A stretch of 64,000 nucleotides of DNA from a virus. Taxonomy: Duplodnaviria > Caudoviricetes. How positions within the stretch are numbered: the first letter of the stretch is position 1; every line of letters starts with the position of its first letter. A model generated the notes under the pieces. The model was not told where the DNA came from. It saw only the letters and a list, made by a program, of their open reading frames with translations, and ran no database searches. The stretch lies in IMG/VR virus record IMGVR_UViG_3300028591_000087, positions 1 to 64,000 of that record. One strand, 5' to 3'. The translations under genes were made by a program, and so were the position numbers. Positions 1 to 64,000 of the stretch are shown here, piece after piece.

Positions 1-125
1 AGTCGGAGTCGGAGTCGGAGTCGGAGTCGGAGTCGGAGTCGGAGTCGGAGTCGGAGTCGGAGTAGGACTTGGGGTTGGAGTAGGTGATGGTGTTGGTGTC
101 GGAGTAGGACTTGGTGTAGGAGTTA
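1..125 (-). repeat. Coding hexamer repeat encoding a Thr-Pro tract
   Basis: (AGTCGG)n on + reads ACT CCG = TP in frame on -. Confidence 0.9.
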
Positions 126-2826
126 CAAATTGATTTTCAAATTGTACTGTTCCGCCATCATCCTTATAATACTTAGTTATACTACCATCAGAAATCAAGA
201 TATATCCATTCGGCACATCTACTTCTTCTACAGTATATTTACCAGCTTTTAGTCCAGTAATTGTTTCACTGCCTTTACCAGTTTGCGGATCAACAGGAAC
301 TTCTACATATAATGGTTCATTTAGTCCAACACCTGTAATTTTGAAATAGAAAATAGCAGGCTCCATATATTCAAACTGATCTACTACTTTTTCAATTGTA
401 ATACTACAATATACCACCGGAGTTGGCGATGGTGTAGGACTAATAGTCGGAGTTGCAGTAGGTGTTGGAGTAGGTGTTGTATCAGTTGGAGTAGGTGTTG
501 GTGTCGGAGTTGGAGTAGGTGTTTCTCCAGTCGGAGTTGGAGTAGGTGTAGGTGTTACTATAGGAGGCGGTGGCGTAGGAGTAGGTTTCTCTGGAGGATC
601 AATTTCATTAATAACTGTAATTATTCCAGATCCATCATCTTCTACTGCTTGTAATTTATAATTTGCAGTTGCAATTTCATCAATTTCAAGCAATCCTTCT
701 TCTACAACTGCTATTTCCACACTTTCACCCACACCAAGTGCATATGGTACACCATTGATGACAATAGTAAAACGTGGACGTTCTGGACCACTTAAAACAC
801 CAGTATGATGCCATACTTGCTTACCATTCTGACTTATCCAGAATAAACGTTTACCTGCCACTAATTCAATTTCACTAAATGGCATAGCATTCTCTGGTAT
901 AAATACTTCATTGATTAAACGAGCTGTCATTGCATCATTTGGATCTGTTGGATCGTATATGAGTTGACCCTCTGGAATAGATGCTAAATCTGCCGGCGCA
1001 CGATAAACTATACTTGGTAATGTACCACCAGTAGATCCACTTTTTAATTGATATAAACTATTTGCTTTACCATCAGCATCTACAAACAAAACCCAGTTAT
1101 TAGCATCGCCGCAATGGTTAGATCTATGACCTTCTTTACTGGTTTTATTTTCCCAGTTTGTAATATCAGCATACCATCTACCGCCGCCGGCAGTAAATGT
1201 AGTATTGTCCATTGTATCACAACGGACATGCCAAATTTCACCCTTCAACTGTTTTGTTACAATGATAGGAGTCGGTGTAGGAGTTGGACTTGGAGTTGGA
1301 GTAGGAGTGGGTGTAGGTGTTGCTGTGGGGGTAGGTGATGGAGTAGGAGTTACTGAATATTCAACCGCAGGTAATGGGAAATCTTGGATTTTAGTATCTT
1401 GCGGAGTATATAAAGTAGCAGTTGTATTCGTCAAAAGTGGAATACCGCCTTGTGATCCATTATAATCATATGAACCATATTCACCAGCAGCAGTTTGTGG
1501 ATTACTCAATCTGATACTATAATGTAATTCAACAGAATCGCATAATAGCAAATTAGTATTGATAATCCATTTGAAATAATCATTTTCTTCATTGCTATTA
1601 TATACTAATGTAAATAAATCACCAAAATAGAATGTGATATTATCATTAGTTGTGGCATTTATCCGCTGTCCATTCCAAATTACATACATTCTACTTGCAT
1701 CTGGAATGAAGTCCATATCATACTCATTACCCAAATTATCAATTCCAGAACCCATGTAGTCCATTACATAGCTTCCAGTAGTAACATATGATATTTCTTT
1801 ACCAATATTGCTTAATGAGAATGTTTTTCCGTTATTCAAATATTGCATAAATGATTGAGCATATTGGCTTGTTCTATAAGAGAAATCACCACTATCAACA
1901 TAAACTGCATAGCAGTTATAACCATGCTGTTGCGCAGTTGCATAAGAAAGCATTGCGTAATATAGTGCTTTATCGGAAGATACAGCATGGGTAGATAAAT
2001 TTCCTCTAATGTAACTGGTAGCACCATTATAATAGTTACGAGGGTCCCATCCCCACGTCTGTTCAAATAAATCTTGGTCACGATTGATAGCTTTTGCAAC
2101 TTCTACAAAATAATCGTACCAACTTGCCGGTGCGGCATAGGTGCCATATTTGAATAAATATGTATCTGGTCCAGCAACTATATTGCCATTGTACTCTTGG
2201 ACTACTACAGTTTCTCCTTCTGTTTTAGTCCCATTTAGACCAAGTTGATTATTTCTTTGATATACATGAGTATCGCCATCACTGAGTATAATCAAATATT
2301 TATTAGAAGCAGGCACTCCAGCATGATGGTCAAGCATATATGTACCTGTTAGAATACCTGAATTCAAATTCGTGCCACGATGTGTATATTTAGAAGGATG
2401 GTTCTTCTCTATTACAGTACCATCCAATTGCCGATAGATTTTAGATTTACCATAAAAATACACTATTCCGACATTGATGTCATCTCTGGCATCTGCTGCA
2501 GACATATATTGTTGTAGTAATCTATCTGCCGCATTATCAATAGATAAGGAGGCATCTACTACAAATACGATATCATATACATCAACACTAGTAGTAGGTA
2601 TTTTCAACATTATGTCTGATTCATAATTTTCATCCAAATTAGTAGCCGTTTTAGAAACGGCTACTTTGTTCAGATTCACAGATGAAATACCTGGTACGTA
2701 TACCTCGCCACTATCTATTGTTATTTCTGGAGTATATTCATTACTTTCTACAACTGTCTCAGCAATACCAGCAAATGGCATCATTGCAAGTGCTATTGCT
2801 AACAATATTGCTAAAAATCTTTTCAT
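1..2826 (-). CDS. Large secreted/surface protein: signal peptide, VWA domain, Pro-Thr repeat linkers, CnaB/SpaA-like domain (3' end outside window)
   Basis: ATG at 2826: MKRFLAILLAIALAMMPFAGIAE. MIDAS-like DIVFVVDASLS...GTNLNSG...LIILSDG. (TP)n tracts near 1-125, 420-590 and 1265-1350. ITGLKAGKYTVEEV motif. Runs off the window edge, which explains its absence from the ORF track. Confidence 0.75.
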   Translation of the reverse strand, partial: MKRFLAILLAIALAMMPFAGIAETVVESNEYTPEITIDSGEVYVPGISSVNLNKVAVSKTATNLDENYESDIMLKIPTTSVDVYDIVFVVDASLSIDNAADRLLQQYMSAADARDDINVGIVYFYGKSKIYRQLDGTVIEKNHPSKYTHRGTNLNSGILTGTYMLDHHAGVPASNKYLIILSDGDTHVYQRNNQLGLNGTKTEGETVVVQEYNGNIVAGPDTYLFKYGTYAAPASWYDYFVEVAKAINRDQDLFEQTWGWDPRNYYNGATSYIRGNLSTHAVSSDKALYYAMLSYATAQQHGYNCYAVYVDSGDFSYRTSQYAQSFMQYLNNGKTFSLSNIGKEISYVTTGSYVMDYMGSGIDNLGNEYDMDFIPDASRMYVIWNGQRINATTNDNITFYFGDLFTLVYNSNEENDYFKWIINTNLLLCDSVELHYSIRLSNPQTAAGEYGSYDYNGSQGGIPLLTNTTATLYTPQDTKIQDFPLPAVEYSVTPTPSPTPTATPTPTPTPTPSPTPTPTPIIVTKQLKGEIWHVRCDTMDNTTFTAGGGRWYADITNWENKTSKEGHRSNHCGDANNWVLFVDADGKANSLYQLKSGSTGGTLPSIVYRAPADLASIPEGQLIYDPTDPNDAMTARLINEVFIPENAMPFSEIELVAGKRLFWISQNGKQVWHHTGVLSGPERPRFTIVINGVPYALGVGESVEIAVVEEGLLEIDEIATANYKLQAVEDDGSGIITVINEIDPPEKPTPTPPPPIVTPTPTPTPTGETPTPTPTPTPTPTDTTPTPTPTATPTISPTPSPTPVVYCSITIEKVVDQFEYMEPAIFYFKITGVGLNEPLYVEVPVDPQTGKGSETITGLKAGKYTVEEVDVPNGYILISDGSITKYYKDDGGTVQFENQFVTPTPSPTPTPTPSPTPTPSPTPTPTPTPTPTPTPTPTPTPT

Positions 2827-2843
2827 AATATATTACCCCATAA

Positions 2844-3230
2844 TTAGTCGCTGATTGTTACGATAACTCTAAATGTCCAATCTACGTTGTCTGCATTGAG
2901 GTCAAAACTGTAAGTTTCTCCGCTGCCAACGGATTCCCAATCGCCGCCACCCTTTTTAGCCTGCCAGTTATAAGACACACTATAACTTGACAAGTCATAA
3001 TATTCTGGGTGTTCTGTAGAGATATTGGCAGTAAGAGTTATTGTGGTGCCAACAGCCAAAGTCTGATTGGCCTGTGCGCAACTGATTGATACTGCCCAGC
3101 CAGGATCTGGCAAAGAGATTGTAATATTTGGGTCATATTCTGGACTTGTCGCAGAACCTTCTGCTAAACCCATAGGCGCAAAAGTGAAACATAACATAAG
3201 TGCTGTGAGAAATGCGAAAAATCTTTTCAT
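2844..3230 (-). CDS. Small secreted protein, probable Ig-like fold
   Basis: Signal peptide; ITLTANI...YNWQ...YSF...FRVIVT pattern typical of Ig-like domains. Confidence 0.6.
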   Translation of the reverse strand: MKRFFAFLTALMLCFTFAPMGLAEGSATSPEYDPNITISLPDPGWAVSISCAQANQTLAVGTTITLTANISTEHPEYYDLSSYSVSYNWQAKKGGGDWESVGSGETYSFDLNADNVDWTFRVIVTISD

Positions 3231-3283
3231 AAGTGTAGATCTCCTTTCTAAAATTAAAATAGACTTTATCTACATAAAGTCTA

Positions 3284-3724
3284 TTATTTGTATAACTGAT
3301 ATTTTTTTGAGATTTTCCATGCGGTTTCGTCATCAAGAGGACGGAAACCTATGCAAGTAAGAGTGCGGCCAGTGCCATCATCATCGACCAGTTCTGGCTT
3401 CAGTTCAGTAAGACACGCATCCCATATGAGGAAAAAATCTTTACCTTCTTGTAGTCCAAGCTCTTCAGCTATTGTTTTGACTTTAAGTAGCTGTTTTAAG
3501 TTTTTAGCTTCGCAAACGGTTTTGGTAAATACACCATTGAACCAATCTTCATAGACATCTTTTTGGATTGTGAGTCCAATATAATAGTCATTACTCATAG
3601 CCATTTTTTGCGCGTTGCCGCGAATTGCGCGAGATATGAACGCGATAGATGCGTGCGCAACCTGAGCCGCAAGTTTACCTGGGCTCATATTAAGGTCTTT
3701 ACGAGCAATAATAATTTGTCTCAT
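3284..3724 (-). CDS. pth2: Peptidyl-tRNA hydrolase, PTH2 family
   Basis: RKDLNMSPGKLAAQVAHAS...DACLTE...TLTCIGFRP match PTH2 motifs. Confidence 0.88.
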   Translation of the reverse strand: MRQIIIARKDLNMSPGKLAAQVAHASIAFISRAIRGNAQKMAMSNDYYIGLTIQKDVYEDWFNGVFTKTVCEAKNLKQLLKVKTIAEELGLQEGKDFFLIWDACLTELKPELVDDDGTGRTLTCIGFRPLDDETAWKISKKYQLYK

Positions 3725-3728
3725 AAAA

Positions 3729-3789
3729 CAAGACCCCTTTCTTTTCCAAATTTACAGTTCGGTTTTAATAATTTTGCTGACAGGGTCTT
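3729..3789 (-). ncRNA. CAGCAA-stem RNA copy A, carrying an isolated Tyr-type anticodon stem-loop
   Basis: AGACCC-UGUCAGCAA...GGGUCU-UG closing stem; internal CCGAA-CUGUAAA-UUUGG hairpin. Confidence 0.6.
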
Positions 3790-3792
3790 AAT

Positions 3793-3866
3793 TGGCAGGC
3801 CTTGATGGAGTCGGACCATCACATACGGAGTCAAAGTCCGTTGCGCTACCGTTACGCTAAAGGCCT
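3793..3866 (-). tRNA. tRNA-Gln(UUG)
   Basis: Cloverleaf, loop CU-UUG-AC, CCA encoded. Confidence 0.9.
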
Positions 3867-3873
3867 ATATATC

Positions 3874-3948
3874 TGGCTGGCGATCCTGGACTCGAACCAG
3901 GAACCTCGGAGTCAGAGTCCGATACGTTGCCAATTACACCAATCGCCA
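3874..3948 (-). tRNA. tRNA-Gln(CUG)
   Basis: Cloverleaf, loop CU-CUG-AC, CCA encoded. Confidence 0.92.
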
Positions 3949-3955
3949 ATAAAAA

Positions 3956-4073
3956 CTCGACACGTAATTTCTTATGCTCTACCTACTGAGCTACATATGC
4001 TGTTAACATGGTGCATGTGGCGGGACTCGAACCCGTGATAGTAAGATTACTCTTAATTTGCTGCGCGTGTCGA
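3956..4073 (-). ncRNA. CAGCAA-stem RNA copy B with circularly permuted, anticodon-less tRNA body
   Basis: Order: T arm (GGGUUCGAGUCCCG), acceptor 3' strand plus ACCA, linker, acceptor 5' strand, D arm (UAGCUCAGUAGGUAGAGC); closed by a GACAC/GUGUC stem. Confidence 0.72.
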
Positions 4074-4095
4074 AAAATATTATGATAACCAACAC

Positions 4096-4172
4096 TGGTC
4101 CGGGTGGCGGGATTCGAACCCACGACCTCCTGATCCCAAATCAGGCGCGCTACCAAACTGCGCTACACCCGG
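4096..4172 (-). tRNA. tRNA-Pro(UGG)
   Basis: Cloverleaf, loop UU-UGG-GA. Confidence 0.93.
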
Positions 4173-4177
4173 ATAAA

Positions 4178-4224
4178 CAAGGCACGATTCTTTTTAATAT
4201 CCAATTCATAGCTGTCGGTGCCTT
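4178..4224 (-). ncRNA. CAGCAA-stem RNA copy C (minimal)
   Basis: AGGCAC-CGACAGCUA...GUGCCU-UG. Confidence 0.5.
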
Positions 4225-4274
4225 TTCTCATCTTTCATATATATTATATTATATTTTTTTAAGTTTTTCAAATA

Positions 4275-4472
4275 TCATGGTTTTCCATCTGGAAATACCG
4301 GATGCGGTTTATGTGGATTTCCATGACCTGGGTTGTGATCGCAACCACCACCGCCACCAACGCCAATACCCATGTCGCCATGGCCCATATGAGAGCCACC
4401 AGAAGCAGTTATATTTTCAGTATAATCAAATACTAACTTTTCTGCTTTGGGAGTAATATAATTCTTTTTCAT
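4275..4472 (-). CDS. Small leader-core type peptide, RiPP-precursor-like
   Basis: MKKNYITPKAEKLVFDYTENITASG followed by a Gly/His/Pro-rich tail with one Cys; RBS GAAGG upstream. Confidence 0.6.
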   Translation of the reverse strand: MKKNYITPKAEKLVFDYTENITASGGSHMGHGDMGIGVGGGGGCDHNPGHGNPHKPHPVFPDGKP

Positions 4473-4495
4473 GCTTTTTACCTTCTTTAAAAATA

Positions 4496-4588
4496 TGGCG
4501 GCCCGCCTGGGATTCGAACCCAGATTACCTCCTTCAGAGGGATATAACGGTTTTAGAGACCGGTGCACTACCATTATGCTAGCGGGCT
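4496..4588 (-). tRNA. Amber suppressor tRNA(CUA) with long variable arm
   Basis: Anticodon arm CCGGU-CU-CUA-AA-ACCGU; T arm CUGGGUUCGAAUCCCAG; G73-CCA end. Confidence 0.88.
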
Positions 4589-4614
4589 ATACAGTGAATC
4601 TCTTCACTGTTTAT

Positions 4615-4643
4615 ATTATATCATTTTTTTTAATTATTGTCAA
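4615..4643 (-). promoter_or_regulatory. Sigma-A type promoter upstream of the suppressor tRNA
   Basis: TTGACA-17 nt-TATAAT on - strand. Confidence 0.75.
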
Positions 4644-4950
4644 AATTGTCCATAGTCATAATGCCATTATTACGCATATAATCTAAAACCATCTTTCGTC
4701 CAAAAACATTTAAACAACTCTAGTCATTTGGTAAACCTGACATTAATAATGAATATGGTTTTTCTCTTTCAATAAAGCCATCAGAACTCCAAATGGTATT
4801 TTCTTCTTCAATAACCATATCACGAGCCATACGAGCACGCATAACTCTAACTTGACGAACATTATTATTAATAAGATCTTCAATCATTAGATCTTCATTG
4901 ACGTTTGTATGCCCTAGTGGAAACATCAGGGCAGCGTTCTCCCATGCCAT
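4630..4950 (-). CDS. Hypothetical protein at end of radical SAM operon (1 TAG read-through)
   Basis: ATG at 4950 (MAWENAALMFP); TAG at 4720 reads through to TAA at 4630. Confidence 0.55.
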
Positions 4951-6379
4951 CTTCCTGTCTATCCTTTCTATGTTTTTGCATATTATATAATTCAGTTGCA
5001 TACATATTTTCAACAAAATCTAAAAATTGTTTAACTAATGGATATTCTAACTCATATTCTGTAATTGTGTGTAAATATGCAATAACACCCATATCAGTAT
5101 ATTTTTGAATTAAAAATTTTAATTTAGCTTTAAACATTTTACAAACACTTTCAATAGGAAAGAATGGATCATTTAAAGCTTCTTTTTGAGCGCCAAAACA
5201 TCCTTGTAAGCAATATTGATTAGCCCAACAAGTATCACATCCATAATTAGCATTACGAACATTACTCATTAAAACTTTAATGGCCATTTGTGGGTTAAAA
5301 GCTTCTATATCAATGATTTTATCATTTTCAACAACAAATTTGCCATATAATAATTTATTATAAGCTGTACGATGGCAAGGACAAATCGCTAAATCTCCTA
5401 AACGTACAGTTAAATCTGTTGCGACTGTACACCCCATGAACGTATCTGCTTGTGCAAAAGCATAATTTATATATCCAGAAATACTATTATCATTATCATT
5501 CATACCTTCTCGAATATTGAATAAATGATTAGCAAATTTTCTAATATCATTATTACAATAATTCAATAGATAATAATCAATTTCATAATTTAAATATTCC
5601 AAATATGCTTGAATGGCTTCATCTGTCCAATCATCATTACGAACTTCTAGCATCATTAAAGCAGATAAATCAAAACCATATTCATCTAACTGTTGAATCC
5701 ACCATTGAAAATTTTCAATCCAATATGGCGCACTCGCTGCAGAAACCATCGGATGAAAACAAAAATTATTATGTTTAGCAAATGAAAATATTTTATCCCA
5801 ATCTTCATCAGTTCTAACATATCCATTATTTAATGGCCGTGTTTTTTCTTCTAAAATTTTGCCATCTACTGATACACTAAATGTCAAATTATGACCAGTT
5901 TGTTTAAAAGCATCAATATAATGTTGAATTCTTGCACATGCTTTATTATTTCTTACGAAAGAACAATTAGATGCAATCATGAACCAATCAGCTTGTAAAC
6001 CTTTATTTAAATATTCGAGTGTAATTTCTAATACATCCCAACCAAATTGACTATGCCAAATTTCTCCAGTAAAAAATTCAATTTTAGGAATATGATAATT
6101 ATTTTCTAAAATATAATCATATAAAAGTCTTAAATTATGTAAAATAAGTTCTGGATCTTGAAATTCTTTTGGATATAATTCTTCATATTTTACCAAATAG
6201 CAATATGAACAATTTTGGTTACATGCTGCAGTAATATAAATTTCTAAATTCGCATCATTGCGTAATGAATATTGATTCATATCAGTTTCTTTCCATGGAT
6301 TAAAAAACCGTAAATCTAATACAGTTTTTAATAACTGATTTTGTTCTTGTTGATAAGTTATACGTTCTTCGTTTAACAT
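4895..6379 (-). CDS. Radical SAM/SPASM domain enzyme
   Basis: CNQNCSYC motif, FFTGE, SVDG; SPASM cysteines GC...ICPCH...CDTCWANQYCLQGC...C. Confidence 0.9.
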   Translation of the reverse strand: MLNEERITYQQEQNQLLKTVLDLRFFNPWKETDMNQYSLRNDANLEIYITAACNQNCSYCYLVKYEELYPKEFQDPELILHNLRLLYDYILENNYHIPKIEFFTGEIWHSQFGWDVLEITLEYLNKGLQADWFMIASNCSFVRNNKACARIQHYIDAFKQTGHNLTFSVSVDGKILEEKTRPLNNGYVRTDEDWDKIFSFAKHNNFCFHPMVSAASAPYWIENFQWWIQQLDEYGFDLSALMMLEVRNDDWTDEAIQAYLEYLNYEIDYYLLNYCNNDIRKFANHLFNIREGMNDNDNSISGYINYAFAQADTFMGCTVATDLTVRLGDLAICPCHRTAYNKLLYGKFVVENDKIIDIEAFNPQMAIKVLMSNVRNANYGCDTCWANQYCLQGCFGAQKEALNDPFFPIESVCKMFKAKLKFLIQKYTDMGVIAYLHTITEYELEYPLVKQFLDFVENMYATELYNMQKHRKDRQEDGMGERCPDVSTRAYKRQ

Positions 6380-7776
6380 AAGCAATCTCCTTGATAAATG
6401 AATTTATTAAAAGCATGTAATTCAGCATCATTTTGTATATATTGCATAGCACCATTTAATAATAATTTAAATTCTCCTAATGGTACTAATCCATATGATC
6501 CAGTAATATTATAATTGTCTTTAATACAATACGCGGTATGAGACTAAATAAATATTGCTGCTTTTAAAGCATTTTCTTCATCAATATATATCTAATCTAC
6601 TTGTCCAGCTAAAGCAAGAGCAATTATTGCCGCAGTATGAGTTGCCAAACGTGCAGAAGCATTGTTTGTATTATATAATTCCATAATATAATAATGGTTA
6701 TGTTCATACTGATCATCATTAACACACATTGATCTTGTCGCAGAACTAGCAAATTTATCAAAATTAATTGTACCTTTGTCTGCTCTTGTAGTATCATCTG
6801 CAGCTAATTTAGAATATTCTTCTGCAATTTGGACAAAACCTTCATGACAAGTAGAAACCATATTATTAGGTAGAAAACCAATACTTACATTGCCAGTCCC
6901 ACAAGTATGATATCCATATTTATATGTTAAATTATCTTGTATGATATCACCATTAAATGGAGTAATACATTCATAATAATCAAAAATATGTTCTCCATCT
7001 CTCTGTCTTTCTTCAATATGACGACATTTTTTGACAAGTCCTGCAAAAAATTTACCATCTTCAACAGTGACAGGAGAAGGGACTGCGGTATTGGGGATAC
7101 CATATATTATAAATACATTCGGAAGATTTAGTTTTTTAATTTTATCAATAAATGTATTTTCATAAAATTTATAATATGCAATAATATCATCTTCCGTTTG
7201 TAATGTTTTCATTGTATTTAAATCTAATGTGCCTTTTAAAGTAACAGTTAAATTAATATTCGCGGGTAAACGATTTTGTTTTAATAAATCAATTAATTTA
7301 TCAAAATTATTAATACATTTTTCTGTTGTACCATTTCCTCGACCAGCATCATTTAAATTTAATGGCCCATCTACAGATAATTGCAAACAATAGCTAAAAT
7401 CACGATCAGGATATTCGCCAAATATATCCATTAATCCAAAAAATTGATCACACCATTGAGGATAAGAAAAATTAGTAGATGAATAACCGTTTTTTAAATA
7501 TGGATAATATTCAATTAATTTACGTAATGTATAATGTAATCGGTCCATATGAATAAATGGTTCGCCACCCCAGGTTTCAAAATTGGTTAACATATATTTC
7601 TTAGGGAAATATTCGCGCACACGATTAAAGTAATAATCACCTTTAAATGATTCTTCTAATGCGTCATCAATTTCTTTTAAAATAGGGTTTTTATATATAT
7701 TACAATAACGGCACTATAAATTACAAGTACCACAGGTGTAAAAAATTGCTGTGTTAAAATTCTTATTATAAACCAT
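6373..7776 (-). CDS. Radical SAM enzyme, 467 aa (3 TAG read-throughs)
   Basis: ATG at 7776 with GGAGG RBS; CNL(TAG)CRYC motif, WGGEP, LSVDG; TAA at 6373 overlaps the next start. Confidence 0.85.
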
Positions 7777-7796
7777 ATAATAAATATCCTCCCAAA

Positions 7797-9476
7797 TTAA
7801 TTTGTTTTAGGATAATGAGCATTTGTGATATCAATTGTGGTTGTATTACTATGATATTGATGTTGATTTGCTTCATTAGATTTTAAACCATTTGTTTTAG
7901 CAACATTCATACAACCATTACTATTATCACCATTAGCCATAGTTCCATTGTTGTTAGTTCCATTACCTCTAGTACCATTCGTATTTGCTCCATTAGCCAT
8001 ACCATAATTTGGATTAGAACCACGACCATTAGCACCATTACCATTTGTCCCATAAGACATTGTTCCATTACTTTTTCTTCCATGACTACAAGTTCTACCA
8101 TTATCCTAATGAAATTGTTGACCACAACTATAACCATTGGCATTTAAACTATTAGCATTTACTCCATTTCCACGTGTACCATTGCTTTTTGCCCCATTAG
8201 ATTTATTACCCTCACTATTCTGTCCATTAACATTTGCTTCATTTGTTTTTAACATATAAGTATTGGTTCCATGACTACAAGTACCATTACTTCTAGAACC
8301 TGCAGTATTTATACCATGAGCATTTGGTTCATTACTATTTCCACCATTCCCTTTAGTGCCATTACTGTTGGCACCGTTGCTCCATTTAGTATTCCAATTG
8401 TTACCATTTACATGCTGTCCATTGGTCCAGGTACCGTTAGATCTATTTCCATTGCTATGAGAGCCATTGCCATTTGCGCCGTTGCCTCTATTACCATTGG
8501 AATTTGCGCCATTGCTCCAACCGCCGTTACTTCTGGTACCATTACCACGATTACCATTACTCCAACCGCCATTGCTCCAACGTCCATTGGATCTTGAACT
8601 ATTCCATTTATTACCATTACTGTTAGAACCATTGCTGTTAGAGCCATTACTGTGGGAGCCGTTGCCATTAGCACCATTACCACGATTACCATTACTATTA
8701 GCGCCATTAGACCAACCACCATTAGATCTTGTTCCATTACTATTAGCAGCATTACTGTTATAACCATTGCCCTTATTGCCATTCCAACAAGTGCCATTCC
8801 ATTTATCAGCATTACTTTTATTACCATTACTATTAGCACCATTGCCATAAGTAACATGCCATCTTAAAGTATTATAACAAGTACCATTACTATTAGACTA
8901 ATATGAATTTCTTCCTTGCCCACAAGTACCATGCTAATTCTATCCATTACCTTTGTTGCCATTAGATTTATATCCATTAGTATTAACGATATTACTATTT
9001 AAAGCATTATTATCTGCACCATTAGATTTTTGTCCATAGCTTTTTCCAGTATTTGCACCACCAACATAACATTTTCCATCCCAATAAGAACCATGACTAT
9101 TATTTTGATTGTTTTTATTTGTATTAGCTCTAACGCCTTTATTATTAGTAGCCTCGTTTTTACATTTTACTCTTGGTGCATTGGTAACTACTGTTCTAAT
9201 CTATGTTGTCTAATCAACACGAATATAGTCACCAACTCTGACAGCCGTCATTACAGGCCACCAGCTTTGCTATGTACCTAAAAATTTATCTGATCTAAAC
9301 TAATCAATTTTAGTTTTTAAATTATTTATATGTGAAGCATCAGCACGATCTCCAGCATTTGGTCCATTGCCTAAACTAGCTAAACCATTAGAATATCTGG
9401 AGGACAAATCATTAAAAGTTCTGTACCAGCTTCTAATATCAGATGATAAAATCTATTCGCCTACAGCAACTGCCAA
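7797..9476 (-). CDS. 559-aa Asn/Gly pentapeptide-repeat protein (NGxxS)n, 9 in-frame TAG
   Basis: GAGGTG RBS and TTG at 9476; single frame to TAA at 7797 when TAG is sense; NGANS NGNKS NGTRS NGGWS NGNRG... Confidence 0.82.
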
Positions 9477-9678
9477 TTTACTTCACCTCTTTATATTATA
9501 ATATCAAAAAATTTAGACTTCGTCAATCTATATATAATACAACTTTTAATAGGTAAATTATCATATATTACCCAATTTCGGGAAAAGCAGGGATCGATAT
9601 AAATGATCCCTGCCGCAATTAAAAATTCTACTTTCAAGTTTTGTCTCCCGCGTGTCGACCCTCTGCGGGCGGACCAGA

Positions 9679-10266
9679 TTACATATTCGGATTATCTGAA
9701 TAAACCGCCCAACAATAGCATCGCCAATGAAATGGTGGCAACTCATACTCATCAATCCCAACTTTAAAAATTCCATAATGCGATCTACAAATTCCTGTAT
9801 CCTTATCACAATCTGGTTCACCAGTAATTTTAACATATTCGAACAAACCTGTGCGCTCATTTAATGTATCAAATACAGTATTTCTTAAACGTCGTGATTC
9901 TAACTCAATAATATGATTAATAGAATTGATTAGATTAGCTTTATTTCTATATTTATTATAAGCTGCATAATGCCCAAAAATAGAACTATTTAAAGTCCAT
10001 CCATCTTTATGATAAATTAATTTATCTAATTCTGGGAAATTAGATAAATCTTTATCAGTAAAATTATATTCAGATTTAAACCATTCTTTAATAGCATCTA
10101 ATATATCTTCTAAAGTTTTTCGCACAAAAGACTCAGATGATCCAGCATCAGGAGATTTTGAATTTAAAATATATTCAGTATGATCTTTTTCTCCCTACTC
10201 AATTATTGGATCAGTAATATCTTTTAATCTATCAAATTCACGTGAATCTATTCTTGTACGTTTCAT
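9679..10266 (-). CDS. Protein with MuF/SPP1 gp7-like C-terminal motif (1 TAG)
   Basis: GGAGG RBS, ATG at 10266; C..C...G...LPPFHWRCYC resembles the PPxHPNCRC motif. Confidence 0.5.
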
Positions 10267-10323
10267 ATAAACCTCCAGAAATAAAAAAAATACCAGATCC
10301 AATTAGTTTATGGATCTGGGATA

Positions 10324-10398
10324 TGGTGCCTGCGGGTGGGATCGGACCACCGACCTATGGGGTATGAGTCCATTGCTCTACCACTGAGCTACACAGGC
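10324..10398 (-). tRNA. tRNA(CAU), Met or Ile2
   Basis: Loop CU-CAU-AC, CCA end. Confidence 0.85.
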
Positions 10399-10403
10399 AA
10401 AAA

Positions 10404-10517
10404 CAAGACGGACTATAAACGCGTGTTGCCATTACACCATTTCCCCATGTGGGGAAAGCTGGATTCGAACCAACAGTACGTGCTCCCTATGCAAAAGAAC
10501 TATTGCTGACCCGTCTT
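10404..10517 (-). ncRNA. CAGCAA-stem RNA copy D with permuted tRNA body
   Basis: AGACGG-GUCAGCAA, T arm GUUGGUUCGAAUCCAGC, UUUCCCC/GGGGAAA closed acceptor hairpin, D arm UGGUGUAAUGGCAACAC, CCGUCU-UG. Confidence 0.72.
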
Positions 10518-10522
10518 TGAAA

Positions 10523-10596
10523 TGGAGCGGCTAACGGGATTCGAACCCGTGAACCAACCTTGGCAAGGTCGTATGTTACCACTACATCATAGCCGC
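10523..10596 (-). tRNA. tRNA-Gly(GCC)
   Basis: Loop UU-GCC-AA. Confidence 0.92.
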
Positions 10597-10597
10597 A

Positions 10598-10672
10598 TGG
10601 GAGGTATGACAGGAGTCGAACCTGCATTCGTAGAGCCACAATCTACTGTCCTACCGTTGGACGACACACCAC
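10598..10672 (-). tRNA. tRNA-His(GUG)
   Basis: Loop UU-GUG-GC; G-1 and C73. Confidence 0.88.
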
Positions 10673-10676
10673 ATAT

Positions 10677-10778
10677 CTAGGCAGTTTCTCAATTGTTGGG
10701 AATCGAACCCAAAATGTCAGCTTTGCATGCTAATGTCTTACCTTTAGACTACAATAAAGATTTTGCTGTAACTGCCTT
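10677..10778 (-). ncRNA. CAGCAA-stem RNA copy E with D, anticodon (GCA) and T arms but no free acceptor end
   Basis: AGGCAG-UUACAGCAA...UAGUCUAAAGGUAAGAC, UUAGC-AUGCAAA-GCUGA, UUGGGUUCGAUUCCCAA...CUGCCU-AG. Confidence 0.68.
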
Positions 10779-10783
10779 ATAAG

Positions 10784-10855
10784 TACCGGCACAGGGAATC
10801 GAACCCTGGTTACCGGTTTAGAAGACCGGTGCTCTATCCGCTGAGCTATGCCGGC
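10784..10855 (-). tRNA. tRNA-Arg(UCU)
   Basis: Loop CU-UCU-AA. Confidence 0.9.
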
Positions 10856-11302
10856 TTATGCATTAATCAATCTCGGAATCACTGGCAAATATTTCTCCTG
10901 AAGTTTCTTTGTGAGAGTGCCTTTCCGCATAATATGATCTTTCATATCAGCCTGCTTAACCATAATCGCATAAAGGTTTTTAGACCTTACAATTGTGTCA
11001 ATATACTCACCATATGAATCCTCATGTTTATGAGTAAGAAGATCAACTGCGATATAGAACTTACGCCGTGTATCTTCATCCTCAATGCAGTTCTGAAGTT
11101 CACTCCAGCTGCATTTTGTATCCTCGATTACATCATGAGCAATAGCAACAGCCCGAACCATGTTCTGCTCTTCTATTGGCATCAAAACAAATCGAGGATC
11201 ATCTTCAACATATTTTGTCACCATCATTGCGTGTTCTAATTTCTTGGCGGAATAATGCTTTCGCGCACATTCGAACACGCGAGACATATCTGCTGAATTC
11301 AT
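10856..11302 (-). CDS. HD-domain hydrolase, small alarmone hydrolase/Mesh1-like
   Basis: H...AHDVIEDT...LLTH...VKQADMKD pattern of RelA/SpoT-type HD domains. Confidence 0.72.
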   Translation of the reverse strand: MNSADMSRVFECARKHYSAKKLEHAMMVTKYVEDDPRFVLMPIEEQNMVRAVAIAHDVIEDTKCSWSELQNCIEDEDTRRKFYIAVDLLTHKHEDSYGEYIDTIVRSKNLYAIMVKQADMKDHIMRKGTLTKKLQEKYLPVIPRLINA

Positions 11303-11308
11303 AATAAT

Positions 11309-11387
11309 CAAGACTCCTTTTAATAGCTACTTTTGATTAATCACTCAAATGCTGTTATTACCTTACGGTATTTGCTGTGTGAGTCTT
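11309..11387 (-). ncRNA. CAGCAA-stem RNA copy F
   Basis: AGACUC-ACACAGCAA...GAGUCU-UG. Confidence 0.6.
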
Positions 11388-11472
11388 TGGTGCGGGATGA
11401 GGGACTCGAACCCTCACACCATAAGGCACATGATCCTTAGTCATGCCTGTCTACCAGTTCCAGCAATCCCGC
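11388..11472 (-). tRNA. tRNA-Leu(AAG)
   Basis: Loop CU-AAG-GA, long variable arm. Confidence 0.9.
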
Positions 11473-11551
11473 ATAAGGTGGGGTCGTTAGACCCCTATGA
11501 AATTACCTACGGGCTCCTGCATAATGCAGTCAGTGCTCTTGCGTAGGCGAG

Positions 11552-11623
11552 TACCCACCCAGGGAATCGAACCCTGATCGATCGGTTCGTAGCCGATTAC
11601 TCTTTCCGTTAAGCTAGGCGGGC
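11552..11623 (-). tRNA. tRNA-Arg(ACG)
   Basis: Loop CU-ACG-AA. Confidence 0.88.
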
Positions 11624-11626
11624 ATA

Positions 11627-11715
11627 TGGTGACGGGTTGCCTACGGGATTTTGCGCTGGCTTTTACTCTCATGACCGTTCCGGCCGCACACGAATCTTTG
11701 AGCTTCCCGCCCGTC
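11627..11715 (-). ncRNA. ACCA-ended RNA with acceptor-like stem and non-tRNA body
   Basis: GACGGG...CCCGUC-ACCA; no T-loop consensus. Confidence 0.45.
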
Positions 11716-11791
11716 TGGTACCTGACATGGGATTCGAACCCACACTTGACTGGTTCTAAGCCAGTTGCCTCTTCCGTTGGGCTAATCAGGC
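11716..11791 (-). tRNA. tRNA(UAG anticodon, Leu) with short variable loop
   Basis: Loop CU-UAG-AA, 76 nt. Confidence 0.85.
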
Positions 11792-11880
11792 ATAAAAGGG
11801 GTAGTGAGCGATATATAGGGATTAGGAGGAATCCATCATGAAAGGAGGTATGTCGGAAACGGGTTGCTCACTACCCGAAG

Positions 11881-11960
11881 TGCCCAAGGTGGGATTCGAA
11901 CCCACACCCTTTCGGATCCGATTTTGAGTCGGACGCGTCTGCCAATTCCACCACAAGGGC
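11881..11960 (-). tRNA. tRNA-Leu(CAA)
   Basis: Loop CU-CAA-AA. Confidence 0.9.
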
Positions 11961-11964
11961 AAGT

Positions 11965-12051
11965 TGGTGCCCACGGCCGGACTCGAACCGGCACGTCCTT
12001 TCGGACAGCGGATTTTAAGTCCGCTACGTCTACCAATTCCATCACGTGGGC
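11965..12051 (-). tRNA. tRNA-Leu(UAA)
   Basis: Loop CU-UAA-AA. Confidence 0.92.
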
Positions 12052-12107
12052 ATTTCTTTATCTTACAAATATATTATATAATATATTTTTAAGATTTTCA
12101 AATCAAC

Positions 12108-12195
12108 TGGCGGACGCGGTAGGATTCGAACCTACGGGGCTTGAAGGCCCAACGGTTTTCTAGACCGCCGCCATAGTCCACTCGGCCACACGTCC
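12108..12195 (-). tRNA. tRNA-Ser(AGA)
   Basis: Loop CU-AGA-AA, long variable arm, G73. Confidence 0.88.
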
Positions 12196-12269
12196 ATAAA
12201 GCGGATTCCATTATCCTTATATGGTTTGCCGGAATCTAATACCGGAGTACACTATTGAAATCCGCTAAG

Positions 12270-12356
12270 CGCGCTCGGAAGGATTCGAACCTTCGGGCCC
12301 CAGATGGGACCAACGCCTTAGCAGGGCGCCGCTTTCGACCACTCAGCCACGAGCGC
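12270..12356 (-). tRNA. tRNA-Ser(GCU)
   Basis: Loop CU-GCU-AA, long variable arm. Confidence 0.9.
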
Positions 12357-12361
12357 AAGAA

Positions 12362-12449
12362 CTAGACACGCTTATCTTCCTGGAGCCGACCCAGTGCCTT
12401 CTTACAAATCCAAACTTCGTATCTTTAAAGAAAAATTGCTGACGTGTCT
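12362..12449 (-). ncRNA. CAGCAA-stem RNA copy G
   Basis: AGACAC-GUCAGCAA...GUGUCU-AG; internal T-arm-like CUGG-GUCGGCU-CCAG. Confidence 0.58.
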
Positions 12450-12453
12450 CGGC

Positions 12454-12527
12454 TGGAGCCTTCTATTGGAATCGAACCAATGTTCATGCTTTACGAAAGC
12501 ATTGTCCTACCATTGAACGAAGAAGGC
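12454..12527 (-). tRNA. tRNA-Thr(CGU)
   Basis: Loop UU-CGU-AA. Confidence 0.88.
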
Positions 12528-12557
12528 AAGAGGCGGTTAGCTGGACCGCCTGATGAA

Positions 12558-12875
12558 TTAAAATCCCCAAAAAGTCTTGAAGAAGTTGCGGAACGGATCA
12601 TTCAATCCAAGAATTACATCCGCGTCCTTGAGAGAAGTATGGAAGGTTCCATAGTCTTTACAGAAGGCTTGCAATTTTTCATTTGCAACTTTCTGTGCAT
12701 CAAGAGCATCCTTGATTGCAGTTTCAACTTCCTTAGCACGCTCTTCACGCTTAGCCTTTTTCTCTGCTTCAGCAGCTTTACGAGCCTTGCGCACACTCAA
12801 CGCCTTTTCTTCTGCGGCATTAAGTTCATCAACCGTGTCATATGCCTTGTTGGTTACTTCAGATAAATACTTCAT
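12558..12875 (-). CDS. Hypothetical coiled-coil protein
   Basis: AAGGAG RBS, Ala/Lys/Glu-rich, hairpin terminator downstream. Confidence 0.75.
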   Translation of the reverse strand: MKYLSEVTNKAYDTVDELNAAEEKALSVRKARKAAEAEKKAKREERAKEVETAIKDALDAQKVANEKLQAFCKDYGTFHTSLKDADVILGLNDPFRNFFKTFWGF

Positions 12876-12935
12876 AATTTCCTAATCTCCTTTATGAACA
12901 TTTTATCTTATACCGGTATAAAATTGCCTTTCGGC

Positions 12936-13009
12936 TGGAGCGCCATAACAGATTTGAACTGTCACCTGCTGCTTGGAGGGCAGTGATGCTGCCATTACAC
13001 CAATGGCGC
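12936..13009 (-). tRNA. tRNA-Gly(UCC)
   Basis: Anticodon UCC, U73-CCA. Confidence 0.88.
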
Positions 13010-13228
13010 ATAGAGGGGAACTTCCCCTCAGATCTACGGCAAGCGTGCTGGGATCTATTCTTTTGGAAGTCCCAGCGGGTTGCGCTGCGTAGGGGTGGAC
13101 CCGGGCCTTTCAGCCAGCCCAAACGGCGGTTTTTAGTCACGCTGGACAGCCTTGCGGCAGATCGTGCACTTTATACACAATCCACTACTTTTGCCGGTTG
13201 GTTACGGTAATCGCAAGTAGTCAGCGAT

Positions 13229-13305
13229 TGGTCGGGATGAGTGGATTCGAACCACTGATCTTCGCCTTATCAGAGCGCTGCACTAACCAACTGTGCTACA
13301 TCCCG
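13229..13305 (-). tRNA. tRNA-Ile(GAU)
   Basis: Loop CU-GAU-AA. Confidence 0.9.
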
Positions 13306-13521
13306 GAAGCTTCCCCTGTGTCCAAGTACAACGGTACGCACCACAGGGAGCACGGCTACAATTCACACTATTATTCGCACTCACGCGCAATAGACTTGCT
13401 TATCTCAAGTAGTAGTGTGTAATCCAGATCGCCTATCATTTCAGCTTATCTGGTTGATAAGTAGTATCTAATGGACGCCACCCTTGTGGAGAGCTGTAGC
13501 CAACTTCCTTTGTCGAGTGGG

Positions 13522-13737
13522 TTATTTAATGACGCATTTAAACTCGGCAGGATTCTCACCATATACGCGATATACTGTTACATCGCCGCCAGCACTCGTA
13601 ACAAACTCACTATATGTGCCGCCATACCGATCAATCCCTCTGTCTTCGACGATCCGATCAGTAGGGGTGTGATCAAATAGGAAATCTTTGTGTTTCTGAT
13701 GGAGTTCAGCGATTGTCATTTTCATTCGTCCTTTCAT
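13522..13737 (-). CDS. Hypothetical protein
   Basis: ORF with plausible RBS inside the tRNA array; exact start uncertain. Confidence 0.55.
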   Translation of the reverse strand: MKGRMKMTIAELHQKHKDFLFDHTPTDRIVEDRGIDRYGGTYSEFVTSAGGDVTVYRVYGENPAEFKCVIK

Positions 13738-13741
13738 CTTT

Positions 13742-13818
13742 TGGTGCCAGAGAGTGGAGTTGAACCACTGTATAGTAGATTTTCAGTCTACTGCCTTAAC
13801 CAACTTGGCGACTCTGGC
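13742..13818 (-). tRNA. tRNA-Phe(GAA)
   Basis: Loop CU-GAA-AA. Confidence 0.9.
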
Positions 13819-13821
13819 ATA

Positions 13822-13907
13822 TGGTGCGCCGGGGTGGAGTCGAACCACCGATGTTTCTTTGTAACGGATTTACAGTCCGCTGCCTTCGCCACTGGACACA
13901 CCGACGC
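13822..13907 (-). tRNA. tRNA-Tyr(GUA)
   Basis: Loop CU-GUA-AA. Confidence 0.9.
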
Positions 13908-13914
13908 ATATAAA

Positions 13915-13990
13915 TGGCGACCCTGGTGGGAATTGAACCCACGTTCTTCGGCGTGACAAGCCGACGCGTTAACCACTGCACCACAGGGCC
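13915..13990 (-). tRNA. tRNA-Asp(GUC)
   Basis: Loop UU-GUC-AC. Confidence 0.9.
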
Positions 13991-14142
13991 ATAAAACAAG
14001 GTGCTTGTACTAAACTATGTTGGTATGCACCTACCCTCATCCCAGCGTTCGTCGCTCACGAGACGATCCGTTAGCTTCACGGATCCGCCGGACCTCAACC
14101 GGCACGTCATATCCTGTCAATTCAGGCTTTATGGGATTGAAG

Positions 14143-14215
14143 CGGCCCCTGAAGGACTCGAACCTTCGACACGCTGGTTAACAGCCAGCTGCTCTGCCAA
14201 CTGAGCTAAGGGGCC
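14143..14215 (-). tRNA. tRNA-Asn(GUU)
   Basis: Loop CU-GUU-AA. Confidence 0.9.
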
Positions 14216-14350
14216 AAAATGCGGTTTACTTTGCTTCTTTGTATACCGTTTTCCACTAAGCCACATATCCCCGAAGGGCCGGTGGTAGTTGAACCGCAAA
14301 ATCCATGTTAACGGTTACTCATTTAGTTTCGTTGCCCGATGAGTACAGGC

Positions 14351-14425
14351 TGGTACCCTGTCCGGGGGTTGAACCCGGCCCTACAGCTTGAAGGGCTGTC
14401 GACTTAACCGATTGTCTAACAGGGC
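14351..14425 (-). tRNA. tRNA-Glu(UUC)
   Basis: Loop CC-UUC-AA. Confidence 0.87.
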
Positions 14426-14884
14426 ATAAGATGGAGAATTTTCAGATAGCTTATTCAGCATTTCTAAATATCTCCAAAAGTGACCTACTCCGAACTTCAT
14501 ATCGGTATGCCGCATATGGAGTCGAACCATCTTATCCAGTGGATCGCCACCGGCCGGGAACTCCACTTCCCGCCTACGGGGTTCGGTTACTAATCACCGC
14601 CTATTGCGAACTTGCGGGCGGCCTTCGCGACACCTTTAATTTCAGGTCTAAAACATACTTGCCTTACGGCGCAGGTCTGTATCTGCGCAGATCAGCACCG
14701 CCGATCGGTCGGCGCTGGCGTGAGTATCTTGATCAGAGCAGGACTTCTTATGAGCGCTCCCTTTTCTTGCTTCTGTTCAGTGGACTTGAACCACTCTCAT
14801 AAGTGTCTTTTCCTCACGACGATCCGTTATGACCTTGGACAAAGGTAGCGGTTTCTTTAACGTCGACGCCGCCAAGCTGACTCG

Positions 14885-14956
14885 TGGCGGGAGTGGGACT
14901 CGAACCCACGACTCTCAGCTTATGAGGCTGATCTGCTACCACTGCAACATCCCGCG
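14885..14956 (-). tRNA. tRNA-Met(CAU), initiator-like 5' end
   Basis: CGCGGGA start with 1:72 mismatch; loop CU-CAU-AA; lacks the 3 G-C anticodon-stem pairs of typical initiators. Confidence 0.8.
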
Positions 14957-15292
14957 ATATGAAAGAAAGTTTTCCCTCGAAAGGAGGATAACTTACAACC
15001 CTTGCGCGCAATAAGCCTTTTATTAGTCCTTAGGTTGACCCTTCTGTCAAACCATCCGACTGCTCATGCCAAGGAGCCACGGAGCTGTGAGACTTTCTTT
15101 TTGGTATTCACGCAACCTGGTGAGGATCACAGCGAGCAATCTCCAACACGTTCATATCATTTATATCCCGCATCAACGAAATCCTAGCGGTCCTCTTCGT
15201 TTGATCGCACTACAAGCGCAAGCACTTGCATCACCCACGTGAGAGATTAGTTTGGTGCAATAACGCAGTCTCCTACATCATTGTCCAAAAGT

Positions 15293-15368
15293 TGGTGACG
15301 ACACGAGGATTCGAACCTACGATTTACTGCTTGAGAGGCAGTCGGCCTGACCTTTAGCCGATGTCGCC
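15293..15368 (-). tRNA. tRNA-Glu(CUC)
   Basis: Loop CU-CUC-AA. Confidence 0.85.
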
Positions 15369-15574
15369 ATATGGGGCTTACGCCCCGAATCGGTTTAAAC
15401 TATTTTTTATACTCATCACCGTAGTTTGAGTTGAGTCGATATCATGTCTCGTGCCCTCTGCACTCCACGGGGCAGGGTTTTCTTTGAAGGGTTTTCCTTC
15501 CCTTACCTTACATATATATAATATCAAATTTTTTTAAATTTTTCAAGTGACTTTCATAATGGTTGGATTTGAGA

Positions 15575-15844
15575 TCAATCAAACTCAGCAATGAACTCAT
15601 CGCCCCAGCTGATGTTTGCAACCTTCATGATGCACCTAAAGCACTCTTCAATTTCCATATCATAATCATTGGTGAGATCCCACTCATCATCTGGAATGAA
15701 ATCCCGCATCAGATTGCCATCGCAATCAAAGCGTTCATCATACAGATTATATATGTCGCTCGGATCCACATTAAGTTTCTTGGCAACCTTTTCTGCAATC
15801 TTCCAGATCTTTACCACAGGCAGCGTTCTTACAATATCAGCCAT
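15575..15844 (-). CDS. Hypothetical acidic protein
   Basis: Own promoter and GGAGG RBS. Confidence 0.65.
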   Translation of the reverse strand: MADIVRTLPVVKIWKIAEKVAKKLNVDPSDIYNLYDERFDCDGNLMRDFIPDDEWDLTNDYDMEIEECFRCIMKVANISWGDEFIAEFD

Positions 15845-15900
15845 TTCTTTTTCCCTCCCTCAACCTTACATATATATAATATCATAATTTTTTATATTTT

Positions 15901-16368
15901 TCAAATTGAGGGTTTTGACCACTCTTGTACTTGCATACCATGAGCAGCAAACCATTGCTGGATCGGCACGCGCTCGCTACATTTATTGGTAGGAGCCTCA
16001 TGCACGATCAAAGCAAAGTTTACATCTCCAAGGCTCGGTTCATTCTCCAATATTCGTGTTCTAAGCTATTCAAATCTTGCTTTGACTTCTTCGAAGTTGA
16101 GCTGGCTAAGTTGAACTGCATATCGTAATAAGAATTGACAACTCTCCGGCTCCATTCCACAAGATGGACCGCAATAGCCACCGAGATCCGGGCCAGGTGC
16201 AAATATAGGTGCTCGAATACCATTGATAACGCCTCGCTTATCTTTGAATTGATAATCTTGACCTTGGTTATTGTGGAACCACTTAGGATCCCAAACTGCC
16301 GTAGATATAGGAATCAGGTTAGGTGGAAAAAACCTAACCTGATAGAAGTAGCTTGTGTATATCGTCAT
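15901..16368 (-). CDS. DUF488-like protein (1 TAG read-through)
   Basis: IYTSYF...PISTA..PKW N-terminus; continues past TAG at 16066 to LIVHEAPTNKCSER...TGA at 15901. Confidence 0.6.
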
Positions 16369-17501
16369 ACAAGATACCTCGCAGGTCCATAGTCGGGAAC
16401 CTTCTTTAGTACCATTCTGTCGATCTTACATTCATTCATGATCTGAGCCATTTCTTTGGCACGTTCATCACTCAAATCATAGAAGTCATCAGCATCCCAA
16501 TGAGGGAAGCTAATCTTCTCATTGATGATATACTCATCACCCACCATATGTGCCAACGCAGGAATGAAATATGTGGTGAACTCGGTAGGGAAATCATCTT
16601 TTCCTTCCTTTTCCTTATACCGACGAACCCGCAAGTAATGGGACTCATGATCTCCCAAGTTGACACGTTCACTCCACGCTTCAAAACAAAGCCCGTTGCT
16701 GAGGTAGAGTTTAATGTCAAATTTCATACGGTTGACACGGGTGATATTCAGATCAGACATAGCTTCTTTCAGGCTATATCCCTGGTTCAGTTCGAAGCAA
16801 ATCGCACGTAAAAAGTCATATGGCATATCTATCACACCAGATAGATTCACTACATCGTCGATTGCTTCTTGGTACTCTGGTAGTACTTTATCCATCATAT
16901 ACTCACGCACTTCATCTTGTGCAGGAGCACACATGGCAAAATGATAATGGAAGCGGCCAGGTCTGTTCAACATATACTGGCTAATATCTTCCAATTTATT
17001 GCAAGTCACAATGAAAAGTTTATGTCCACCATCAATGCCATCAAATAGTGAAAGTAATTCATCCTGTGGATTCCAATCCTCTTGCTTCGCAAAAGTCTTT
17101 TCAAACTCATCAAAAATGACTACACAATCTTGATCAATAGAGGAAATAAAGTCTGCAAGACCAGCAATAGCCGCACTCACAACAATCACAGGAAGATTAT
17201 CCTGGATCGCACGATCGGCTACTAGCCGCACAAATAGACTCTTACCAATACCCTTTTGACCAGAAAGAAGGACTCCGAAATTTCGATCCATAAGATGATA
17301 AGATTTCATAACCTTATCAACTTTGGCGGAACTGGATCCATATATCTTATCTTCGGTTACAGTAAGATCATGCCGAGCAGTAAGATAAAAACCGGTCATC
17401 TTATTAAACTCAACATTATATGACCCAACCGGAAGATTCCGAAAGGTTTTTACATCTTCTCCATATACTTGGTATCTGCTACCCGCATTTACTATATTCA
17501 T
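16365..17501 (-). CDS. AAA+ ATPase
   Basis: Walker A GQKGIGKS, Walker B VIFDEFEK, SRH motif NRPGRF. Confidence 0.9.
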   Translation of the reverse strand: MNIVNAGSRYQVYGEDVKTFRNLPVGSYNVEFNKMTGFYLTARHDLTVTEDKIYGSSSAKVDKVMKSYHLMDRNFGVLLSGQKGIGKSLFVRLVADRAIQDNLPVIVVSAAIAGLADFISSIDQDCVVIFDEFEKTFAKQEDWNPQDELLSLFDGIDGGHKLFIVTCNKLEDISQYMLNRPGRFHYHFAMCAPAQDEVREYMMDKVLPEYQEAIDDVVNLSGVIDMPYDFLRAICFELNQGYSLKEAMSDLNITRVNRMKFDIKLYLSNGLCFEAWSERVNLGDHESHYLRVRRYKEKEGKDDFPTEFTTYFIPALAHMVGDEYIINEKISFPHWDADDFYDLSDERAKEMAQIMNECKIDRMVLKKVPDYGPARYLV

Positions 17502-17626
17502 TACATTACTCCTCTTGACTAAATAAAGCCCTGCGCGGGTCCAGTATTGCTCGGCATTTCAGGCTTGCCCCGGACCTATTGTGAAATTTGCTGGGAGAAT
17601 TTCTATACCATTACCGCACGCGCGAA

Positions 17627-17697
17627 CAGGCACCCAAGGACTCGAACCTTGACCAACGGTTTTGGAGACCGACATGCTACCATTACACCAGGCACCT
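17627..17697 (-). tRNA. tRNA-Trp(CCA)
   Basis: Loop CU-CCA-AA. Confidence 0.9.
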
Positions 17698-17757
17698 ATA
17701 AGGGAACCCAAGATGGTGCAGGCACCTTCCTGGGCGGGCATAAGCCCTAATACAAAG

Positions 17758-17831
17758 TCGGGATGACAGGATTCGAACCTGCGGCTTCTTGGTCCCTAAC
17801 CAAGCGGTCTACCAAACTGAGCTACATCCCG
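17758..17831 (-). tRNA. tRNA-Pro(AGG)
   Basis: Loop UU-AGG-GA. Confidence 0.88.
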
Positions 17832-17838
17832 ATATGAG

Positions 17839-17910
17839 AGGTTCCAGTGGGAGTCGAACCCACTAACAAGGGTTTTGCAGACCCATCCCCGGCCGACGAG
17901 GGTTGGAACC
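17839..17910 (-). tRNA. tRNA-Cys(GCA)
   Basis: Loop CU-GCA-AA, U73. Confidence 0.85.
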
Positions 17911-17968
17911 TATATTGACGATTATCGTTTTCGTCTCATATACCATCACATTCTTTCTTATTTACTAG

Positions 17969-18040
17969 TGCCCGTGGCGAGAATCGAACTCGCGATGCAC
18001 AGATTAAAAGTCTGTTGCCATACCACTTGGCTACACGAGC
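17969..18040 (-). tRNA. tRNA-Lys(UUU)
   Basis: Loop CU-UUU-AA. Confidence 0.9.
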
Positions 18041-18043
18041 ATA

Positions 18044-18195
18044 TGGTGGACAATGGGGGATTTGAACCCCAATCCGTTCCCGTTTTCAAAAACGTGCCTT
18101 TCGGATGTGGCTTTAGGTCGACCACGCTAACGCAGTACCGCTCTTTGGCTACGGCTGATAACTCGGATGCTCCCCTGATGCATCAATCATTGCCC
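18044..18195 (-). ncRNA. 152-nt tRNA-like RNA with G3-U70 acceptor stem, T arm and ACCA
   Basis: GGGCAAUG...GGGGUUCAAAUCCCC-CAUUGUCC-ACCA with an expanded interior. Confidence 0.65.
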
Positions 18196-18288
18196 ATAAA
18201 AAGGTGCGGCGGAAGAGTTGCGGATACTACTCGGCCTCTTGCTACGGGTCTCATTACCAACGCCGCATATGTGTCACCTTGCCAGGTG

Positions 18289-18366
18289 TGGTGGAGCCAG
18301 TGGGATTCGAACCCACGACCCCCTGCTTGCAAGGCAGGTGCTCTAGCCAGGCTGAGCTATGACCCC
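18289..18366 (-). tRNA. tRNA-Ala(UGC)
   Basis: Loop CU-UGC-AA. Confidence 0.92.
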
Positions 18367-18374
18367 ATATTGTA

Positions 18375-18527
18375 ACTTGGGTGTGCTATTACGCCAAAGG
18401 AAGCCGCCATTATCCATAAGGCACCGTACATAGGACGACTAGTTTGCGTAGCCTATGATGGCTTTTTCGCCGCTGGGGCATCCCCACTCCTTAGCTGATG
18501 GCTGCTTTTAAGCCTACAGTCCCAAGT
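18375..18527 (-). ncRNA. RNA resembling the 23S rRNA L11-binding domain (H43/H44)
   Basis: GUAGGCUUAAAAGCAGCCAUCAGCUAAGGAGU...GCGUAAUAGCACAC inside an ACUUGGG/CCCAAGU stem. Confidence 0.62.
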
Positions 18528-18658
18528 GGTCTGGAGGGTTTTCCCGCGTAGCAACGGTTATCCTTCTCCATGCAGGTTTGATTTCTGGAGCTCAACCTAC
18601 TGAACGTCTCCGAAGCCTTTTCTAATTCGATTTCTCCTATTCGGTAGCTACATTGGCC

Positions 18659-18734
18659 TGGTCCGGGGTGACGGGCTCGAACCGCCGACTTCCTGCTTGT
18701 AAGGCAGGCGCTCTCCCAGCTGAGCTAACCCCGG
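18659..18734 (-). tRNA. tRNA-Val(UAC)
   Basis: Loop CU-UAC-AA. Confidence 0.92.
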
Positions 18735-18870
18735 ATAAAATGAACAGTGCAAGCGGTGATCTTGCCAAACGCGGTATCGCCTATATCCGTGCAGCGAGCG
18801 TTGGTAACCATCCAACGGCTTCCACCCACTGCATGGGGATTCGAACCCCTACACTACGTTCCTGTCGAAG

Positions 18871-18943
<73 letters not shown>

Positions 18944-19178
18944 ATAAAGATCATATGGTTAGCGTTTGGCGATCGTGCCAGTTAACGCCAGCCCCGTGTT
19001 CTTACTAACCTTTGTACGATTTATCGCGATTTACGTACTCGGCTTACTAGCCTCAGCTTTCAGAGCGTTGCCCCATGTGTCATATTTGGAAACCAGAGAG
19101 ATTTTCTTTAGGGCTTTTGCCCTTCCCTCATCTTCCTTATATATAATATCAAAAATTTTTAAAGTTTTCAAATGACTC

Positions 19179-19400
19179 TTAGCTTAGCGCGATTACGGAG
19201 TTCATATCCCAGATACAAATATCCATAAAATCTGCACCCTCACCAAATAATTCATTAAAATATTTGGCCGCACGAGAGTAATCTTCAGTACCATCTTTCT
19301 CTTTAGTCGCATCCCGCATAAAGATTGCATCGGCATGCCGAGCATCTTTAATGGCATTGACAAACATATAGATTTTTTGGATCCTCTCTTGATTTGTCAT
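19179..19400 (-). CDS. Hypothetical protein
   Basis: AGGAGG RBS. Confidence 0.65.
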   Translation of the reverse strand: MTNQERIQKIYMFVNAIKDARHADAIFMRDATKEKDGTEDYSRAAKYFNELFGEGADFMDICIWDMNSVIALS

Positions 19401-19424
19401 TTGAAAACCTCCTTTTGACATTAT

Positions 19425-19500
19425 TGGTCGGGCACCCTGGATTCGAACCAGGGACCAGCTGTTTATAAGACAGCCACTCTTACCACTGAGTTAGTGCCCG
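19425..19500 (-). tRNA. tRNA-Ile(UAU)
   Basis: Loop CU-UAU-AA. Confidence 0.88.
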
Positions 19501-19503
19501 ATA

Positions 19504-19836
19504 TGGTGGAGCTGACGGGAATTGAACCCGTGTCCGAACCACAACACATATCAAGAAATACTTACGCGATAGCCAGATTTAGGTGATGGCGCACACAAAG
19601 GATAAACCGGATATCTCCACCACTCGCCTTTTAGGTTAGCGAGAAACCACGAGCCAAGGATTCTTTGATCCGCAAGTGTTTACCTCTTGGCAGGACACTG
19701 TTTAGGAGTCTCAGCCTTATCAGGCAGCGAGACGATCTTCGAAATAATTGTCAATTCTTTTTCTTTGCTGCTTAAGGCGCACCGCCTACCCGCGTTCTTG
19801 ATACTCATCATGACCCGTCGAAACCAAATCAGCCCC
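19504..19836 (-). ncRNA. ssrA: tmRNA
   Basis: 5' GGGGCUGAUUUGGUUUCGAC; 3' GGUUCAAUUCCCGUCAGCUCCACCA; tag frame DNYFEDRLAA followed by two stops. Confidence 0.93.
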
Positions 19837-20033
19837 ATAAAAATGGTGACCACTCGCGTCCCACCACCCTGTTCTACTTGCTTATTGGTCAAATGATTTC
19901 GTTACTTAATCTGTTCTTCGGTTGTTCTACTTTCGCTTGCGTTCATCAGTAGCCTTCACAGATAGTCCATGCCTCACTAAATCTCCCAAATCGTCTAAGT
20001 AGTCATGCGCCTAAGCCTTGTCCGTCACCAGAG

Positions 20034-20105
20034 AGCCACCGGTGGGAGTCGGACCCACGATCTCTCGCTTACCAAGCGATTGCTCTACCACTGAGCTACG
20101 ACGGC
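20034..20105 (-). tRNA. tRNA-Thr(GGU)
   Basis: Loop UU-GGU-AA. Confidence 0.87.
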
Positions 20106-20484
20106 ATGTGCGCAAGGAACAAGTAGTTAGGTGATTTGTTAAGGCCCTAGCCATTAACTGTTCCTCACTTTATCTTTCTTTCTTTTTTTACGACATATAG
20201 AAAGATACAAAGTAATGTCGAATACAAACTGCATGGGAGTCTCCTGCCATGCAGGCGTAATCAATCCTCATAAAGTTCAGGCTCAATGCCGAACTCGGCA
20301 CAAGCTTCCTCGAACCAGTCAAACTCATCATCACGATAAGCCTGACGTCCAGCTTCAGAAGAGAATACAGTAGAAGAATACCAACCATTGATGCCCATAA
20401 TCAGTTCCTCCTTCGAAGTCTCTTATGTGTTCCTCAACCTTACATATATATAATATCAAAATTTTTTAAAGTTTTCAAATGACT

Positions 20485-20655
20485 TTATCCTTCGTTGGAA
20501 TCAAGCATCTTAATCAACCATACATGTTTCCAGTTAAGGATCGCAAGAAGATTATCTTCTGCGTCATAAAGTTCACACCAGTCGCTACCGCAAGATTCCC
20601 AATGATCCGCAGTCTTGAATTCGATATACTCAGAAGCGTTGTAATAAACTCTCAT
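20485..20655 (-). CDS. Hypothetical protein
   Basis: AAGGAG RBS. Confidence 0.55.
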   Translation of the reverse strand: MRVYYNASEYIEFKTADHWESCGSDWCELYDAEDNLLAILNWKHVWLIKMLDSNEG

Positions 20656-20709
20656 TTGAATACTCCTTTCGATAAAAAAGGTGTCACACCAAAGCATGAC
20701 ACCAATAGC

Positions 20710-21009
20710 TCACAGACCCAATTCATTCATCAGACGTTCCAACGTCGCTTGTTCATCCTCGCTCATCTCAACAGGACTTGCGCTCGTTGCGGGTGCTGGC
20801 TCGTCTTCATCAAAATTGAGATCTCCACCATGTCCATTGAATGTCACCGGGGTTTTCGGACAAGTCATACTGATCGCAATCTGTACAACCTCTCCATTTT
20901 CTTTGCTATTGAAGTAATACTTTTTATCTTGTTCGCCCAAATAATCTGCTCCAACCGCAGCCGCAAAACGTTTTATTAATGCGGCCTTTGCTTCATTGCC
21001 TTTCGCCAT
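20710..21009 (-). CDS. Hypothetical protein with acidic C-terminus
   Basis: Promoter and RBS; MAKGNEAK start. Confidence 0.7.
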   Translation of the reverse strand: MAKGNEAKAALIKRFAAAVGADYLGEQDKKYYFNSKENGEVVQIAISMTCPKTPVTFNGHGGDLNFDEDEPAPATSASPVEMSEDEQATLERLMNELGL

Positions 21010-21065
21010 TTTCAAAGTTCCTTTCTTACTTTCTGAAAATATAATATCATATTTTTTTATGAAAA

Positions 21066-22409
21066 TCAATCATTTTCTCTTTGATGATGTGATCTATAAC
21101 ACTCATAGCACAAATACCGATCAATAGAAGAATCCCACCAAAGATCTTCAAATGGATACACTGATCCGCACTCTTCACACTCACCCATGTTCTCTTGATC
21201 TCGGCAATTGCTACAAATCATAGAATCACTATCAGCAACACTCTTTTTATTACAACATACACAAGGCACTTCTGCGCCAGTAAATAATACGTCCGTAACA
21301 GCAGGAGGTAACTGCTCGTCATCATAATTGTATCCATATGTCATAACCCAAGGTGAATATGTATGACTCTGAATCACGTCATTAAAGTTCATAGCATTAT
21401 CCGCATTACGGATATAGTTCTTAGCAGGAACAATCTTTACTCCTTCACTACGACGTCCAGAACTTACAATGAACTTCGTTTCCATAAAGTATACAGTTTC
21501 ACCATTAATATTCATCTCACCTTTAAGGCCCCAATGATGGAACTTATGATGAACGATATAACGATTCTTAAATGTTTCCCAAGAGATAGTTGGATCGTTA
21601 TATTCATATCTGAATCTTTCCAGTTCAAGTTCCCTCTGCTCTTTGGCTTCAAAGTATTCCAGATCTCGAATCATTTCAGAAATCAATTCCAGACCACGAT
21701 CTGTATGGAAAGGATACTGGCGTCCCGCATATACGATCCTATTTTTACGATCAACGTGCAGATATACGCGCCATTTTTTATCATTCCACGGCACAGATTC
21801 AGGGAATCGAGGAAGACAAGCAGGCTCTTTGCTTTTGAGATATGCCATAATGGTACAATTATCCAACATATAGCTGATATTACCAGTGCGGTATTCTCCA
21901 TCAAGAGCGTGGCAACTACGCCATCCATGATTATTTTCACTCGCTGAAAGATAGTCCAGTGGATGAATAGACAAGCATAAAATGCCAGTAACCTTATTGG
22001 ATTGGATCAACATAGATAGCTTTTGACGCACATCTTCCGCATTCAATCCAAATTCTTTCATTAGCACTTTTGACAGTTTCATTCCACGAGGAAAATCACC
22101 ATATGGCGCCGGCAGTTTATTTTCCAGGATACCATCATAATTATCCTTAAAAAATCTATACATATCTTCGCCATATTCACGATAGACCCAGTCAATAAAC
22201 TCGTCAACCTTGGATTTCTTGCTATTTTCATCCAGATCAAATACAACGGGATCTTTCATCTCATAGATTAACGATCCTGTGCTCTGGAGGAACCACTGTT
22301 TTTGTTTTTCCCAGACTTGAAACCACTTCTCCGTATGCGGTGTCTCCGGTAAATCCTGTGACGCTTGAATTACTTGATTGAACTGGTTTTGAATTTCCTC
22401 GTACTGCAT
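21066..22409 (-). CDS. Conserved phage protein (SIHPLDY family) with C-terminal Zn ribbons
   Basis: LCLSIHPLDY..SEN..GWRSC, KKWR, CxxC repeats; paralog of 24863-26620. Confidence 0.7.
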   Translation of the reverse strand: MQYEEIQNQFNQVIQASQDLPETPHTEKWFQVWEKQKQWFLQSTGSLIYEMKDPVVFDLDENSKKSKVDEFIDWVYREYGEDMYRFFKDNYDGILENKLPAPYGDFPRGMKLSKVLMKEFGLNAEDVRQKLSMLIQSNKVTGILCLSIHPLDYLSASENNHGWRSCHALDGEYRTGNISYMLDNCTIMAYLKSKEPACLPRFPESVPWNDKKWRVYLHVDRKNRIVYAGRQYPFHTDRGLELISEMIRDLEYFEAKEQRELELERFRYEYNDPTISWETFKNRYIVHHKFHHWGLKGEMNINGETVYFMETKFIVSSGRRSEGVKIVPAKNYIRNADNAMNFNDVIQSHTYSPWVMTYGYNYDDEQLPPAVTDVLFTGAEVPCVCCNKKSVADSDSMICSNCRDQENMGECEECGSVYPFEDLWWDSSIDRYLCYECYRSHHQREND

Positions 22410-23469
22410 TTTGACAATCCTCACAAATATAGTTTTTTATGTCTACTTCTTTAAGTCTATAACTATTGAGATAATACCCTGTCCCGCACGTTTTGCACCA
22501 TGCAATCTGATGCGCAACTTTATCATGGCAATCCAAACACATGGTCAATTCGTTCTTTCCATGTTCCATTTTTACCGGAATTACCTGAGTGCTTGGCACT
22601 TCTTTGTGGCACCAGTCGCAATGCTCGAACCCAGGTTTTGGTAAAAAATTCTTGGTATACCAACTACCTTCATCATCATAATATAGATCATCATAAATCA
22701 AATTATGACGACCCATATAATTGTAGTAATAATCATATGCGGGAATATACTTATAAGCATCCATGTCCTTATGATCTTGTACATAATACAAAATCTGAGC
22801 AACTTTGTCAATAGTTTCATACAACCAATCAACATGAAGTCTTTCGACTTCATGGTGCTCGTCTTGATATCCTACTGACAAATTCACGGCCGCGAATCCC
22901 CATACTGGTGCTAACACGCTTATATCAGTAAAAGTTCCCCATTCAGTTTTGAAGCCAAATTGAGTTATAAAATCCTCAAAATCTCTGTTATCACATTCAT
23001 AATATACTGCATCATTTCTATTACGACGATCCAACTGTATCATGAATTTAAGGTCAACAGGATACTTCGGCATAGTTGCAATCAGCTTGCCTGCACCAAT
23101 ACATCCAGATTCCTCCCCAGTTGTAATGATTACATGAGGCTTTAGACGAAATCGTTTTAGTAGCATCACTATTGCAAATACGCCAGCACGGTCATCAGCT
23201 CCCGCACCATCAGGATTCCAAATTACCTCCTTCTCAGGATCATAATAGAAGTTCTCTATTGAAGGAGTCAATTTGAATACTGTATCTGCATGAGCAACCA
23301 ATGCAACTGGGATCTCACCCAGTGCATAAATATAAGAAGGAGTTACTGTCACATTATCCTGACCATATTTTGAGACCAAAAGATCCCGCATCAAAGATAG
23401 AACTCCCCGTTCGCTAAGACTACATATATTTTGATAAGTTCTGCGATCTTTGTCATTCCAAGTTGCCAT
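22261..23469 (-). CDS. M28/M20-like zinc metallopeptidase with C-terminal Zn ribbons
   Basis: AHADTV, GADDRAG, GEESG, LDRR, GYQDEH metal-ligand motifs. Confidence 0.8.
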   Translation of the reverse strand: MATWNDKDRRTYQNICSLSERGVLSLMRDLLVSKYGQDNVTVTPSYIYALGEIPVALVAHADTVFKLTPSIENFYYDPEKEVIWNPDGAGADDRAGVFAIVMLLKRFRLKPHVIITTGEESGCIGAGKLIATMPKYPVDLKFMIQLDRRNRNDAVYYECDNRDFEDFITQFGFKTEWGTFTDISVLAPVWGFAAVNLSVGYQDEHHEVERLHVDWLYETIDKVAQILYYVQDHKDMDAYKYIPAYDYYYNYMGRHNLIYDDLYYDDEGSWYTKNFLPKPGFEHCDWCHKEVPSTQVIPVKMEHGKNELTMCLDCHDKVAHQIAWCKTCGTGYYLNSYRLKEVDIKNYICEDCQNAVRGNSKPVQSSNSSVTGFTGDTAYGEVVSSLGKTKTVVPPEHRIVNL

Positions 23470-23485
23470 TTGTCACCCTCTTCTC

Positions 23486-24325
23486 TCATCTTTCTGAATA
23501 TATAGTATCATATTTTTTATTATTTTTCAAGTCAACCTCTTTATGATTAGGATGTGCGAGTTCCGCGGTCCGCACAAACATATCACAATAATGGCATCTT
23601 CCCTGCATACAAGTTTGTCCGCAGTTCACTCGTTTTAAAGCCATCTCTTCATCCAACATTGCACATGGAATACTTGATTCACAATTCTTAATTAATATAT
23701 GCAGTCCATCTGCGAAGCTTCCTTTTGTATATATATCAATTAAGGCTTTTTCTCTTTCAGGATCGACATCATAAAGTTCAATTACATCGACATATGGTTC
23801 ATAGTAGGGTAGCCATTGCGGGATAATCCAGAAATGGAATAAACCTGGGTCTTTTGATTTAAAATTATTCCACTCCGTTGGGCGACCTATTGAGGGATGC
23901 ACTCGGATAGAGGCGGGCGATTCGAAGTGATCTAGACATTCTTGAACTTTTGGTAACATAAAAGTCAAAGGTTCAGTTAGCATAATAGAACATGGATTCA
24001 TCCAAAGCAAATACCGCAACTCATTAAAGTTTGTAACAGGATAATGGTACATTGCTTTATTATTAAACCCGTTTTGGCGCAAACTTTTTAAATCATCAAT
24101 TGAATATAGGTCCAATATGATGTTTGGATTTTCAGTTCCAATTGCAGTTAGCTTGTCCGCACTAACATTGCAACGTACTATATCTCGAATCTCAATTATA
24201 ATTTTCTTATCTGGATATTTTTCAGATGCTTCCAATGCTTGATCCAATTTATTGATAGAGTATCTTATTTCATCTACTTTATCAACTTTAGCTGGTATTG
24301 CGTGATATGATGCACAAATTTTCAT
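23486..24325 (-). CDS. Hypothetical protein, possibly U32-peptidase-like with Cys cluster
   Basis: WIIPQWL..Y..YVD and NCGQTCMQGRCHYC; weak resemblance only. Confidence 0.4.
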   Translation of the reverse strand: MKICASYHAIPAKVDKVDEIRYSINKLDQALEASEKYPDKKIIIEIRDIVRCNVSADKLTAIGTENPNIILDLYSIDDLKSLRQNGFNNKAMYHYPVTNFNELRYLLWMNPCSIMLTEPLTFMLPKVQECLDHFESPASIRVHPSIGRPTEWNNFKSKDPGLFHFWIIPQWLPYYEPYVDVIELYDVDPEREKALIDIYTKGSFADGLHILIKNCESSIPCAMLDEEMALKRVNCGQTCMQGRCHYCDMFVRTAELAHPNHKEVDLKNNKKYDTIYSER

Positions 24326-24380
24326 TCTTTCAACTCCAATAACCCGGCTCCGGGAATGGAGCCGGGTTGTTTTTTCATTT

Positions 24381-24797
24381 TTAATGCTTAACGACCTGAT
24401 AGAAGGTGGTCCGACGATTGCCTTTATCGGTTTTCACATTCTCAACCGTCTTGCTGATCTCATCGTTCTTAAACAGAACGCCGAGTCGATAGACGATTTT
24501 CTGCGCAGACGCGCCATCAATCTTAGCCACAATATCTGCAACACTCATCGGCGCATCAGCGTCTGTGAGGATCTGCATAATATTCGCGCTCATGGTATCA
24601 TCCTTCGCGCGATGCGCTTGCTGATATTTCTTGCTCTTGGCTGCACGCATATCCATCAGTTCAACCTCGTGGTCAATAAACTCAAGCAGTTTCTCCTGCC
24701 CAATAGGATCATCAGATGTAAAACTGGATCCTTCAACCATCGCTCGCAGATAGTTATAACAATCTTTCTTCGTGATTTTCACGTCCGGGTTCGCCAT
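24381..24797 (-). CDS. Winged-HTH protein, paralog family member 1
   Basis: C-terminal MSVADIVAKI...SAQKIVYRLGVL...F. Confidence 0.65.
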   Translation of the reverse strand: MANPDVKITKKDCYNYLRAMVEGSSFTSDDPIGQEKLLEFIDHEVELMDMRAAKSKKYQQAHRAKDDTMSANIMQILTDADAPMSVADIVAKIDGASAQKIVYRLGVLFKNDEISKTVENVKTDKGNRRTTFYQVVKH

Positions 24798-24862
24798 AAT
24801 TTAAGTTCTCCTTTTAATCTTTTTTCTTATATTATACCACATTTTTTTCAGGTTTGCAATTA

Positions 24863-26620
24863 TTAGGCGGTTTCCTCGCCTTTGGTAAAATCCTTCTTGA
24901 ACGCTTCCCAGTTAGCACTCCAGAATTCTCTCACCAGTCTTGCAGTTTCAATATCTTCCGCGTCTGCCCAGGAAACAGTCGGAACAGTAATTCCGAAGTT
25001 ATAGAGAGTCGGACGAGTCAGATTATATGCAGACTCTTCGGTGTGATAACGAGGATCCGGGATATTTATCTGATGTCCATTCTTATCGGTCACATGAATG
25101 ATGTGCTTACCCTTCATGCAGGACTTGCATAGCAAGACCTCTTCAGTGGTTCGAGGACTCCACCGGATGTTACGCCACAGACGATAGCCAGGCATATCAG
25201 ATGTGAAGATCTTGGGTTCATTATCCCATCTAACTATACCATACTTGTCGATCCAGTCAGCAATTACCTCTTTACTGATCGGCATAACAACCGCAGTCAT
25301 TTCTTCACGACGCTCCAATGCCCCACAGTTTTCGCATTCTCTGTATCTATCGTTAAAGCAAGATTCACAGTAGATGAGACCGTCAGGACCAACTACTGAA
25401 TCCTCTTCGTCGACTTCACAACCGCATATGTCACAGTATTTGCGACCATCGCAGTCACGGCAAATCAGAGTGTCGGCACTCTGCTCTTCGTACTCGATTT
25501 CACATCCGCAGACCATGCACTCAGCAGGACCACTGATGTTAATAGTACCAGGCAGATTGCTCATCTTAGAGCCAGCACGGAAGCATCCAATGATGTCATC
25601 GTCACCCAGGTCATTGTACATATAGTTGGTGTAGAAATCCACACAACGATCAGTGTCACGACGGTACTGATAGAAGTCGGTGTGGACATCTTCATAAGTC
25701 CAACCATACGCATTGCCAACCAGCTCTTTAACCCAGTTGATGCACTGGATCGCAAAGTTTTCCTGATGGTAAGGGTAGTGACGGTTGCAAAGGATCACGT
25801 CTTTGGTAACAATGATCCAAGCACGCCATTTCTTGGAGTTCCAGTCATCGTCTCTAAGAATGGACATATGCTGTTTGTCGCTACGAAGATAGGCGCAGAT
25901 TACCATAGGGCTATTCATCATCTCGACGGTGCCCAGACGATAGCAACCCTCTTCACGCCAAGACATACAGCTAGACCAGCCATTCGCATTATCAGAAGCG
26001 GTAGCGTAGTCAAGAGGATGGATAGAAAGGCACAGAGTACCCTTCAGTTTCTTCTGGTTCAGAACCTGGGAATGAGCGATGCGGAATTTCTCCCACTGTT
26101 CGGTCATACCCAGCTGGGCGCACAGCTGACTCATAGCACGAGTAATCTTCATACCCTGCTGGAGCTGAACTTTGCGACCATTGTCAAATTCGACAGTGAA
26201 GGACTTAATGTCTTCGTAGTCATACCAAGTGCTTCCCGGATTCTGGACCTTGCGATAGCCCAGATACAGAGTATTCTCTACCATAGTACCGGCATTCTCG
26301 ATGCCATTGGTAATGGCGTCCCGCACCGCAATGAAGTCATAGTTGCGCGCATTCACCGGAATGTTGGTGAACGCACGATAGAAGTTGCTAATGAACTCAG
26401 ACTGCTCCTGGATCATCTGGCGCATATCAGAACGCAGGTCATCCTCGTTCTTGAGATATTCAACCTCACGCTCAAGGATCAATTTGTCCCCAAACAGGGG
26501 AGCCAGATACTGACCCTTATTCTCACGCCAGAACCGGAGCAGGTAATCCACATCACAGAAATCTTCATTATGGGAATGGGCATTCTCTTTACGGTAAGCA
26601 TCAAACAGTTCAAACATCAT
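24863..26620 (-). CDS. Conserved phage protein (SIHPLDY family) with Zn ribbons
   Basis: LCLSIHPLDY..SDN..GWSSC, KKWR, multiple CxxC. Confidence 0.72.
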   Translation of the reverse strand: MMFELFDAYRKENAHSHNEDFCDVDYLLRFWRENKGQYLAPLFGDKLILEREVEYLKNEDDLRSDMRQMIQEQSEFISNFYRAFTNIPVNARNYDFIAVRDAITNGIENAGTMVENTLYLGYRKVQNPGSTWYDYEDIKSFTVEFDNGRKVQLQQGMKITRAMSQLCAQLGMTEQWEKFRIAHSQVLNQKKLKGTLCLSIHPLDYATASDNANGWSSCMSWREEGCYRLGTVEMMNSPMVICAYLRSDKQHMSILRDDDWNSKKWRAWIIVTKDVILCNRHYPYHQENFAIQCINWVKELVGNAYGWTYEDVHTDFYQYRRDTDRCVDFYTNYMYNDLGDDDIIGCFRAGSKMSNLPGTINISGPAECMVCGCEIEYEEQSADTLICRDCDGRKYCDICGCEVDEEDSVVGPDGLIYCESCFNDRYRECENCGALERREEMTAVVMPISKEVIADWIDKYGIVRWDNEPKIFTSDMPGYRLWRNIRWSPRTTEEVLLCKSCMKGKHIIHVTDKNGHQINIPDPRYHTEESAYNLTRPTLYNFGITVPTVSWADAEDIETARLVREFWSANWEAFKKDFTKGEETA

Positions 26621-26683
26621 TTATCCCTCACTTTCTATAAATATAATATCATTTTTTTTTAATGTTTTCAAGTGACTGTGGAG

Positions 26684-27541
26684 TTAGACCAGACGGCAGT
26701 ACCACACTACCGTCTGCTTAACACCATTGTATTCCTTGTGTTCCTTCACTTTCATGCGCATCGTTACAGTTTTTCCTTCAGCCAGATCCTTGGAGGAGCT
26801 GTTCCAAACATAAACGTTCTTGTCAGCATCTTCCATGATGTGCATATGATTGGAACCATACCGAGTGTCGAACTTCATATTCCGTTTGATAGTCACTTCT
26901 TTGACTATCCACTCGCCCACATTACCCTGATATTCAGAAACACTTGGAGTAGCGATCAAAGCATTGACATATGCAGTAACGAAGTCTTCACTCTTCATAG
27001 CCAGGTTTTCAGCATCTTCCGGATCCCGCACTTCATCCCAGTCCAGCCGGATCGCTTCGATGCCTTCGGGCAGATCTTCGGGCACTTCCATCTTGGAAGG
27101 AGTATACCACTTGAAAGTGGTGTTGAACCAGGCCGCACGGTGACCTTCTTCATCAATAGTGAAAGACTTGAAATACTCAGAGATCTCTTCACTATTGCCC
27201 TTATACAGGGTGATATAGCCGGCTTCACCAAAACCGAAGGCGTTGCGGGCAGCGAATTTTACACGCTTCTGCTCGGCTTTTATAGCCTTAGCTTCAGCGC
27301 GCTTCTCTGCCGCACGATCCTGGCGGGCACGCTCAGCATCAGTATACCAGCGTACAACGATCTGCTTTTTACCAGATCCACCACAACCGTAGCACCGGCT
27401 ACCATCCATAGAGTTCCAGGAATAGTGACCGGATCCACCACAGCGCGGACAGTTACCAAACAGTTTTACGAACATTTTGCCATCTTCCAGGAAGGGTTCA
27501 CCGATCATTTCCATATTTTCGTAAGATTTTGCAACCGCCAT
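26684..27541 (-). CDS. DnaJ-type Zn-finger plus probable OB-fold protein
   Basis: CPRCGGSG...CYGCGGSG; C-terminal VKEHKEYNGVKQT. Confidence 0.65.
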   Translation of the reverse strand: MAVAKSYENMEMIGEPFLEDGKMFVKLFGNCPRCGGSGHYSWNSMDGSRCYGCGGSGKKQIVVRWYTDAERARQDRAAEKRAEAKAIKAEQKRVKFAARNAFGFGEAGYITLYKGNSEEISEYFKSFTIDEEGHRAAWFNTTFKWYTPSKMEVPEDLPEGIEAIRLDWDEVRDPEDAENLAMKSEDFVTAYVNALIATPSVSEYQGNVGEWIVKEVTIKRNMKFDTRYGSNHMHIMEDADKNVYVWNSSSKDLAEGKTVTMRMKVKEHKEYNGVKQTVVWYCRLV

Positions 27542-27685
27542 CCAAATCAACCCCTCTCTCAACTTTCATATATATTATATAATAATTTTTTATAAAAATC
27601 AATGAAGCACAAAGTGACTTAGGTGTTCGAGTGCAAAAAAGAAGCCGGCATATAGTATGCCGGCAGGTGTTAATCTGAGGGGAGA

Positions 27686-28039
27686 TTACTCTGCCACCTT
27701 AAACAGAGTAACCTTCTTCTCTCCCTCAGCCTTCACGAGGGTACCCTCGTCCACCAACTGCTTGAGCAGGGCGGAAGCCTTCTGAGTGGAAAGCTCGAAG
27801 TGCTCGGCGACATCCTTGGCGCGCACGCCATCGGTGCCGGTGACGAAATCAGCCAGCTTCACCTTGAGCTCAGCGTTCTCCCGCTGAGTCTTGGTGGGCT
27901 TGCGGGTACCAGACTTGGCATTCCGCTTTTCGAGTGAAGCCTTGAGAGCTTCCAGCTTCTCACGAACTTCATCGGTCAGTTCAAAACCATCGAGAACAGA
28001 TTCCAGGGCGGCGGTGTAAGTTAGACGGGTCTTTTCCAT
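27686..28039 (-). CDS. Winged-HTH protein, paralog family member 2
   Basis: EKRN..KPTKTQ.EN..LK...STQKASALLKQLVDEG. Confidence 0.75.
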   Translation of the reverse strand: MEKTRLTYTAALESVLDGFELTDEVREKLEALKASLEKRNAKSGTRKPTKTQRENAELKVKLADFVTGTDGVRAKDVAEHFELSTQKASALLKQLVDEGTLVKAEGEKKVTLFKVAE

Positions 28040-28602
28040 AAGCGTTACCTCTTTCTCTGTTTTTAAGGGTTTGTCAGCTCCCTCATCTTTCATATATATA
28101 TTATCAAAATTTTTTTATGTTTTCAAGTCACTATGAAGATTGGTTAGGTCTATCGGAGAATATTATTGCCTTGCAAGCAAGGGACTTATAACCTTAGTTC
28201 CTAACCAATTGGGTAGGAAAGTAAACCACTCCCACCCAGGATTACGTTATTCGGCAATTAAGGCGAGTTAGTTTTCGCCACCAGCCGATCGGAGCTACCG
28301 CATGTTCAGCGATTATTTAAGGAACTATTCAGTTTCCACTCCTGCCACAGATCCATGCTGTGACGCCACGCCGTAGATCATTTGATATAGCGCTTCCTAC
28401 GGCACGCGCTACAAGTTTACTCTCATTTAGGAGGAGCCCATGCTATCGAAGGGCAGTCACATCGTCACATGAATCAACTACACACGATGTGGATGCGGCT
28501 ATTGAGGGCGCCGTACTCACTTACGCGGATTTCGTTTTACCGAACCGGGACGCGTGCCCTGCAGTCTTTCGCTTAAGCACCCACTGCCATTTGGTTTGCT
28601 AA

Positions 28603-28977
28603 TCACTCGGCGTCAGCCAGAGTGAAGAGCACGGTCCGCTTCTCGCCGTCAACCTTTTTCAGGCTTCCCGCATCCACAAGAGCCTTCAGAGCGGCAGAAG
28701 CCTTCTGTACGCTCACGCCGAAGCTCATGGCAATCTCGCCAGCCCGGTAGGCACCACCCTGCTCGGTGATGTAGTCCAGGATCTCAGCCCGGAACTCAGC
28801 CTTGGCTTTGTCAGCCTTGGTCTCACCGGTCTTGGCTTTCAGAGCAACCCGCTCCAGCCGGTCGATCTCTTTCTGAATGACGTCCCACGCCATGCGGGCT
28901 TCGTCGGTGTCGATGGTTCCCAGAGCATCCTGAGCCAGAGCAAACGCGGTCTTTTTGGTCATCTTCATCTTTTCCAT
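28603..28977 (-). CDS. Winged-HTH protein, paralog family member 3
   Basis: RAGEIA...SVQKASAALKALVDAG. Confidence 0.75.
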   Translation of the reverse strand: MEKMKMTKKTAFALAQDALGTIDTDEARMAWDVIQKEIDRLERVALKAKTGETKADKAKAEFRAEILDYITEQGGAYRAGEIAMSFGVSVQKASAALKALVDAGSLKKVDGEKRTVLFTLADAE

Positions 28978-29082
28978 GGTATCAATCCCTTTCTGCGCTC
29001 TTGGCGCTGTCGTTTATTGTGAGGAGGGCTTTTTCCCTTCCTTCATCTTACATATATATTATATAATATTTTTTTTAAGTTT

Positions 29083-29289
29083 TCAAGTCACTTGGTATTT
29101 CGTCAGGTCCCATCCTTCATTGAGCGCCATCTCTACGATGTGTTCCGGTGAAGAACTTTCGATGATTCCGAGCATCACCATTCGGAATGATAAATCAGAT
29201 GCTCCGAACCAATCTATTAGATCTTGCCGGATTCGGTCGGTGTCTACTGTAATCGTTCTTTCTTCCACGCTTTTCTTTCCCCCTTTCAC
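29083..29289 (-). CDS. Hypothetical protein
   Basis: Own promoter and RBS; start uncertain. Confidence 0.55.
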   Translation of the reverse strand: MKGGKKSVEERTITVDTDRIRQDLIDWFGASDLSFRMVMLGIIESSSPEHIVEMALNEGWDLTKYQVT

Positions 29290-29347
29290 TGTATATATAT
29301 TATCAAATTTTTTTTATGTTTTCAAGTGACTGCGGGGTTCGAGTGGA

Positions 29348-29692
29348 TCAGCCGTAAACCCAACCATTGGCAATGCTTTCTTCAATGTCTGAAGCATATC
29401 GCGCACGCGGATTAGCTTCGAGTTCAGCAATGCGCTGTCTCAACCGCTCGATTTCACGATCACGCGCTTCTTTTTCACTCAGAGTGACAATCTCGCAAGA
29501 CCAGGGAGTCAGACGAAAAGAGCAAGAATTACCGCACGTAGGACAACGTACAATGTCATCGCAGTCGCCATGACCAACGATTTCGTTGCGGAAATCATTA
29601 TCGTTACACTCAAAGATGGTTCCGCACTGCTTGCATGTGACACGATAGTTGGCTATTGTTTTCGGTGTCGGGGCTTTGATTACTCTAATCAT
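29348..29692 (-). CDS. Zn-ribbon protein (paralog of 39112-39354)
   Basis: CKQCG..F...NDF...VGHG..D...CPTCG. Confidence 0.65.
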   Translation of the reverse strand: MIRVIKAPTPKTIANYRVTCKQCGTIFECNDNDFRNEIVGHGDCDDIVRCPTCGNSCSFRLTPWSCEIVTLSEKEARDREIERLRQRIAELEANPRARYASDIEESIANGWVYG

Positions 29693-30261
29693 AAGTTTCT
29701 TTCCTCCCTTCATCTTACATACATATAATATCAAATTTTTTTCAAAATTTCAAGTCACTATTGGTTTCGTTAGCAACACGCATCAGTTCTTTGTAGAGAT
29801 TCCGAAGGGTTTCGCGCAGGCTTTCGTTTTCAGCACGGAGTTGACGATTTTCATTATACAGGTCGTTGTAACGACTGAGGTCGATCCGAATCTGTGTATC
29901 ATCCATCATGGTTTTCTTTCCCCTTTCACTATAGATATAATATCAAAATTTTTTTAAACTTTCAAATGACTACTGGGTTCGTTTAGATCTTTCTCATAAT
30001 AGTATCAGCTCTTGTTCTAATTCTGTGATCCAGCGTTTATCATTAATATCAGTCGCGCATTTTAACTGGTTAAGATACTCTTCGAGCCATATTGAAGGAT
30101 ATTGTGCCGGATTTTCACGATGCAATTTGTGTGCTTTGTTGCTGAGTTTACGGTACTTGCCGTTCATTTTTTCCATTTCCCGTATCTCCCCTTTCACTAT
30201 AAATATATTATCAAATTTTTAAAAAAAAATCAATCGAGCCACAAAGTGACTCGATAATGTG

Positions 30262-30558
30262 TTATGCGCCAGACTAGCCATTTTTGATATTTTCTACGAC
30301 AGATCGTGCGGGATCCCAAACACCGCGCTGTTCATCCCATGTTCCACGACCCTTGGAGTCACGTAGGATCTCCTTTTCCGCGATCTCCAAAGCTCGCTTT
30401 AGTTGTGCATTCTCTTGGATCAGGGCAAGGTTCTCTGCAGCCAGCTGTTTTGCTATCATAATGGTTTCCAGCACAACGTCAGTCTTTTGTTCATTCAATT
30501 TCTGGATCTCTTTCATATTTTCCAGCAGATCAATTTTCTCTTGCGGTGTCATAATCAT
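30262..30558 (-). CDS. Hypothetical coiled-coil protein
   Basis: Ends at TAG 30274, or at TAA 30262 with read-through. Confidence 0.6.
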
Positions 30559-30812
30559 CCGAAGTTACCATAAAAGCCATCAATGTTAGTCATTCCCGCA
30601 GGCGGGGTCCAGGCTTTCCTTTCTTCATAGTTTTTTACTTCGATTTGAAGATCCTCTTTTTCATGCTCAAGCTGATGAATCTGCTCATGACATTTGACCA
30701 ATTCAGCCTTGGCCGCATCCAACAGTGCTTTGTATTCATTTATGGTTGCATGAAGTTCCCTGTTAGTCTGAACTGCAAGACGGTATGCGTTCTTGTAGTT
30801 GAATTCTGCCAT
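30555..30812 (-). CDS. Hypothetical coiled-coil protein
   Basis: AAGGAG RBS. Confidence 0.65.
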   Translation of the reverse strand: MAEFNYKNAYRLAVQTNRELHATINEYKALLDAAKAELVKCHEQIHQLEHEKEDLQIEVKNYEERKAWTPPAGMTNIDGFYGNFG

Positions 30813-30817
30813 TCAGA

Positions 30818-31090
30818 TCACTCCTTTTTATGATATTCGCACATTGCACATGCGCCAGGATGATAGCAGTCATCACAATGAGTGTATTCATCTACCTCAT
30901 CGTCATAAACTTCATCGTTCAGATCCTCTTTCAGTTTATCCAGTCCAGTCTGGAACTGCGCAAATACCTCTTGCGCAAAGAGATCAGGAGTAATATCCAT
31001 ATCGTAATACTCCCGAATAGTCCAAAAGATATCATTGAATTCATCCATTACCGCATTCATTGTTTCAGCGATTCTTTCGTGTGTAGCCAT
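30818..31090 (-). CDS. Hypothetical acidic protein with C-terminal Cys motif
   Basis: GGAGG RBS, own promoter. Confidence 0.65.
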   Translation of the reverse strand: MATHERIAETMNAVMDEFNDIFWTIREYYDMDITPDLFAQEVFAQFQTGLDKLKEDLNDEVYDDEVDEYTHCDDCYHPGACAMCEYHKKE

Positions 31091-31188
31091 TTTATATCCC
31101 TCCTTCACTATAAATATATTATCAAATTTTTTATAAAAAATCAAAAGACCTCTAATCACTTAGAGGTCAATTGTAATGTCGCCCAGAC

Positions 31189-32037
31189 TTATTTTTTTAA
31201 GTTTTGGGCCATCATAATGAAAGGGAGGAAATTTTCGTTCTTGTCGGATCCCATTAGATACATCAGCATCATTGGATCCATATCTTTCAGACTGCCGTTC
31301 ATCAGCACAAAAGGGAGCATATCATCCATCTTTCCGTCCTGCATAAGAAGGAATGGGAGCATATTGCCGAAAGGACTGTCCGCACTTGCGTTTTTATAGT
31401 CTACCAAGGAGATGATTTTGGTTACAAAATTGAAACCGAATGGGCTCTTGGTAGGATAAATAACCTGACGGGAACCATTTGTGATATCTACAACATCAAG
31501 AGTGTTACTATCACTGGTATCAATTACGAAGCAATAATGCTTATTGTGGATAACAATATCACCCATTTCGACGTCTTTAATGGCGACAGGCATCTTATAG
31601 AATAGAGAGGTTTTCGTGTTGATTGTGAATGGATCTACATCTACGATTTCATCATTGTCGAAGTCGTATAGAACGTATTTGCCGGTTTCGTTGCGCACAG
31701 CCATTCCGCGCATAGAGAGTGCAATAGCATCGCCCGCAGGACCAAAATCAAGATTCAGCATTTTCATGTTGTCTTTCTCCTTATTTATTTTTTCTTTTAT
31801 TTTAGATTCTTTATCAATAAAATTATTTATGTAATCATATAAAGATTCTCCATCTATTGATACATTATTACTGTTAAGATTTAAACCAATAGCAGTTCCA
31901 TTGTTTGATGGTATTTCAATAGTGTAATCTGATGCTGTATATGGATATGGATACATATCATTCGCATTGCTATATGTGCCGGTTGAGACAGATGTGCAAA
32001 CGGATCCATTCCAGCTTTGTACTTTTGATATACTCAT
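31189..32037 (-). CDS. Hypothetical protein with Met-rich C-terminus
   Basis: 282-aa ORF with LPFLLM/DPMMLM repeats. Confidence 0.75.
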   Translation of the reverse strand: MSISKVQSWNGSVCTSVSTGTYSNANDMYPYPYTASDYTIEIPSNNGTAIGLNLNSNNVSIDGESLYDYINNFIDKESKIKEKINKEKDNMKMLNLDFGPAGDAIALSMRGMAVRNETGKYVLYDFDNDEIVDVDPFTINTKTSLFYKMPVAIKDVEMGDIVIHNKHYCFVIDTSDSNTLDVVDITNGSRQVIYPTKSPFGFNFVTKIISLVDYKNASADSPFGNMLPFLLMQDGKMDDMLPFVLMNGSLKDMDPMMLMYLMGSDKNENFLPFIMMAQNLKK

Positions 32038-32376
32038 ATATTACTCGTCTTCTACACCGTCACAGATGAAATCGTGTGTATGGACCCATCTCTGACATTC
32101 GTCGCAGATATCCTGCCGATCTACGAAAGGACACTCTTTGCAGTTTGTCATATCAATTTTAGCCATGTAGAAATCTCCTTTCTTATTTTCTATTGTTATA
32201 TTATCAAAAATTTCTTAAAAAATCAAGCTGGGGAGTCAAAAATTCCGTCACAGGGAAAAATCGTTTCGTCACGAGGAAACGGAAACTTGATTTCGAAAAA
32301 AAATTATGGTAGTATAGAGAAAAGATAAGAGATTATAGCTTATCTGTACAGATAATTAGAAAAAAGGAGACTAAAG

Positions 32377-32574
32377 ATGACTAATAAGATTATTTACACA
32401 CGCCGCATTGCGATGAAGCTGATCGAGATGGGGAACATTCCGAGTGGCACAACACCTAATCCAAGTAAACCTGAGTTTCTCTGTTGGATCTTTCCAGTGA
32501 GTAATAAGTTTGAGAAGGATCTTCAAAGCATCCTTGATGAACGGAAGACGACTGCGCCGAAGAGCGCGGAATGA
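32377..32574 (+). CDS. Small protein, DUF5659-like
   Basis: IYTRRIA..L...G......PNP.KP....W.F pattern; AAGGAG RBS. Confidence 0.5.
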   Translation: MTNKIIYTRRIAMKLIEMGNIPSGTTPNPSKPEFLCWIFPVSNKFEKDLQSILDERKTTAPKSAE

Positions 32575-32657
32575 GATCCGAAGTGACTTTGAACCTGCGT
32601 TCGCGCAGGTTTTTATTTATGTGAGTAAAATTTTTAGGTAAAAAATCTACCATACTT

Positions 32658-32820
32658 TGTACAATTTTTGTATATAAGTGGAAATTTTAACAGCCATCGA
32701 GTGTACAAAAAATGTATATAAGTTATATACAAAAATTGTATACAAAATTTTCTATGAGATGTACAAATTTTTCTATTCCGTGTACAAATTTTAGATCGGG
32801 GTATAAACTATTTGTACAAA
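32658..32820. repeat. TGTACA/TGTATA repeat cluster, iteron-like
   Basis: About 9 TGTACA/TGTATA/TATACA boxes with A/T-run spacers. Confidence 0.7.
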
Positions 32821-32887
32821 ATTGGTCAAAAAAGTATAGGGAGTCATTTCAAAAAATCAAATTAAAAGAAAGGATTGTGATTTTGAA

Positions 32888-33475
32888 ATGCAAATTTAGA
32901 AAAATTCACGTCAAATTCCGAGATCAAATGAGATTGTTGGAAATAAAAATTATTGTGATTTAGTTTATTCGTGGTTTTAGTGTGCATCTGAAATGGATGA
33001 TAGCGGCCAACGTTATATTATGAATAATAGGATTAATATAAGTGGTATTGGTCGTGAAGTAGGAATGGATCGGCGCACCGCAGGAAAATATGTGAAACAT
33101 TTGTATGATGCTGGACTATTGGAAGATAAAGGAGATCGTACACTATTGAAACTTTTAGAGAAGAATGTAGCGACTCTTGTACCTTGTCCAACATTGCGAT
33201 AGATTATGAATTCATTGCATCGAAATAGTGTTAGTATATTTTCTTATCTTTTGGTGAGATATTTTGCGAATATGGAGAATCCTTATTTCATTACATATAA
33301 TGAGTTAAAGAAGTATATTGGTATTTCTACTGCAACGTCTTCAAATAATGTAGTTGTTAGTGATATATTAAAGACATTACAAACATTAGGATTGATAGAT
33401 TATATAATTATATAGACTGATGCAACGAGATGTAATATATAGATATAGAAAGTAACTAATGTATTGCCTGAATGA
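32888..33475 (+). CDS. 195-aa double HTH protein, replication-initiator-like (6 TAG)
   Basis: ORF fragments at 32993 and 33206 are in frame and joined by TAG; ISGIGREVGMDRRTAGKYVKHL and YNELKKYIG..LKTLQTLGLI. Confidence 0.68.
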
Positions 33476-33551
33476 GTGTACATTTTTTGTATATAGGTGT
33501 ACAATTTTTGTATATAGGATGTACAAAATTTTCCATGAGTTGTACAAAAAA
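33476..33551. repeat. Second TGTACA/TGTATA cluster
   Basis: Closely resembles part of 32658-32790. Confidence 0.7.
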
Positions 33552-33900
33552 TAGTATTGAGAATAATAGAATAGAGAATAGAAATAGAAGGGGAGAAATA
33601 TCTCCCTACGGTCGATATTTCTCCCCTATGGTTGACGAATGGGGAAAATTATGGTATTATATAAGCAGAATGGAAGGACTATGACCAAACAGAAAGGGAC
33701 TATTGATTAATTCTACTTAAAACTGAATAAAATTGTAGGTGAAGGAGAAGTGGGTCAGCCGATCGGTGCTAGGTACCTATATACACTTTTCTCGTCTCCG
33801 TTATCGTTATTGCGCATTGTATACTGTATACAAAATACTGTATACTGGATACTGTATACAAAAAAAAAGAGCCAGGCTTTACAGCCTGGCTTATTTCTTT

Positions 33901-34389
33901 TTATCTGAGTCCAAAGGACTTCAAGAAGTTGTCGATCACATCACTAGGATCGGTTTCCTTCTTCTTCTCGGTCTTCGGAGTAGCCTGAACCTTCCAGTTC
34001 TTATTGAGGGTATCAACAACCGTGCAGATATCCTGAGCGAACTTCGTGATATCCTTAGCCTGCTTCTCACCTACAATGAAGATCTCCTTCAACTGATCCC
34101 CAGTGAAGCCAGCGTTCTTGATGCCGTGTGCCTTAAACCAGGCATTCAGTACCATCGCGCAGTCATCATCGGTGAGTTCATCATCGATCATGCGGTTGGC
34201 AAGTTCCGCAACCTTGACTCCATACTGAGCGCGCTTTCTTTCAGCTTCTTCTTTTGCTTTTGCTTCGGCTGCCTTAGCTTCTGCGATGTCCTCTTGGGCA
34301 TGTTCAAGAAGGTTATAAAGGTCGTCAAATGAACCGGTTCCATCTGCGAGAGCCTTCTGAAGTGCTTCGATAATCGTCTTTTGATCCAT
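33901..34389 (-). CDS. Hypothetical protein
   Basis: AGGAG RBS; hairpin terminator near 33870-33895. Confidence 0.75.
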   Translation of the reverse strand: MDQKTIIEALQKALADGTGSFDDLYNLLEHAQEDIAEAKAAEAKAKEEAERKRAQYGVKVAELANRMIDDELTDDDCAMVLNAWFKAHGIKNAGFTGDQLKEIFIVGEKQAKDITKFAQDICTVVDTLNKNWKVQATPKTEKKKETDPSDVIDNFLKSFGLR

Positions 34390-34909
34390 ACGTATGTCTC
34401 CTATTGTTTATATTTTATGGATATTCTCTTATCCTATTGTTATAATATCAAAATTTTTTTAAGAAATCAAGCTTCCGGTCGCAAAAGAAGCTTCCCCCGA
34501 GTATATTTTATCAAAAAATTGATAAAAAGTCAATAAAATGGTCATTTTTCTTGTTTTTTCTTGCAAATTGCTAGCAAAAACACGCAAAAATTGGATAAAA
34601 ATCGTATTTTGTATCCAAAATACTGTATACAGTATCCCGATCGGTGCTAGACCGCATTTTCGGGAAAATTTAGGCGCATATGATGAGTTGCCATGCACTT
34701 TCGAACATATGTTGGGCCATATAGATCGCGGAATTTCGGCCCGAGTCGCCCGCGACCGGGCCGTCGGCATTACGGGAAAATTACAGAACTGTTACAAAAC
34801 TATGAAATCGAAAATTGGATTCTGAATACTGTATACAATCGCGAAAACTGGCCGCTGCGCCCAGCAGCGGCCAGTCCAATAGAAAAACCCGGCTTTCGCC
34901 GGGCTTTGG

Positions 34910-35320
34910 TCATGCCTTTTTGGGGCGGTGGGCGGTGAGGGTTGCGGAGTAGTGAACGCCGTTCAGCACAAAGTCAACCTGCCGTTCCGGGTTGACAACC
35001 TCAACCGCTTCACAGGGCGAGTTATCAGCTCCGAAGCAATTAGCCATTGCCTGTATAAGCAACCGCTTGTCCGGGTTCTCTTTGCGCTCCCGTTTGCGTT
35101 CCTTGCCGTAGGCATCCACCGCACGACCTTTGCGCAAGTCCTTGCTCACCTGCTCCTGCTCTGCGGTCAAGGCGTATTCGGTAGCAGTGCCGTGGTCTAC
35201 TTCCTGATCGTACCAAGCGCAATCAGCCTGTTCCCGGAGTTCGGTGTAGTCGATCCGCTCGTCCGGGTGCTCCTGCTCGTACTTGTCCAGATACTGGTCA
35301 ATGAACTGCTCTTTGGTCAT
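34910..35320 (-). CDS. Hypothetical protein (paralog of 36990-37358)
   Basis: Shared AYGK..KRERK..KR.LI...VVNPER...YS.TLT.HR. Confidence 0.75.
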   Translation of the reverse strand: MTKEQFIDQYLDKYEQEHPDERIDYTELREQADCAWYDQEVDHGTATEYALTAEQEQVSKDLRKGRAVDAYGKERKRERKENPDKRLLIQAMANCFGADNSPCEAVEVVNPERQVDFVLNGVHYSATLTAHRPKKA

Positions 35321-35375
35321 TTGGCTTCCCTCCTTTGATTTCCTGTAATTATTTTATCAAATTTTTTTTATTTTG

Positions 35376-35939
35376 TCAACAGGCAGTTTCTGCTTCCAGA
35401 TAAGTACGTACAACTCGGTTGAACACTATCGTTGACAGATCAACTCCGAAGAACCGATCATTTTTGCAAAAGGCGTCCGGATATTTGCGGATAAAGAACG
35501 CCCGGGCTTGACTTTCCGCACCTTCGCAAGGGATTGTTCCGCAGTCAATCACAGAGCAGATTTCCGTTGACCCAACAGGGATCCCGTGCTTTTGGTAGTA
35601 TTTAACCTCCTCTTGCAATCTCTGCTCCGGTAACCGGGTAGTCGTGCCGACTTTGGAACAAATCAGCTTGCCGTCCGAATCATAGAATTTGAACAGGTAA
35701 ACCAACTGCTTTCCACCACGCAGAACCGCCTTGACCTTTTTGGTTACATGATAGAAAAACTTTTTTGCCTTCTCAAGCAGATCAGCAAACTTTTTGATGT
35801 AACCTTTGATTGTGCTTTCTGCGTACTCAACCCATTTGCGGATTTCCGCAGGGGTAAAACCGCAGGAGTCAAGATAGACAACCTGCAACCGCTTTGTGTC
35901 CGTGTCCTTAAACTTTTGGAAAACATCAACCTTTGTCAT
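35376..35939 (-). CDS. HTH plus GIY-YIG-like domain protein
   Basis: VYLFKF...KVGTTTR.P.QRL motif. Confidence 0.5.
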   Translation of the reverse strand: MTKVDVFQKFKDTDTKRLQVVYLDSCGFTPAEIRKWVEYAESTIKGYIKKFADLLEKAKKFFYHVTKKVKAVLRGGKQLVYLFKFYDSDGKLICSKVGTTTRLPEQRLQEEVKYYQKHGIPVGSTEICSVIDCGTIPCEGAESQARAFFIRKYPDAFCKNDRFFGVDLSTIVFNRVVRTYLEAETAC

Positions 35940-36294
35940 TTTGTCATTCCTCCTTAATTCATTTCATCAAATACAAACCAGTAAATCACCAACATGATTA
36001 TAGCACTAATCAGCAAGATCGTCAACCCCAACTTGAGAAAGAAAATGCCGACCAGTAAACCGAGGATACCGAGGCCACCCAAAAGTACGAACAACCCGAA
36101 CATACAGATCACTCCTTTCGCCTATTATAATACACCTTATGGGAAAATCCGTCAAGCATTTTTTCATGCGAATTTTGGTAAAATTTTTTCCCAGATCCGA
36201 CATCATGCAAAATACCGGTCTTTTTCGGCTGCGTAGCGGCCGAAAAAGACCGGCTCAGCTGTTAGCTGAGCCGGTTGCCCTGGGGCTGTGCCGA

Positions 36295-36648
36295 TTAGGC
36301 ACGGGCGAACTTGTTCACCCGTTTAACCGGCACTTTGGTAGCCCGTCCCTCGTCCACCAGAGCGTTCACCAAAGCGGACACTTTCTGATTAGACAGTACA
36401 GAGAGCCGGGGATCACGCCCCATGATCTCAGTCACAGTGGACGGTTCAGCGGTGAGAACGGACAGCACCACCTCTTTCAGCTCGGCATTTTCGAGCTGTT
36501 TGGCGGTGGGCTTGCGCTCACCGGAGTTCCGCTTGACCTGCTGGTCACGCAGGGCGGACAGCTTAGCGACTACCTCAGTCATAGCCGGATCAGCGGACAG
36601 GGCGGAGATGGCAGTGGACAGAGCGACAACGTAGGTGAGTTTTTCCAT
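36295..36648 (-). CDS. Winged-HTH protein, paralog family member 4
   Basis: KPTAKQLENAELK...SNQKVSALVNALVDEG. Confidence 0.78.
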   Translation of the reverse strand: MEKLTYVVALSTAISALSADPAMTEVVAKLSALRDQQVKRNSGERKPTAKQLENAELKEVVLSVLTAEPSTVTEIMGRDPRLSVLSNQKVSALVNALVDEGRATKVPVKRVNKFARA

Positions 36649-36989
36649 AGGTATTACCTCTTTCTCCGTTTTTAGGAGTATCGGCTCTCCCTTATTACGG
36701 ACTCATTATACTACACTTTCAGCGATCTGTCAAGGAGAAATTTCACTTGCCGGATCGGGCTTGCCAGTGGGGTGGCGGTGGGTGAGCCCCTTCCCTTCCG
36801 CACAAGTATTATCTCATAAACTTGTTTCAAAAGTGTTACGAAAGGATCACATTTAGGACATAACTTCCTGAACAAATTGTTAGTATTTTGGATACAAAAA
36901 TGCGGAGATGCCTGCTGATGCGAAAATCTGGTCTTTCACGACTGCGTAGCGGCCGTGAAAGACCAGCCCAAAAGGAAGCCCCGAAGGGC

Positions 36990-37358
36990 TTAGCCCTTCG
37001 GGGTGCGGTGGCGGGTGAGGGTCACAGAGTAGGAACCGAACCGGATTTCCCGCTCGGGGTTGACCACTTCGGGGGCGAGGTCGGCAAGAGCCTCAACCAA
37101 CCGCCGGATCAGCTCCCGCTTCTCATCATCCGGCTTGCGCTCACGCTTGACCGCTTTTCCGTAAGCGTTGACTGCCCGGGCGCCCTTCCGCATTTCTTTG
37201 GCGATTTCTTCTGCGGTTCCGTCCAGATCATAAGGGGTGGGGCGGTCATGGTCGATTTCATTGTCCCACCAAGCCAGTTCTGCGTTCTCTCGGTCGCACT
37301 CGTGCTTGCTCTGGTATTCAGTCAACCACTTTTCGGTGGGATAGCGGATTTCAGTCAT
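36990..37358 (-). CDS. Hypothetical protein (paralog of 34910-35320)
   Basis: Shares the motif noted for 34910-35320. Confidence 0.75.
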   Translation of the reverse strand: MTEIRYPTEKWLTEYQSKHECDRENAELAWWDNEIDHDRPTPYDLDGTAEEIAKEMRKGARAVNAYGKAVKRERKPDDEKRELIRRLVEALADLAPEVVNPEREIRFGSYSVTLTRHRTPKG

Positions 37359-37406
37359 TGGATCATCTCCTTTCAATGGTATTGTACCACATTAGAAAAG
37401 GGGTTG

Positions 37407-38087
37407 TCAACCCCTTTTCTCATAGAGCACCCGTTCCATCTTGTAATGGGTGCGGTAAGCCTTGAAAATGATTTCCCGTTCAATGGTGGTATCTTCAAAG
37501 GCGGTGTGACTTTCCACAAAATTCATGTTGCCAGTAATGAAGCGGTACAGGATTTCGGCGGTCATGCGGGGGCGGGGCGTGGCGTGCTTTGTCATGTAGC
37601 CGTTTTCTTCGCAAAACTTGCGGTAGGTCGGGCGGTCGGCGAAGGTTTTTGCCATCTTCATTGAATCCCAGATTTCGAAGGAGTCAAGCACACGACACTT
37701 GTGACCGTACAGCCATTCAAAAGTAGTGTTGAGAGCGTCAATGTCGAAGCGGGCATTATGAGCAACAATTGCAATCACGTTTTCCTTGCGGGCGGTGGTG
37801 ATAATGTCCATCAGTACATCACAGAAAGCCTTGATTTCCCGCTTGCCTTCGGCGATGTCCTTAAAGTAGTGGGGGAGCTTTTCGGCGTAATAGCAGGACT
37901 TCATCCGATCCATTTCGCCGAAGAAGATTTCCCGCACGATGTAGGACTTTTCGCAAATCACAGAGCCGGTGGCGGGTTCAATCACAGAGTAACCAACATC
38001 ATAGGTCAGGTTATTGCCGGGCAGGACTTTTTCCAGTTTTTGGATGTTGCAGGTTTCGGTATCCAGTACAAGCAGACGATTTTTCAC
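37407..38087 (-). CDS. DEDDh 3'-5' exonuclease
   Basis: VLDTET, AHNARFD, HTAFEDT. Confidence 0.85.
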   Translation of the reverse strand: MKNRLLVLDTETCNIQKLEKVLPGNNLTYDVGYSVIEPATGSVICEKSYIVREIFFGEMDRMKSCYYAEKLPHYFKDIAEGKREIKAFCDVLMDIITTARKENVIAIVAHNARFDIDALNTTFEWLYGHKCRVLDSFEIWDSMKMAKTFADRPTYRKFCEENGYMTKHATPRPRMTAEILYRFITGNMNFVESHTAFEDTTIEREIIFKAYRTHYKMERVLYEKRG

Positions 38088-38286
38088 AGGTAGCACCTCT
38101 CTCATTTCTTCTGTCCCTTGCGGGATCATGTATAGAATACCACAAAACCGCAGATCTGTACATAGCAGATTTGGGAAAATTTTTGACCAGATCCGACATG
38201 GCGTTTTGAGTGGCAAAAACTGGAATCTGTGCCTATTGCGTAAACTCCGGTTGTTTTCGGCTGCTGTGCGGCCGAAAACAACCGGC

Positions 38287-38505
38287 TCAGGTTTTGAGCC
38301 GGTCGAGATCTTCCTTGTATGGGGCACAGTCCCCAAAAGGACAGGGGAAAGAGCCGTTGTGTGTTACGGCATCAAACCCATGAACTGCGTATTTTGCGAC
38401 GCAGTACCCAGGTCCGTTCATAGTGGCATCTTGCCAAAAGGGGCAAGCGTGGCAATTTTCTTGCCATTGTTGCGGGAAACGGTTAAAGCCTTTCAGAACT
38501 ACCAT
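38287..38505 (-). CDS. Cys-rich small protein
   Basis: CHACPF...YC...CP; GAGG RBS. Confidence 0.55.
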   Translation of the reverse strand: MVVLKGFNRFPQQWQENCHACPFWQDATMNGPGYCVAKYAVHGFDAVTHNGSFPCPFGDCAPYKEDLDRLKT

Positions 38506-38510
38506 TTTTA

Positions 38511-38948
38511 TTACCTCAATCCTTTCAGAATTTCCACAATATACTGTGGATCATAAGCGCCATCACCCCAGGTATTGCGGTTCGGTTCTTCGTCATCGAA
38601 GAGGATACCGCCCCCGGTTGCGGTCAGCTTGTCCGTTCCGTACCGGACAACCCGGATTTCGTCCCACTCTACGGAAGGCAAGTGCTGAGCAAGCCATGCA
38701 CGTTTTGCCATCTCTACGGCGAGGTTGTAAACCTCAGAGCCGTTTTTGGCAGTCCACGAAATGATACCGAGCTTCCAACCATCAGCCTGCAAGCGGTTCA
38801 GCAACCGGGCGAGCAGAGAGAAATTGAGCATCGGTTTCGCCATCGCATAGGGGCGAACGTTTTCGGAGCGGATATCGGCAAGCCATCCCTCTACGGCGTA
38901 AAGGTTAGCGAGCGTCCCGTCCATGTCGAACCAGATAGCCTTAGTCAT
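38511..38948 (-). CDS. HAD-family 5'(3')-nucleotidase-like protein
   Basis: FDMDGT, ILFDD. Confidence 0.8.
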   Translation of the reverse strand: MTKAIWFDMDGTLANLYAVEGWLADIRSENVRPYAMAKPMLNFSLLARLLNRLQADGWKLGIISWTAKNGSEVYNLAVEMAKRAWLAQHLPSVEWDEIRVVRYGTDKLTATGGGILFDDEEPNRNTWGDGAYDPQYIVEILKGLR

Positions 38949-39111
38949 CAGTGAATCCCTCCTTCTGTACCATTATAATACACCTAACAGGATTTTTTGT
39001 CAAGAGGTTTTTAGCCTTATTTTCAAAAGTTTTTTTCCTGTGATCCGGTGCTAACGCAAACTCGGTTCATTTGCGGCCATGAGGACCGCAAATGAACCGC
39101 CAAAAACCGGG

Positions 39112-39354
39112 TCAGTCGACCCGGTTCATGGAATCGTAAATTGCTCTCCCGCACTCGGGGCACAGCAATCTGTAATCCATTTCGCCATGTCCCACAAGAG
39201 TATAAGCAAAATCATTGAGAGTTGCTTTGAATACACAACCGCAACCGCCGAATACTTTTCCAGTACTGCGGGAATACCCGCATTCGTAGGTGTGCGTTTC
39301 TTGTTTTGCTTTCTCTTGTTTATAAGCCTCGCCGTGACAGATTACCTTAATCAT
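39112..39354 (-). CDS. Zn-ribbon protein
   Basis: CGCVF...VGHG..D...CPECG. Confidence 0.62.
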   Translation of the reverse strand: MIKVICHGEAYKQEKAKQETHTYECGYSRSTGKVFGGCGCVFKATLNDFAYTLVGHGEMDYRLLCPECGRAIYDSMNRVD

Positions 39355-39369
39355 TTTTCCTTCCTCCTT

Positions 39370-39813
39370 TTAATCCGGGATCTTATCCCAGGTTTCTTTC
39401 AGAATCCGCATGATTTTGCGATCCAGTTCACAGAACTCAACCAAATGGTCAGTAACTTCCACAATCGCCCAATTAGTTGCAATCCGTTCATTGTAGAGAT
39501 TGAAATACTCTTCCGGGTCAGTGATTTCATTTCTTTTGTCTGTGTCATCTTTAATCCACATTTCTGTTTCAAGGTGTCCAAGCTCGTGCATGAAGGAGAG
39601 CAGGAACACAGAGAAGATTTCACAGACTGGACGCTGTTTGACAATGAACTGTTTGAACTCTTCTCCGCCCTTTTCGGAAATGATTGGAGAATAGCAAATC
39701 TTGTTCTTATCAAGCAGAGCCATAAAGTCACCGGACACTTCAACAGTATATTCCGGATCATACTTTTGTGCAACCTCGTTCAGCAGGGCAGTCAGTTCAG
39801 CAAATTCCTCCAT
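39370..39813 (-). CDS. HExxH zincin-like protein
   Basis: FMHELGH...E..AT.WA; paralog of 43551-43994. Confidence 0.62.
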   Translation of the reverse strand: MEEFAELTALLNEVAQKYDPEYTVEVSGDFMALLDKNKICYSPIISEKGGEEFKQFIVKQRPVCEIFSVFLLSFMHELGHLETEMWIKDDTDKRNEITDPEEYFNLYNERIATNWAIVEVTDHLVEFCELDRKIMRILKETWDKIPD

Positions 39814-40192
39814 AATCAGTCCTCCTTACACTCAGTATTATACTCCTGCTTGACTCGTCTGTCAAGTTTTTTGCGCTCGCTCCGCAGGATTTTTTTCTTG
39901 AGCTTGCGGTTTGCTCTTGAATCTTGATTGATGATTCCACGACAACCGGGGTTCAAATCCCAAGCAGACAGTTCAGACCCTTTCTTGTATGTACAACTCA
40001 TTTCCATACCCCTCCTTTGTGTAATTATAATATCATAATTTTAGGATTTTGTCAACAGGATCACACATGTGACTTTTGGTTGCGAAAATTACCAGATCCT
40101 ACAAAGATCCTAAACACCGTTCGCTTGCGGCCAGAATGACCGCAAGCGAACGGCTCAGCTGTTTAGCTGAGCCGTTCGGGGTTGGGGTGGGA

Positions 40193-40597
40193 TCACACAG
40201 TGATCTCACCCGGCAGGGCTTCCACCCCATGATCCGCAAGGGCGAAGTAGGTCACCCGCTTGTCCTGCCACTTGGTCACCTGCTCGGTGTTCACAAGCTG
40301 GGTCAGCAGGGCGGAACACTTCTGACCGGAGATGCCGAGCTTTTCGGCGATCTCACCGCACTTCAGATCCGGAGTGTCGGCGAGAATTCGCAGGATCTCC
40401 GCTTTGGTGTTGCCGTTCGCCACCTGCTTGGCGGTCGGCTTGCCGGACTTGGAAGCGTTCCGCTTCTCAAGCGACTGCCCCAGGGCAATCAGCTTTTCAG
40501 CAACCGCAACCTTTTCGGCTTCGGTCAGGGTCTCGCCGTTGATAGCACGCAGGGCGAAGTTGATGGCGTTCACGTAAGTCAGTTTTTCCATGGTCAT
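40193..40597 (-). CDS. Winged-HTH protein, paralog family member 5
   Basis: KPTAKQVAN..GEIAEKLGISGQKCSALL. Confidence 0.78.
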   Translation of the reverse strand: MTMEKLTYVNAINFALRAINGETLTEAEKVAVAEKLIALGQSLEKRNASKSGKPTAKQVANGNTKAEILRILADTPDLKCGEIAEKLGISGQKCSALLTQLVNTEQVTKWQDKRVTYFALADHGVEALPGEITV

Positions 40598-40968
40598 TAC
40601 CTCTTTCTCTGTTTGTGGGGTTTATCAGCTCCCCTTTGATGTATTAAGTGTATCATACCTTGGGCTATTTGTCAAGGGGTTTTGAAATCTTTTTGAAAAA
40701 TTTCTCGGGCTCTTGACTGGTTCTTGTGGAGCAGGAGTGTGCCCTCTCTCCCCTTGACATCGCCCGCCCCTCCACTGAGGGGCTGTCCTTTTGACACCAT
40801 TATAATACCAAAAACGGGAAAAGAAGTCAATTACAAAATTTTGAACAATTTGTTACGAAAATGTTAAATCGTCTCTCCGATCCAAAATTCTGGTCTTTTA
40901 CGGTCACGCAGCGGCCGTAAAAGACCAGCCGAGTTCTTCGGCTGGTCTGTGCGGGGTGTCCCCCGGGC

Positions 40969-41316
40969 TTACGCCCGGGAGAACTTGTTGACCCGCTTCA
41001 CCGGGGTCTTGACTGCCCTGCCCTCATCCACAAGGGCATTGACCAGGGCACTCACCTTCTGATTGGACAGGACGGACAGCTCCGGGTCCCGACCCATCAG
41101 TTCGGTGACCGTGGCGGGTTCAGAGGTCAGGACTTCCAGAACCCGAGCCTTCAAGCCCTCATTAGCCACCTGCTTGGCGGTGGGCTTGCGGTCAGCGGAG
41201 TTCCGCTTCTCGGTCTGCGCCTTGAGAGCGGTCAGCTTTTCGGCAACATCAGCGGGCAGGTCGGTCACGTTTTCCAGAACATAGGACAGAGCAGAAACAT
41301 AAGTCATCTTGGTCAT
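40969..41316 (-). CDS. Winged-HTH protein, paralog family member 6 (close to 36295-36648)
   Basis: MGRDP.LSVLSNQKVSALVNALVDEGRA. Confidence 0.8.
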   Translation of the reverse strand: MTKMTYVSALSYVLENVTDLPADVAEKLTALKAQTEKRNSADRKPTAKQVANEGLKARVLEVLTSEPATVTELMGRDPELSVLSNQKVSALVNALVDEGRAVKTPVKRVNKFSRA

Positions 41317-41831
41317 GGTATCAACCCTTTCTCCGTTTGTGAGGTTCGGCTCCTCTTGATTACGTGGTTATTATACCACAGGTTGTGGGGCTTGTCAACC
41401 CCTTTTTTCGGATCCCGGGCGATTAGCCTTGGCCTTCGGCTTTTGGTGCGCTACTCCATCGCCCGGGCGCCTTCCTCAGGGGAGCGCTCCCCTTTCGGTG
41501 AGATTATAATACCATAATTATGTTACAGATCAATAACAGAAGTATCACATTTAGGACATAACTTTATGAACTTTTTGTAACAATTTTGGATCCAAAAACC
41601 TGTAGACCTACCCCTAACGCAAATCCCGATCTTTCACGACTGCATAGCGGCCGTGAAAGATCGGCTCAGAAAAAGGCTCGCCTAATGGCGAGCCAAAGCC
41701 TTGTCAATCTGATTGCAAATCATCGGACCGAACAGATAGGTCAGCGCTGGCACCGCCCCGCACCAAATCCAGATTTCCGCAATTTGCAGTGACCATTTAT
41801 ACAGACCATACAGCGCAGGAAACATCATTTT

Positions 41832-42173
41832 TTATCCCTCCATTTCTTTCAGTTGATCCCGGGCATCGTCCAGTTCCTTCACCAGTTTGTCGATCCGGTT
41901 TTTCAGATTCTTGATTTTTTCTTTCTTGCGCTTGACCAGTTCCGGGTTTACCCGTTCTTTGACCATGTCGCAAATGGTGTCATACTCAGCTTCGTTGTAG
42001 TCGGTTTCCATTTCTGAGATCATACAGGCGGACAGGACGTATTCATCGAAGCTTTCAATGATGTCGCTGTCGTTCGGCAGTTCTTCCAGATCCGTACAGT
42101 AGGAATCAAGAAAGTCCTCAATCTGCCGATCATTTACTGCATAGGTGTTCAGATACGTGACATTCAGTGCCAT
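41832..42173 (-). CDS. Hypothetical protein
   Basis: RBS; coiled-coil C-terminus. Confidence 0.6.
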   Translation of the reverse strand: MALNVTYLNTYAVNDRQIEDFLDSYCTDLEELPNDSDIIESFDEYVLSACMISEMETDYNEAEYDTICDMVKERVNPELVKRKKEKIKNLKNRIDKLVKELDDARDQLKEMEG

Positions 42174-42607
42174 AGGGTTTACCTTCCTTTCTTTTGATAA
42201 CACAGGGTTGCCCTGTTTCAGCGAGGACAGGGTTTGATTGATTTACCTCGCCCCTGTGTGATTATCTTACCATACTTTCGACCGCTTGTCAAGCCTTATG
42301 CGAAAGATTTTGCAAAGCGGTTCAGACGCCGGCGGTCAATCCGATCCATGCGCTTGCGGAGCTTGCGGGAGTTGGTGTGCCGGGTCAGGTTGGTGGAAGC
42401 GGGCTTGCAAGCGCCCTTCGTGGTGGTGCGAGTCATTCGGATCAGCTCCTTTCTCTCTGTGACTATACTATACCAGATACAGGATCATTTGTCAAGCCCT
42501 TTTATGCCCTATTTTCGCTGTTTTTCTGCTGAAATCTCTTAAAATCTCTAAATTCCGAGCGTTTGCGGCCACGCAGCGACCGCAAACGCTCGGCTCAGAG
42601 GTTTGGC

Positions 42608-43135
42608 TCACCGCCAAACCTCATCCTCGCCGGCATCCCAGGCGTAGTCAATCACGCATACCTTGCCATTGCGGTATCCCACATTGGAACTGTGCAGGTC
42701 ATTGACATTGTACCAGAGCCATTTCCGTTCCTCGTCGGTGCAGTAGTTATCCCAACTCCGGCTCTCATCACCAACGTGGTCTACCCGGGGCATGATAGAG
42801 AACTTGATGCCGTTATATTCACCCTGAGTCACTTTCGCCAACAGGTGAGCCATACCTTCGGCTTCGGCTCTTGCATACACACGGGCTTCAGATTCATTGT
42901 TACCCGCCTGACCGTCCGACCATGCGCCTTCGGGCATCATGTCGAACTTGATAACGTAGTCGGCACGGATCACGGCGAAGCGGGACACGCCATGGGCAGT
43001 GCGGAGTTTCAAAATGTGATAGGTGTTATAGTAGTCAACAGCATACTGGAAGTCGTCAAGAGTCACGCAACCATAGAACAGGGTTGCAAGCCGATGGGCG
43101 AACCGGAGGGCGCGAGCTTCGTAAGTGGTGGTCAT
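42608..43135 (-). CDS. Protein-kinase-like fold protein
   Basis: YVIKF...E...DLHSSNVG...VIDY. Confidence 0.65.
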   Translation of the reverse strand: MTTTYEARALRFAHRLATLFYGCVTLDDFQYAVDYYNTYHILKLRTAHGVSRFAVIRADYVIKFDMMPEGAWSDGQAGNNESEARVYARAEAEGMAHLLAKVTQGEYNGIKFSIMPRVDHVGDESRSWDNYCTDEERKWLWYNVNDLHSSNVGYRNGKVCVIDYAWDAGEDEVWR

Positions 43136-43550
43136 TGGATCAACTCCTCTCTGTGACTATACTATACCACATACGGGCGTAGCTGTCAAGTGGTTTTTAC
43201 GCTAATTTTCAAAACTTTTTTTCTGGATCCCTGTGGTAGCGTGAAAACGGGTCATTCGCGGTCACTGGTGACCGCGAATGACCCGCCAAATGAAAAAGCG
43301 GGGCATCAGCCCCGCATCAGATTGTACAGTTCCCGCTCGACAAGCCAGGTTTCCCGGTCGAGTTCCTCGGTGCGAACTCGTGAGTCAACCCGCCCTTCAG
43401 AGTCCCAAGTTCCGTGCGGGTTCATGTCGGTGCGGTAGTAGTGGGTTGTCCGGGTCTCGATTTCGGTGACGGTGGTGAAGATGATTTCAGGCATTGCGTT
43501 TCGCTCCTCTCTTGATCTTGTCATTATTATACCAGACCCGGAGGGGATTG

Positions 43551-43994
43551 TCAATCCCTTCCGAAAAAATCCCTTTCAAACGCTTTTGCTTGTTTCCGGT
43601 GGTCGGGATCCATCAGCCAACAGATTGCCCAACAGGTAGCGAGCATTTCATAGGGAATCAGCTGATAGGCGTACTGGTCAGAACCGGCTTTGGCGACTTG
43701 TTCGGCGTAGACAGTGCCGTTAAAGTTGTCCCGGGTGGCGAAGTGTCCGCACTCATGCAGGATGCTGATAGTCACATCAGCGAAGCCCCGGGCGAGAGGA
43801 CAACGGGCAACGAAGTCAGCGCGGAAGATGTGGTCAGTGTCCTTTTTGGCGAACAGATCAGCAGGCACGGACAGGCGCATAGTGTCCTCTTCAGACTCAA
43901 CAGCCCAATCATCACGCTTACGCGGGATCACGGGGCGAACACCTGTCACCAGTTCCACGAAGTTACGGATTGCAGTCAGCTGAGTCATCATCAA
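43551..43994 (-). CDS. HExxH zincin-like protein
   Basis: ILHECGH...E.LAT.WA. Confidence 0.62.
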   Translation of the reverse strand: MMMTQLTAIRNFVELVTGVRPVIPRKRDDWAVESEEDTMRLSVPADLFAKKDTDHIFRADFVARCPLARGFADVTISILHECGHFATRDNFNGTVYAEQVAKAGSDQYAYQLIPYEMLATCWAICWLMDPDHRKQAKAFERDFFGRD

Positions 43995-44039
43995 GCACCT
44001 TCCTTTCTACAAGTATTATACCAAATGACGGATCAGCCG

Positions 44040-44450
44040 TCAAGTATTTTTTGAGTAAAAGCACCATTTTTCAGAAAAGATGTATTCAAGCTGAAAGCCC
44101 AGTTTTTCAAGAGTGTGGCGCATTGCCCCATTATCAACCCACGGAGTGCAACCGACTTTTTCCCCGGGAACTTGCGCCGAAACATACTTGAGCATTTCTT
44201 GGGCGTATCCTTTGCCCTGATTCCTTTTGTTGGGAACGCAAAGCCGTTTCATTGCCCAATAATTGTTGGAATCGTCCCAAACAAGGGAAAGCATTGCAAC
44301 AATTTTACCCTTGTCATTTTCCATGATGTATTGTCTACCAAAAATTACATCCCAACGCACGTGCTCTGTAGTGATGTAACTAATGTGTTTATTTTGGATG
44401 CAACGCACGATCCGAGCGAAGTCAAAAGCATCAGCCTTACGAATTTCCAT
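44040..44450 (-). CDS. GNAT acetyltransferase
   Basis: LCV...QGKGYA...N.AM...EKLGF. Confidence 0.8.
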   Translation of the reverse strand: MEIRKADAFDFARIVRCIQNKHISYITTEHVRWDVIFGRQYIMENDKGKIVAMLSLVWDDSNNYWAMKRLCVPNKRNQGKGYAQEMLKYVSAQVPGEKVGCTPWVDNGAMRHTLEKLGFQLEYIFSEKWCFYSKNT

Positions 44451-44608
44451 GGTTCCCACCTCCACGGATAGTGTATCACAAACGGGATCAGCTGTCAAGC
44501 ACTTTTTTTATGCAATTCGCATGAATAATTATGCAATCCCTCAGCTGATCTAAACTCTGGGCGCTGACTGCTGCAAAGCGGCCGTCAGCGCCCAGCCAAA
44601 ATGGTCGG

Positions 44609-44845
44609 TTAAAAACACCGACCATTTATAACGCACTGATTTGCAAAGGAGCTATGCCTATGCTGAGCGCAAACTTTGATGGCTTCCCAAGTAGGCTGTA
44701 AGCGTACAACATCAACCAAGGTATCGCCATCCTTTACGCCCCATGCCACAGCTTTACCAAGGGCACGATTGCCCCATAGGTATTCGTAATGCCGGTACAG
44801 CTCAAAGCCGTCATCAGCTTCCCAAGTGATCCGATAGAGTTTCAT
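44609..44845 (-). CDS. Hypothetical protein
   Basis: Own promoter and AGGAGG RBS. Confidence 0.6.
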   Translation of the reverse strand: MKLYRITWEADDGFELYRHYEYLWGNRALGKAVAWGVKDGDTLVDVVRLQPTWEAIKVCAQHRHSSFANQCVINGRCF

Positions 44846-44917
44846 CAGTCATTTCCTCCTAATCTCTTGATCTGTAAGTATTATATCAAATCATTGTCTG
44901 ATTGTCAACAACTTTTT

Positions 44918-45226
44918 TCAGCAGTAGGCAAGCGCCATATCCCGCCACCGCAGAACGCTGATCTGATTGCAAGCGCGGCCAACTTCCATCGCTTCGCGTT
45001 TGGTGTTGACGCGGTGGCTCTTGTCGATGTAGTAGATCCCGCCCGCGTACCAGATCCCGCAGTTGCCATCATAAGCCTTGACAGCTTCAATGGCTTCCCG
45101 CGCCGTATGGCACTCAACACCTTCAGTTGCGACTTGCCATCCGGTCTTATAGGTGATTTTGCGTCCAGCTTTCAGGGTGAGGCCATCGTTTTCGCTCAGC
45201 TTCGTAATGCTCCGGATGTTGATCAT
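44918..45226 (-). CDS. Hypothetical protein
   Basis: Own promoter and AGGAGG RBS. Confidence 0.7.
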   Translation of the reverse strand: MINIRSITKLSENDGLTLKAGRKITYKTGWQVATEGVECHTAREAIEAVKAYDGNCGIWYAGGIYYIDKSHRVNTKREAMEVGRACNQISVLRWRDMALAYC

Positions 45227-45961
45227 GGTAGTTACCTCCTTGCTTTCCTTGACTATACTATACCAGATCCGGACATAATTGTCAAGGGTTTTTGAAAATT
45301 ATTTTTCAAGCCTTGATTTCGTTTACTGCCTTGCTAAAGCTGATAAACAGGTCGGTTTCCCAAAAGACTTTGAACCCCATCAGCACATATTGACGCTTCA
45401 TGCACTCAAACATTTCAGCGGAGAACACGCAGTGCTGACCATTGCTGATGGTTTCATAACCGCCGTTGACCTTGAAGAAGCTGTAGCTTTTGATTTCGTA
45501 CTTCATGGGGTTGACCTCCTGTCTCTTACTGTAGTAAGTATAGCACATTAGGGACAGCTTGTCAACCACTTTGAGCACATTTTTCTAAAACTTTTTTTTC
45601 CTGATCCCACACACAAGCCAAACACTGGCCTTTGACGACTGCGCAGCGGCCGTCAAAGGCCAGCCAAAAAGAAACCCTCCCGCCGAGAGGAGGAGGAAAA
45701 GCGGGAGGGGGCTACGTCAATTTTTGGGGGGATCAGCCCTCAACCCGGAGGGCGATCCCGCCGATCTCCCGAGCCTGCGCCCGGGCTTCATCTTCGGTGT
45801 ACCAAGCACCATAGAACCACAGCTCTCCTTCATAGGGGTTGGCGGTAATCCAAGCGTAATCAGTAACGTTGGCGGGCAGGTTGTTGACGGTGGCGATCAG
45901 TTTCATTCTCAGTACCTCCTGTTTCTTACTGTAGTCATTATACCAGATTGGGGAGGGGTTG

Positions 45962-46402
45962 TCAACCCCTTTCCGCAATCTTTTTCAGAATTTCCACAAT
46001 TTTTTCCGGCTCGTAAGCACCGGCTCCCCAGTTGATCCGGTTTGGTTCTTCATCGTCAAAGAGGATCCCGCCACCAGTTGCAACCCGCTTATCAGTGCCG
46101 TAGGCAACAACCTTGATTTCGTTCCAAGTGACCGACCGGAAGTGTTCTCCGAGCCAAGCCTTTTTGGCTTCGGCAACCCGCTCGTTGTATTCGGCAGTTC
46201 CGGTTTTAGCCGTCCAAGAGATGATTCCGATCTCATGCCCGCAAGCCTGAACCTTATTCAGGTACCGAGCAATCAAGGACAGGTTTCCGATCCCTTTGGC
46301 TTCGGTGTAGGGGCGAGTGTCCATAGCCCGCAGGGCAGGAAGCCAATCAGCTACTCCGTAGAGGTCGGCGATTGTGCCGTCCATGTCAAACCAGATCTTC
46401 AT
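45962..46402 (-). CDS. HAD-family nucleotidase-like protein (paralog of 38511-38948)
   Basis: FDMDGT, ATGGGILFDDEEPNR. Confidence 0.8.
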   Translation of the reverse strand: MKIWFDMDGTIADLYGVADWLPALRAMDTRPYTEAKGIGNLSLIARYLNKVQACGHEIGIISWTAKTGTAEYNERVAEAKKAWLGEHFRSVTWNEIKVVAYGTDKRVATGGGILFDDEEPNRINWGAGAYEPEKIVEILKKIAERG

Positions 46403-47102
46403 CAGTGGGTCACCTTCCTTTCCGTGTCTATAATATACCATAGGTCAACCCATTTTGCAAGGGGTTGTGAGCAGGTTTAAGAATTTTGTAACAATTGTTA
46501 ACAAAGTTGTAACATTTGGGATCCGATAGATTTTTACAATTTGGCGGCCTCTCAAGATGTAAAATCTGGTCAATGGCTGATAGCGCAAACTCGGTTCGTG
46601 CGCTGGCAAGGCGCCCGCGCACGAACCGCCAAAAAGAAAAGGGCGGGATCACCGGGCAAACCCGTAGTGATCCCGCACCCACCAGGTCTCTCCGGTGGCG
46701 ATCATCATCGCCAAGCAGTATAGCTCGGCGTCCTCATAAGAGTCGAAGCAGATGCTTCCGGTGATGAAGCCCCGATCTACTGTGTACCAAACGCTGAAGT
46801 TCATTGCTGTTACCTCCCTCTCTTGATGGCTTTATTATACCAGATCCCGGATCATTTGTCAACACTTTTTTTCACAACATTTTTCAACAAGTTGCTTTCT
46901 AAAGTGTCGTTAAACATCATAAACTTGACCATTTTCAGATGGTCTGTCATCGGGCAATTCGGATATTTTTTCATCATAGTATCAAAATACATTTTGATTT
47001 CTTCCTCTGTATACATCATCGTTCGTTCCTCCCTTTCTCCATTTCGATGATTATATATTAGCACATCTTTTCCGGATTGTCAACACTTTTTGCGGAACTG
47101 GA

Positions 47103-47234
47103 TCAGTGTTTGCTGATCCAGTTTTCCGCACCCGTGCGGGACTTGAAGGTTTTCACCAACACTTCCCGCCACTCCGTGCAGGCATACACGCCATAGCGTC
47201 CGCCCGCCAGTTCACGTACCTTGTAGCTCGTCAT
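47103..47234 (-). CDS. 43-aa protein, duplicate copy 1
   Basis: MTSYKVRELAGGRYGVYACTEWREVLVKTFKSRTGAENWISKH. Confidence 0.65.
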   Translation of the reverse strand: MTSYKVRELAGGRYGVYACTEWREVLVKTFKSRTGAENWISKH

Positions 47235-47318
47235 TGTTTCTTACCTCCCTCTCTTGATGGCTTAATTATACCAGATGTACCCGCATCCGTCAAGCACTTT
47301 TTTGTCGATTTTAGAATT

Positions 47319-47458
47319 TTGTAACAATTTTAACATTTTTGTAACAATTGATTTTTTTAGTAAAATTTACAGTTACATCAGCTTAGTTACATGGTTACAT
47401 CAGTTTAGTTACATGCGGGATCCGGGATGTAACTGTTACATGGCGGCCATGTAACTGA
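47319..47458. repeat. GTTACA/TGTAAC box cluster
   Basis: About 9 boxes; similar clusters at 46486-46515, 48293-48425 and 49853-49981. Confidence 0.75.
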
Positions 47459-47551
47459 AAATTTTACACGACTGCCCACTTACATAAACTCGGTGCGCTG
47501 TCGGCCGCAATGACCGACAGCGCACCGCCGATCAAAAGGAAAAGACCCGGA

Positions 47552-47683
47552 TCAGTGCTTGCTGACCCAGGTCTCAGCCCCGGTGCGGGTCTTAAAGGTC
47601 TTGATGAGGACCTCGCGCCACTCCGTGCACGCATACACTCCGAACCGTCCACCCGCGATCTCCCGAACCTTGTAGCTAGCCAT
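47552..47683 (-). CDS. 43-aa protein, duplicate copy 2
   Basis: MASYKVREIAGGRFGVYACTEWREVLIKTFKTRTGAETWVSKH. Confidence 0.65.
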   Translation of the reverse strand: MASYKVREIAGGRFGVYACTEWREVLIKTFKTRTGAETWVSKH

Positions 47684-47790
47684 CTTAGTTACCTCCTGTT
47701 TCTTACTGTAGTCATTATACCAGATGCCCTTTTGTTTGTCAACCCTTTTTTTGAAAACTTTTTTAATTTTTTTTCGCCGTTCGGTGCGGA

Positions 47791-48192
47791 TCAGATCCGC
47801 ACCGCTTCGCCCTTCGTGGTCAAGGTGATGGCTTCGTAACCTGCCTTGATCCATTGCCGGGTGTTGGCTGTATCATCATCAATCAGGATTCCGGCTTCGC
47901 GGATGTTGTCAACCTTGCGACCCTTGTTGATAATGATGATGTGCGCTTCGTCCATTTCCGGAACAAACTTTGCGAGCCATTCAACCTTGCCCTGCGCGCC
48001 ATCGGCGTTGGCGGCCTTCGTGAGGATGTAGCAGGTGTGACCGTCACGGATCAGCTTGCGGAGAGTGTTGACGTTGTCCACGAATGGCTCAAGGTTCGCC
48101 ATGGCTTCGCGCTTGAGAGCGACAGCGTGGTCATTCGCGTATGCCTTGTGGAAGTTCGTGAGCACTCCGTCCATGTCCCAGTAGTAAGTCAT
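47791..48192 (-). CDS. HAD-family 5'(3')-nucleotidase-like protein
   Basis: WDMDGV, K..WL, ILIDD. Confidence 0.78.
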   Translation of the reverse strand: MTYYWDMDGVLTNFHKAYANDHAVALKREAMANLEPFVDNVNTLRKLIRDGHTCYILTKAANADGAQGKVEWLAKFVPEMDEAHIIIINKGRKVDNIREAGILIDDDTANTRQWIKAGYEAITLTTKGEAVRI

Positions 48193-48794
48193 CGTGGCGT
48201 CCTCCTCTCTTGATCTGATAAGAGTATACCACAAAAAGGGTCACATTGCAAGCCCTTTTGCTAAAAAAATAATATTTTTTTTCTATTAAGTTTTGTTAAC
48301 AAAGCTGTAACAATTGAGCAGTTGTGCTAATTGCACAGTTACATCACAGCTGTAGTATAGTTACATGTGGGATCAGCTGTGTAACTGTTTAGCTGTGGTC
48401 ATGTAACTGTAAAAAGTGTGTAACTACTCATTAGCGCGAATACGGCTCTCGCACTGCCAGAATGGCCGTGCGCGAGCCGCCAATAAAAAAAGGGCTTTCG
48501 CCCTTGGTGTCACAGGTAGATCTCTTTACCTTCGCACCGGATGATGTAGCTCTCTTCGCAGGTGGCGCGAGCTTCGAACTCTTCCACCCAAGAGGTCAGC
48601 TCCTCGATGCTCGTGGTGGTGAATTCCAGTTCGGTAGGCTTCATTCCTTCGTAGTTGGTGTAGATCTCGTAAGTCTTCATTGGTTTGTCCTCCTCTTAGT
48701 TAGTGTCCCTCTTGACACTGTTAGTATAACACATTGGCCCCTTAATGTCAACACTTTTTGCAAATTTTTTTATATTTTTTTCGCTGGGCTGGGA

Positions 48795-49151
48795 TCACCA
48801 TTCCCAGCCCATCCAGTCAGCTACACCCGCCGGCGTCAGTTCTCCCATCAAGCGCACATCCATGACCTCATCTTCTTCTTCTCTCTCCCCGCTGAGGTCA
48901 AGCATTGTCAGCCGGGCAAGGTCACCAATGTGCCAGTACTCGCCGTTTCCATTATCTTCGAACCATGCCCACATCTCGCCATCAGCATCAACAGCTGTCA
49001 CTTCCCAACAGCCGGGGAAGGCAATCCGCATCTCAGTGACTACTGCGTCAATCTCATAGGTTTTACTCTCAGCTGATGCAGGGATGGCGCAGGCGCAAGC
49101 GATGATGATGGCGCAGGTGATGGCGGTGGCGATAACAATCAGTTTCTTCAT
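48795..49151 (-). CDS. Secreted or membrane-anchored small protein
   Basis: N-terminal signal peptide. Confidence 0.65.
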   Translation of the reverse strand: MKKLIVIATAITCAIIIACACAIPASAESKTYEIDAVVTEMRIAFPGCWEVTAVDADGEMWAWFEDNGNGEYWHIGDLARLTMLDLSGEREEEDEVMDVRLMGELTPAGVADWMGWEW

Positions 49152-50179
49152 GGTGGTTGTCCCCTTTCTTTTGATGGCTTATTATAGCACACTTTTTCTG
49201 ATCCTGTCAAGCTCTTTTCTGAGCTGATGAGGATTAATCATCCTCATCAGCTTCGACTGCCTTGATGCCCCAGTCAGCGACGTGATAGACCATCCTGCCA
49301 TACTCTTTGGCTTTCTCAGCCCGTTCGTATTTGGTGTTGATCCGATCAGCGTAAGCCCGGGCTTTCTCTTCAGTGGTGAAGTAGTGGGGCTCAGTAGCGT
49401 CATTTTCGAAGCGGTTCATCACGTTCACGATCCAGATCTTAGTCATTGTTTTCTTCCTCCTCTTATTTGGTGTCCCTCTTGACACTGTTAGTATACTACA
49501 TTAGGCTGTTATTGTCAAGCCTTTTTGAAACTTTTTTCAAAGTTTTTTTAAGGCTTAGGCATCACGATACAGTTCATCGCCCAGCCAGATTTCATAGCCT
49601 TCTTCAGCATCGGCATCGTACCAGCCAGCGCCGTCGGTTTCGGCTTCGATGTAAGCAACGGCTTCAGCTTCGGTGGCGAAGATGTCAACCAGTTCGTAAG
49701 ACCCGCAGGTGGTGAAGTAGACTTCGTAGCAATCCATTGTTTTCGTCCTCCTCAGTGTTTCCTGTCCCTTTCGACATTGTTAGTATAGCACAGGTGGCCG
49801 CTAATGTCAACACTTTTTTGCAGAAAAAAAATATTTTTTTTCTGTTAAATGTTTGTAACATTTTTGTAACAATTGAGCAAGTAGCACAAATCAACAGTTA
49901 CATGGATCCAGTTACATGGTTACATGGGGCTGGTTACATGCGGGATGGGTCATGTAACCGTGTAACCGCGGTCATGTAACCGAAATTTTGCTGATTGCAA
50001 AAAATTACAAAAATACCGGGCGTGCCGTTCCTGCACGCCCGGGCGACGTTCTCTCGAACCCCAGACTACCCTGTGTATTTTTAGTCAACCTAAAAGCACC
50101 CGGGGATCTATTTCGGGAGAAAATTTTTTTAAATCTGTTATTTCCTTTTTGCCTGGACCTTTCCCACTCTAAATCTTTT

Positions 50180-50737
50180 TTAAATTTTGGAATACGGTAT
50201 AAATTTATTCCAGTCCCGCATATCGAACTGTATAAAATTTCTTACCCATAAAACAGCATCACAAATATCTTGGGCTTCCGGGTGATAGTCTGAATTCCTA
50301 AATTTTTCATATCTATTATATAAATATGCTGGCGTGTCTGCGACATGCCGTAATGCGAGCTCAACAGCTTCATTTAAATCCTTCTTTGGATCTAAATGTC
50401 CATTTATTTCGCACCAACTAGCATATTTAATTTTCCAATTCCATGGACCAAAATGATAACATGCCTTCAAATGTAATAGTGTTACATCATCCTTAACATG
50501 TTTATAGTAGAGCCATAGTCCTTTACTATAAAACATAATGCCATCAATGCCATCATAGAATATACCGCCATATTCGTCCGCATCTCCTAAATACATCAAT
50601 CTCTTAAAGTTAAATCCATAATCAATATGCGCAAGAACCTTCTTCCCAACATAAAGATTCTCCCACTGCCATTCAACATACCAAGAGACAGTCATTGCAA
50701 TGATCCCAAATACAATGCAACATAAAAAAATAATCAT
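50180..50737 (-). CDS. Membrane protein
   Basis: N-terminal hydrophobic helix; MYLGD motif shared with upstream gene. Confidence 0.65.
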   Translation of the reverse strand: MIIFLCCIVFGIIAMTVSWYVEWQWENLYVGKKVLAHIDYGFNFKRLMYLGDADEYGGIFYDGIDGIMFYSKGLWLYYKHVKDDVTLLHLKACYHFGPWNWKIKYASWCEINGHLDPKKDLNEAVELALRHVADTPAYLYNRYEKFRNSDYHPEAQDICDAVLWVRNFIQFDMRDWNKFIPYSKI

Positions 50738-51402
50738 TGGATCTCCTCAAAATTAATAACCGGGCAATAACCCTCAATCTCTTTGCGCAACTCTTCTACC
50801 GTTTGCTTCATATCCAATAGTGTGTCCGGATGACTATCCATAAAGGCGCTCGCTGCACTTTTCTGATTAATTTGCCGATTTTCTTTTCTCGCCTTTACCT
50901 CTTGTTCTTTGATTTTCTTTTTCCGTTTATTTGCTAGCACTACCTCTTGATAGTAAGCGGGCCACTCATTGCCCATCTCTTGGAATCCATTAAGTTTTTC
51001 GCGCAACGTCGCATTTTCAATCCAAACTTTTCGCTCCCAATAGAATTCGCCATTATCAACAGCTTGCGGCACATAGTATCCACTATCATACCAATATCTT
51101 ATCGTCCCATCGGCACTATCACCCAAATACAGCATCTTGGCATGAATATACTTACGCTCAATCTCAAACCATTTAATCCACTCACCTAATAGCTTTTTCC
51201 ATTCTATTATAGTGCGCTGATCCGCAAGTTTTAGATTGTTGAACTTGCCTTGTGCTCTCCACCATTGTAGACCAAGAGTCACTCCTATTGCTCCTGTCAT
51301 AATCATAAACAGCGGTCCAAGATATAATAATGCTACTAACGTACATCCAGTCAATATACCAATGCCTAATCTAATGGCAACATCAGTTTGAAAATCGCTC
51401 AC
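50734..51402 (-). CDS. Membrane protein
   Basis: Two N-terminal hydrophobic segments; LYLGD motif. Confidence 0.65.
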   Translation of the reverse strand: MSDFQTDVAIRLGIGILTGCTLVALLYLGPLFMIMTGAIGVTLGLQWWRAQGKFNNLKLADQRTIIEWKKLLGEWIKWFEIERKYIHAKMLYLGDSADGTIRYWYDSGYYVPQAVDNGEFYWERKVWIENATLREKLNGFQEMGNEWPAYYQEVVLANKRKKKIKEQEVKARKENRQINQKSAASAFMDSHPDTLLDMKQTVEELRKEIEGYCPVINFEEIQ

Positions 51403-51414
51403 CTTAATAACTCC

Positions 51415-51609
51415 TTAATCATTCCATTTAGTAGAATTCTTACCAAATAAAATATGTATAGCTAATGTGCCCCAAAATGCGGTCCAGTATCCCATAGCAG
51501 GAGCCCCAAACATATTAACTGCGATAAGCGTCCATGCGTGCATTACAATCCAAGGACCAATAAAAATAAAAAGTAACAAAATAACTAATGTACTAGTTAA
51601 TGCTTTCAT
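51415..51609 (-). CDS. Small membrane protein
   Basis: Hydrophobic, 64 aa. Confidence 0.6.
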   Translation of the reverse strand: MKALTSTLVILLLFIFIGPWIVMHAWTLIAVNMFGAPAMGYWTAFWGTLAIHILFGKNSTKWND

Positions 51610-51846
51610 TCATCTGTCTCCTCTTGTTTTCCAAATAAACAATCAATATACATTAAACGTGCGCGACGCTCATTCGCAGATTTAATAATACCTTCTTTAT
51701 ACATCTGCTCGACACGTCGACGTAAAAATTTTGGATCCATATCCATTATTGATTTACTCAATGTTAAACATGCAGCATTATCTTTACTATATCCGGCTGG
51801 ACAAGAATCAAATAAGCTGTGGTAACATTCAAGACATGACTACATT

Positions 51847-52368
51847 TTAATTCAACACCTTTTCTTGCGGGCGTCGTCCTCTCTGATAAAAAAACTTATC
51901 AAATTTATTATCCCGCATTTCATCATATTTATCGGCATTCATTTCATTAATGCCCTCAATAAAATCTTCATATTTACAAATGTTTGCGGCACAGCCTTGC
52001 GTCATGAGACTAGACTCTTCAACACCAGGCATTTGAACTACAAGTATATTTACGCCTTTGGCAAAAGCATATCCAGCTTCCCACGCAGTTCCTGCAGTAG
52101 AGTGCCGACCATAGTCAGCTAGCACTAACCAATCACATTCATCAATAGCGACGACATCCATTGTAAATACACATTGTGCCCAGGTCTGTATATCTATGCC
52201 CCAAGCATTAGGAACTTTGTGCGCACCAGGTCTATACACATAAACCCAATCTCGCTCACAATCTGCATTCCAGATTCGCATACATTCGATTGCTCTTTCG
52301 AGATTTCCCATTTGTTTCTTTATTTCTTTGTCATCAGTTATTACTGGACCCGCCAAGTAAATCTTCAT
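51847..52368 (-). CDS. Nucleoside 2-deoxyribosyltransferase family protein
   Basis: KIYLAGP...D..AIDECD...GTAWEAGYAFAKG...SLM. Confidence 0.85.
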   Translation of the reverse strand: MKIYLAGPVITDDKEIKKQMGNLERAIECMRIWNADCERDWVYVYRPGAHKVPNAWGIDIQTWAQCVFTMDVVAIDECDWLVLADYGRHSTAGTAWEAGYAFAKGVNILVVQMPGVEESSLMTQGCAANICKYEDFIEGINEMNADKYDEMRDNKFDKFFYQRGRRPQEKVLN

Positions 52369-52614
52369 TTGCCCATTTCTCCTTTAAACCTTTCATAATC
52401 TCTTTGGAACATTTATCACAAAATACTGCGTTTGTAGCGAGCTTGAACCAATCTTCTTCCGGACTTTGCATCTCATACCATTCTTTTCCACATTGCGGGC
52501 AGGTGAATCTTACTTCTTCCATAAAGGCTTCTGCTATCATAGTTATACACCTCCTATTACATTATTATTATATTATAATTTTTTAATGTTTTCAAGTTTG
52601 GGCAAAAAACGTCG

Positions 52615-52643
52615 TTGACTTATACGAAAATTTTTAGTATAAT
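52615..52643 (+). promoter_or_regulatory. Sigma-A type promoter of the packaging/head module, divergent from a minus-strand promoter
   Basis: TTGACT-17 nt-TATAAT. Confidence 0.72.
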
Positions 52644-52691
52644 GAGTGTAGTAAGTGGGGACAACAGATCATTTATAAGGAGTTGATTGGT

Positions 52692-53768
52692 ATAATTCAA
52701 TTAGATTATACTATTGATTCTCCAGAAGAAAGACGAAAACTAGTAGAATAGATCTTGCGGGAAGTGCCCGACCCAAGCGAGCAATACCTAGAGATCCTCG
52801 GCGATTACTTGGTTCTTTGTATGGAGAAGCAAGAGAAAAAGGAGAAAAAAATACTTACTGAAAATCGTCTAGCTACAATCAATAAGCGAGAGATTTCTTA
52901 TGAAGGTCTGGTCAGTCAACTTGAAAACGGTGAAGATGGAATATATAATTTAATTACTGATAATGGAAAGAATACAATTTTTTAGCCGAAAGTTACTATT
53001 ACAAAACAAGACATAGAAGAGATACCGCAACTGGCGCAATTGCGCGAAAGCATAGAGCGCTGGGAAAAGTTACAAAAGACTGCATCCGGACGTGAAGCAT
53101 TTATAATCAAACGTACTTTGATTGAAATGCGCAAAGATCAATATATTATCAAAAATGCTTATAAACGTCCCATTGTATTCACAAAGTTGTCACGAGGTAT
53201 GAAAACGTTCCCACCATTACCTTGGAATGAATGGATAGAATATGACGATCAAGATAATGCTATAATCCGATATGATGGCATATCTTTCTGTGATTATCGA
53301 GTTATTAATGAAATACTTCAATTGTATCCTATTTTAAAGGGTCGATCTGAAGGTAATTTCGATGGTGATACTTGGTATATGATTCAGGATTTCTAGCCGC
53401 TCGTTGAAAGAGCACTTGCGGATTATCCGATGTATAAACGCATTGTTGAGTATAAACAAGATAAATTACAGAATGTAGAGATACAAGCATTGCTTGAAGA
53501 AGAGTTCCAATTTACGCACTCAATAGAATATATTAGTAGCTTATGGAGAAATAAGATTCCTAAGCTAATTGCGCAAAAGGCACAAGACGAATGGCTTATG
53601 TGGTATTTTACTTATATAGAAAAAGGTAAGTGGAAGAAGTGCTCTCGATGCGGAGAGGTTAAATTAGCACATTCTAAATTCTTCAGTATTAATAAAACGT
53701 CAAAAGATGGATTTTATAGTATTTGCAAGAAGTGCCGCAATAGCAAGAAAAAGGAGTGCTATGACTAA
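52692..53768 (+). CDS. Hypothetical protein of about 358 aa with C-terminal Zn finger (3 TAG)
   Basis: Three ORF-track fragments in one frame joined by TAG; KKCSRCG...SICKKC; start uncertain (ATA after AAGGAG). Confidence 0.7.
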
Positions 53769-54955
53769 TGGCAGATGGAAAGACTTTGTACTGTAAGACG
53801 TGTAACCGTACAATGGACGAAAATTAGTTTTATCAAACTAAACGCTTAGACAAGTTTCCAGATGGATATTTGCCCGAATGTAAAAAATGTTTAACTCGAC
53901 ACGTTGATAATTGGGATCCAAAAACTTATTTATGGATTCTTGAAGATATAGACGTTCCTTATATTGAAGAGGAATGGACTACATTATTAAATAGATATGC
54001 GAAAGATCCTCGTAAAACTACTGGCATGACAATTCTCGGACGTTATTTGTCTAAGATGCGTATGAAGCAGTTTAGTATGTATTCTTGGGCTGATACAGAA
54101 AGATTGCGCCAAGAGGCTGACGCTAAGAAAGCGGAAGTTATGGCGCGACAAGGATACAGCGGCGAGGAAATTGAATAGGCTATTCAAACTGGCACAATGC
54201 CAGAAAAGCCTCAAGATTTTGTTGAGGCAGAATAGCAATAGGCTACAGTTGCGGCTGAGCCTATAGATTTAAATGCTCCAGATTTCTTTGATGATGATTT
54301 AACTGACGAAGATAAGAAGTATCTTACTTTAAAGTGGGGTAAAGCTTATCGTCCATATGAGTGGGTTTAGTTAGAGAAATTATATCAAGAAATGATGGCG
54401 GCATTTGATATTGTTACCCCGGCTCATGAAGATTATCTTAAATTGATTTGTAAGACTTCTTTGAAGTGTCATTAGTTGGTCGATCTTGGTGATATTGAAG
54501 GATTCCAAAAAATGTCTAAAGTTTATGATACATTAATGAAATCCGCTAAGTTTACTGCGGCACAAAATAAGGCCGAAAGTGGTGAATTTGTATCCGCGAT
54601 TGATGAATTTATAGTGTTGTGCGAAAAAGAAGATTTTATACCAAGATATTATGTGGATAAGCCACAAGACAAGGTTGATGAGACTTTGGCTGATCTTCGT
54701 GGTTATACGCATAGGTTAGTAACTGAAGAAATGAATCTTGGTAATCTTATTGAAAATGCTGTGCGCACTATGGCGCGAGAAGAAGCAAAAGAAGAAGATT
54801 CCGAAACTACTGAGATTGATGATGTTGATCTACATGAGCTTGAAGAAGAAGTTCTTAGTGATAATGATTTCTTAAAACACTATGAATTTATTGAAGAAGA
54901 ATAGGCTGATGATGAAGCCACTATTCGTGACCTCCTCGGAGAGGATGATGAATAA
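53768..54955 (+). CDS. 395-aa protein with N-terminal Zn finger, candidate small terminase (several TAG)
   Basis: CKTC...CKKC; fragments at 53870 and 54476 are in frame; stop overlaps the terL start. Confidence 0.6.
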
Positions 54956-56685
54956 TGGCGCTTTAGGATTTATTAAATCTTAAAACTGATGTTGACAAAA
55001 TTGGCTTATCAGAAGAGCGAGTGCGGGCATGTATTCCAAAAGCACGACAATGGGTATCTTTTTGGAGAGAATATCCAGATTTATTTGTGGATTTTTTACT
55101 TCAAAAAAATAATCCAATGAACTTTGAATTATTCTTTTATCAGCGTGTATTTTTACGTGCGGCAATGCGTTATAAGTACACGTATGCAGTATTCCCACGT
55201 GCTTATTCAAAATCGTTTTTAGCCGCATTAATTTTAATTATACGTTGTATACTGTATCCAGGAGCAAAGCTATTTGTTACTTCTGGCGGTAAGGAACAGG
55301 CATCTAGTATTATTAAAGCTAAAGTACAAGAATTATGTCATCTAATCCCTGCGTTGCACGACGAGATTGATTGGCGTCGTGGTAAGACAATGGAGGGAAA
55401 AGATTATGTTAGATACATATTTAAGAACGGGTCAGTGCTGGACAATATAGCAGCTCGCGAAACTTCAAGAGGTCAGCGTCGACATGGCGGGCTCATGGAA
55501 GAGTGTGTTGGTATCGACGGTACAATCCTTAACGAAGTTATTATTCCGACAATGAACGTTTCTAGACGCGCGGCATGTGGTGGAAAAGATGACAATGAAG
55601 TTCTTAATAAATCACAAATTTATGTTACTACAGCTGGATGGAAGAATACATTTGCTTATGACAAACTAATTCAGATTTTGTGCTGGGAGATTGTAAAGCC
55701 TGAACGTGCAATGGTAATGGGCGGTACATGGAGAATTCCGGTTTTAATGGATTTGCTTGATAAGACCTTTATTAGAGATCTTAAAATGGACGGTACATTT
55801 AATGAATCTTCCTTTGAGCGTGAATATGAATCAGTTTGGTCTGGCACTATTGAAGATGCGTTCTTTAATGCAGAACAATTCGATCATAATAGAATTTTAA
55901 AATAGCCTGAATATGAGTATTCCGGTCGAAGCACAAAAAATGCTTATTATGTGCTTTCTGTCGATGTTGGTCGGCGTGGATGTGATACTGTTGTTTGCGT
56001 GTTTAAAGTTAATCCGCAAACTGCGGGAAATGCTTTAATTAGTTTGGTCAATATTTATACATTAAGTGATGCACATTTTGAAGATCAATGTATATTTATT
56101 AAGAAGTTATATTATAAATATAAAGCTAAGAAGGTAGTCATTGATGGTAATGGTCTCGGTATTGGTTTAGTTGACTATTTCGTTAAAGGTCAAACTGATC
56201 CAGACACTGGCGATGTAATTGCAGACTTTGGTGTAGATAATGACGAAGATGGTGAATATAAGAAATATCGTACTGAGATCTGTGAAGAAAATGCGCTTTG
56301 GGTAATTAAAGCAAATGCACCGATTAATACTGAAGTACATGGTAATGTGCAAAGTATGATGCAAGCCGGAAGAGTTAAGATGTTAATTGATGAACGTGTT
56401 GCTAAAATTAAATTGATGGCGACTAAAAGAGGTCAGGATATGAAACCTGAGGAACGGGCAGAATATCTTAAACCATTTACTTTAACTTCCATATTAAAAG
56501 AAGAAATGATGAATCTTCGTGAGGAAAACGAAGGTGTAAATATCATTTTGAAGCAAGCAAATAAAGGTATTAAAAAGGATAAATTTAGTGCATTTGAATA
56601 CGGATTATATTGGATAAAATTAGAAGAAGATAAAAAACGTAAACGTAATAAGAAAAGATTTAGCGATATGTTATTTATGAATTGA
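54955..56685 (+). CDS. terL: Terminase large subunit (2 TAG)
   Basis: FYQ, PRAYSKSF Walker A, RGQRRHGGLMEE Walker B, nuclease motifs SVDVG / IDGNGLG / KDKFSAFEYG. Confidence 0.88.
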
Positions 56686-56686
56686 G

Positions 56687-57052
56687 GTGTCAAAATTGCG
56701 TGCTTCAAGAGGAGAAATAAAGATCGAAGAAATATTGCGCGAAGCCGGTATGAACTTCACTATGGAGCAATCATTCGAAGGACTAAATAGTCCAAATGGC
56801 AGACCATTGCGTTTCGATTTTTGTGTATTTGATGATGATGGAAATGTTGATTTTTTGATTGAGTATCAAGGTAAACAACATTTTGAACCATCGAGTAAAT
56901 ATGGCGGAAAGCAAGGATTTTATCGCCAATAGTTCAACGATAAAAATAAGCGTCGTTTTTGTGCGCTTAATGAATATAATCTAGTTGAGATCCCTTATAC
57001 GGATGAGAATTTAATCACTTATGATTATATTATGGAAAAAGCTGGATATTAA
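56687..57052 (+). CDS. PD-(D/E)xK endonuclease-like protein (1 TAG)
   Basis: SRGE..I...L...LRFDF...LIEYQGKQH...D..K...C....L..IPY. Confidence 0.72.
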
Positions 57053-57064
57053 GGAGGGATTGAA

Positions 57065-58699
57065 TTGGGTGATCGCCAAGAGAACATCCACAGCAAGGGC
57101 TTTTCAATCGTTCAACGTCCAGAACTCCACGATATCTATGGTAATATAGTAGATTATGGTAAGGTAAAAGTAGGATTTTAGACATTAGATGATGCAGTTG
57201 TTGATCTTGGATCTTTTCAAAAGATTGACAGACGTACATATGGAAAACTGTCTATCTTGCAGGCACTTGCGCGCAAGGACTATCCTAAACTTCGTGATAT
57301 ATCAAATTACTTTTTTGAAGTAAGTGGTTTGTACGAAAGATTATGTAAATATTTTGCAGGACTGTATCGTTATGACTGGTATATCATGCCTTACGTAATT
57401 AAAGAGAATGAAAAGAATAATGAAAAAATTCTTGAGTAGTTTGCTGAAGCACTTGATTACTTTGATGAGAGTGGGATCAAAAAACTTTGTAATGACATGG
57501 CTTTAAAAGTTATTGTTGATGGTTGTTATTATGGTTATATAATTGAAACCTCTAAAGGCTTTACTTTTTAGGAATTACCTATTAATTATTGCCGTAGTCG
57601 CTTTAAAGTAGGTAACAAACCTGCGGTTGAGTTTAATCCAAAGTTTTTTGATGATATGTTCCCGGATGTAGAGTTGAGAATGAGAGTTCTCAAAATGTAT
57701 CCAGAGGAGTTTGCGAAGGCTTATATCGCTTATAAGAAAAACTCTTTGAATCAAAAGATGAACGATGGTAGCCGTGGCTGGTGGCTTTTAGACCCAGACC
57801 TTGCCTTTAAAATTAATCTTAATAATAGAGATTATCCATTATTGGTAAGCATCACTCCTAAAATATTGGAATTAGATGAAGCCCAAGATCTTGATCGCCG
57901 CAAGATGTTGTAGCAGTTATTGAAAGTTATTATTCAAAAATTGCCACTCGATAAAAATGGCGACTTAATATTTGACGTTGATGAAGCAAGAGATATTCAT
58001 AATAATACAGTGTAGATGTTGTAGCGTGCGGTTGGTGTAGATGTTATGACAACATTTGCGGAAGTAGATGTTGCCGATCTTGCCGACAAAAATACTACTA
58101 CAACAAGAGATGAACTTGAAAAGGTTGAGCGCACTGTTTATAATGAAGCTGGCGTTTCTCAAAACCTATTTAACTCTAATAGTAATCTCGCTCTTGAAAA
58201 AGCTAGCGCAGTCGATGAAGCCAGTGTGCGGGATTTGATATTTGAGTTTGATGAATTATTTACTCGGATTTTGCGGAATAAATATCCGGGAAATAAAAAA
58301 TGGTGTTTGCATTTCTTTTTATTAGAGACTACAATTAATAATTATAAAGAAGTGTCTAAAATGTACAAAGAGCATACACAGCTTGGTTTTTCCAAGATTT
58401 TACCATAGATTGCTCTTGGACATTCACAAAGTTCTATTTATGCTACTGCTCATTTTGAAAACAATGTAATGAAATTACAAGAAATAATGATTCCGCCTCT
58501 TATGAGTTCTACCTTACGCGGATAGGATGTATTACCTGGTTCTAAGGAAGGTAGTAATGCTCAGTCTGGTGCAAATAAGGCTGCACAGCAAGTACAGCAA
58601 GCCGCATCTGGAGATAAGAAAATGGGCAGACCAGAAAAAGAGAATGAATAGAAATCTGATAAAACTATAGCGAACCGTGAAGCTGCGGGAAAGGAGTGA
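57065..58699 (+). CDS. Portal protein, 544 aa (about 9 TAG)
   Basis: Single frame from TTG 57065 to TGA 58699 under code 15; size and position between terL and protease/scaffold. Confidence 0.78.
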
Positions 58700-58704
58700 G
58701 TTAA

Positions 58705-60021
58705 GTGCCTAAGCACATCAGTGTTCCTATTGAAGGAACTGTTGAGTTACTTAATGTAGCTCCAATCGCTGATAATCCATTATTGAGTCATTGTGATATT
58801 AAAGTCTGTTATTTGGGTGAAAACCGTAATCATAGTGTGATTGACAAAGAATCCGCTATTAAAATGGCAAAGACTTTACACGGATGCCCAATTGCTGGAT
58901 TTTACGACGAGAAGCAGGAAGACTTTTCCGGTCATAATCGTAGTATAGAGGTTGGCGATGGCAAGTTCCGCATTATAGACAGAACTAAGGCTTATGGCTT
59001 TGTTGATTCAAGTTCTAAGATTTGGTTCCAAGATTTTATTGATGATAATCAAGTAAGACGTACTTATTTGTTGACTGAAGGTTATCTTTGGTCTACTCTT
59101 TATCCAGAAACTAAACGGATTTTGGAAAATGGAAATAACCAATCTATGGAACTTAATGAAGAAAATTTGAAAGGCTCTTGGACATTTGATGATAAAGGTC
59201 TTCCTAAATTTTTCATAATTGATGAAGCAATGATACAAAAGCTTTGTATTCTTGGAGAAGATGTTGAGCCTTGTTTTGAAGGCGCGGGTATTGCAGCACA
59301 ATTCTCATACGACGGTGACTTCAAGAATCAATTATTCTCCTTGATGGAGGATATTAAATCTGCTTTAAGCAAAGGAGGATTTACTTCTATGGAAGAGAAC
59401 AAGAATGTAAATGATCCTACTTTGGAAACCCCTGAAGTTGATTACAAGAAGAAGGAAGAAGACAATCAGGGAGAAAAGAAAGAAAATCCATTTCCTCCAA
59501 AGAAGGATGATGAGGGTGGCGACGAAAAGAAGCCAGCCGAAGGTGAAGACAAGAAAGAAGAAGACGACGAAGATAAGAAGAAGAAGGCTCCAACAAAGCA
59601 TGAGCTTACTGATGATGAAATCGCCGATTCTGAACTCTATAAAAATCTTGCAGTTCAGTTCACAGAACTTCAGAAGCAGTTTGAAGCTTTAAGAAGCGAA
59701 GTTGAACCATTACGTCAGTTCAAAGTTGACGCTGATCGTAAAGCAAAGCAGGATATGATTGATAGCTTCTATATGCTTTCCGACGCTGATAAGAAGGATT
59801 GCATTGATAATATTGATACTTATAGTCTCAATGATATTGAAGCTAAGTTATCTATTATTTGTGTTCGTAACAAGGTGTCTTTCAACCTTGATGACGATAA
59901 GAAGGAAGATAATACTTCCAAGAAAGAGCCTACCATCTATAGTTTGGATGGTACTGATGGTGAGGACAACGCACCTGCTTGGATTAAGGCTGTGCGCGAA
60001 ACCGCCAAAGAATTGAACTAA
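58705..60021 (+). CDS. Prohead protease/scaffold protein
   Basis: G.NRN...GH...QSME...LCILG..VEPCFEGA followed by a charged coiled-coil tail. Confidence 0.72.
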   Translation: MPKHISVPIEGTVELLNVAPIADNPLLSHCDIKVCYLGENRNHSVIDKESAIKMAKTLHGCPIAGFYDEKQEDFSGHNRSIEVGDGKFRIIDRTKAYGFVDSSSKIWFQDFIDDNQVRRTYLLTEGYLWSTLYPETKRILENGNNQSMELNEENLKGSWTFDDKGLPKFFIIDEAMIQKLCILGEDVEPCFEGAGIAAQFSYDGDFKNQLFSLMEDIKSALSKGGFTSMEENKNVNDPTLETPEVDYKKKEEDNQGEKKENPFPPKKDDEGGDEKKPAEGEDKKEEDDEDKKKKAPTKHELTDDEIADSELYKNLAVQFTELQKQFEALRSEVEPLRQFKVDADRKAKQDMIDSFYMLSDADKKDCIDNIDTYSLNDIEAKLSIICVRNKVSFNLDDDKKEDNTSKKEPTIYSLDGTDGEDNAPAWIKAVRETAKELN

Positions 60022-60044
60022 TTTTATAAAGGAGGAAGCTACGT

Positions 60045-60878
60045 ATGGCTTTTACAAGATTATCTCCAGAAGCTAAATTCGTTACTTACGGCTTCGGTCA
60101 GGTCGAGCCAAACCATCTCAGTGCTCAGAGAACAGCTGAAATCTATGCTCAGTTGCCTGCAGCAGCAAGCATTGATATTCTTGAGAATGGTCAGTTCGTT
60201 AAGTACGACTACGCTAATGGTGAAGTAAACTTTACTGGTCCTGGCGAATGGATGCTCGTATTCAACGAAGTTAAAGTATATCGTGATCACGAAACCGATC
60301 AGGATTTCGCTATGATCCGTCGTGACTATAATGGTCGTGTTTACAGCCCAGTTGGCGTTGGTGCCGCAGCTGGTATGTGGGGTTCCGCTCAGGGCATCAA
60401 TGGTGTTAAGATTAATGGTTATGGAAGTTCCGCTGATTGGGACATGATGAAGAAGATCCAGGAACAGGTTGAAATTTATGAGGATGCTCATAACAATCCT
60501 GCTGGACAGGCTCCAGACTATGGCCGCAACCATTATGCTATTGGTAACAGCTACGAAGTTGAAAAGCTCAACATCCCTCAGATGGCTGAATATGCACAAC
60601 CAGATCGCACTGGCAAGATTCCAGGCGCAGAAGGATACAATCCTAATAATAGAGCTGGTTTGATGGTTCCTCGTGTATTTAAGACTCACGAAGGTGACAT
60701 CTTCACTACTAATACTATTGCTGACGCAACCGTAACACTTGGGTCTGTTCTTACTCCAAATGCTAAAGGTTATCTCAGCGCAACTGGCGCTAACAACGCT
60801 GCATTCCAGTGGCAGGTCGTTAAGATCTACAACCTCGGCGATATGCAGAAGGCTGTTAAAGTTATGAGAATTAAGTAA
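60045..60878 (+). CDS. Capsid decoration/minor head protein
   Basis: Position before the major capsid gene; LENG.FV motif. Confidence 0.55.
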   Translation: MAFTRLSPEAKFVTYGFGQVEPNHLSAQRTAEIYAQLPAAASIDILENGQFVKYDYANGEVNFTGPGEWMLVFNEVKVYRDHETDQDFAMIRRDYNGRVYSPVGVGAAAGMWGSAQGINGVKINGYGSSADWDMMKKIQEQVEIYEDAHNNPAGQAPDYGRNHYAIGNSYEVEKLNIPQMAEYAQPDRTGKIPGAEGYNPNNRAGLMVPRVFKTHEGDIFTTNTIADATVTLGSVLTPNAKGYLSATGANNAAFQWQVVKIYNLGDMQKAVKVMRIK

Positions 60879-60900
60879 TAAGGAAAGGAGAGAAAAGTCA

Positions 60901-62019
60901 ATGTTAGAAAGAAATGAACTTTTAAAATTGATGAAGGCAACTGCTAAAGCTGACCGCTCTGCTCCTGTTGCTTATTCATTCAATGGCTAGAATCTTAGCT
61001 ACGAAGCTCTTAATGAGACTCTTCGTAAAGAATTAAATGAACTCGCTGGTACATTTGCTCTTTATCGCGAGAATAAGAATACCATCTTCTCTATTATTGA
61101 AGAGACTATGGACGACGTTCTTCCTAAGAAAGTCGAAGAAAAGTATGAACAGTTTGCAGAAGTAAAGACTATCCAGCAGGGTAACTCTACTATGTTCTGG
61201 CGCAAGCATGATCGTCAGCGTGCAAAGCAGTTCATCACCAAAGTTGGTTTGGCTGGTATTTACGAAGTATTTAAGCTTGGTAAAGATACACCAATTGAAG
61301 TTCAGACCAGCGCTATCGGTGGAGCTGCTCAGATCGGTCTTGAAGAGTTCCTCGACGGCCGTGCTGATTTTGCTGAAGTAACTCAGATCGTTATGGAAGG
61401 TATTGACGAACTCATTCATTGGGAAATCGGTGCTGCCCTTAAGGAAGGTCTTACTCAGCTTCCTGCTCTCAACACTGTTGTAACCAACGGTTTTGATGAG
61501 AAGGCATTTGATCGTTTGCTCGCTATTTCTGCAGCTTACGGCACTCCTACTATCTATTGTACAGAAGAATTTGCTCAGAAGATTCTTCCAAGCAATGGCA
61601 ATGGTACTTATGCTTCTTGGTCTGATAGCATGAAGGATACCATCTGGAACAATGGACGTTTTGCTTCTTATAAGAATCACGTCATCAACATTCTTCCACA
61701 GGGATTCACTGATGCTACTCATACCACTAAGGTTATCGATCCTGGTTTCTGCTATATCCTTCCAGGTAATGTAAAGCCTGTAAAGGTTGTTATGGAAGGT
61801 CAGACAATTGTTGACGAGTATACTAACAAGGATCGTAGCCGTGAAATCCAGGTATATAAGAAAGTCGGCGTTGGCGTCGTAATGACTCCTGACATTTGCG
61901 TATACAAGGATACCGAACTTGCTGGACAGTATGGCGTATATCAGGGTGACAAGGTTGTTCCTAACAACAATAGCAATAGCACTCCTGAGACTCCAGCTCA
62001 AAATCCAAGCAATCCTTAA
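60901..62019 (+). CDS. Major capsid protein (1 TAG near N-terminus)
   Basis: AAGGAG RBS and ATG at 60901, in frame with the 61108 fragment; 372 aa; gene order. Confidence 0.78.
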
Positions 62020-62092
62020 TAAAGATTAATCGCGGGCGTGCGTGATAGACACGCCGCCCGCTTATTCTACTATATGAGAAAAAGGAGAAAAA

Positions 62093-62683
62093 GTGAATAT
62101 GAAAAGTGATATGAAAATTAACGTGCGCAATAGAAGTAATTCAGTCGTTGTTTATAACGTTGATGATTTGCGTGTTCGTCGTGAATTTATGCCGGGTGCA
62201 GTAAAGAGTGTTCCGCTTGAAGAAATTTATGCGTTAACTCAGCAACCTGGTGGCGCCGAGATTGTTGCTAATTATCTGTTTATTGAAAGCCCCGCCGCGG
62301 TGGAAGAGATGTCAATGAATGTAGAACCTGAGTATTATTTGGATGACAAGGGAGTTATTGATCTTCTAACTAATGGCTCAGTAGATGCTTTACTCGATTG
62401 TCTTGATTTCGCACCTGCTGGCGTACTTGATTTAGTACAGAAGTATGCTATTGAATTACCAGTAACTGACACTCGTAAGATTAAGGCTATTAAAGATAAG
62501 ACTGGTTTTGATGTAGCTTTATCTTTAAAACATAAAGCTGAACTCGAAGCAGAAATGGCTGAAGCTGGTGAGCAAACTGAAAGTGGTATGACTGTTGAAC
62601 GTAGAATTAAAAAGACTGAATAGGCAGAAGCACCATCTGGACGCAGAACAACTCCTAAGTATAATGTCGTAAAGAAAGACTAA
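62093..62683 (+). CDS. Hypothetical virion protein (1 TAG)
   Basis: Reads through TAG at 62621 to TAA at 62681-62683. Confidence 0.65.
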
Positions 62684-62695
62684 GGAGGATGTTAA

Positions 62696-63313
62696 ATGAC
62701 GTCATTTAATACTATCATTAATGCTTTCCTTAGTAAGATTACAGATGATATGTACTTGGAACTTACTATGGAAGACACGATTCGTGATTCGAAATAGTAT
62801 TTACTTGATGCCATTCCTTATTTTGAATTTCCAAGATTTGCGTTATATGATTATGATGCATCCGCGGGCGTATACAATGTTGATCTCACATAGGAAGAGA
62901 TCAACATTTTTGCTATACTTATGAAATAGGCTTGGCTTGATCGGCAAATTAATTCAGTGGAGAATACTCGTATGAAGTATTCTGGTTCTGATTTTAAATT
63001 TACTTCTCAGGCAAACCATTTACAAAAGTTATTAGCATTAAAAGCAGAAAATCATCGTGAGAACATTCATGCACAACGTTTATATAAACGTCGCAGATTT
63101 AGAAATGATGGATCTGTTATGTCCAATTGGATGATCTTAAATCAAAGCGCTCTTGATACTCAAAGCAGACCACAAAATGTTCCTGCGCAATCTTCATCTG
63201 AGAATGATAATGGAGACAATTGGACCCCAATTCAAGAAATCGTTACTCCGGTTAATACCAATAGCGATAATGATGATGATTATTACTGGGAGCAGATTGG
63301 TGGTGGCAATTAA
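62696..63313 (+). CDS. Probable head-tail adaptor (3 TAG)
   Basis: AGGAGG RBS; FLSKITD...DFKFTSQANHLQKL; gene order. Confidence 0.58.
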
Positions 63314-63624
63314 TGAAATATTATAATGTTAATTTTTCTAATGCCACAATTACACAAGATTTGCGGAGATTAGTCAATCAGATTTGGAAGTTATTGCCAA
63401 TGCGGGAAAATAATGAGGATTGGCAAAAATAGTTAGATTCTGTTTTAGTAGAACTTAGAGGACTTCATGTGATGTTTGGCGACCAACTCGATTTTCTTAT
63501 TTTATTAAGTAAGTTAGAAGGATTGCATGAAGTTGAAGACTTTATGATATATCGAGTTACAGTTTTTAGTATGATTTCATTATTAACTGAACTCGCTAAT
63601 TCAATAGATGCTGGAAAATCTTGA
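63313..63624 (+). CDS. Hypothetical protein (1 TAG)
   Basis: Start and stop overlap both neighbours. Confidence 0.6.
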
Positions 63625-64000
63625 ATTAATGAAAATGCGCGCACGTGCTGCGGGTAATGATCGTCAACATAACCGCATGATAATCGATAAGCAACGTAGT
63701 TTGCATCGCGCATTATTATATTCCTATCAAGCAGCTTGGGTTAAAAAAGATAATGATTCTTCAGCTGATTGGGTTAGAGCTTTAATGAATCCGGATAAAG
63801 TTAAGTTTGACTATGATGAGAAAATTATTTCAATAGATTGGGAACATAATTTTAGACCTGGAGATACCTTTGAATGGGGCAAGGGCACAGGAAGCCATTG
63901 GATGGTATTAAAAACTGAGGATACAGAGTTGGCTTATTTAAGAGCCAATTGCCGCAGATGTTAGAAACTATCTGCTTTTGATCCGATAAATAAAGAAATG
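63608..64000 (+). CDS. Probable head-closure protein (partial)
   Basis: Gene order; continues through TAG at 63962 to the window end. Confidence 0.5.

Follow-up and report, generated by a model that had tools for sequence, protein, structure and literature searches.

A rumen phage, which reads TAG as glutamine, encodes what is probably a RiPP-type maturation cassette acting on a whole repeat protein. The window analysed here (the entire stretch of DNA, 64,000 nucleotides long) contains a gene for a 559-aa protein with an Asn/Gly-rich, five-residue repeat, followed by genes for two radical SAM (rSAM) enzymes and by a small conserved ORF. RiPP-like modification of the repeat protein is the best reading of this arrangement because synteny holds in both directions, from the enzymes to the presumed substrate and from the presumed substrate to the enzymes. 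In the literature, we found no paper describing this combination of a repeat protein and an rSAM pair.

A repeat-protein gene read through TAG codons

A sequence-only reading of this DNA had proposed a single ORF spanning positions 9476 to 7797 with TAG as a sense codon, and retranslation agrees. The gene, P0001 (7797-9476, minus strand, hereafter −), encodes 559 aa and contains nine TAGs in frame (codons 8, 59, 69, 89, 92, 179, 181, 193 and 457). It is indeed hidden from standard gene calling, as translation table 11 yields fragments only. Its TTG start codon lines up with the Met of homologues (MAVAVGE versus MAVSTGS and MAITAGN). A promoter-like, TG-extended TTGACG-17-TATTAT (9498-9526, −), identified by consensus match only, lies upstream, and a ribosome-binding site, AGAGGTGA, is found between it and the start.

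That TAG is sense is borne out by alignment with homologues, in which Gln occurs opposite TAG columns at 4.2 times its background frequency, and by an amber suppressor tRNA (anticodon CUA; 4496-4588, −) with an enlarged variable arm directly 3' of the cassette. A perfect promoter match, TTGACA-17-TATAAT (4643-4615, −), lies near this tRNA. A PTH2 hydrolase and the suppressor tRNA adjoin the cassette, and the whole sits within a tRNA array, not in a structural module. Of 114 genes, 60 contain no TAG at all, and the density in the repeat-protein gene (1.61 per 100 codons) is close to that in the portal gene (1.65). The substrate, rSAM-1 and rSAM-2 genes of the cassette contain nine, three and zero TAGs; the corresponding counts are 5/0/0 in one relative and 7/0/0 in another. 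The abundance of TAG in the substrate gene, set against its absence from the SPASM enzyme gene, makes it probable that production of the substrate waits for an active suppressor tRNA and comes late, by which time the SPASM enzyme could already be present.

The initial description of the protein, a non-repetitive N-terminus of about 105 aa followed by about 80 five-residue units with Asn first and Gly second, needs some adjustment. An N-terminal domain is present, with its boundary at about 108 aa (residues 1-108; 9153-9476, −), and the five-residue period stands, but only about 61 clear pentads fit. The hypervariable Asn/Gly/Ser tail (7845-9152, −) is about 430 aa long and, at the nucleotide level, has periods of 15, 30 and 135 nt, the last being a higher-order repeat. 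Residues 126-545 are 26% Asn, 20% Gly and 12% Ser. Asn-Asn and Gly-Gly spacings in the tail peak at 5, 10 and 15 (z about 9-10 versus shuffles), and 39 of the 55 NG dipeptides occur at an exact spacing of 5. The pentad register is N/H/Y - G - T/N/A/S - variable - S/G. The tail is Cys-poor, as first noted (1.8% Cys versus a family median of 5.1%), and it departs from the A(D/N)Lxx pentapeptide-repeat consensus, also as first noted: pentad position 3 is T/N/A/S, not Leu/Phe, and P0001 has no Pfam match at E ≤ 0.1, including to the pentapeptide repeat PF00805. A conserved C-terminal motif, TTTIDITN (residues 545-552; 7821-7844, −), is common to many family members.

A family of N-terminal domains with hypervariable tails

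The N-terminal domain of P0001 is modelled as a three-helix bundle, with predicted helices at residues 11-27, 47-62 and 87-102, and a fold search with this model returned no match. Its sequence family comprises 541 clusters among 1.8 billion proteins, always in the N-terminal position, and some members belong to standard-code phages without TAG in the gene. In an alignment of 22 N-terminal domains, the sole invariant residue is Cys105, at the junction between domain and tail. Five-residue-period tails are a family-wide trait (Gly spacing of 5, z 18.8); they are hypervariable, usually Cys-rich and composed of 15% Asn, 15% Ser, 12.5% Gly, 11% Thr and 6% Cys. The tails of relatives can be as short as 35 or as long as about 580 residues, and the type of repeat differs even between close relatives. 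NGxC-type Cys repeats occur in the tails of relatives and in a second copy of the cassette described below, and Cys is nearly absent from the tails of some relatives (L029 and L046).

Two radical SAM enzymes with distinct cysteine patterns

On the evidence of their motifs, both enzymes belong to the radical SAM superfamily (PF04055): CxxxCxxC is invariant in the rSAM-1 and rSAM-2 families (50 and 53 distinct homologues), with PF04055 scores of 16.7 and 19.6 bits, respectively, that lie under the gathering cut-off of 29.5. The gene for rSAM-1 (P0002; 6373-7776, −; 467 aa, three TAGs) begins 20 nt 3' of P0001 and, as had been noticed from the sequence, carries a TAG inside this motif, at codon 21 (C18-N-L-#-C22-R-Y-C25, with # marking the TAG). 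The gene for rSAM-2 (P0003; 4895-6385, −; 496 aa, no TAG) overlaps that of rSAM-1 by about 7-13 nt, again as described, and its product carries CX2CX5CX3C. Besides Cys 18, 22 and 25, rSAM-1 has invariant Cys at positions 292, 310 and 417, and these three extra residues would fit a single, twitch-like auxiliary cluster. In rSAM-2, Cys 55, 59 and 62 are accompanied by seven further invariant Cys (319, 337, 383, 386, 392, 396 and 415), a pattern for two auxiliary clusters that assigns the enzyme to the SPASM subfamily, its score against TIGR04085 being 15.8 bits, below the cut-off of 27. An hhalign comparison identifies the two families as distant paralogues (probability 96.5%), and neither enzyme has space for a fused RiPP recognition element. 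The rSAM-1/rSAM-2 model alignment reaches only the first Cys pair.

The best matches of rSAM-2 are peptide or protein thioether maturases, namely PapB (1.9e-11), QhpD (3.9e-9) and the SPASM domain of CteB (2.2e-7, a solved structure); it also matches phrog_1802 at 7e-20. Matches of rSAM-1 to N_Twi_rSAM (31 bits, cut-off 170), YhhB (NF041707, 19.9 bits versus a cut-off of 445) and DynA are weak, and its only match among solved structures, ChlB, is marginal and covers the generic SAM-binding core only (E = 2.3e-4). As every HMM match to a characterised maturase family falls far under its cut-off, homology does not reveal the chemistry.

The small ORF 3' of rSAM-2, reported in the sequence-only reading, is a real gene, but homologues place its start 46 codons later, at Met47 (4950), leaving a product of 106 aa (4630-4950, −). 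In the model of a homologue (pLDDT 76), a sheet of three strands is accompanied by two or three helices. The RiPP recognition element (PqqD-like) is a winged helix of three strands followed by three helices. Foldseek gave no match to the small-ORF model at E ≤ 0.001 (best VIA-align Z 2.9), and the ORF has no Pfam match.

Conserved gene order across relatives

We surveyed rSAM-2 loci from viral contigs, MAGs and the prophage of one cultured isolate, with enzyme identities of 28-80%. Sufficient upstream sequence was available for 49 distinct rSAM-2 genes. Of these, 48 have rSAM-1 directly upstream, and in 44 a protein with the N-terminal domain and a low-complexity tail precedes rSAM-1; rSAM homologues do not, then, routinely occur without a repeat-protein neighbour. 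From the substrate side, rSAM-1 is immediately downstream of all four N-domain proteins taken from a profile search, and rSAM-2 is also present in three of three such loci where the contig allows. The synteny proposed earlier, between the rSAMs and a preceding repeat protein that shares this N-terminal domain, thus holds from both ends. The three-gene order is kept across very different genomic surroundings, with reading frames that overlap or nearly abut.

The conserved set consists of the N-domain protein, the two rSAMs, the small ORF, GT2, YcaO and GT8, the last three being added genes found in relatives. No YcaO is present in the cassette of the window and no GT2 in its genome, and no protease or exporter gene was recognised in the conserved cassette. 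In one relative, a tail lysin adjoins the cassette.

The same contig holds a diverged second copy in which all four genes are kept (35% identity for the substrate, 47% and 48% for the rSAMs, and a profile match only for the small ORF). A bona fide YcaO (P0009; PF02624 137.6 bits versus 25.7) is encoded directly upstream of the Cys-rich substrate of this copy. Since this copy could stem from a variant phage that was co-assembled, and need not be a paralogue, it was counted as just one more relative.

Sequence variation and metatranscriptome matches

In a bovine-gut variant that is 98% identical, third codon positions take 26 of the 28 substitutions listed in the three downstream genes, the sequence signature of purifying selection. 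The repeat array of this variant is longer by 210 nt, in frame, which equals 14 pentads. Contigs from metatranscriptome libraries of a different sample match positions 5192-8683 without any difference, which is at most a weak sign of transcription, as DNA carry-over may have contributed.

A proposed mechanism and its alternatives

We propose that the 559-aa protein is the substrate, with the folded three-helix domain as a handle for docking, anchoring or both, followed by the junction Cys, the fast-evolving Asn/Gly tail and the short conserved C-terminal motif. The two rSAMs would abstract hydrogen atoms from tail residues and thereby introduce repeated covalent changes, most likely cross-links, with epimerisation as the alternative. 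Possible cross-links include Cys-to-carbon thioethers at NG(T/S)C units and aromatic-to-C-beta bonds at W/H/Y-x-N units. Thioethers alone cannot explain the system and are not its universal reaction, because this tail is only 1.8% Cys and those of some relatives have nearly none. The small downstream protein would be an accessory, and the extra genes of relatives could provide backbone activation (YcaO) and glycosylation (GT2/GT8). The product would most likely remain a protein, possibly associated with the virion, and not be cut into peptides.

As for its final role, the modified protein may form a solenoid or fibre, and its N-terminal domain may be a virion anchor, as hinted indirectly by the portal-like TAG density and by the tail lysin adjoining one relative's cassette; the substrate matches no PHROG or Pfam family that would link it to virions. 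A bolder version, which we put forward tentatively and think less likely to be right than wrong, is that the rSAM pair staples the Asn/Gly pentad chain into a new type of structural polymer cross-linked by enzymes, for instance a fibre of the virion or an appendage of its coat, and that this includes a Cys-independent step. Because this tail and those of some relatives are almost Cys-free, at least one enzyme would act on Asn, Ser or aromatic residues by chemistry that needs no Cys. If so, such a reaction would be undescribed on proteins, and the hypervariable tail would constitute a tunable, protease-resistant surface.

The rSAMs could instead have another target, such as phage DNA, tRNA or a small metabolite. 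The repeat protein would then be a structural or surface protein that evolves fast and travels along with the enzymes without any relation to them. The location in a tRNA array, beside a PTH2 hydrolase and a suppressor tRNA, would suit such targets, the homology to peptide maturases is weak, the glycosyltransferases of relatives could just as well work on DNA or in sugar chemistry, and DNA hypermodification is a known activity of phage rSAM enzymes (PMC8989533). We nevertheless regard this explanation as unlikely, given that the gene order, with its overlapping or near-abutting frames, is kept across varied surroundings at 28-80% identity, that peptides or proteins are the typical targets of systems with a seven-Cys SPASM domain and a YcaO partner, and that the composition of the tail (Cys, aromatics, Asn, period 5) is a shared family trait.

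It is also improbable that P0001 is a multi-core RiPP precursor, the modified tail of which is cut into small antibacterial or signalling peptides released at lysis. The units are non-identical and have no recognisable cleavage motifs between them, the conserved cassette offers no recognised protease or exporter, and the tail ends in a conserved C-terminal motif, which suggests a chain that matters in its entirety. These features outweigh, in our view, the leader-like N-terminal domain with its repeated core-like units, the hypervariability of the arrays, as in conflict systems, and the existence of a period-5 class of peptide precursors (the 'Cys-every-fifth' CefA, to which one relative has a weak match).

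We give little credence to the repeat protein being a helper of the enzymes, for example by serving as a scaffold or by carrying metal or sulfur, with the use of the invariant Cys and the His/Asn-rich tail. Cys105 is indeed the one invariant position of the 22 aligned N-terminal domains, the tails are rich in metal-friendly residues and metals are also suspected in the role of CrpA (PMC13692751), but helpers are usually conserved, whereas this tail differs among family members in its type of repeat and in its length (35 to about 580 residues). Finally, although long frames arise on either strand of repetitive DNA and a frame opened by the choice of code is no proof in itself, the idea that the 559-aa ORF is an artefact of low-complexity DNA under a wrongly assumed code is effectively refuted by the homology of its N-terminal domain across 541 clusters, including standard-code phages without TAG in the gene, by the alignment of TAG with Gln and the presence of a suppressor tRNA, by the agreement of start codon and ribosome-binding site with homologues, and by the in-frame length change in the bovine variant.

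Comparison with known systems

For RiPP-type modification of a whole repeat protein, the closest experimental precedent is CrpA/CrpC (2026). CrpC, an rSAM/SPASM enzyme of Methanococcus voltae, introduces thioethers into CrpA, a repeat protein of 28.8 kDa with an N-terminal domain that assists binding (PMC13692751). As proposed here, an rSAM with seven SPASM Cys has a whole-protein target made of an N-terminal domain and a C-terminal repeat array (PMC13692751). However, the Crp system is found in an archaeon and not a phage, relies on a single enzyme to which a recognition element is fused, as opposed to two without any, and modifies Cys-rich, 17-residue repeats (C-x-x-Q/D) in place of five-residue Asn/Gly units with 1.8% Cys. 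TIGR04463, the CrpC family, is absent from the NCBIfam matches of both rSAMs.

The ranthipeptide and sactipeptide maturases (PapB/freyrasin, CteB/SCIFF and QhpD) are the best, although weak, matches of rSAM-2, and the NGxC repeats of relatives and of the second copy would suit Cys-to-carbon thioethers. Their substrates are short peptides, which in ranthipeptides are Cys-rich and have motifs of the Cys-x3-Asp/Asn type, whereas the cassette described here combines a Cys-poor tail with an obligatory second, putatively twitch-like rSAM. We rejected classification of rSAM-2 as a ranthipeptide maturase on its scores (43.8 versus 340 bits for PapB, NF047865, and 17.9 versus 425 for CteB/SCIFF, TIGR03974) and on its 559-aa, Cys-poor substrate. 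Triceptide synthases (XyeB, YhhB and ChlB) form three-residue cyclophanes at a precursor motif of the type aromatic-x-x (PMC11499958). The pentad register sets W/H/Y two residues before Asn (WSN, HSN, HVN and WTN), which would fit such a motif; triceptide precursors are short peptides served by one enzyme, and the rSAM-1 matches are marginal and limited to the generic core.

A link to polytheonamide, drawn in the sequence-only reading, did not hold. Proteusins (PoyA with PoyD) combine a large leader-like N-terminal region with an Asn/Gly-rich core and an rSAM that acts many times per chain, and the large leader-like N-terminus and Asn/Gly-rich repeat region of P0001 resemble this layout. However, P0001 matched no Pfam or NCBIfam family and therefore no proteusin leader family, rSAM_nif11 scored 20.3 bits against a cut-off of 518.7, the repeat period is different, and methyltransferase and dehydratase genes are absent here.

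The CXXX-repeat system (TIGR04114/TIGR04115, PF27846) and CefA (NF038108) also link rSAMs to short-period repeats, with a period of five in CefA as well, but both are database-only systems, and their definitions include neither a three-helix N-terminal domain nor an rSAM pair. The CXXX-repeat system was rejected as a candidate, as P0001-P0004 and ten relatives were unmatched in NCBIfam (E ≤ 0.1-1); PF27846 gave no match in the Pfam copy searched, which may not contain the model. CefA was matched by one relative only (E = 0.08). In a nearby Atlas cluster (Atlas score 0.84), half of which is viral, PF27846 occurs in 19% of members.

A repeat protein and two radical SAM enzymes share one recoded cassette

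With TAG read as sense, positions 7797-9476 (minus strand) form one uninterrupted frame of 559 codons; read with table 11, the same interval yields fragments only. Nine TAG codons interrupt it under the standard reading, at codons 8, 59, 69, 89, 92, 179, 181, 193 and 457. It opens with a TTG that aligns with the initiator Met of homologues and is preceded by a ribosome-binding site, AGAGGTGA, and by a promoter-like TTGACG-17-TATTAT. The 200-nt spacer 5' of the gene also includes a GC-rich, structured-looking segment at 9580-9700 (minus strand).

Beyond an N-terminal domain (N-domain), the protein is dominated by an Asn/Gly-rich tail (Asn 26%, Gly 20% and Ser 12% over residues 126-545). Spacings between successive Asn and between successive Gly residues peak at 5, 10 and 15 (z of 9-10 against shuffled sequences), and 39 of the 55 Asn-Gly dipeptides lie exactly five residues after the preceding one, giving a pentad register of N/H/Y, G, T/N/A/S, a variable residue and S/G. 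Periods of 15, 30 and 135 nt are present in the DNA. A bovine-gut variant that is 98% identical is longer by 210 nt, or exactly 14 pentads, within the repeat array at 8519-8665. The tail therefore changes by gain or loss of whole units with the frame kept, and array length is polymorphic between close strains.

Two radical SAM (rSAM) genes follow on the same strand. The first, rSAM-1 (7776-6373), starts 20 nt after the stop of the repeat gene and carries a TAG within its cluster motif (CNL#CRYC, in which # marks the TAG). The second, rSAM-2 (6385-4895), overlaps rSAM-1 by ~7-13 nt, is free of TAG and contains a CX2CX5CX3C motif. Retranslation thus bears out the gene order set out in the sequence-only reading: a single frame with nine TAGs, an rSAM gene within 20 nt, a TAG inside its CxxxCxxC and an overlapping rSAM/SPASM gene. 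The small ORF that completed that proposal is likewise conserved, but its start had to be revised, as homologues place it at Met47 (position 4950, minus strand; 106 aa).

The CxxxCxxC motif is invariant in both enzymes. Seven further invariant Cys residues in rSAM-2 make up a full SPASM domain, and three in rSAM-1 are consistent with one auxiliary cluster. An hhalign comparison (probability 96.5%, 18% identity) shows the families to be distantly paralogous, and all their matches to curated families fall far below cut-offs. The best of these sub-threshold matches were, for rSAM-2, the thioether-forming enzymes PapB and QhpD together with CteB's SPASM domain and, for rSAM-1, a twitch-domain family, DynA, anSME, YhhB and the core of the triceptide synthase ChlB. 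Neither enzyme has room before the cluster motif for a fused recognition element. The small ORF, examined as a candidate for this role, matched nothing in Pfam, among PDB sequences or by fold. The bovine variant has 28 listed substitutions across rSAM-1, rSAM-2 and the small ORF, of which 26 fall at third codon positions (computed from the listed coordinates); this indicates that all three genes are under purifying selection.

Gene order is conserved across a large family

To assess the conservation of the cassette, we retrieved the loci around its relatives (ENA/Logan, IMG/VR and GTDB genomes) and annotated them using profiles derived from its own genes. There were 655 homologues of rSAM-2 (E <= 1e-5), and 49 distinct rSAM-2 genes had at least 3.6 kb of upstream DNA. 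rSAM-1 lay directly upstream in 48 of these 49 loci, and a protein combining the N-domain with a low-complexity tail lay upstream of rSAM-1 in 44. Accessory genes were more variable, with a recognisable small ORF in 20 of the 49 loci, a GT2 gene in 12 and a YcaO in 7. From the substrate side, a word-based homologue search with residues 1-118 of the repeat protein gave no match; only an exhaustive profile search revealed the family, finding 541 clusters among 1.8 billion representatives, always with the match at the N terminus. In all four members for which contigs were fetched, rSAM-1 was immediately downstream. Synteny with an upstream repeat protein bearing the same N-domain was a prediction of the sequence-only reading, and because the counts agree in both directions they run against the outcome it had named as damaging, namely rSAM homologues that routinely stand without such a neighbour.

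The phage itself comes from sheep and bovine gut samples, and relatives were found in genome bins of Lachnospiraceae, Oscillospiraceae and other Clostridia. One cassette (L065, identical to L046; 3891-7302) is carried by a prophage of a cultured isolate, Clostridiales Family XIII bacterium PM5-7, on a contig of 428 kb, and its tail is Cys-free and composed of F/Y/W/N/S. GenBank phages gave no DNA match and no N-domain match, only rSAM genes of 20% identity in Campylobacter CP220-like phages. A GT2 search of the phage's own genome returned no match and was uninformative, since a control search for a T4-type capsid was likewise matchless.

Substrate tails are hypervariable

The N-domain is predicted to be a three-helix bundle (mean pLDDT 76.5). 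Its fold had no match in the PDB and only weak matches to uncharacterised proteins among predicted viral structures, and a PDB sequence search was also without a match. Cys105, located where the domain meets the tail, just past helix three, is the sole invariant residue among 22 diverse members, and a Cys near the end of the domain was present in 130 of 150 members of a wider sample.

Tails range from ~35 to ~580 residues across the family, with an overall composition of N 15%, S 15%, G 12.5%, T 11%, C 6%, Y 5% and H 4%. Across the family, Gly residues recur at a spacing of five (z 18.8), accompanied by a period of nine and others, and many members share a C-terminal T-x-I-D-I-x-N motif (TTTIDITN in the window). 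Among 86 representative tails, none was longer than that of the window (434 aa); outside this set, it is exceeded by that of the relative L004 (~580 aa). Its Cys content of 1.8% falls in the lowest quartile (family median 5.1%). By eye, no correlation was evident between the presence of YcaO and the Cys content of tails.

A putative protein-modification system

The maturation of short peptides by radical SAM/SPASM enzymes is well-established chemistry. To our knowledge, its action on a whole protein has been shown only once so far, for CrpA/CrpC. That system, described in 2026 (PMC13692751), is the nearest experimental precedent of the phage cassette. The CXXX-repeat system and the 'Cys-every-fifth' CefA are classes that resemble the cassette and exist only in databases; neither model was reached by the window's proteins or their relatives. 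A literature search on phage rSAM, SPASM, YcaO and RiPP systems found no description of such a system.

The most likely reading, in which we have moderate confidence, is that both rSAM enzymes target the tail of the neighbouring protein many times over. In Cys-rich relatives, and at the few such units in the window tail, the sequences make thioethers at NG(T/S)C units a plausible product. Cys-poor tails, such as those of the window and of L029/L046, would need a different reaction, for which aromatic-to-C-beta cross-links at W/H/Y-x-N units and, alternatively, epimerisation are candidates. By analogy with CrpA, the N-domain is a candidate docking handle. A joint fold of rSAM-2, the small protein and the N-domain from the TAG-free relative L012 scored 0.00, which speaks neither for nor against binding.

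A role for the repeat protein in the virion is suggested indirectly by a TAG density typical of late genes, by hypervariability and by the tail lysin that adjoins the cassette in the relative L017. A more general placement of cassettes within tail-fibre modules was borne out for L017 only, where a tail lysozyme/M23 gene lies upstream; the upstream genes of L021 and L014 had no PHROG or Pfam match.

Taken together, 541 substrate clusters and 655 enzyme homologues reveal a large phage gene family that pairs two rSAM enzymes with a protein-sized putative substrate, often accompanied by YcaO and glycosyltransferase accessory genes. If the proposed activity is correct, the family would represent a new class of post-translationally cross-linked phage proteins, would offer two uncharacterised rSAM families to enzymology and would supply hundreds of naturally occurring repeat substrates as a library. 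The cassette is experimentally tractable, as relatives using code 11 exist and one copy resides in the prophage of a cultured Clostridiales strain.

A second cassette lies in the same contig

The IMG/VR record is 193,102 bp long, the window being its first 64 kb, and positions 172,958-193,102 are a colinear, diverged copy of 44-19,611 (65-95% nucleotide identity). Its substrate is an N-domain protein of 257 aa whose tail is rich in NGxC. The copy also has both rSAM enzymes, a small ORF and a suppressor tRNA, and a bona fide YcaO gene immediately precedes that of the substrate. Relative to the window cassette, the substrate is 35% identical and the two rSAM enzymes are 47% and 48% identical; the small ORFs are alike by profile match only. 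The record ends in 100 nt that repeat 19512-19611 exactly, and in a contig from the source run position 19506 is joined to sequence that does not match. Most likely, the record is a lariat produced when two variant phages present together were assembled as one, and we therefore count the second copy as one more relative rather than as proof of paralogy within a genome. True multiplicity does exist in the family, since some phage genomes have two or three distinct cassettes with an rSAM pair. L025, for example, has cassettes at 5749-8389 and 12205-15259, and multiple cassettes were also seen in the contigs of L019/L025 and L020/L026.

Amber recoding and the timing of expression

In alignments of the cassette proteins, TAG columns are enriched for Gln (4.2 times background) and not for Ser (0.88 times), and CNL#CRYC of the window corresponds to CNLQCRYC in the relative L002. 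Immediately 3' of the cassette is a tRNA gene with the anticodon CUA (4496-4588, minus strand; 93 nt), preceded by a perfect match to a TG-extended TTGACA-17-TATAAT promoter consensus at 4643-4615. Its counterpart in L001 spans 9268-9356 (minus strand; 89 nt), and both have an unusual ~20-nt insertion in the variable arm. This long arm had raised the suspicion that TAG encodes Ser, a reading ruled out by the alignment columns and by the acceptor end, which resembles that of the phage's tRNA-Gln (weak 1:72 pair, G73). On the same evidence we accept Gln as the predicted meaning of TAG. The window has 35 tRNA genes and a tmRNA. The tmRNA gene is full-length (Rfam 102.5 bits) and lies at 19504-19836 (minus strand), at the end of the 35-gene tRNA array. 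A PTH2-type peptidyl-tRNA hydrolase (Pfam 75.9 bits; 3284-3724, minus strand) stands beside tRNA genes, and the second copy has one too.

With 1.61 TAGs per 100 codons, the substrate gene ranks 12th among 114 genes and resembles the portal gene (1.65); 60 of the 114 are TAG-free. TAG counts in substrate, rSAM-1 and rSAM-2 are 9/3/0 in the window, 5/0/0 in L004 and 7/0/0 in L017. The recoded relatives L006 and L062 do not follow this contrast between a TAG-rich substrate and a TAG-free rSAM-2. The pattern in the window, together with the placement of the suppressor tRNA gene, is compatible with, though no proof of, production of the SPASM enzyme ahead of its putative substrate; if so, amber recoding would be a possible means of timing the synthesis of the two. 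RNA libraries from a different sample yielded contigs that span rSAM-2, rSAM-1 and the 3' portion of the substrate gene and show no difference from them, a weak hint of transcription since such libraries can contain DNA. Beyond the window, at 68,818-87,435 of the genome (plus strand), the portal gene is followed by a pair of giant ORFs (3763 and 2409 aa) that contain 70 and 27 in-frame TAGs, respectively.

Follow-up and report, generated by a model that had tools for sequence, protein, structure and literature searches.

A phage RNA family that copies the ribosomal GTPase-associated centre

The minus strand of positions 18375-18527, within the tRNA array of a large rumen phage, encodes a free-standing copy of the GTPase-associated centre (GAC) of 23S rRNA, and this copy is one member of a large family of phage RNAs. 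The fold is established by covariation, and membership of the family is established as well. The element lies in the window analysed here, i.e., the first 64 kb of a contig of 193,102 bp with 38.5% G+C. It spans approximately E. coli positions 1049-1110 and therefore includes the three-way junction described for positions 1051-1108 (PMC2952862).

The first-pass annotation of this stretch had read a 7-bp closing stem on the minus strand that encloses both halves of the GAC, in order and with no other rRNA nearby. This reading was confirmed letter by letter, and no further rRNA matches were found anywhere in the 64-kb window. The likeness to the GAC was likewise borne out, since the element represents a selected copy of the tip of helix 42 (H42) together with helices 43 and 44 (H43 and H44), the fold-defining features of which are kept in 168 relatives. 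The insert that had been estimated at approximately 95 nt is present, with a measured length of 91 nt. Two parts of the earlier account had to be revised: the element is not a one-off, and what appeared as an insert is a conserved domain of the family.

Anatomy of the element and its likeness to 23S rRNA

All parts of the element and its neighbours are listed with their coordinates in Table 1. Equivalent positions were numbered by counting along two real 23S sequences retrieved by search (L134 and L332), with UUAAA as U1082-A1086 (PMC6689051) and the location of 1095-1098 within the helix 44 loop (PMC8661411) serving as anchors.

Table 1. Position of the GAC mimic, its parts, neighbouring genes and matching RNA-library contigs in the window.
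Feature	Position	Strand	Remarks
PTH2 peptidyl-tRNA hydrolase gene	3284-3724	minus	E 3.7e-21; beside tRNA array
Suppressor tRNA(CUA)	4496-4588	minus	
AAA-type ATPase gene	16365-17501	minus	E 1.3e-11; inside tRNA array; diverged counterpart in tail copy
tRNA-Ala(UGC)	18289-18366	minus	starts 8 nt past the mimic
Whole GAC-mimic RNA	18375-18527	minus	153 bases, first to last base of closing stem
Closing stem, 3' strand CCCAAGU	18375-18381	minus	1104-1110 equivalents
Helix 44 hairpin GC-GUAAUA-GC (1091-1100), then ACA (1101-1103)	18382-18394	minus	hairpin 18385-18394
UUUG linker from insert to helix 44 hairpin	18395-18398	minus	family frequencies
Insert between 1090 and 1091 equivalents	18395-18485	minus	91 nt, measured from sequence
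Accessory domain within insert	18399-18485	minus	RNAalifold and pair counts, 11 subfamily members
GAGU	18486-18489	minus	1087-1090 equivalents; insert begins immediately 3'
C-UAA-G	18490-18494	minus	copy of 1082-1086 trinucleotide loop with Watson-Crick closing pair
A1056 equivalent and helix 43 copy	18495-18520	minus	helix 43 copy proper 18495-18519
Closing stem, 5' strand ACUUGGG (H42 tip)	18521-18527	minus	1049-1055 equivalents; pairs with 18375-18381
tRNA-Val(UAC)	18659-18734	minus	upstream neighbour
tmRNA	19504-19836	minus	
RNA-library contig X1 (P1)	18316-18728		413 nt; depth 138
RNA-library contig X2 (P2)	18301-18600		300 nt; depth 40.7
RNA-library contig X10 (P5, size-fractionated)	18379-18569		191 nt; depth 18.9

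The closing stem stops after 7 bp, with the next bases, C18528 and U18374, being unpaired, and it provides the GGG/CCC G-C pairs at the tip of H42. The architecture of helix 43 is complete, consisting of a 3-bp lower stem (CUG/CAG), 2 unpaired bases (U1060 and N1061, here A1061), a 3-bp upper stem (GGC/GCC) and a 9-nt loop, which reads UUAAAAGCA and carries an A at 1067 and an A instead of G at 1068. The motif of positions 1082-1086 has a described role in GAC folding (PMC6689051), and the adenines of its UAA loop, A1084 and A1085, dock on the G-C pairs at the H42 tip (PMC1919483, PMC6689051). Helix 44 retains its hairpin and the GUAAUA loop, and its 5' strand is split by 91 nt between 1090 and 1091, a break that puts a junction in place of the internal loop. 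The accessory domain that fills this break has a base stem, an irregular hairpin whose internal loop is conserved, and a small hairpin with AUAAUGG after it.

The two-part pattern formed by the GAC halves matched once in the 64-kb window and in none of 100 dinucleotide shuffles. An alignment to LSU rRNA, as the first-pass annotation had proposed, supported the assignment as well: when the 292-nt spacer between tRNA-Val and tRNA-Ala was analysed with cmscan in E-value mode, a single match was obtained, which corresponds to the GAC part of LSU_rRNA_archaea (model positions 1183-1230; E 7.5e-4), though its 19.2 bits do not reach the gathering score of 50. Identity to real Bacillota 23S rRNA (L332 and L134) amounts to 29 of 40 letters in the 5' half and 13 of 18 in the 3' half, and the differences are mostly two-sided pair changes (A-U to C-G at 1057-1081, U-A to C-G at 1082-1086, and changes at the H42 tip). 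The element is not a 23S rRNA gene, being below the gathering thresholds of LSU_rRNA_bacteria and LSU_rRNA_archaea and without flanking rRNA domains. It should be noted that the single-sequence minimum free energy fold was no more stable than those of shuffled sequences (z 0.24 and -0.93) and mispaired 1081-1089 with the end of the insert; the structure therefore rests on comparison and not on energy.

Conservation of the family and of its inserted domain

An 18-letter helix 43 pattern run over viral contigs matched at least 118 loci. Among the loci listed, all except L026 and L045 continue with the 1080-1090 string and then diverge into an insert, save for L016, which leads directly into the helix 44 loop, and none of them runs on as real 23S rRNA. 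The second scan, which was anchored on the 3' half, also matched at least 118 loci; the matches listed include 13 without an upstream helix 43 and 89 distinct elements with one. Pooling resulted in 168 distinct elements from viral contigs, prophages and four cultured phages, a minimum number, as the pool was built from the matches listed. The search for homologues in other phages that had been suggested from the initial reading was thus productive.

The closing stem (1049-1055/1104-1110) is paired in 78-98% of the 168 elements, with all four Watson-Crick types at most positions, while control registers (-1, +1 and +2) gave 1-73% paired, except for 1055 at +1, which reached 92% because C1105 follows C1104. 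Within the fold, compensatory changes are found for the pairs 1057-1081 (A-U in 119 elements, C-G in 22), 1058-1080 (U-A in 61, G-C in 49, A-U in 32, C-G in 9) and 1082-1086 (U-A in 74, C-G in 50, A-U in 16). Besides the latter, covarying pair, features kept across the 168 elements are U1060, G1071, C1072, A1084 and A1085, the G-C pairs at the H42 tip, and G1093-A1095 as well as A1098 in the helix 44 loop; in this loop G1093, U1094, A1095 and A1098 are kept and 1096 and 1097 vary. Positions 1087-1090 read GAGU in 140/168. Among the 89 elements listed from the 3'-half scan, U1060, U1066, G1071 and C1072 are invariant (89/89). The best-kept parts of the family are the two factor-facing hairpin loops, 1065-1073 and 1093-1098.

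Position 1067 is A in 74, G in 11, C in 3 and U in 1 of these 89 mimics, compared to A in 95 and G in 24 of 119 sampled loci of real 23S rRNA. Using a looser A1067 to discriminate between conservation for fold and uL11 and conservation for factor contact was therefore dropped, as real 23S is similarly variable. Positions 1061, 1068 and 1070 are more variable in the mimics than in real 23S; G1068 and A1070 are invariant or nearly so in the 119 real sequences, and the A1068 of the window element occurs in none of them (0/119). A1056 was also discarded as a mark of the mimics (G in 91 and A in 72 of 168), since both letters occur in real 23S.

Several marks are specific to the family. The insert always enters between 1090 and 1091; its length ranges from 27 to 369 nt (median 136) across the 168 elements, and the first three pairs of its base stem are formed in 143-152 of 167 relatives. 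The linker before G1091 is UUUG in 146 and UUUA in 12 of the 168, and positions 1101-1104 read ACAC in 150, with A1101 present in nearly all; real 23S has U at 1101 in 119/119 sampled loci. The insert, the linker and A1101 thus indicate that the family does not consist of repeated captures of host rRNA. The window element carries all four family marks, i.e., the self-closing covarying stem, the insert after GAGU with its base stem, the UUUG linker and A1101. Furthermore, one bacterial genome holds both a real 23S rRNA and a mimic, the H43 and H44 of which are nearly identical, with differences in the insert, position 1101 and the closing stem.

The insert of the window element falls into a subfamily that is marked by a conserved internal loop of its own. 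For the eleven members closest to the window element, including both copies of its own contig (alignment A1), RNAalifold predicted 39 pairs, 23 of which are changed on both sides. Paired cells amounted to 94.3%, compared to 78.1% in shuffles, and the 23 two-sided changes compare with 14 +/- 2 in shuffles (none of 500 reached 23) and 6-11 in slid controls, although the structure was derived from the same sequences as were tested and is thus somewhat favoured. At the end of the insert, a module consisting of a hairpin plus GGUAAGG was found with a strict pattern in 44 of 190 elements (0 expected) and with a relaxed pattern of the hairpin and UAA, which includes both copies of the window's contig, in 57 of 190 (1.5 expected). 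Both recurrent modules are combined in a prophage-borne mimic of Clostridiaceae bacterium strain 9 (L328, QXXE01000019.1), which joins the internal-loop hairpin of the window's subfamily to the CACCCC...GGUAAGG hairpin of a Pseudomonas-phage subfamily; this combination suggests one ancestral insert design.

No Rfam matches were found by cmscan in the inserts. Strings such as AGUA and GAA, seen by eye in some inserts, had raised the possibility of a sarcin-ricin-loop copy or a kink-turn, but this was rejected, as there was no cmscan match and the strings are not kept in the window copy. A pairing of the UUUG linker with U1083-R1086 was likewise given no support by the separate counts of the two sides: U1086 occurs in 16/168 and an AUUG linker only once.

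Genomic setting, carriers and RNA-library contigs

The window's tRNA array comprises 35 tRNA genes and the tmRNA, all on the minus strand. Association with tRNA genes is common in the family: a tRNA lies within 600 nt of the mimic at 39 of 60 loci checked, on the same strand every time, and within 5 kb at 58 of 75. Another conserved RNA-like element (18545-18655, minus strand) was observed in the stretch from tRNA-Val to the mimic. This element, the core of which comprises approximately 75 nt and is nearly identical in both contig copies, shows little variation and has no Rfam match; in 5 other viral contigs it likewise lies after a tRNA, with no mimic after it.

Positions 172,958-193,102, the final 20 kb of the contig, are a collinear copy of 44-19,611 with 65-95% identity, which contains 30 further tRNAs and a second mimic at about 192,055-192,230. 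The latter has a 106-nt insert and a C at 1067, and the contig ends inside a second copy of the tmRNA. Either this tail copy is a genuine duplication, or two strains were joined in the assembly. TAG read-through extends the longest frame from 1,502 to 3,763 codons, and read-through of TGA or TAA gives no gain; together with the suppressor tRNA(CUA), this points to a phage that reads TAG as a sense codon. PTH2 and the tmRNA make up a ribosome-rescue tool kit.

Protein clusters were compared at 101 loci, taking flanks of up to 5 kb in either direction, and no linked protein partner was found within this range; the commonest cluster (metallophosphoesterase-like) occurs at 7 loci, followed by a GIY-YIG endonuclease (6), an RNA-repair HAD domain (HAD_SAK_2; 5) and an RNA ligase (4). 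The window's own genome has no uL11 gene, no ribosomal-protein gene adjoins the mimic, and no Rfam leader family matches.

Four cultured phages carry the mimic without annotation, namely the Pseudomonas phages pf16, Astolliot and UNO-G1W1 and the Aeromonas phage 4_4572. In pf16, it sits between tRNA-Asn and tRNA-Pro. In UNO-G1W1 (L561 667-774, PP551948.2), a hypothetical protein of 35 codons is annotated opposite the mimic strand, which is probably a spurious call over an RNA gene. A blastn search of the 5' half against cultured phages returned no match at E 0.01, a limit for which the query is too short; at E 10 it returned 24 records, and the five inspected were the four true mimics and one real 23S. 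We also observed an unannotated contiguous real 23S rRNA in Paenibacillus phage Pd_22F (L134, MZ092003.1, approximately 83,400-85,200), probably host DNA in the assembly. Bacterial assemblies (596 Gb) gave 74 matches to the 3' motif, 28 of which are true mimics, including some from gut Bacillota isolates; the other 46 are without H43, look like chance matches to a 17-mer and were discarded. Prophage copies are present in bacterial chromosomes, and the hosts of the carriers belong to many phyla.

Logan-assembled contigs from rumen RNA libraries of three studies match the element with 0 mismatches (Table 1); in run X9, the mimic is barely covered. These contigs indicate presence only, giving neither ends, strand nor level, and DNA is possible in such libraries, which makes them weak evidence of transcription. 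The nearly empty flanking bins (18046-18227 and 18956-19137) were not usable, as neither uncovered parts nor contig depth can rank expression. Some contigs from other organisms join 18398-18403 to 18484-18486, omitting 80-87 nt, as would be expected from real 23S or from mimics whose inserts differ.

Candidate ligands and relation to known systems

The fold-defining features of the GAC persist in 168 relatives, and the element is therefore most naturally read as a scaffold or decoy for some GAC ligand, with uL11 as the obvious candidate. We propose that a stable RNA freed from the tRNA transcript presents a free GAC and most likely captures host uL11, a proposal to which we give an even chance. 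The element closely matches the domain of E. coli positions 1051-1108, which is the minimal uL11-binding RNA, and this match makes uL11 the likeliest ligand. The gene would be transcribed together with the tRNA array, and the RNA would probably be released by tRNA-processing enzymes, with an RNase P cut at the 5' end of tRNA-Ala, 8 nt downstream, setting or trimming its 3' side. It would then fold as a self-closed copy of the GAC with the accessory domain grafted between 1090 and 1091, and its GAC-shaped surface may, by molecular mimicry off the ribosome, capture some ligand of the ribosomal GAC. If this ligand is uL11, host ribosomes would be altered in their handling of uL11-dependent factors. 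The phage might gain from blunted uL11-dependent stress signalling or from changed termination or, under the alternatives weighed below, from the diversion of a GAC-targeting enzyme or the sponging of translation factors.

Several points count against uL11 capture. A free RNA would face competition for uL11 from tens of thousands of ribosomes, the insert lies inside the 5' strand of helix 44, so that a free uL11 surface is not assured, and conservation does not single out uL11, as 1067 varies alike in mimics and real 23S. The greater variability of 1061, 1068 and 1070 in the mimics also counts against it.

A bolder version of uL11 capture concerns the genetic code of this phage: the two GAC copies might pull uL11 from ribosomes and weaken RF1 at UAG, so that the suppressor tRNA(CUA) wins the codon. 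The N-terminal domain of uL11 contacts domain 1 of RF1 (PMC3677378) and overexpression of the C-terminal domain of L11 raises amber suppression (PMC6100177), and uL11 capture could thus help tRNA(CUA) to beat RF1. However, a tRNA(CUA) lies within 5 kb at only 6 of 75 other family loci (a count without a control sample, which speaks for neither enrichment nor absence), and carriers such as pf16 show no sign of recoding. An effect on RF1 would therefore be at most one use of a broader uL11 capture, and we consider it quite improbable; if true, it would represent an RNA decoy that helps a virus, here a phage reading TAG as glutamine, to impose its genetic code.

Other explanations have to be weighed against capture of uL11. 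An enzyme directed against the GAC, such as a defence effector or a competitor toxin that modifies or cuts H43/H44, may be soaked up by abundant free copies of the mimic acting as inhibitor or decoy substrate, and the ribosomes that the phage needs would be spared. This would agree with the location among tRNAs, as phage tRNAs are thought to counter RNA-targeting defences, with the recurrence, though rare, of RNA-repair genes nearby (HAD_SAK_2 at 5 and RNA ligase at 4 of 101 loci), and with a helix 44 loop in which G1093, U1094, A1095 and A1098 are kept and 1096/1097 vary. An enzyme of this kind exists: Tre23 ADP-ribosylates 23S rRNA within 1095-1098 of helix 44 and blocks the GTPase activity of EF-G (PMC8661411), but it is an interbacterial weapon delivered by type VI secretion and not a phage defence. 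Hosts from many phyla would require an equally widespread attacker, and no immunity-type or hydrolase gene is linked to the mimic at the 101 loci. Anti-phage systems directed at the GAC are not known to us, and none was found in the literature searched for such systems. Altogether, we regard a decoy for an attacking enzyme as unlikely, yet as the foremost of the alternatives to uL11 capture. The conservation of the factor-facing loops (1065-1073 and 1093-1098), together with the heavy investment of this phage in translation (35 tRNAs, tmRNA, PTH2 and a suppressor tRNA), would also suit a role as sponge or platform in which the RNA binds, with or without uL11, translation factors such as EF-G, EF-Tu together with tRNA elbows, IF2, RF3 or RelA-associated complexes, and by which translation or the stringent response might be retuned. 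On the ribosome, however, factors also depend on the sarcin-ricin loop and the L7/L12 stalk for binding, whereas the element is without the kink-turn 42 (Kt-42) part of the L10 site and cmscan revealed no sarcin-ricin-like part in the insert; moreover, the variation of G1068 and A1070 in the mimics argues against full factor function. Such a sponge, which corresponds to the wider idea of the first-pass annotation, appears doubtful to us, and neither L10 nor RelA as a ligand finds direct support in these data.

Still less probable is that the mimic serves the structure or processing of the tRNA transcript (as a spacer, nuclease entry site or stabiliser) and that its likeness to the GAC is inherited from a captured rRNA piece and disused. 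Mimics do occur in tRNA arrays on the tRNA strand, the present one ending 8 nt before tRNA-Ala, but a spacer would not hold unpaired loop and junction nucleotides invariant across 89-168 diverged elements, tRNA genes are absent within 5 kb at 17 of 75 loci, and copies exist in prophages of bacterial chromosomes; we consider this very improbable. Finally, phage records can carry real rRNA, as the contiguous 23S of Pd_22F illustrates, which might be taken to suggest that the element is an assembly artefact or a dead piece of captured host 23S. This can practically be dismissed: the element is self-closed, has its own conserved insert, linker and A1101, covaries in 168 relatives and differs from the real 23S of the same cell, and the window contains no other rRNA.

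If free-standing copies of the GAC are carried by phages of many habitats and host phyla, phages manipulate a core site of translation through RNA. The copied site binds uL11 and meets EF-G, EF-Tu, RF1 and RF3; thiopeptide antibiotics act on it, as does at least one bacterial toxin. The identity of the partner would open up a conflict between phage and host over translation, be it over the stringent response, over termination and recoding, or over protection from ribosome-targeting enzymes, and the four cultured carriers make the function directly testable. Structural work could draw on the family for naturally occurring, stabilised GAC variants in which one site tolerates an insertion. The present case contributes two diverged copies on one contig and a TAG-recoded setting, and its analysis adds family-wide numbers for the insert site, linker and A1101, the comparison of a mimic with a 23S rRNA of the same genome, the cultured carriers, the RNA-library contigs and the lack of a linked protein gene.

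Rfam 15 contains no family for the GAC mimic, and no description of a phage RNA copying the GAC was found in the full-text literature searched, which largely leaves out subscription journals. The closest known structure is the bacterial 23S GAC itself (E. coli 1051-1108), which has in common with the mimic the helices, the hairpin loops, the 1082-1086 loop, the helix 44 hexaloop and the H42-tip G-C pairs that receive A1084/A1085 (PMC1919483, PMC6689051, PMC2952862). In contrast to it, the mimic is located outside an rRNA gene and encoded by phages among tRNA genes, is closed by its own 7-bp stem without kink-turn 42, contains a folded domain of 91 nt, including the UUUG linker, between 1090 and 1091, and has A for U at 1101 and A for G at 1068. 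Furthermore, helix 44 is continuous in the 23S GAC (G1087-C1102, then 1091-1092/1099-1100), whereas its 5' strand is interrupted in the mimic. The base of the L10(L12)4 stalk needs H42 with kink-turn 42, L10 extending from the junction to Kt-42 (PMC2952862), while the stem of the mimic ends after 7 bp; L10, which the first-pass annotation had named as a further possible ligand, is therefore not favoured.

The principle of copying an rRNA site and competing with it is shared with the autoregulatory sites of ribosomal proteins, such as that of uL1 on the L11-L1 operon mRNA and the L10 leader (PMC10931766). These leaders are loose imitations that act in cis in cellular mRNAs, just upstream of the regulated gene, whereas the mimic is free-standing, near-exact and viral, with no ribosomal-protein gene nearby and no match to an Rfam leader. 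Phage tRNAs that replace cleaved host tRNAs, RNA anti-CRISPRs and mimics of antitoxin RNAs are, in turn, small phage RNAs that divert a protein by copying, none of which, to our knowledge, imitates an rRNA domain. While mimicry of rRNA sites as such is known from ribosomal-protein leaders, what would be new here is its trans-acting, viral setting.

What the first reader, a model, noticed from the sequence alone, without database searches (positions are those of the whole stretch)
36215..48479. Cassette-like array delimited by 14 constant-length, sequence-variable hairpins
Seen: about every 0.7-1.3 kb there is a 37-39-nt inverted repeat of approximate form AAAnn-C(Y)GG-N8/9-CGRY-loop-GRCCG-N'-CC(R)G. 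The N arms differ between copies but stay complementary. Each lies just downstream of a minus-strand unit made of a TTGACA/TATAAT promoter, RBS, 1-3 small genes and a terminator. Units carry recurrent paralogs (wHTH, HAD, HExxH, 43-aa peptide), and two are near-duplicates (36.2-36.9 and 40.9-41.6 kb). The region looks more GC-rich than the structural genes. Inference: structure-defined DNA sites for cassette gain or shuffling, conceptually like integron attC or REP elements, or cruciform signals in first-injected DNA. No recombinase is visible in the window.
Basis: partly seen in the sequence, partly recalled or inferred. Interest (0 to 1): 0.76.

Follow-up and report, generated by a model that had tools for sequence, protein, structure and literature searches.

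The report
Double-hairpin terminators bounding phage early-gene cassettes
The 14 hairpins are real and most likely are RNA stop signals that close each small early-gene unit of a large rumen phage; together with the strong promoters beside them they are also the seams where related phages lose, gain and reorder genes, a layout already known from T4-type phages.

Summary
Observation confirmed. Fourteen 37-39-nt hairpins (17-18-bp stem) lie at the stated places. They are the only members of their family in the 193-kb phage record apart from one short copy at 34836-34879. Eleven of 18 stem pairs show compensatory changes.

All sit on the gene (minus) strand at the 3' end of an early transcription unit. 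Each follows a smaller hairpin, and TTT follows at +3 to +5 with a conserved box. A host-type promoter comes 60-280 nt further on.

Related rumen phages carry the same element only in their early arrays, but with 9-15-bp stems. This genome added about 7 bp at the tip of all 14 copies.

One clean 899-nt deletion in two DNA runs has both ends at hairpin feet. Most other homology breaks lie at promoters or leaders. No integrase, Y1/RAYT transposase or serine recombinase was found in the genome.

Best reading: the second stem of a double terminator inside repeated terminator-promoter modules, which recombine by homology like T4 PeSLs. The attC/REP reading is not supported. The weak U-tract leaves an RNA processing or stability role open. 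This scan has noted PeSL-like arrays in several other phages.

The parts
34000..50500 (-). Early-gene array: about 35 small minus-strand genes, mostly ORFans, each behind its own near-consensus host-type promoter
36215..36253 (-). big hairpin h01 (18-bp stem, loop UAC)
   Evidence: (68.4 bits)
36928..36966 (-). big hairpin h02
   Evidence: 66.6 bits
38247..38285 (-). big hairpin h03
   Evidence: 66.6 bits
39063..39099 (-). big hairpin h04
   Evidence: (62.7 bits)
40117..40153 (-). big hairpin h05
   Evidence: 63.9 bits
40890..40928 (-). big hairpin h06
   Evidence: 66.8 bits
41626..41664 (-). big hairpin h07
   Evidence: 67.8 bits
42555..42593 (-). big hairpin h08
   Evidence: 64.5 bits
43248..43285 (-). 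big hairpin h09 (perfect 18-bp stem)
   Evidence: (65 bits)
44557..44595 (-). big hairpin h10
   Evidence: 66.2 bits
45625..45663 (-). big hairpin h11 (identical copy in metagenome contig L050)
   Evidence: (66.5 bits)
46592..46628 (-). big hairpin h12; its 3' foot is one end of the 899-nt deletion
   Evidence: (58.5 bits)
47491..47527 (-). big hairpin h13; its 3' foot is the other end of the 899-nt deletion
   Evidence: (56.4 bits)
48443..48479 (-). big hairpin h14
   Evidence: (54.1 bits)
34836..34879 (-). short-type member of the same family (stem as in the relatives), at the downstream edge of the array
   Evidence: (24.8 bits)
50004..50047 (-). ordinary terminator at the upstream edge of the array; weak model match; conserved in L009
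   Evidence: (21 bits)
36249..36275 (-). small hairpin hp1 before h01. Its 3' arm overlaps the foot of h01, and its U-tract is the 5' arm of h01
36979..37003 (-). small terminator hairpin hp1 before h02
41675..41694 (-). small terminator hairpin hp1 before h07
43298..43315 (-). small terminator hairpin hp1 before h09
45675..45694 (-). small terminator hairpin hp1 before h11
47542..47575 (-). small terminator hairpin hp1 before h13
48490..48505 (-). small terminator hairpin hp1 before h14
37391..37423 (-). hairpin whose loop is the -35 hexamer of the next promoter (the classic PeSL layout), inside a unit
   Evidence: z -5.2
45949..45975 (-). second, weaker hairpin with the -35 hexamer in its loop
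   Evidence: z -2.25
46587..47485 (-). one whole unit (three promoters, three small genes, hp1 and h12) that is absent in related strains
   Evidence: table 5 and record 31

Best explanation
The 14 hairpins are RNA elements on the sense strand. Each is the second, larger stem of a double terminator that closes a unit of early genes driven by host-type promoters.

Each unit ends in the same order: stop codon, small hairpin hp1 (often with a U-tract), GG, big hairpin hp2, nnUUU plus a conserved box. Then comes a spacer with GGATC and an A-rich stretch, and then the next TTGACA-17-TGnTATAAT promoter.

Inferred steps:
- hp1 stops most transcription.
- hp2 stops what reads through, or caps its 3' end. 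In this way units behind very strong promoters are insulated from one another.
- The roughly 100-nt terminator-spacer-promoter module is repeated many times in one orientation. Ordinary homologous or microhomology recombination, or replication slippage, between copies then deletes, inserts and reorders genes without a dedicated recombinase. This is what was described for the PeSLs of T4-type phages.

The stem sequences drift by compensatory changes because only pairing is selected. The shared 7-bp tip extension in this genome points to exchange among the copies, or to a common length constraint.

Shown here: the anatomy, the covariation, the strand-specific flanks, the restriction of the family to early arrays, and the rearrangement seams. 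Not shown: termination itself.
For: 1. Position and orientation. 14 of 14 hairpins lie 1-69 nt after a stop codon. All are on the gene strand. The next start codon follows after 106-309 nt behind a promoter.
2. Strand-specific flanks. Alignment A1 has invariant T47 and T48 three to four nt after the stem, and invariant G5 and C6 before it. The model scores 54-68 bits on the minus strand. On the plus strand only the stem part (model positions 6-44) matches, at 19-44 bits.
3. Selection for pairing. 94.7% of cells are paired, 11 of 18 pairs have compensatory changes, and 0 of 500 shuffles reach the score. The hp1+hp2 regions fold with z from -2.6 to -8.8.
4. G.U pairs in the sense RNA against A.C (which would be G.U in the antisense RNA). 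Three flank positions: 67 against 4. Inside the stems: 22 against 11.
5. The same hp1-UUU-GGGC-hp2-UUU design recurs on the gene strand in relatives. There are 14 hits in L009, 13 in L013 and 8 in L017. In whole records it occurs only inside the early array: G001 has 12 of 12 hits in 134.7-145.8 kb of 149 kb. Many of these copies have 4-5 U directly after an 11-13-bp GC-rich stem.
6. Seams. A joint 46586->47486 appears in runs X5 and X6, with sides of 62 and 204 nt and 9 shared letters at the hairpin foot. L013 has one extra unit bounded by hairpins relative to L009. Gene order is shuffled gene by gene in the upstream half of the array. 7 of 15 joints and 13 of 24 loose ends shown lie at promoters, leaders or start codons.
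7. No integrase, Y1 transposase or resolvase is in the 193-kb record.
8. Two hairpins carry a -35 hexamer in their loop, the published PeSL layout (PMC2839356 section 13).
Against: - The U-tract after hp2 is poor in this genome: 3-4 U starting 2 nt after the stem. The simple terminator scan accepts only 2 of 14 hp2, against 7 of 14 hp1.
- An 18-bp stem is longer than usual for an intrinsic terminator.
- Inside the stems the G.U against A.C excess is not significant. This genome has 9 against 7, and all hairpins together have 22 against 11, p 0.08. Six copies share a C.A mismatch that would be G.U on the other strand.
- An RNA-run contig (X2 record 3, 41312-42258) runs across h07, so termination there is not complete, or the contig joins overlapping transcripts or DNA.
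- RNA contigs that end at hairpins (46592, 40895, 34848) cannot be counted as support. DNA contigs end at hairpins too (34846/34848, 45662, 39106, 42571/42543).
- No 3'-end data exist.
Confidence: 0.6

Rival explanations
1. hp2 is mainly an RNA processing or stability element, not a terminator. On this view it is a perfect 17-18-bp double-stranded RNA stem cut by host RNase III, as at the sites in early mRNAs of phages T7 and SP82. Alternatively it is a 3' cap that blocks exonucleases on transcripts that read through hp1. A factor that measures the stem length would explain the constant geometry and the shared tip extension.
For: - hp1 already looks like the canonical terminator in 7 of 14 units, while hp2 passes the terminator scan in only 2 of 14.
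- Stem length is tightly fixed at 16-19 bp in this genome and 9-15 bp in relatives, leaving out one 5-bp mis-fit in L009.
- The ancestral loop motif YGGNC is kept in sequence although it is now paired.
- RNA-run contigs include hp2 (X2 records 2 and 6).
- RNase III sites in SP82 early mRNA are on record. I saw this only as citations 19 and 20 in PMC4838370.
Against: - The 11-13-bp stems of the relatives are short for RNase III (from established knowledge, recalled).
- hp2 always sits at unit ends before a promoter, never between cistrons of one unit.
- The phage encodes no RNase III of its own.
- There are no cleavage data.
- This reading is not exclusive of the terminator reading.
Confidence: 0.2
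2. The hairpins are DNA-level, structure-defined recombination sites (like integron attC or REP). They would fold in single-stranded DNA and be cut and joined by a dedicated enzyme that moves cassettes.
For: - The sequences are variable but the structure is conserved, and the hairpins sit at unit ends.
- The best-supported deletion has both ends at hairpin feet.
- One unit-sized difference between L009 and L013 is bounded by hairpins.
- Inside the stems there is no clear strand asymmetry in this genome.
Against: - No Phage_integrase, Y1_Tnp or Resolvase match in the whole record, with positive controls ringing.
- No bulged bases in 14 of 14 stems, and no RYYYAAC/GTTRRRY or GTAG motifs in the flanks.
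- Every cassette has its own promoter.
- The deletion joint lies in 9 letters shared by both copies, as expected for homology or slippage.
- Most breaks are at promoters or leaders and none of the 24 loose ends shown is at a hairpin.
- Units differ in gene content without any hairpin change.
Confidence: 0.06
3. The palindromes act as double-stranded or cruciform DNA signals, for example operators for the three MarR-like winged-helix proteins, or signals for injection, replication or packaging.
For: - They are 37-39-bp palindromes with conserved outer (CYGG/CCRG) and inner (CGGYC) parts.
- Three wHTH paralogs are encoded in the same array.
Against: - The variable middle positions covary perfectly. 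Intrastrand pairing explains this; recognition of two half-sites by a dimer does not.
- The flanks are asymmetric and fixed relative to gene direction.
- A different repeat (GTTACATG clusters) is the better operator candidate.
Confidence: 0.06

Closest known systems
PeSLs (promoter-early stem-loops) of T4-type phages (Arbiol et al. 2010, PMC2839356; Comeau et al. 2014, PMC4122927)
   Same: - Repeated composite terminator plus strong host-type early promoter modules.
- The modules are concentrated in a region of small ORFan genes.
- Indels and replacements between relatives are flanked by the modules.
- No dedicated recombinase.
- Two hairpins here carry the -35 box in their loop, one of the published layouts.
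   Different: - A different phage lineage (a rumen phage that reads TAG as Gln) with Firmicute-type extended -10 promoters.
- The main hairpin lies 60-110 nt or more upstream of the promoter instead of inside it.
- It comes as a pair (hp1 + hp2).
- It has a fixed, unusually long geometry and a conserved 3' box.
- Promoters outnumber hairpins: at least 23 against 14-15.
- Mini-circles were not tested.
Tandem (fail-safe) intrinsic terminators, such as rrnB T1T2 of E. coli (recalled, not checked in a paper)
   Same: Two GC-rich stem-loops in series at the end of a strongly transcribed unit, both co-oriented with the genes.
   Different: The second stem has a weak, offset U-tract and a conserved family architecture across 14 units and across related genomes. 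Termination is not shown.
RNase III processing hairpins in early mRNAs of phages T7 and SP82 (Panganiban and Whiteley 1983; Mitra and Bechhofer 1994; seen only as citations in PMC4838370)
   Same: Paralogous stem-loops of about two helical turns in early transcripts made by the host polymerase.
   Different: Here they lie at unit ends next to a terminator, not between cistrons. The stems are perfect, without internal loops. Relatives have stems of only 11-13 bp.
Integron attC sites
   Same: Sequence-variable, structure-conserved palindromes at the 3' end of gene cassettes.
   Different: No integrase, no core sites, no extrahelical bases, constant length, and cassettes with their own promoters.
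REP/BIME elements with RAYT transposases
   Same: Palindromes of about 35-40 nt after genes that can also stabilise or end transcripts.
   Different: No RAYT gene, no conserved GTAG end, variable sequence, and confinement to one 14-kb array.

Membership tests
PeSL-type terminator-promoter cassettes | Repeated motif holding a strong sigma70-type early promoter with an AT-rich upstream part | tested here: met
   The scan found 55 promoter-like sites against 15.6 expected. 23 sites match 11-12 of 12 positions, all on the minus strand. A-rich spacers precede the -35 box.
PeSL-type terminator-promoter cassettes | A stable stem-loop in or next to the promoter that can act as terminator or attenuator | tested here: inconclusive
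   Stem-loops are present. Two have the -35 box in the loop. The 14 big hairpins lie 60 nt or more upstream of the promoter. Terminator activity was not measured.
PeSL-type terminator-promoter cassettes | Concentration in a hyperplastic region rich in ORFans | tested here: met
   All family members lie in 34.8-48.5 kb. Most of the 37 proteins scanned (34 in the array, 3 just upstream of it) have no Pfam or PHROG match. Gene order is shuffled among relatives.
PeSL-type terminator-promoter cassettes | Indels and replacements between relatives bounded by the motifs | tested here: met
   Hairpin-to-hairpin deletion in two runs; promoter-to-promoter joints; extra unit in L013 against L009.
PeSL-type terminator-promoter cassettes | Excised mini-circles | not testable with these tools
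   The joints shown are all of the 'skips' kind. Only contigs, not raw reads, were available.
Intrinsic (Rho-independent) terminator | GC-rich stem-loop directly followed by a U-tract, co-oriented with the upstream gene | tested here: inconclusive
   Stem and orientation are met in 14 of 14. TT is invariant, but the run is only 3-4 U and starts 2 nt after the stem. The scan accepts 2 of 14 hp2 and 7 of 14 hp1. Relatives often have 4-5 U directly after the stem.
Intrinsic (Rho-independent) terminator | RNA 3' ends map to the U-tract | not testable with these tools
   Only contigs of an RNA run were available. Their ends at hairpins are matched by DNA contig ends.
Integron attC | Adjacent IntI-type tyrosine recombinase | tested here: not met
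   PF00589 gave 0 matches in the whole record; the control rang in 14 of 14 genomes.
Integron attC | Core sites RYYYAAC/GTTRRRY and extrahelical bases in the folded strand | tested here: not met
   The flanks are TTGG(G)C and nnTTTnCG. The stems are continuous, without bulges. The motif definitions are recalled.
Integron attC | Promoterless cassettes read from a common promoter | tested here: not met
   Each gene or unit has its own near-consensus promoter.
REP/RAYT | Y1 HUH (RAYT) transposase gene | tested here: not met
   PF01797 gave 0 matches; the control rang in 6 genomes.
REP/RAYT | Conserved sequence, dispersed over the genome in many copies | tested here: not met
   The sequence is variable (mean column identity 68%). 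All copies lie in one 14-kb array.
RNase III processing site | Double-stranded RNA stem of about 20 bp in a transcript | tested here: inconclusive
   Stems are 16-19 bp in this genome but 9-15 bp in relatives.
RNase III processing site | RNase III-dependent cleavage | not testable with these tools
   No data. The phage has no RNase III gene.

The most novel reading that the evidence does not exclude
The big hairpins are length-gauged RNA (or single-stranded DNA) elements read by a trans-acting factor, and they spread among units independently of the genes. All 14 central copies in this genome carry the same roughly 7-bp tip extension, which turns the ancestral loop motif YGGNC into stem. None of about 35 copies in the nearest relatives does. 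Yet the lower stems differ from copy to copy. That pattern needs either repeated copy-and-paste or gene conversion of terminator modules (true mobile regulatory cassettes), or co-evolution with a factor that measures stem length, such as host RNase III or a phage double-stranded-RNA binder.
Probability: 0.15. Interest if true: 0.6.

Novelty: new variant of a known kind. Interest (0 to 1): 0.35.

Why it matters
It extends the PeSL idea. Repeated terminator-promoter modules insulate early genes and also serve as seams for gene shuffling. PeSLs were described in T4-type phages of Gram-negative hosts; here the same principle appears in a large uncultured rumen phage lineage with Firmicute-type promoters.

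It gives a concrete, countable family (covariance model R1) for annotating transcription-unit ends in these phages.

The double-hairpin design and the genome-wide change of stem length are a small, testable puzzle about how terminators evolve in concert.

It does not reveal a new recombination system.

Tried and rejected
- Megablast of the array against deposited phage genomes: no match.
- Exact IUPAC pattern of the long hairpin in viral contigs: 0 hits.
- The same pattern in metagenome contigs: 67 stretches. 66 are chance matches in high-GC DNA, with at most 4 of 7 complementary arm positions. One is true (L050), the same phage at 99.6% identity and colinear, so it gives no new information on rearrangement.
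- Loci found with a wHTH protein (L009-L011) seemed to lack the hairpins under a strict stem scan. The covariance model later found short-stem copies there.
- Rfam at permissive E-values over 33-51 kb: nothing reaches a gathering score.
- RNA-run contigs ending at hairpins (46592, 40895, 34848): rejected as evidence for RNA 3' ends, because DNA contigs also end at hairpins.
- G.U against A.C asymmetry inside the stems: not significant.
- PF00940 (single-subunit RNA polymerase): uninformative, since the control rang nowhere.
- Two of four hairpins proposed to hold a -35 box in the loop are no better than shuffles.
- Look-alike stretches in other windows of this scan: none.

Full report
**The observation**

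The window is the first 64 kb of a 193,102-bp virus record. Each is 37-39 nt, with a 16-18-bp stem and a 3-5-nt loop.

- A scan of the whole record for stems of at least 15 bp found 32 hairpins. Fourteen are this family, and all of them lie in 36.2-48.5 kb.
- I aligned the 14 copies on the minus strand with short flanks (A1). For the 18-pair helix, 94.7% of cells pair. Eleven of 18 pairs change on both sides. None of 500 shuffles reaches the covariation score. Sliding the partner by 1-3 columns drops pairing to 33-40%.
- A covariance model built from A1 (R1) finds the 14 copies at 54-68 bits. It also finds one short relative at 34836-34879. It finds nothing outside 34.8-48.5 kb in the record.

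**The context**

All genes from about 34 to 52 kb run on the minus strand.

- The stretch 35-50 kb holds 23 of the 40 near-consensus minus-strand TTGACA-N17-TATAAT promoters in the genome, most with the TG of an extended -10. In the tool's scan there are 55 promoter-like sites against 15.6 expected.
- Of the 37 proteins I scanned (34 in the array, 3 just upstream of it), most have no Pfam or PHROG family. The named ones in the array are three HAD/NT5C deoxyribonucleotidases, a MarR-like winged-helix protein with two paralogs, a GNAT acetyltransferase and a DEDD-type exonuclease.
- GC is 0.47-0.52 in the array, against 0.34-0.43 in the structural genes downstream.
- Earlier notes of this scan say that the phage reads TAG as glutamine in late genes. 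In my listing, TAG read-through is frequent in the 52-64-kb genes.

This is a classic early, or host-takeover, region read by the host polymerase.

**Anatomy of a unit end**

Read on the minus strand, each of the 14 units ends in the same order:

1. The stop codon.
2. A small hairpin, hp1, present in 14 of 14 units by my reading. The simple scan of them terminators.
3. A U-rich run. In six units the 5' arm of the big hairpin supplies this run, because hp1 and hp2 overlap by a few bases.
4. GG, then the big hairpin hp2.
5. Two variable bases, then TTT. T47 and T48 are invariant, followed by a loosely conserved nCGYTA box.
6. In at least six units, a spacer with GGATC and an A-rich stretch.
7. 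The next promoter.

The hp1+hp2 regions fold as two adjacent stems, with z-scores from -2.6 to -8.8.

Inside units, genes are separated only by promoters. Two of these promoters sit in the loop of a hairpin: 37391-37423 (z -5.2) and 45949-45975 (z -2.25). Two further candidates are no better than shuffles.

**RNA or DNA?**

The flanks are strand-specific. The full model matches only the minus strand. On the plus strand only the stem part matches.

I counted non-Watson-Crick pairs with a scoring that favours neither strand, over 58 hairpins of this genome and its relatives.

| Positions counted | G.U in sense RNA | A.C (G.U in antisense RNA) |
|---|---|---|
| Inside stems, all hairpins | 22 | 11 (p 0.08) |
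| Inside stems, this genome | 9 | 7 |
| Inside stems, relatives | 13 | 4 |
| Three flank positions | 67 | 4 |

The flank excess arises because a G-run before the stem faces the U-run after it. Six copies share a C.A mismatch at one stem position.

Fixed orientation, the invariant TT, the place after stop codons and the flank asymmetry all favour a sense-strand RNA element. The stems alone do not decide the question.

**Relatives**

Loci around homologs of the exonuclease (L012-L025) and of a wHTH protein (L009-L011) were searched with R1.

- Hits, all on the gene strand: L009/L012 (one contig) 14, L013 13, L017 8, L010 5, and L024, L011 and L019 2 each.
- These hits span only 43-45 nt. Their stems are 9-15 bp, mostly 11-13, with loops rich in YGGNC, and many have 4-5 T directly after the stem.
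- The same hp1-UUU-GGGC-hp2 design is visible in them.

In whole records the hits are confined to the early array.

| Record | Size or completeness | R1 hits |
|---|---|---|
| G001 | 149 kb | 12 of 12 in 134.7-145.8 kb |
| G002 | 41-kb fragment | 14 |
| G005 | 21-kb fragment | 7 |
| G004 | complete | 1 |
| G003 | 95% complete | 0 |

So the family is shared by a clade of rumen phages. What is special here is that all 14 central copies carry about 7 extra base pairs at the tip (CGGYCRC-loop-GYRRCCG). This turns the ancestral loop motif into stem. The copy at the array edge (34836-34879) keeps the short form.

Strains at 90-99% identity in goat and bovine runs align through the long hairpins (records 24, 26 and 28).

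**Rearrangements**

Gene-family maps show a conserved downstream half of the array. In this genome, L009 and L013 it reads: wHTH | exonuclease + F04 | wHTH | F07 F14 F04, where each bar is a hairpin. The upstream half is shuffled gene by gene. Genes that share one unit in L009 lie in different units here.

DNA blocks shared with L009 and L013 mostly cover one gene with its ribosome site or promoter.

L013 has one extra unit relative to L009: spacer, two promoters, a wHTH gene, hp1 and hp2. Both of its ends lie at hairpins.

Contigs of one RNA run and three DNA runs from sheep, goat and bovine gut were laid on 34-51 kb.

- The best-supported joint skips 46587-47485. It appears in two DNA runs of two studies, with sides of 62 and 204 nt. 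It removes exactly one unit, from the 3' foot of h13 to the 3' foot of h12, within 9 letters that both feet share.
- Of the 15 joints shown (26 more were not shown), 7 have both ends in a promoter, leader or start codon. One joins hairpin to hairpin. One has a single end at a hairpin. Four are inside genes and two are mixed. All joints except the hairpin one and a 48-nt in-gene indel come from a single run, and all except the hairpin one have sides under 60 nt.
- Of the 24 loose ends shown (349 more were not shown), 13 lie at promoters, leaders or start codons, 7 lie in genes, 4 lie elsewhere between genes, and none lies at a hairpin.

So the seams are the repeated regulatory modules as a whole, and promoters are used more often than hairpins.

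**Enzymes**

Six-frame searches of the whole record found no Phage_integrase, Y1_Tnp (RAYT/IS200 type), Resolvase, Ribonuclease_3 or Sigma70_r2 domain. Positive controls rang in each case. The search for a T7-type polymerase was uninformative.

**RNA evidence**

An RNA run holds 0.71 of the sampled words. Its contigs cover hp1 and hp2 of two units and stop at 46592 (the last base of h12) and at 40895 (5 nt before the end of h06). DNA contigs also stop at hairpins, so I do not count this as support. One RNA-run contig crosses h07. At best this shows incomplete termination.

**Reading**

The most economical account is that hp2 is the second stem of a double terminator that insulates units behind very strong promoters. 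The repeated terminator-spacer-promoter modules then recombine by homology or slippage.

This matches the published PeSL model. That model describes composite sigma70-type promoter plus stem-loop motifs, concentrated in ORFan-rich hyperplastic regions, which flank indels between related phages and are proposed to recombine over about 100 bp of conservation. I read the abstract and sections 13 and 16 of PMC2839356, and the abstract only of PMC4122927.

The weak point is the poor U-tract of hp2 in this genome: only 2 of 14 pass the scan. This keeps a processing or stability role alive. RNase III sites in SP82 early mRNA are the nearest precedent, and I saw them only as citations.

The attC/REP reading fails each defining feature that I could test.

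**Novelty and limits**

This is a new variant of a known kind. It shows PeSL-like behaviour in another phage lineage, with a double hairpin, a fixed long geometry and a concerted tip extension.

My paper searches were aimed at known analogues, not at this phage group, so I make no claim about what is or is not in print for it. This scan has noted PeSL-like cassette arrays in several other phages. I recalled the PeSL lead before seeing those notes.

Termination, processing and circle formation remain untested. The classification of joints and loose ends rests on the subset that one search printed.

Noticed in passing
window 49890-49990, 48300-48440, 47340-47480, 46480-46520: There are clusters of GTTACATG / TGTAAC repeats in four spacers, between a unit end and the next promoter. 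13 of the 16 GTTACATG copies in the genome lie in the array. They look like iterons or operators, perhaps for the wHTH paralogs or a replication origin.
   Followed up: partly
window 36740-36860, 40690-40800, 41400-41505: An extra promoter stands upstream of each of the three wHTH genes. It is followed by a GC-rich non-coding stretch of about 100 nt and then by the gene's own promoter. These may be small RNAs or leaders. Rfam has no match.
   Followed up: partly
window 34000-50500: GATC occurs 115 times against 63 expected from base composition, often as GGATC in spacers and as TGATCC at stop codons. This may be a methylation or restriction-related signal.
   Followed up: partly
window 33589-33627; L009 16996-17028: A different 39-nt hairpin has the same 18+3+18 geometry (loop TAC on the plus strand) and a conserved, poorly paired tip. 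A homolog sits at a similar place in L009/L012 and L013. Rfam gives only a weak sub-threshold match.
   Followed up: no
window 47103-47234 and 47552-47683: Two paralogous 43-aa peptides (about 80% identical by eye) each have their own consensus promoter, in adjacent units. One of them lies in the unit that related strains lack.
   Followed up: no
window 36928-36966 vs 41626-41664; 36215-36253 vs 40890-40928: These are the hairpins that bound the two paralogous wHTH units. The first pair differs at two stem pairs, and both are compensated on the other arm (read). The second pair has two such compensated lower-stem pairs plus differences in the tip part that are not fully compensated. It is a neat small case of compensatory evolution after duplication.
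   Followed up: partly
window 41682-41684: The 48-aa early gene at 41682-41828 ends in TAG, although the late genes of this phage are said to read TAG as glutamine. Early genes may rely on TAG still acting as a stop.
   Followed up: no
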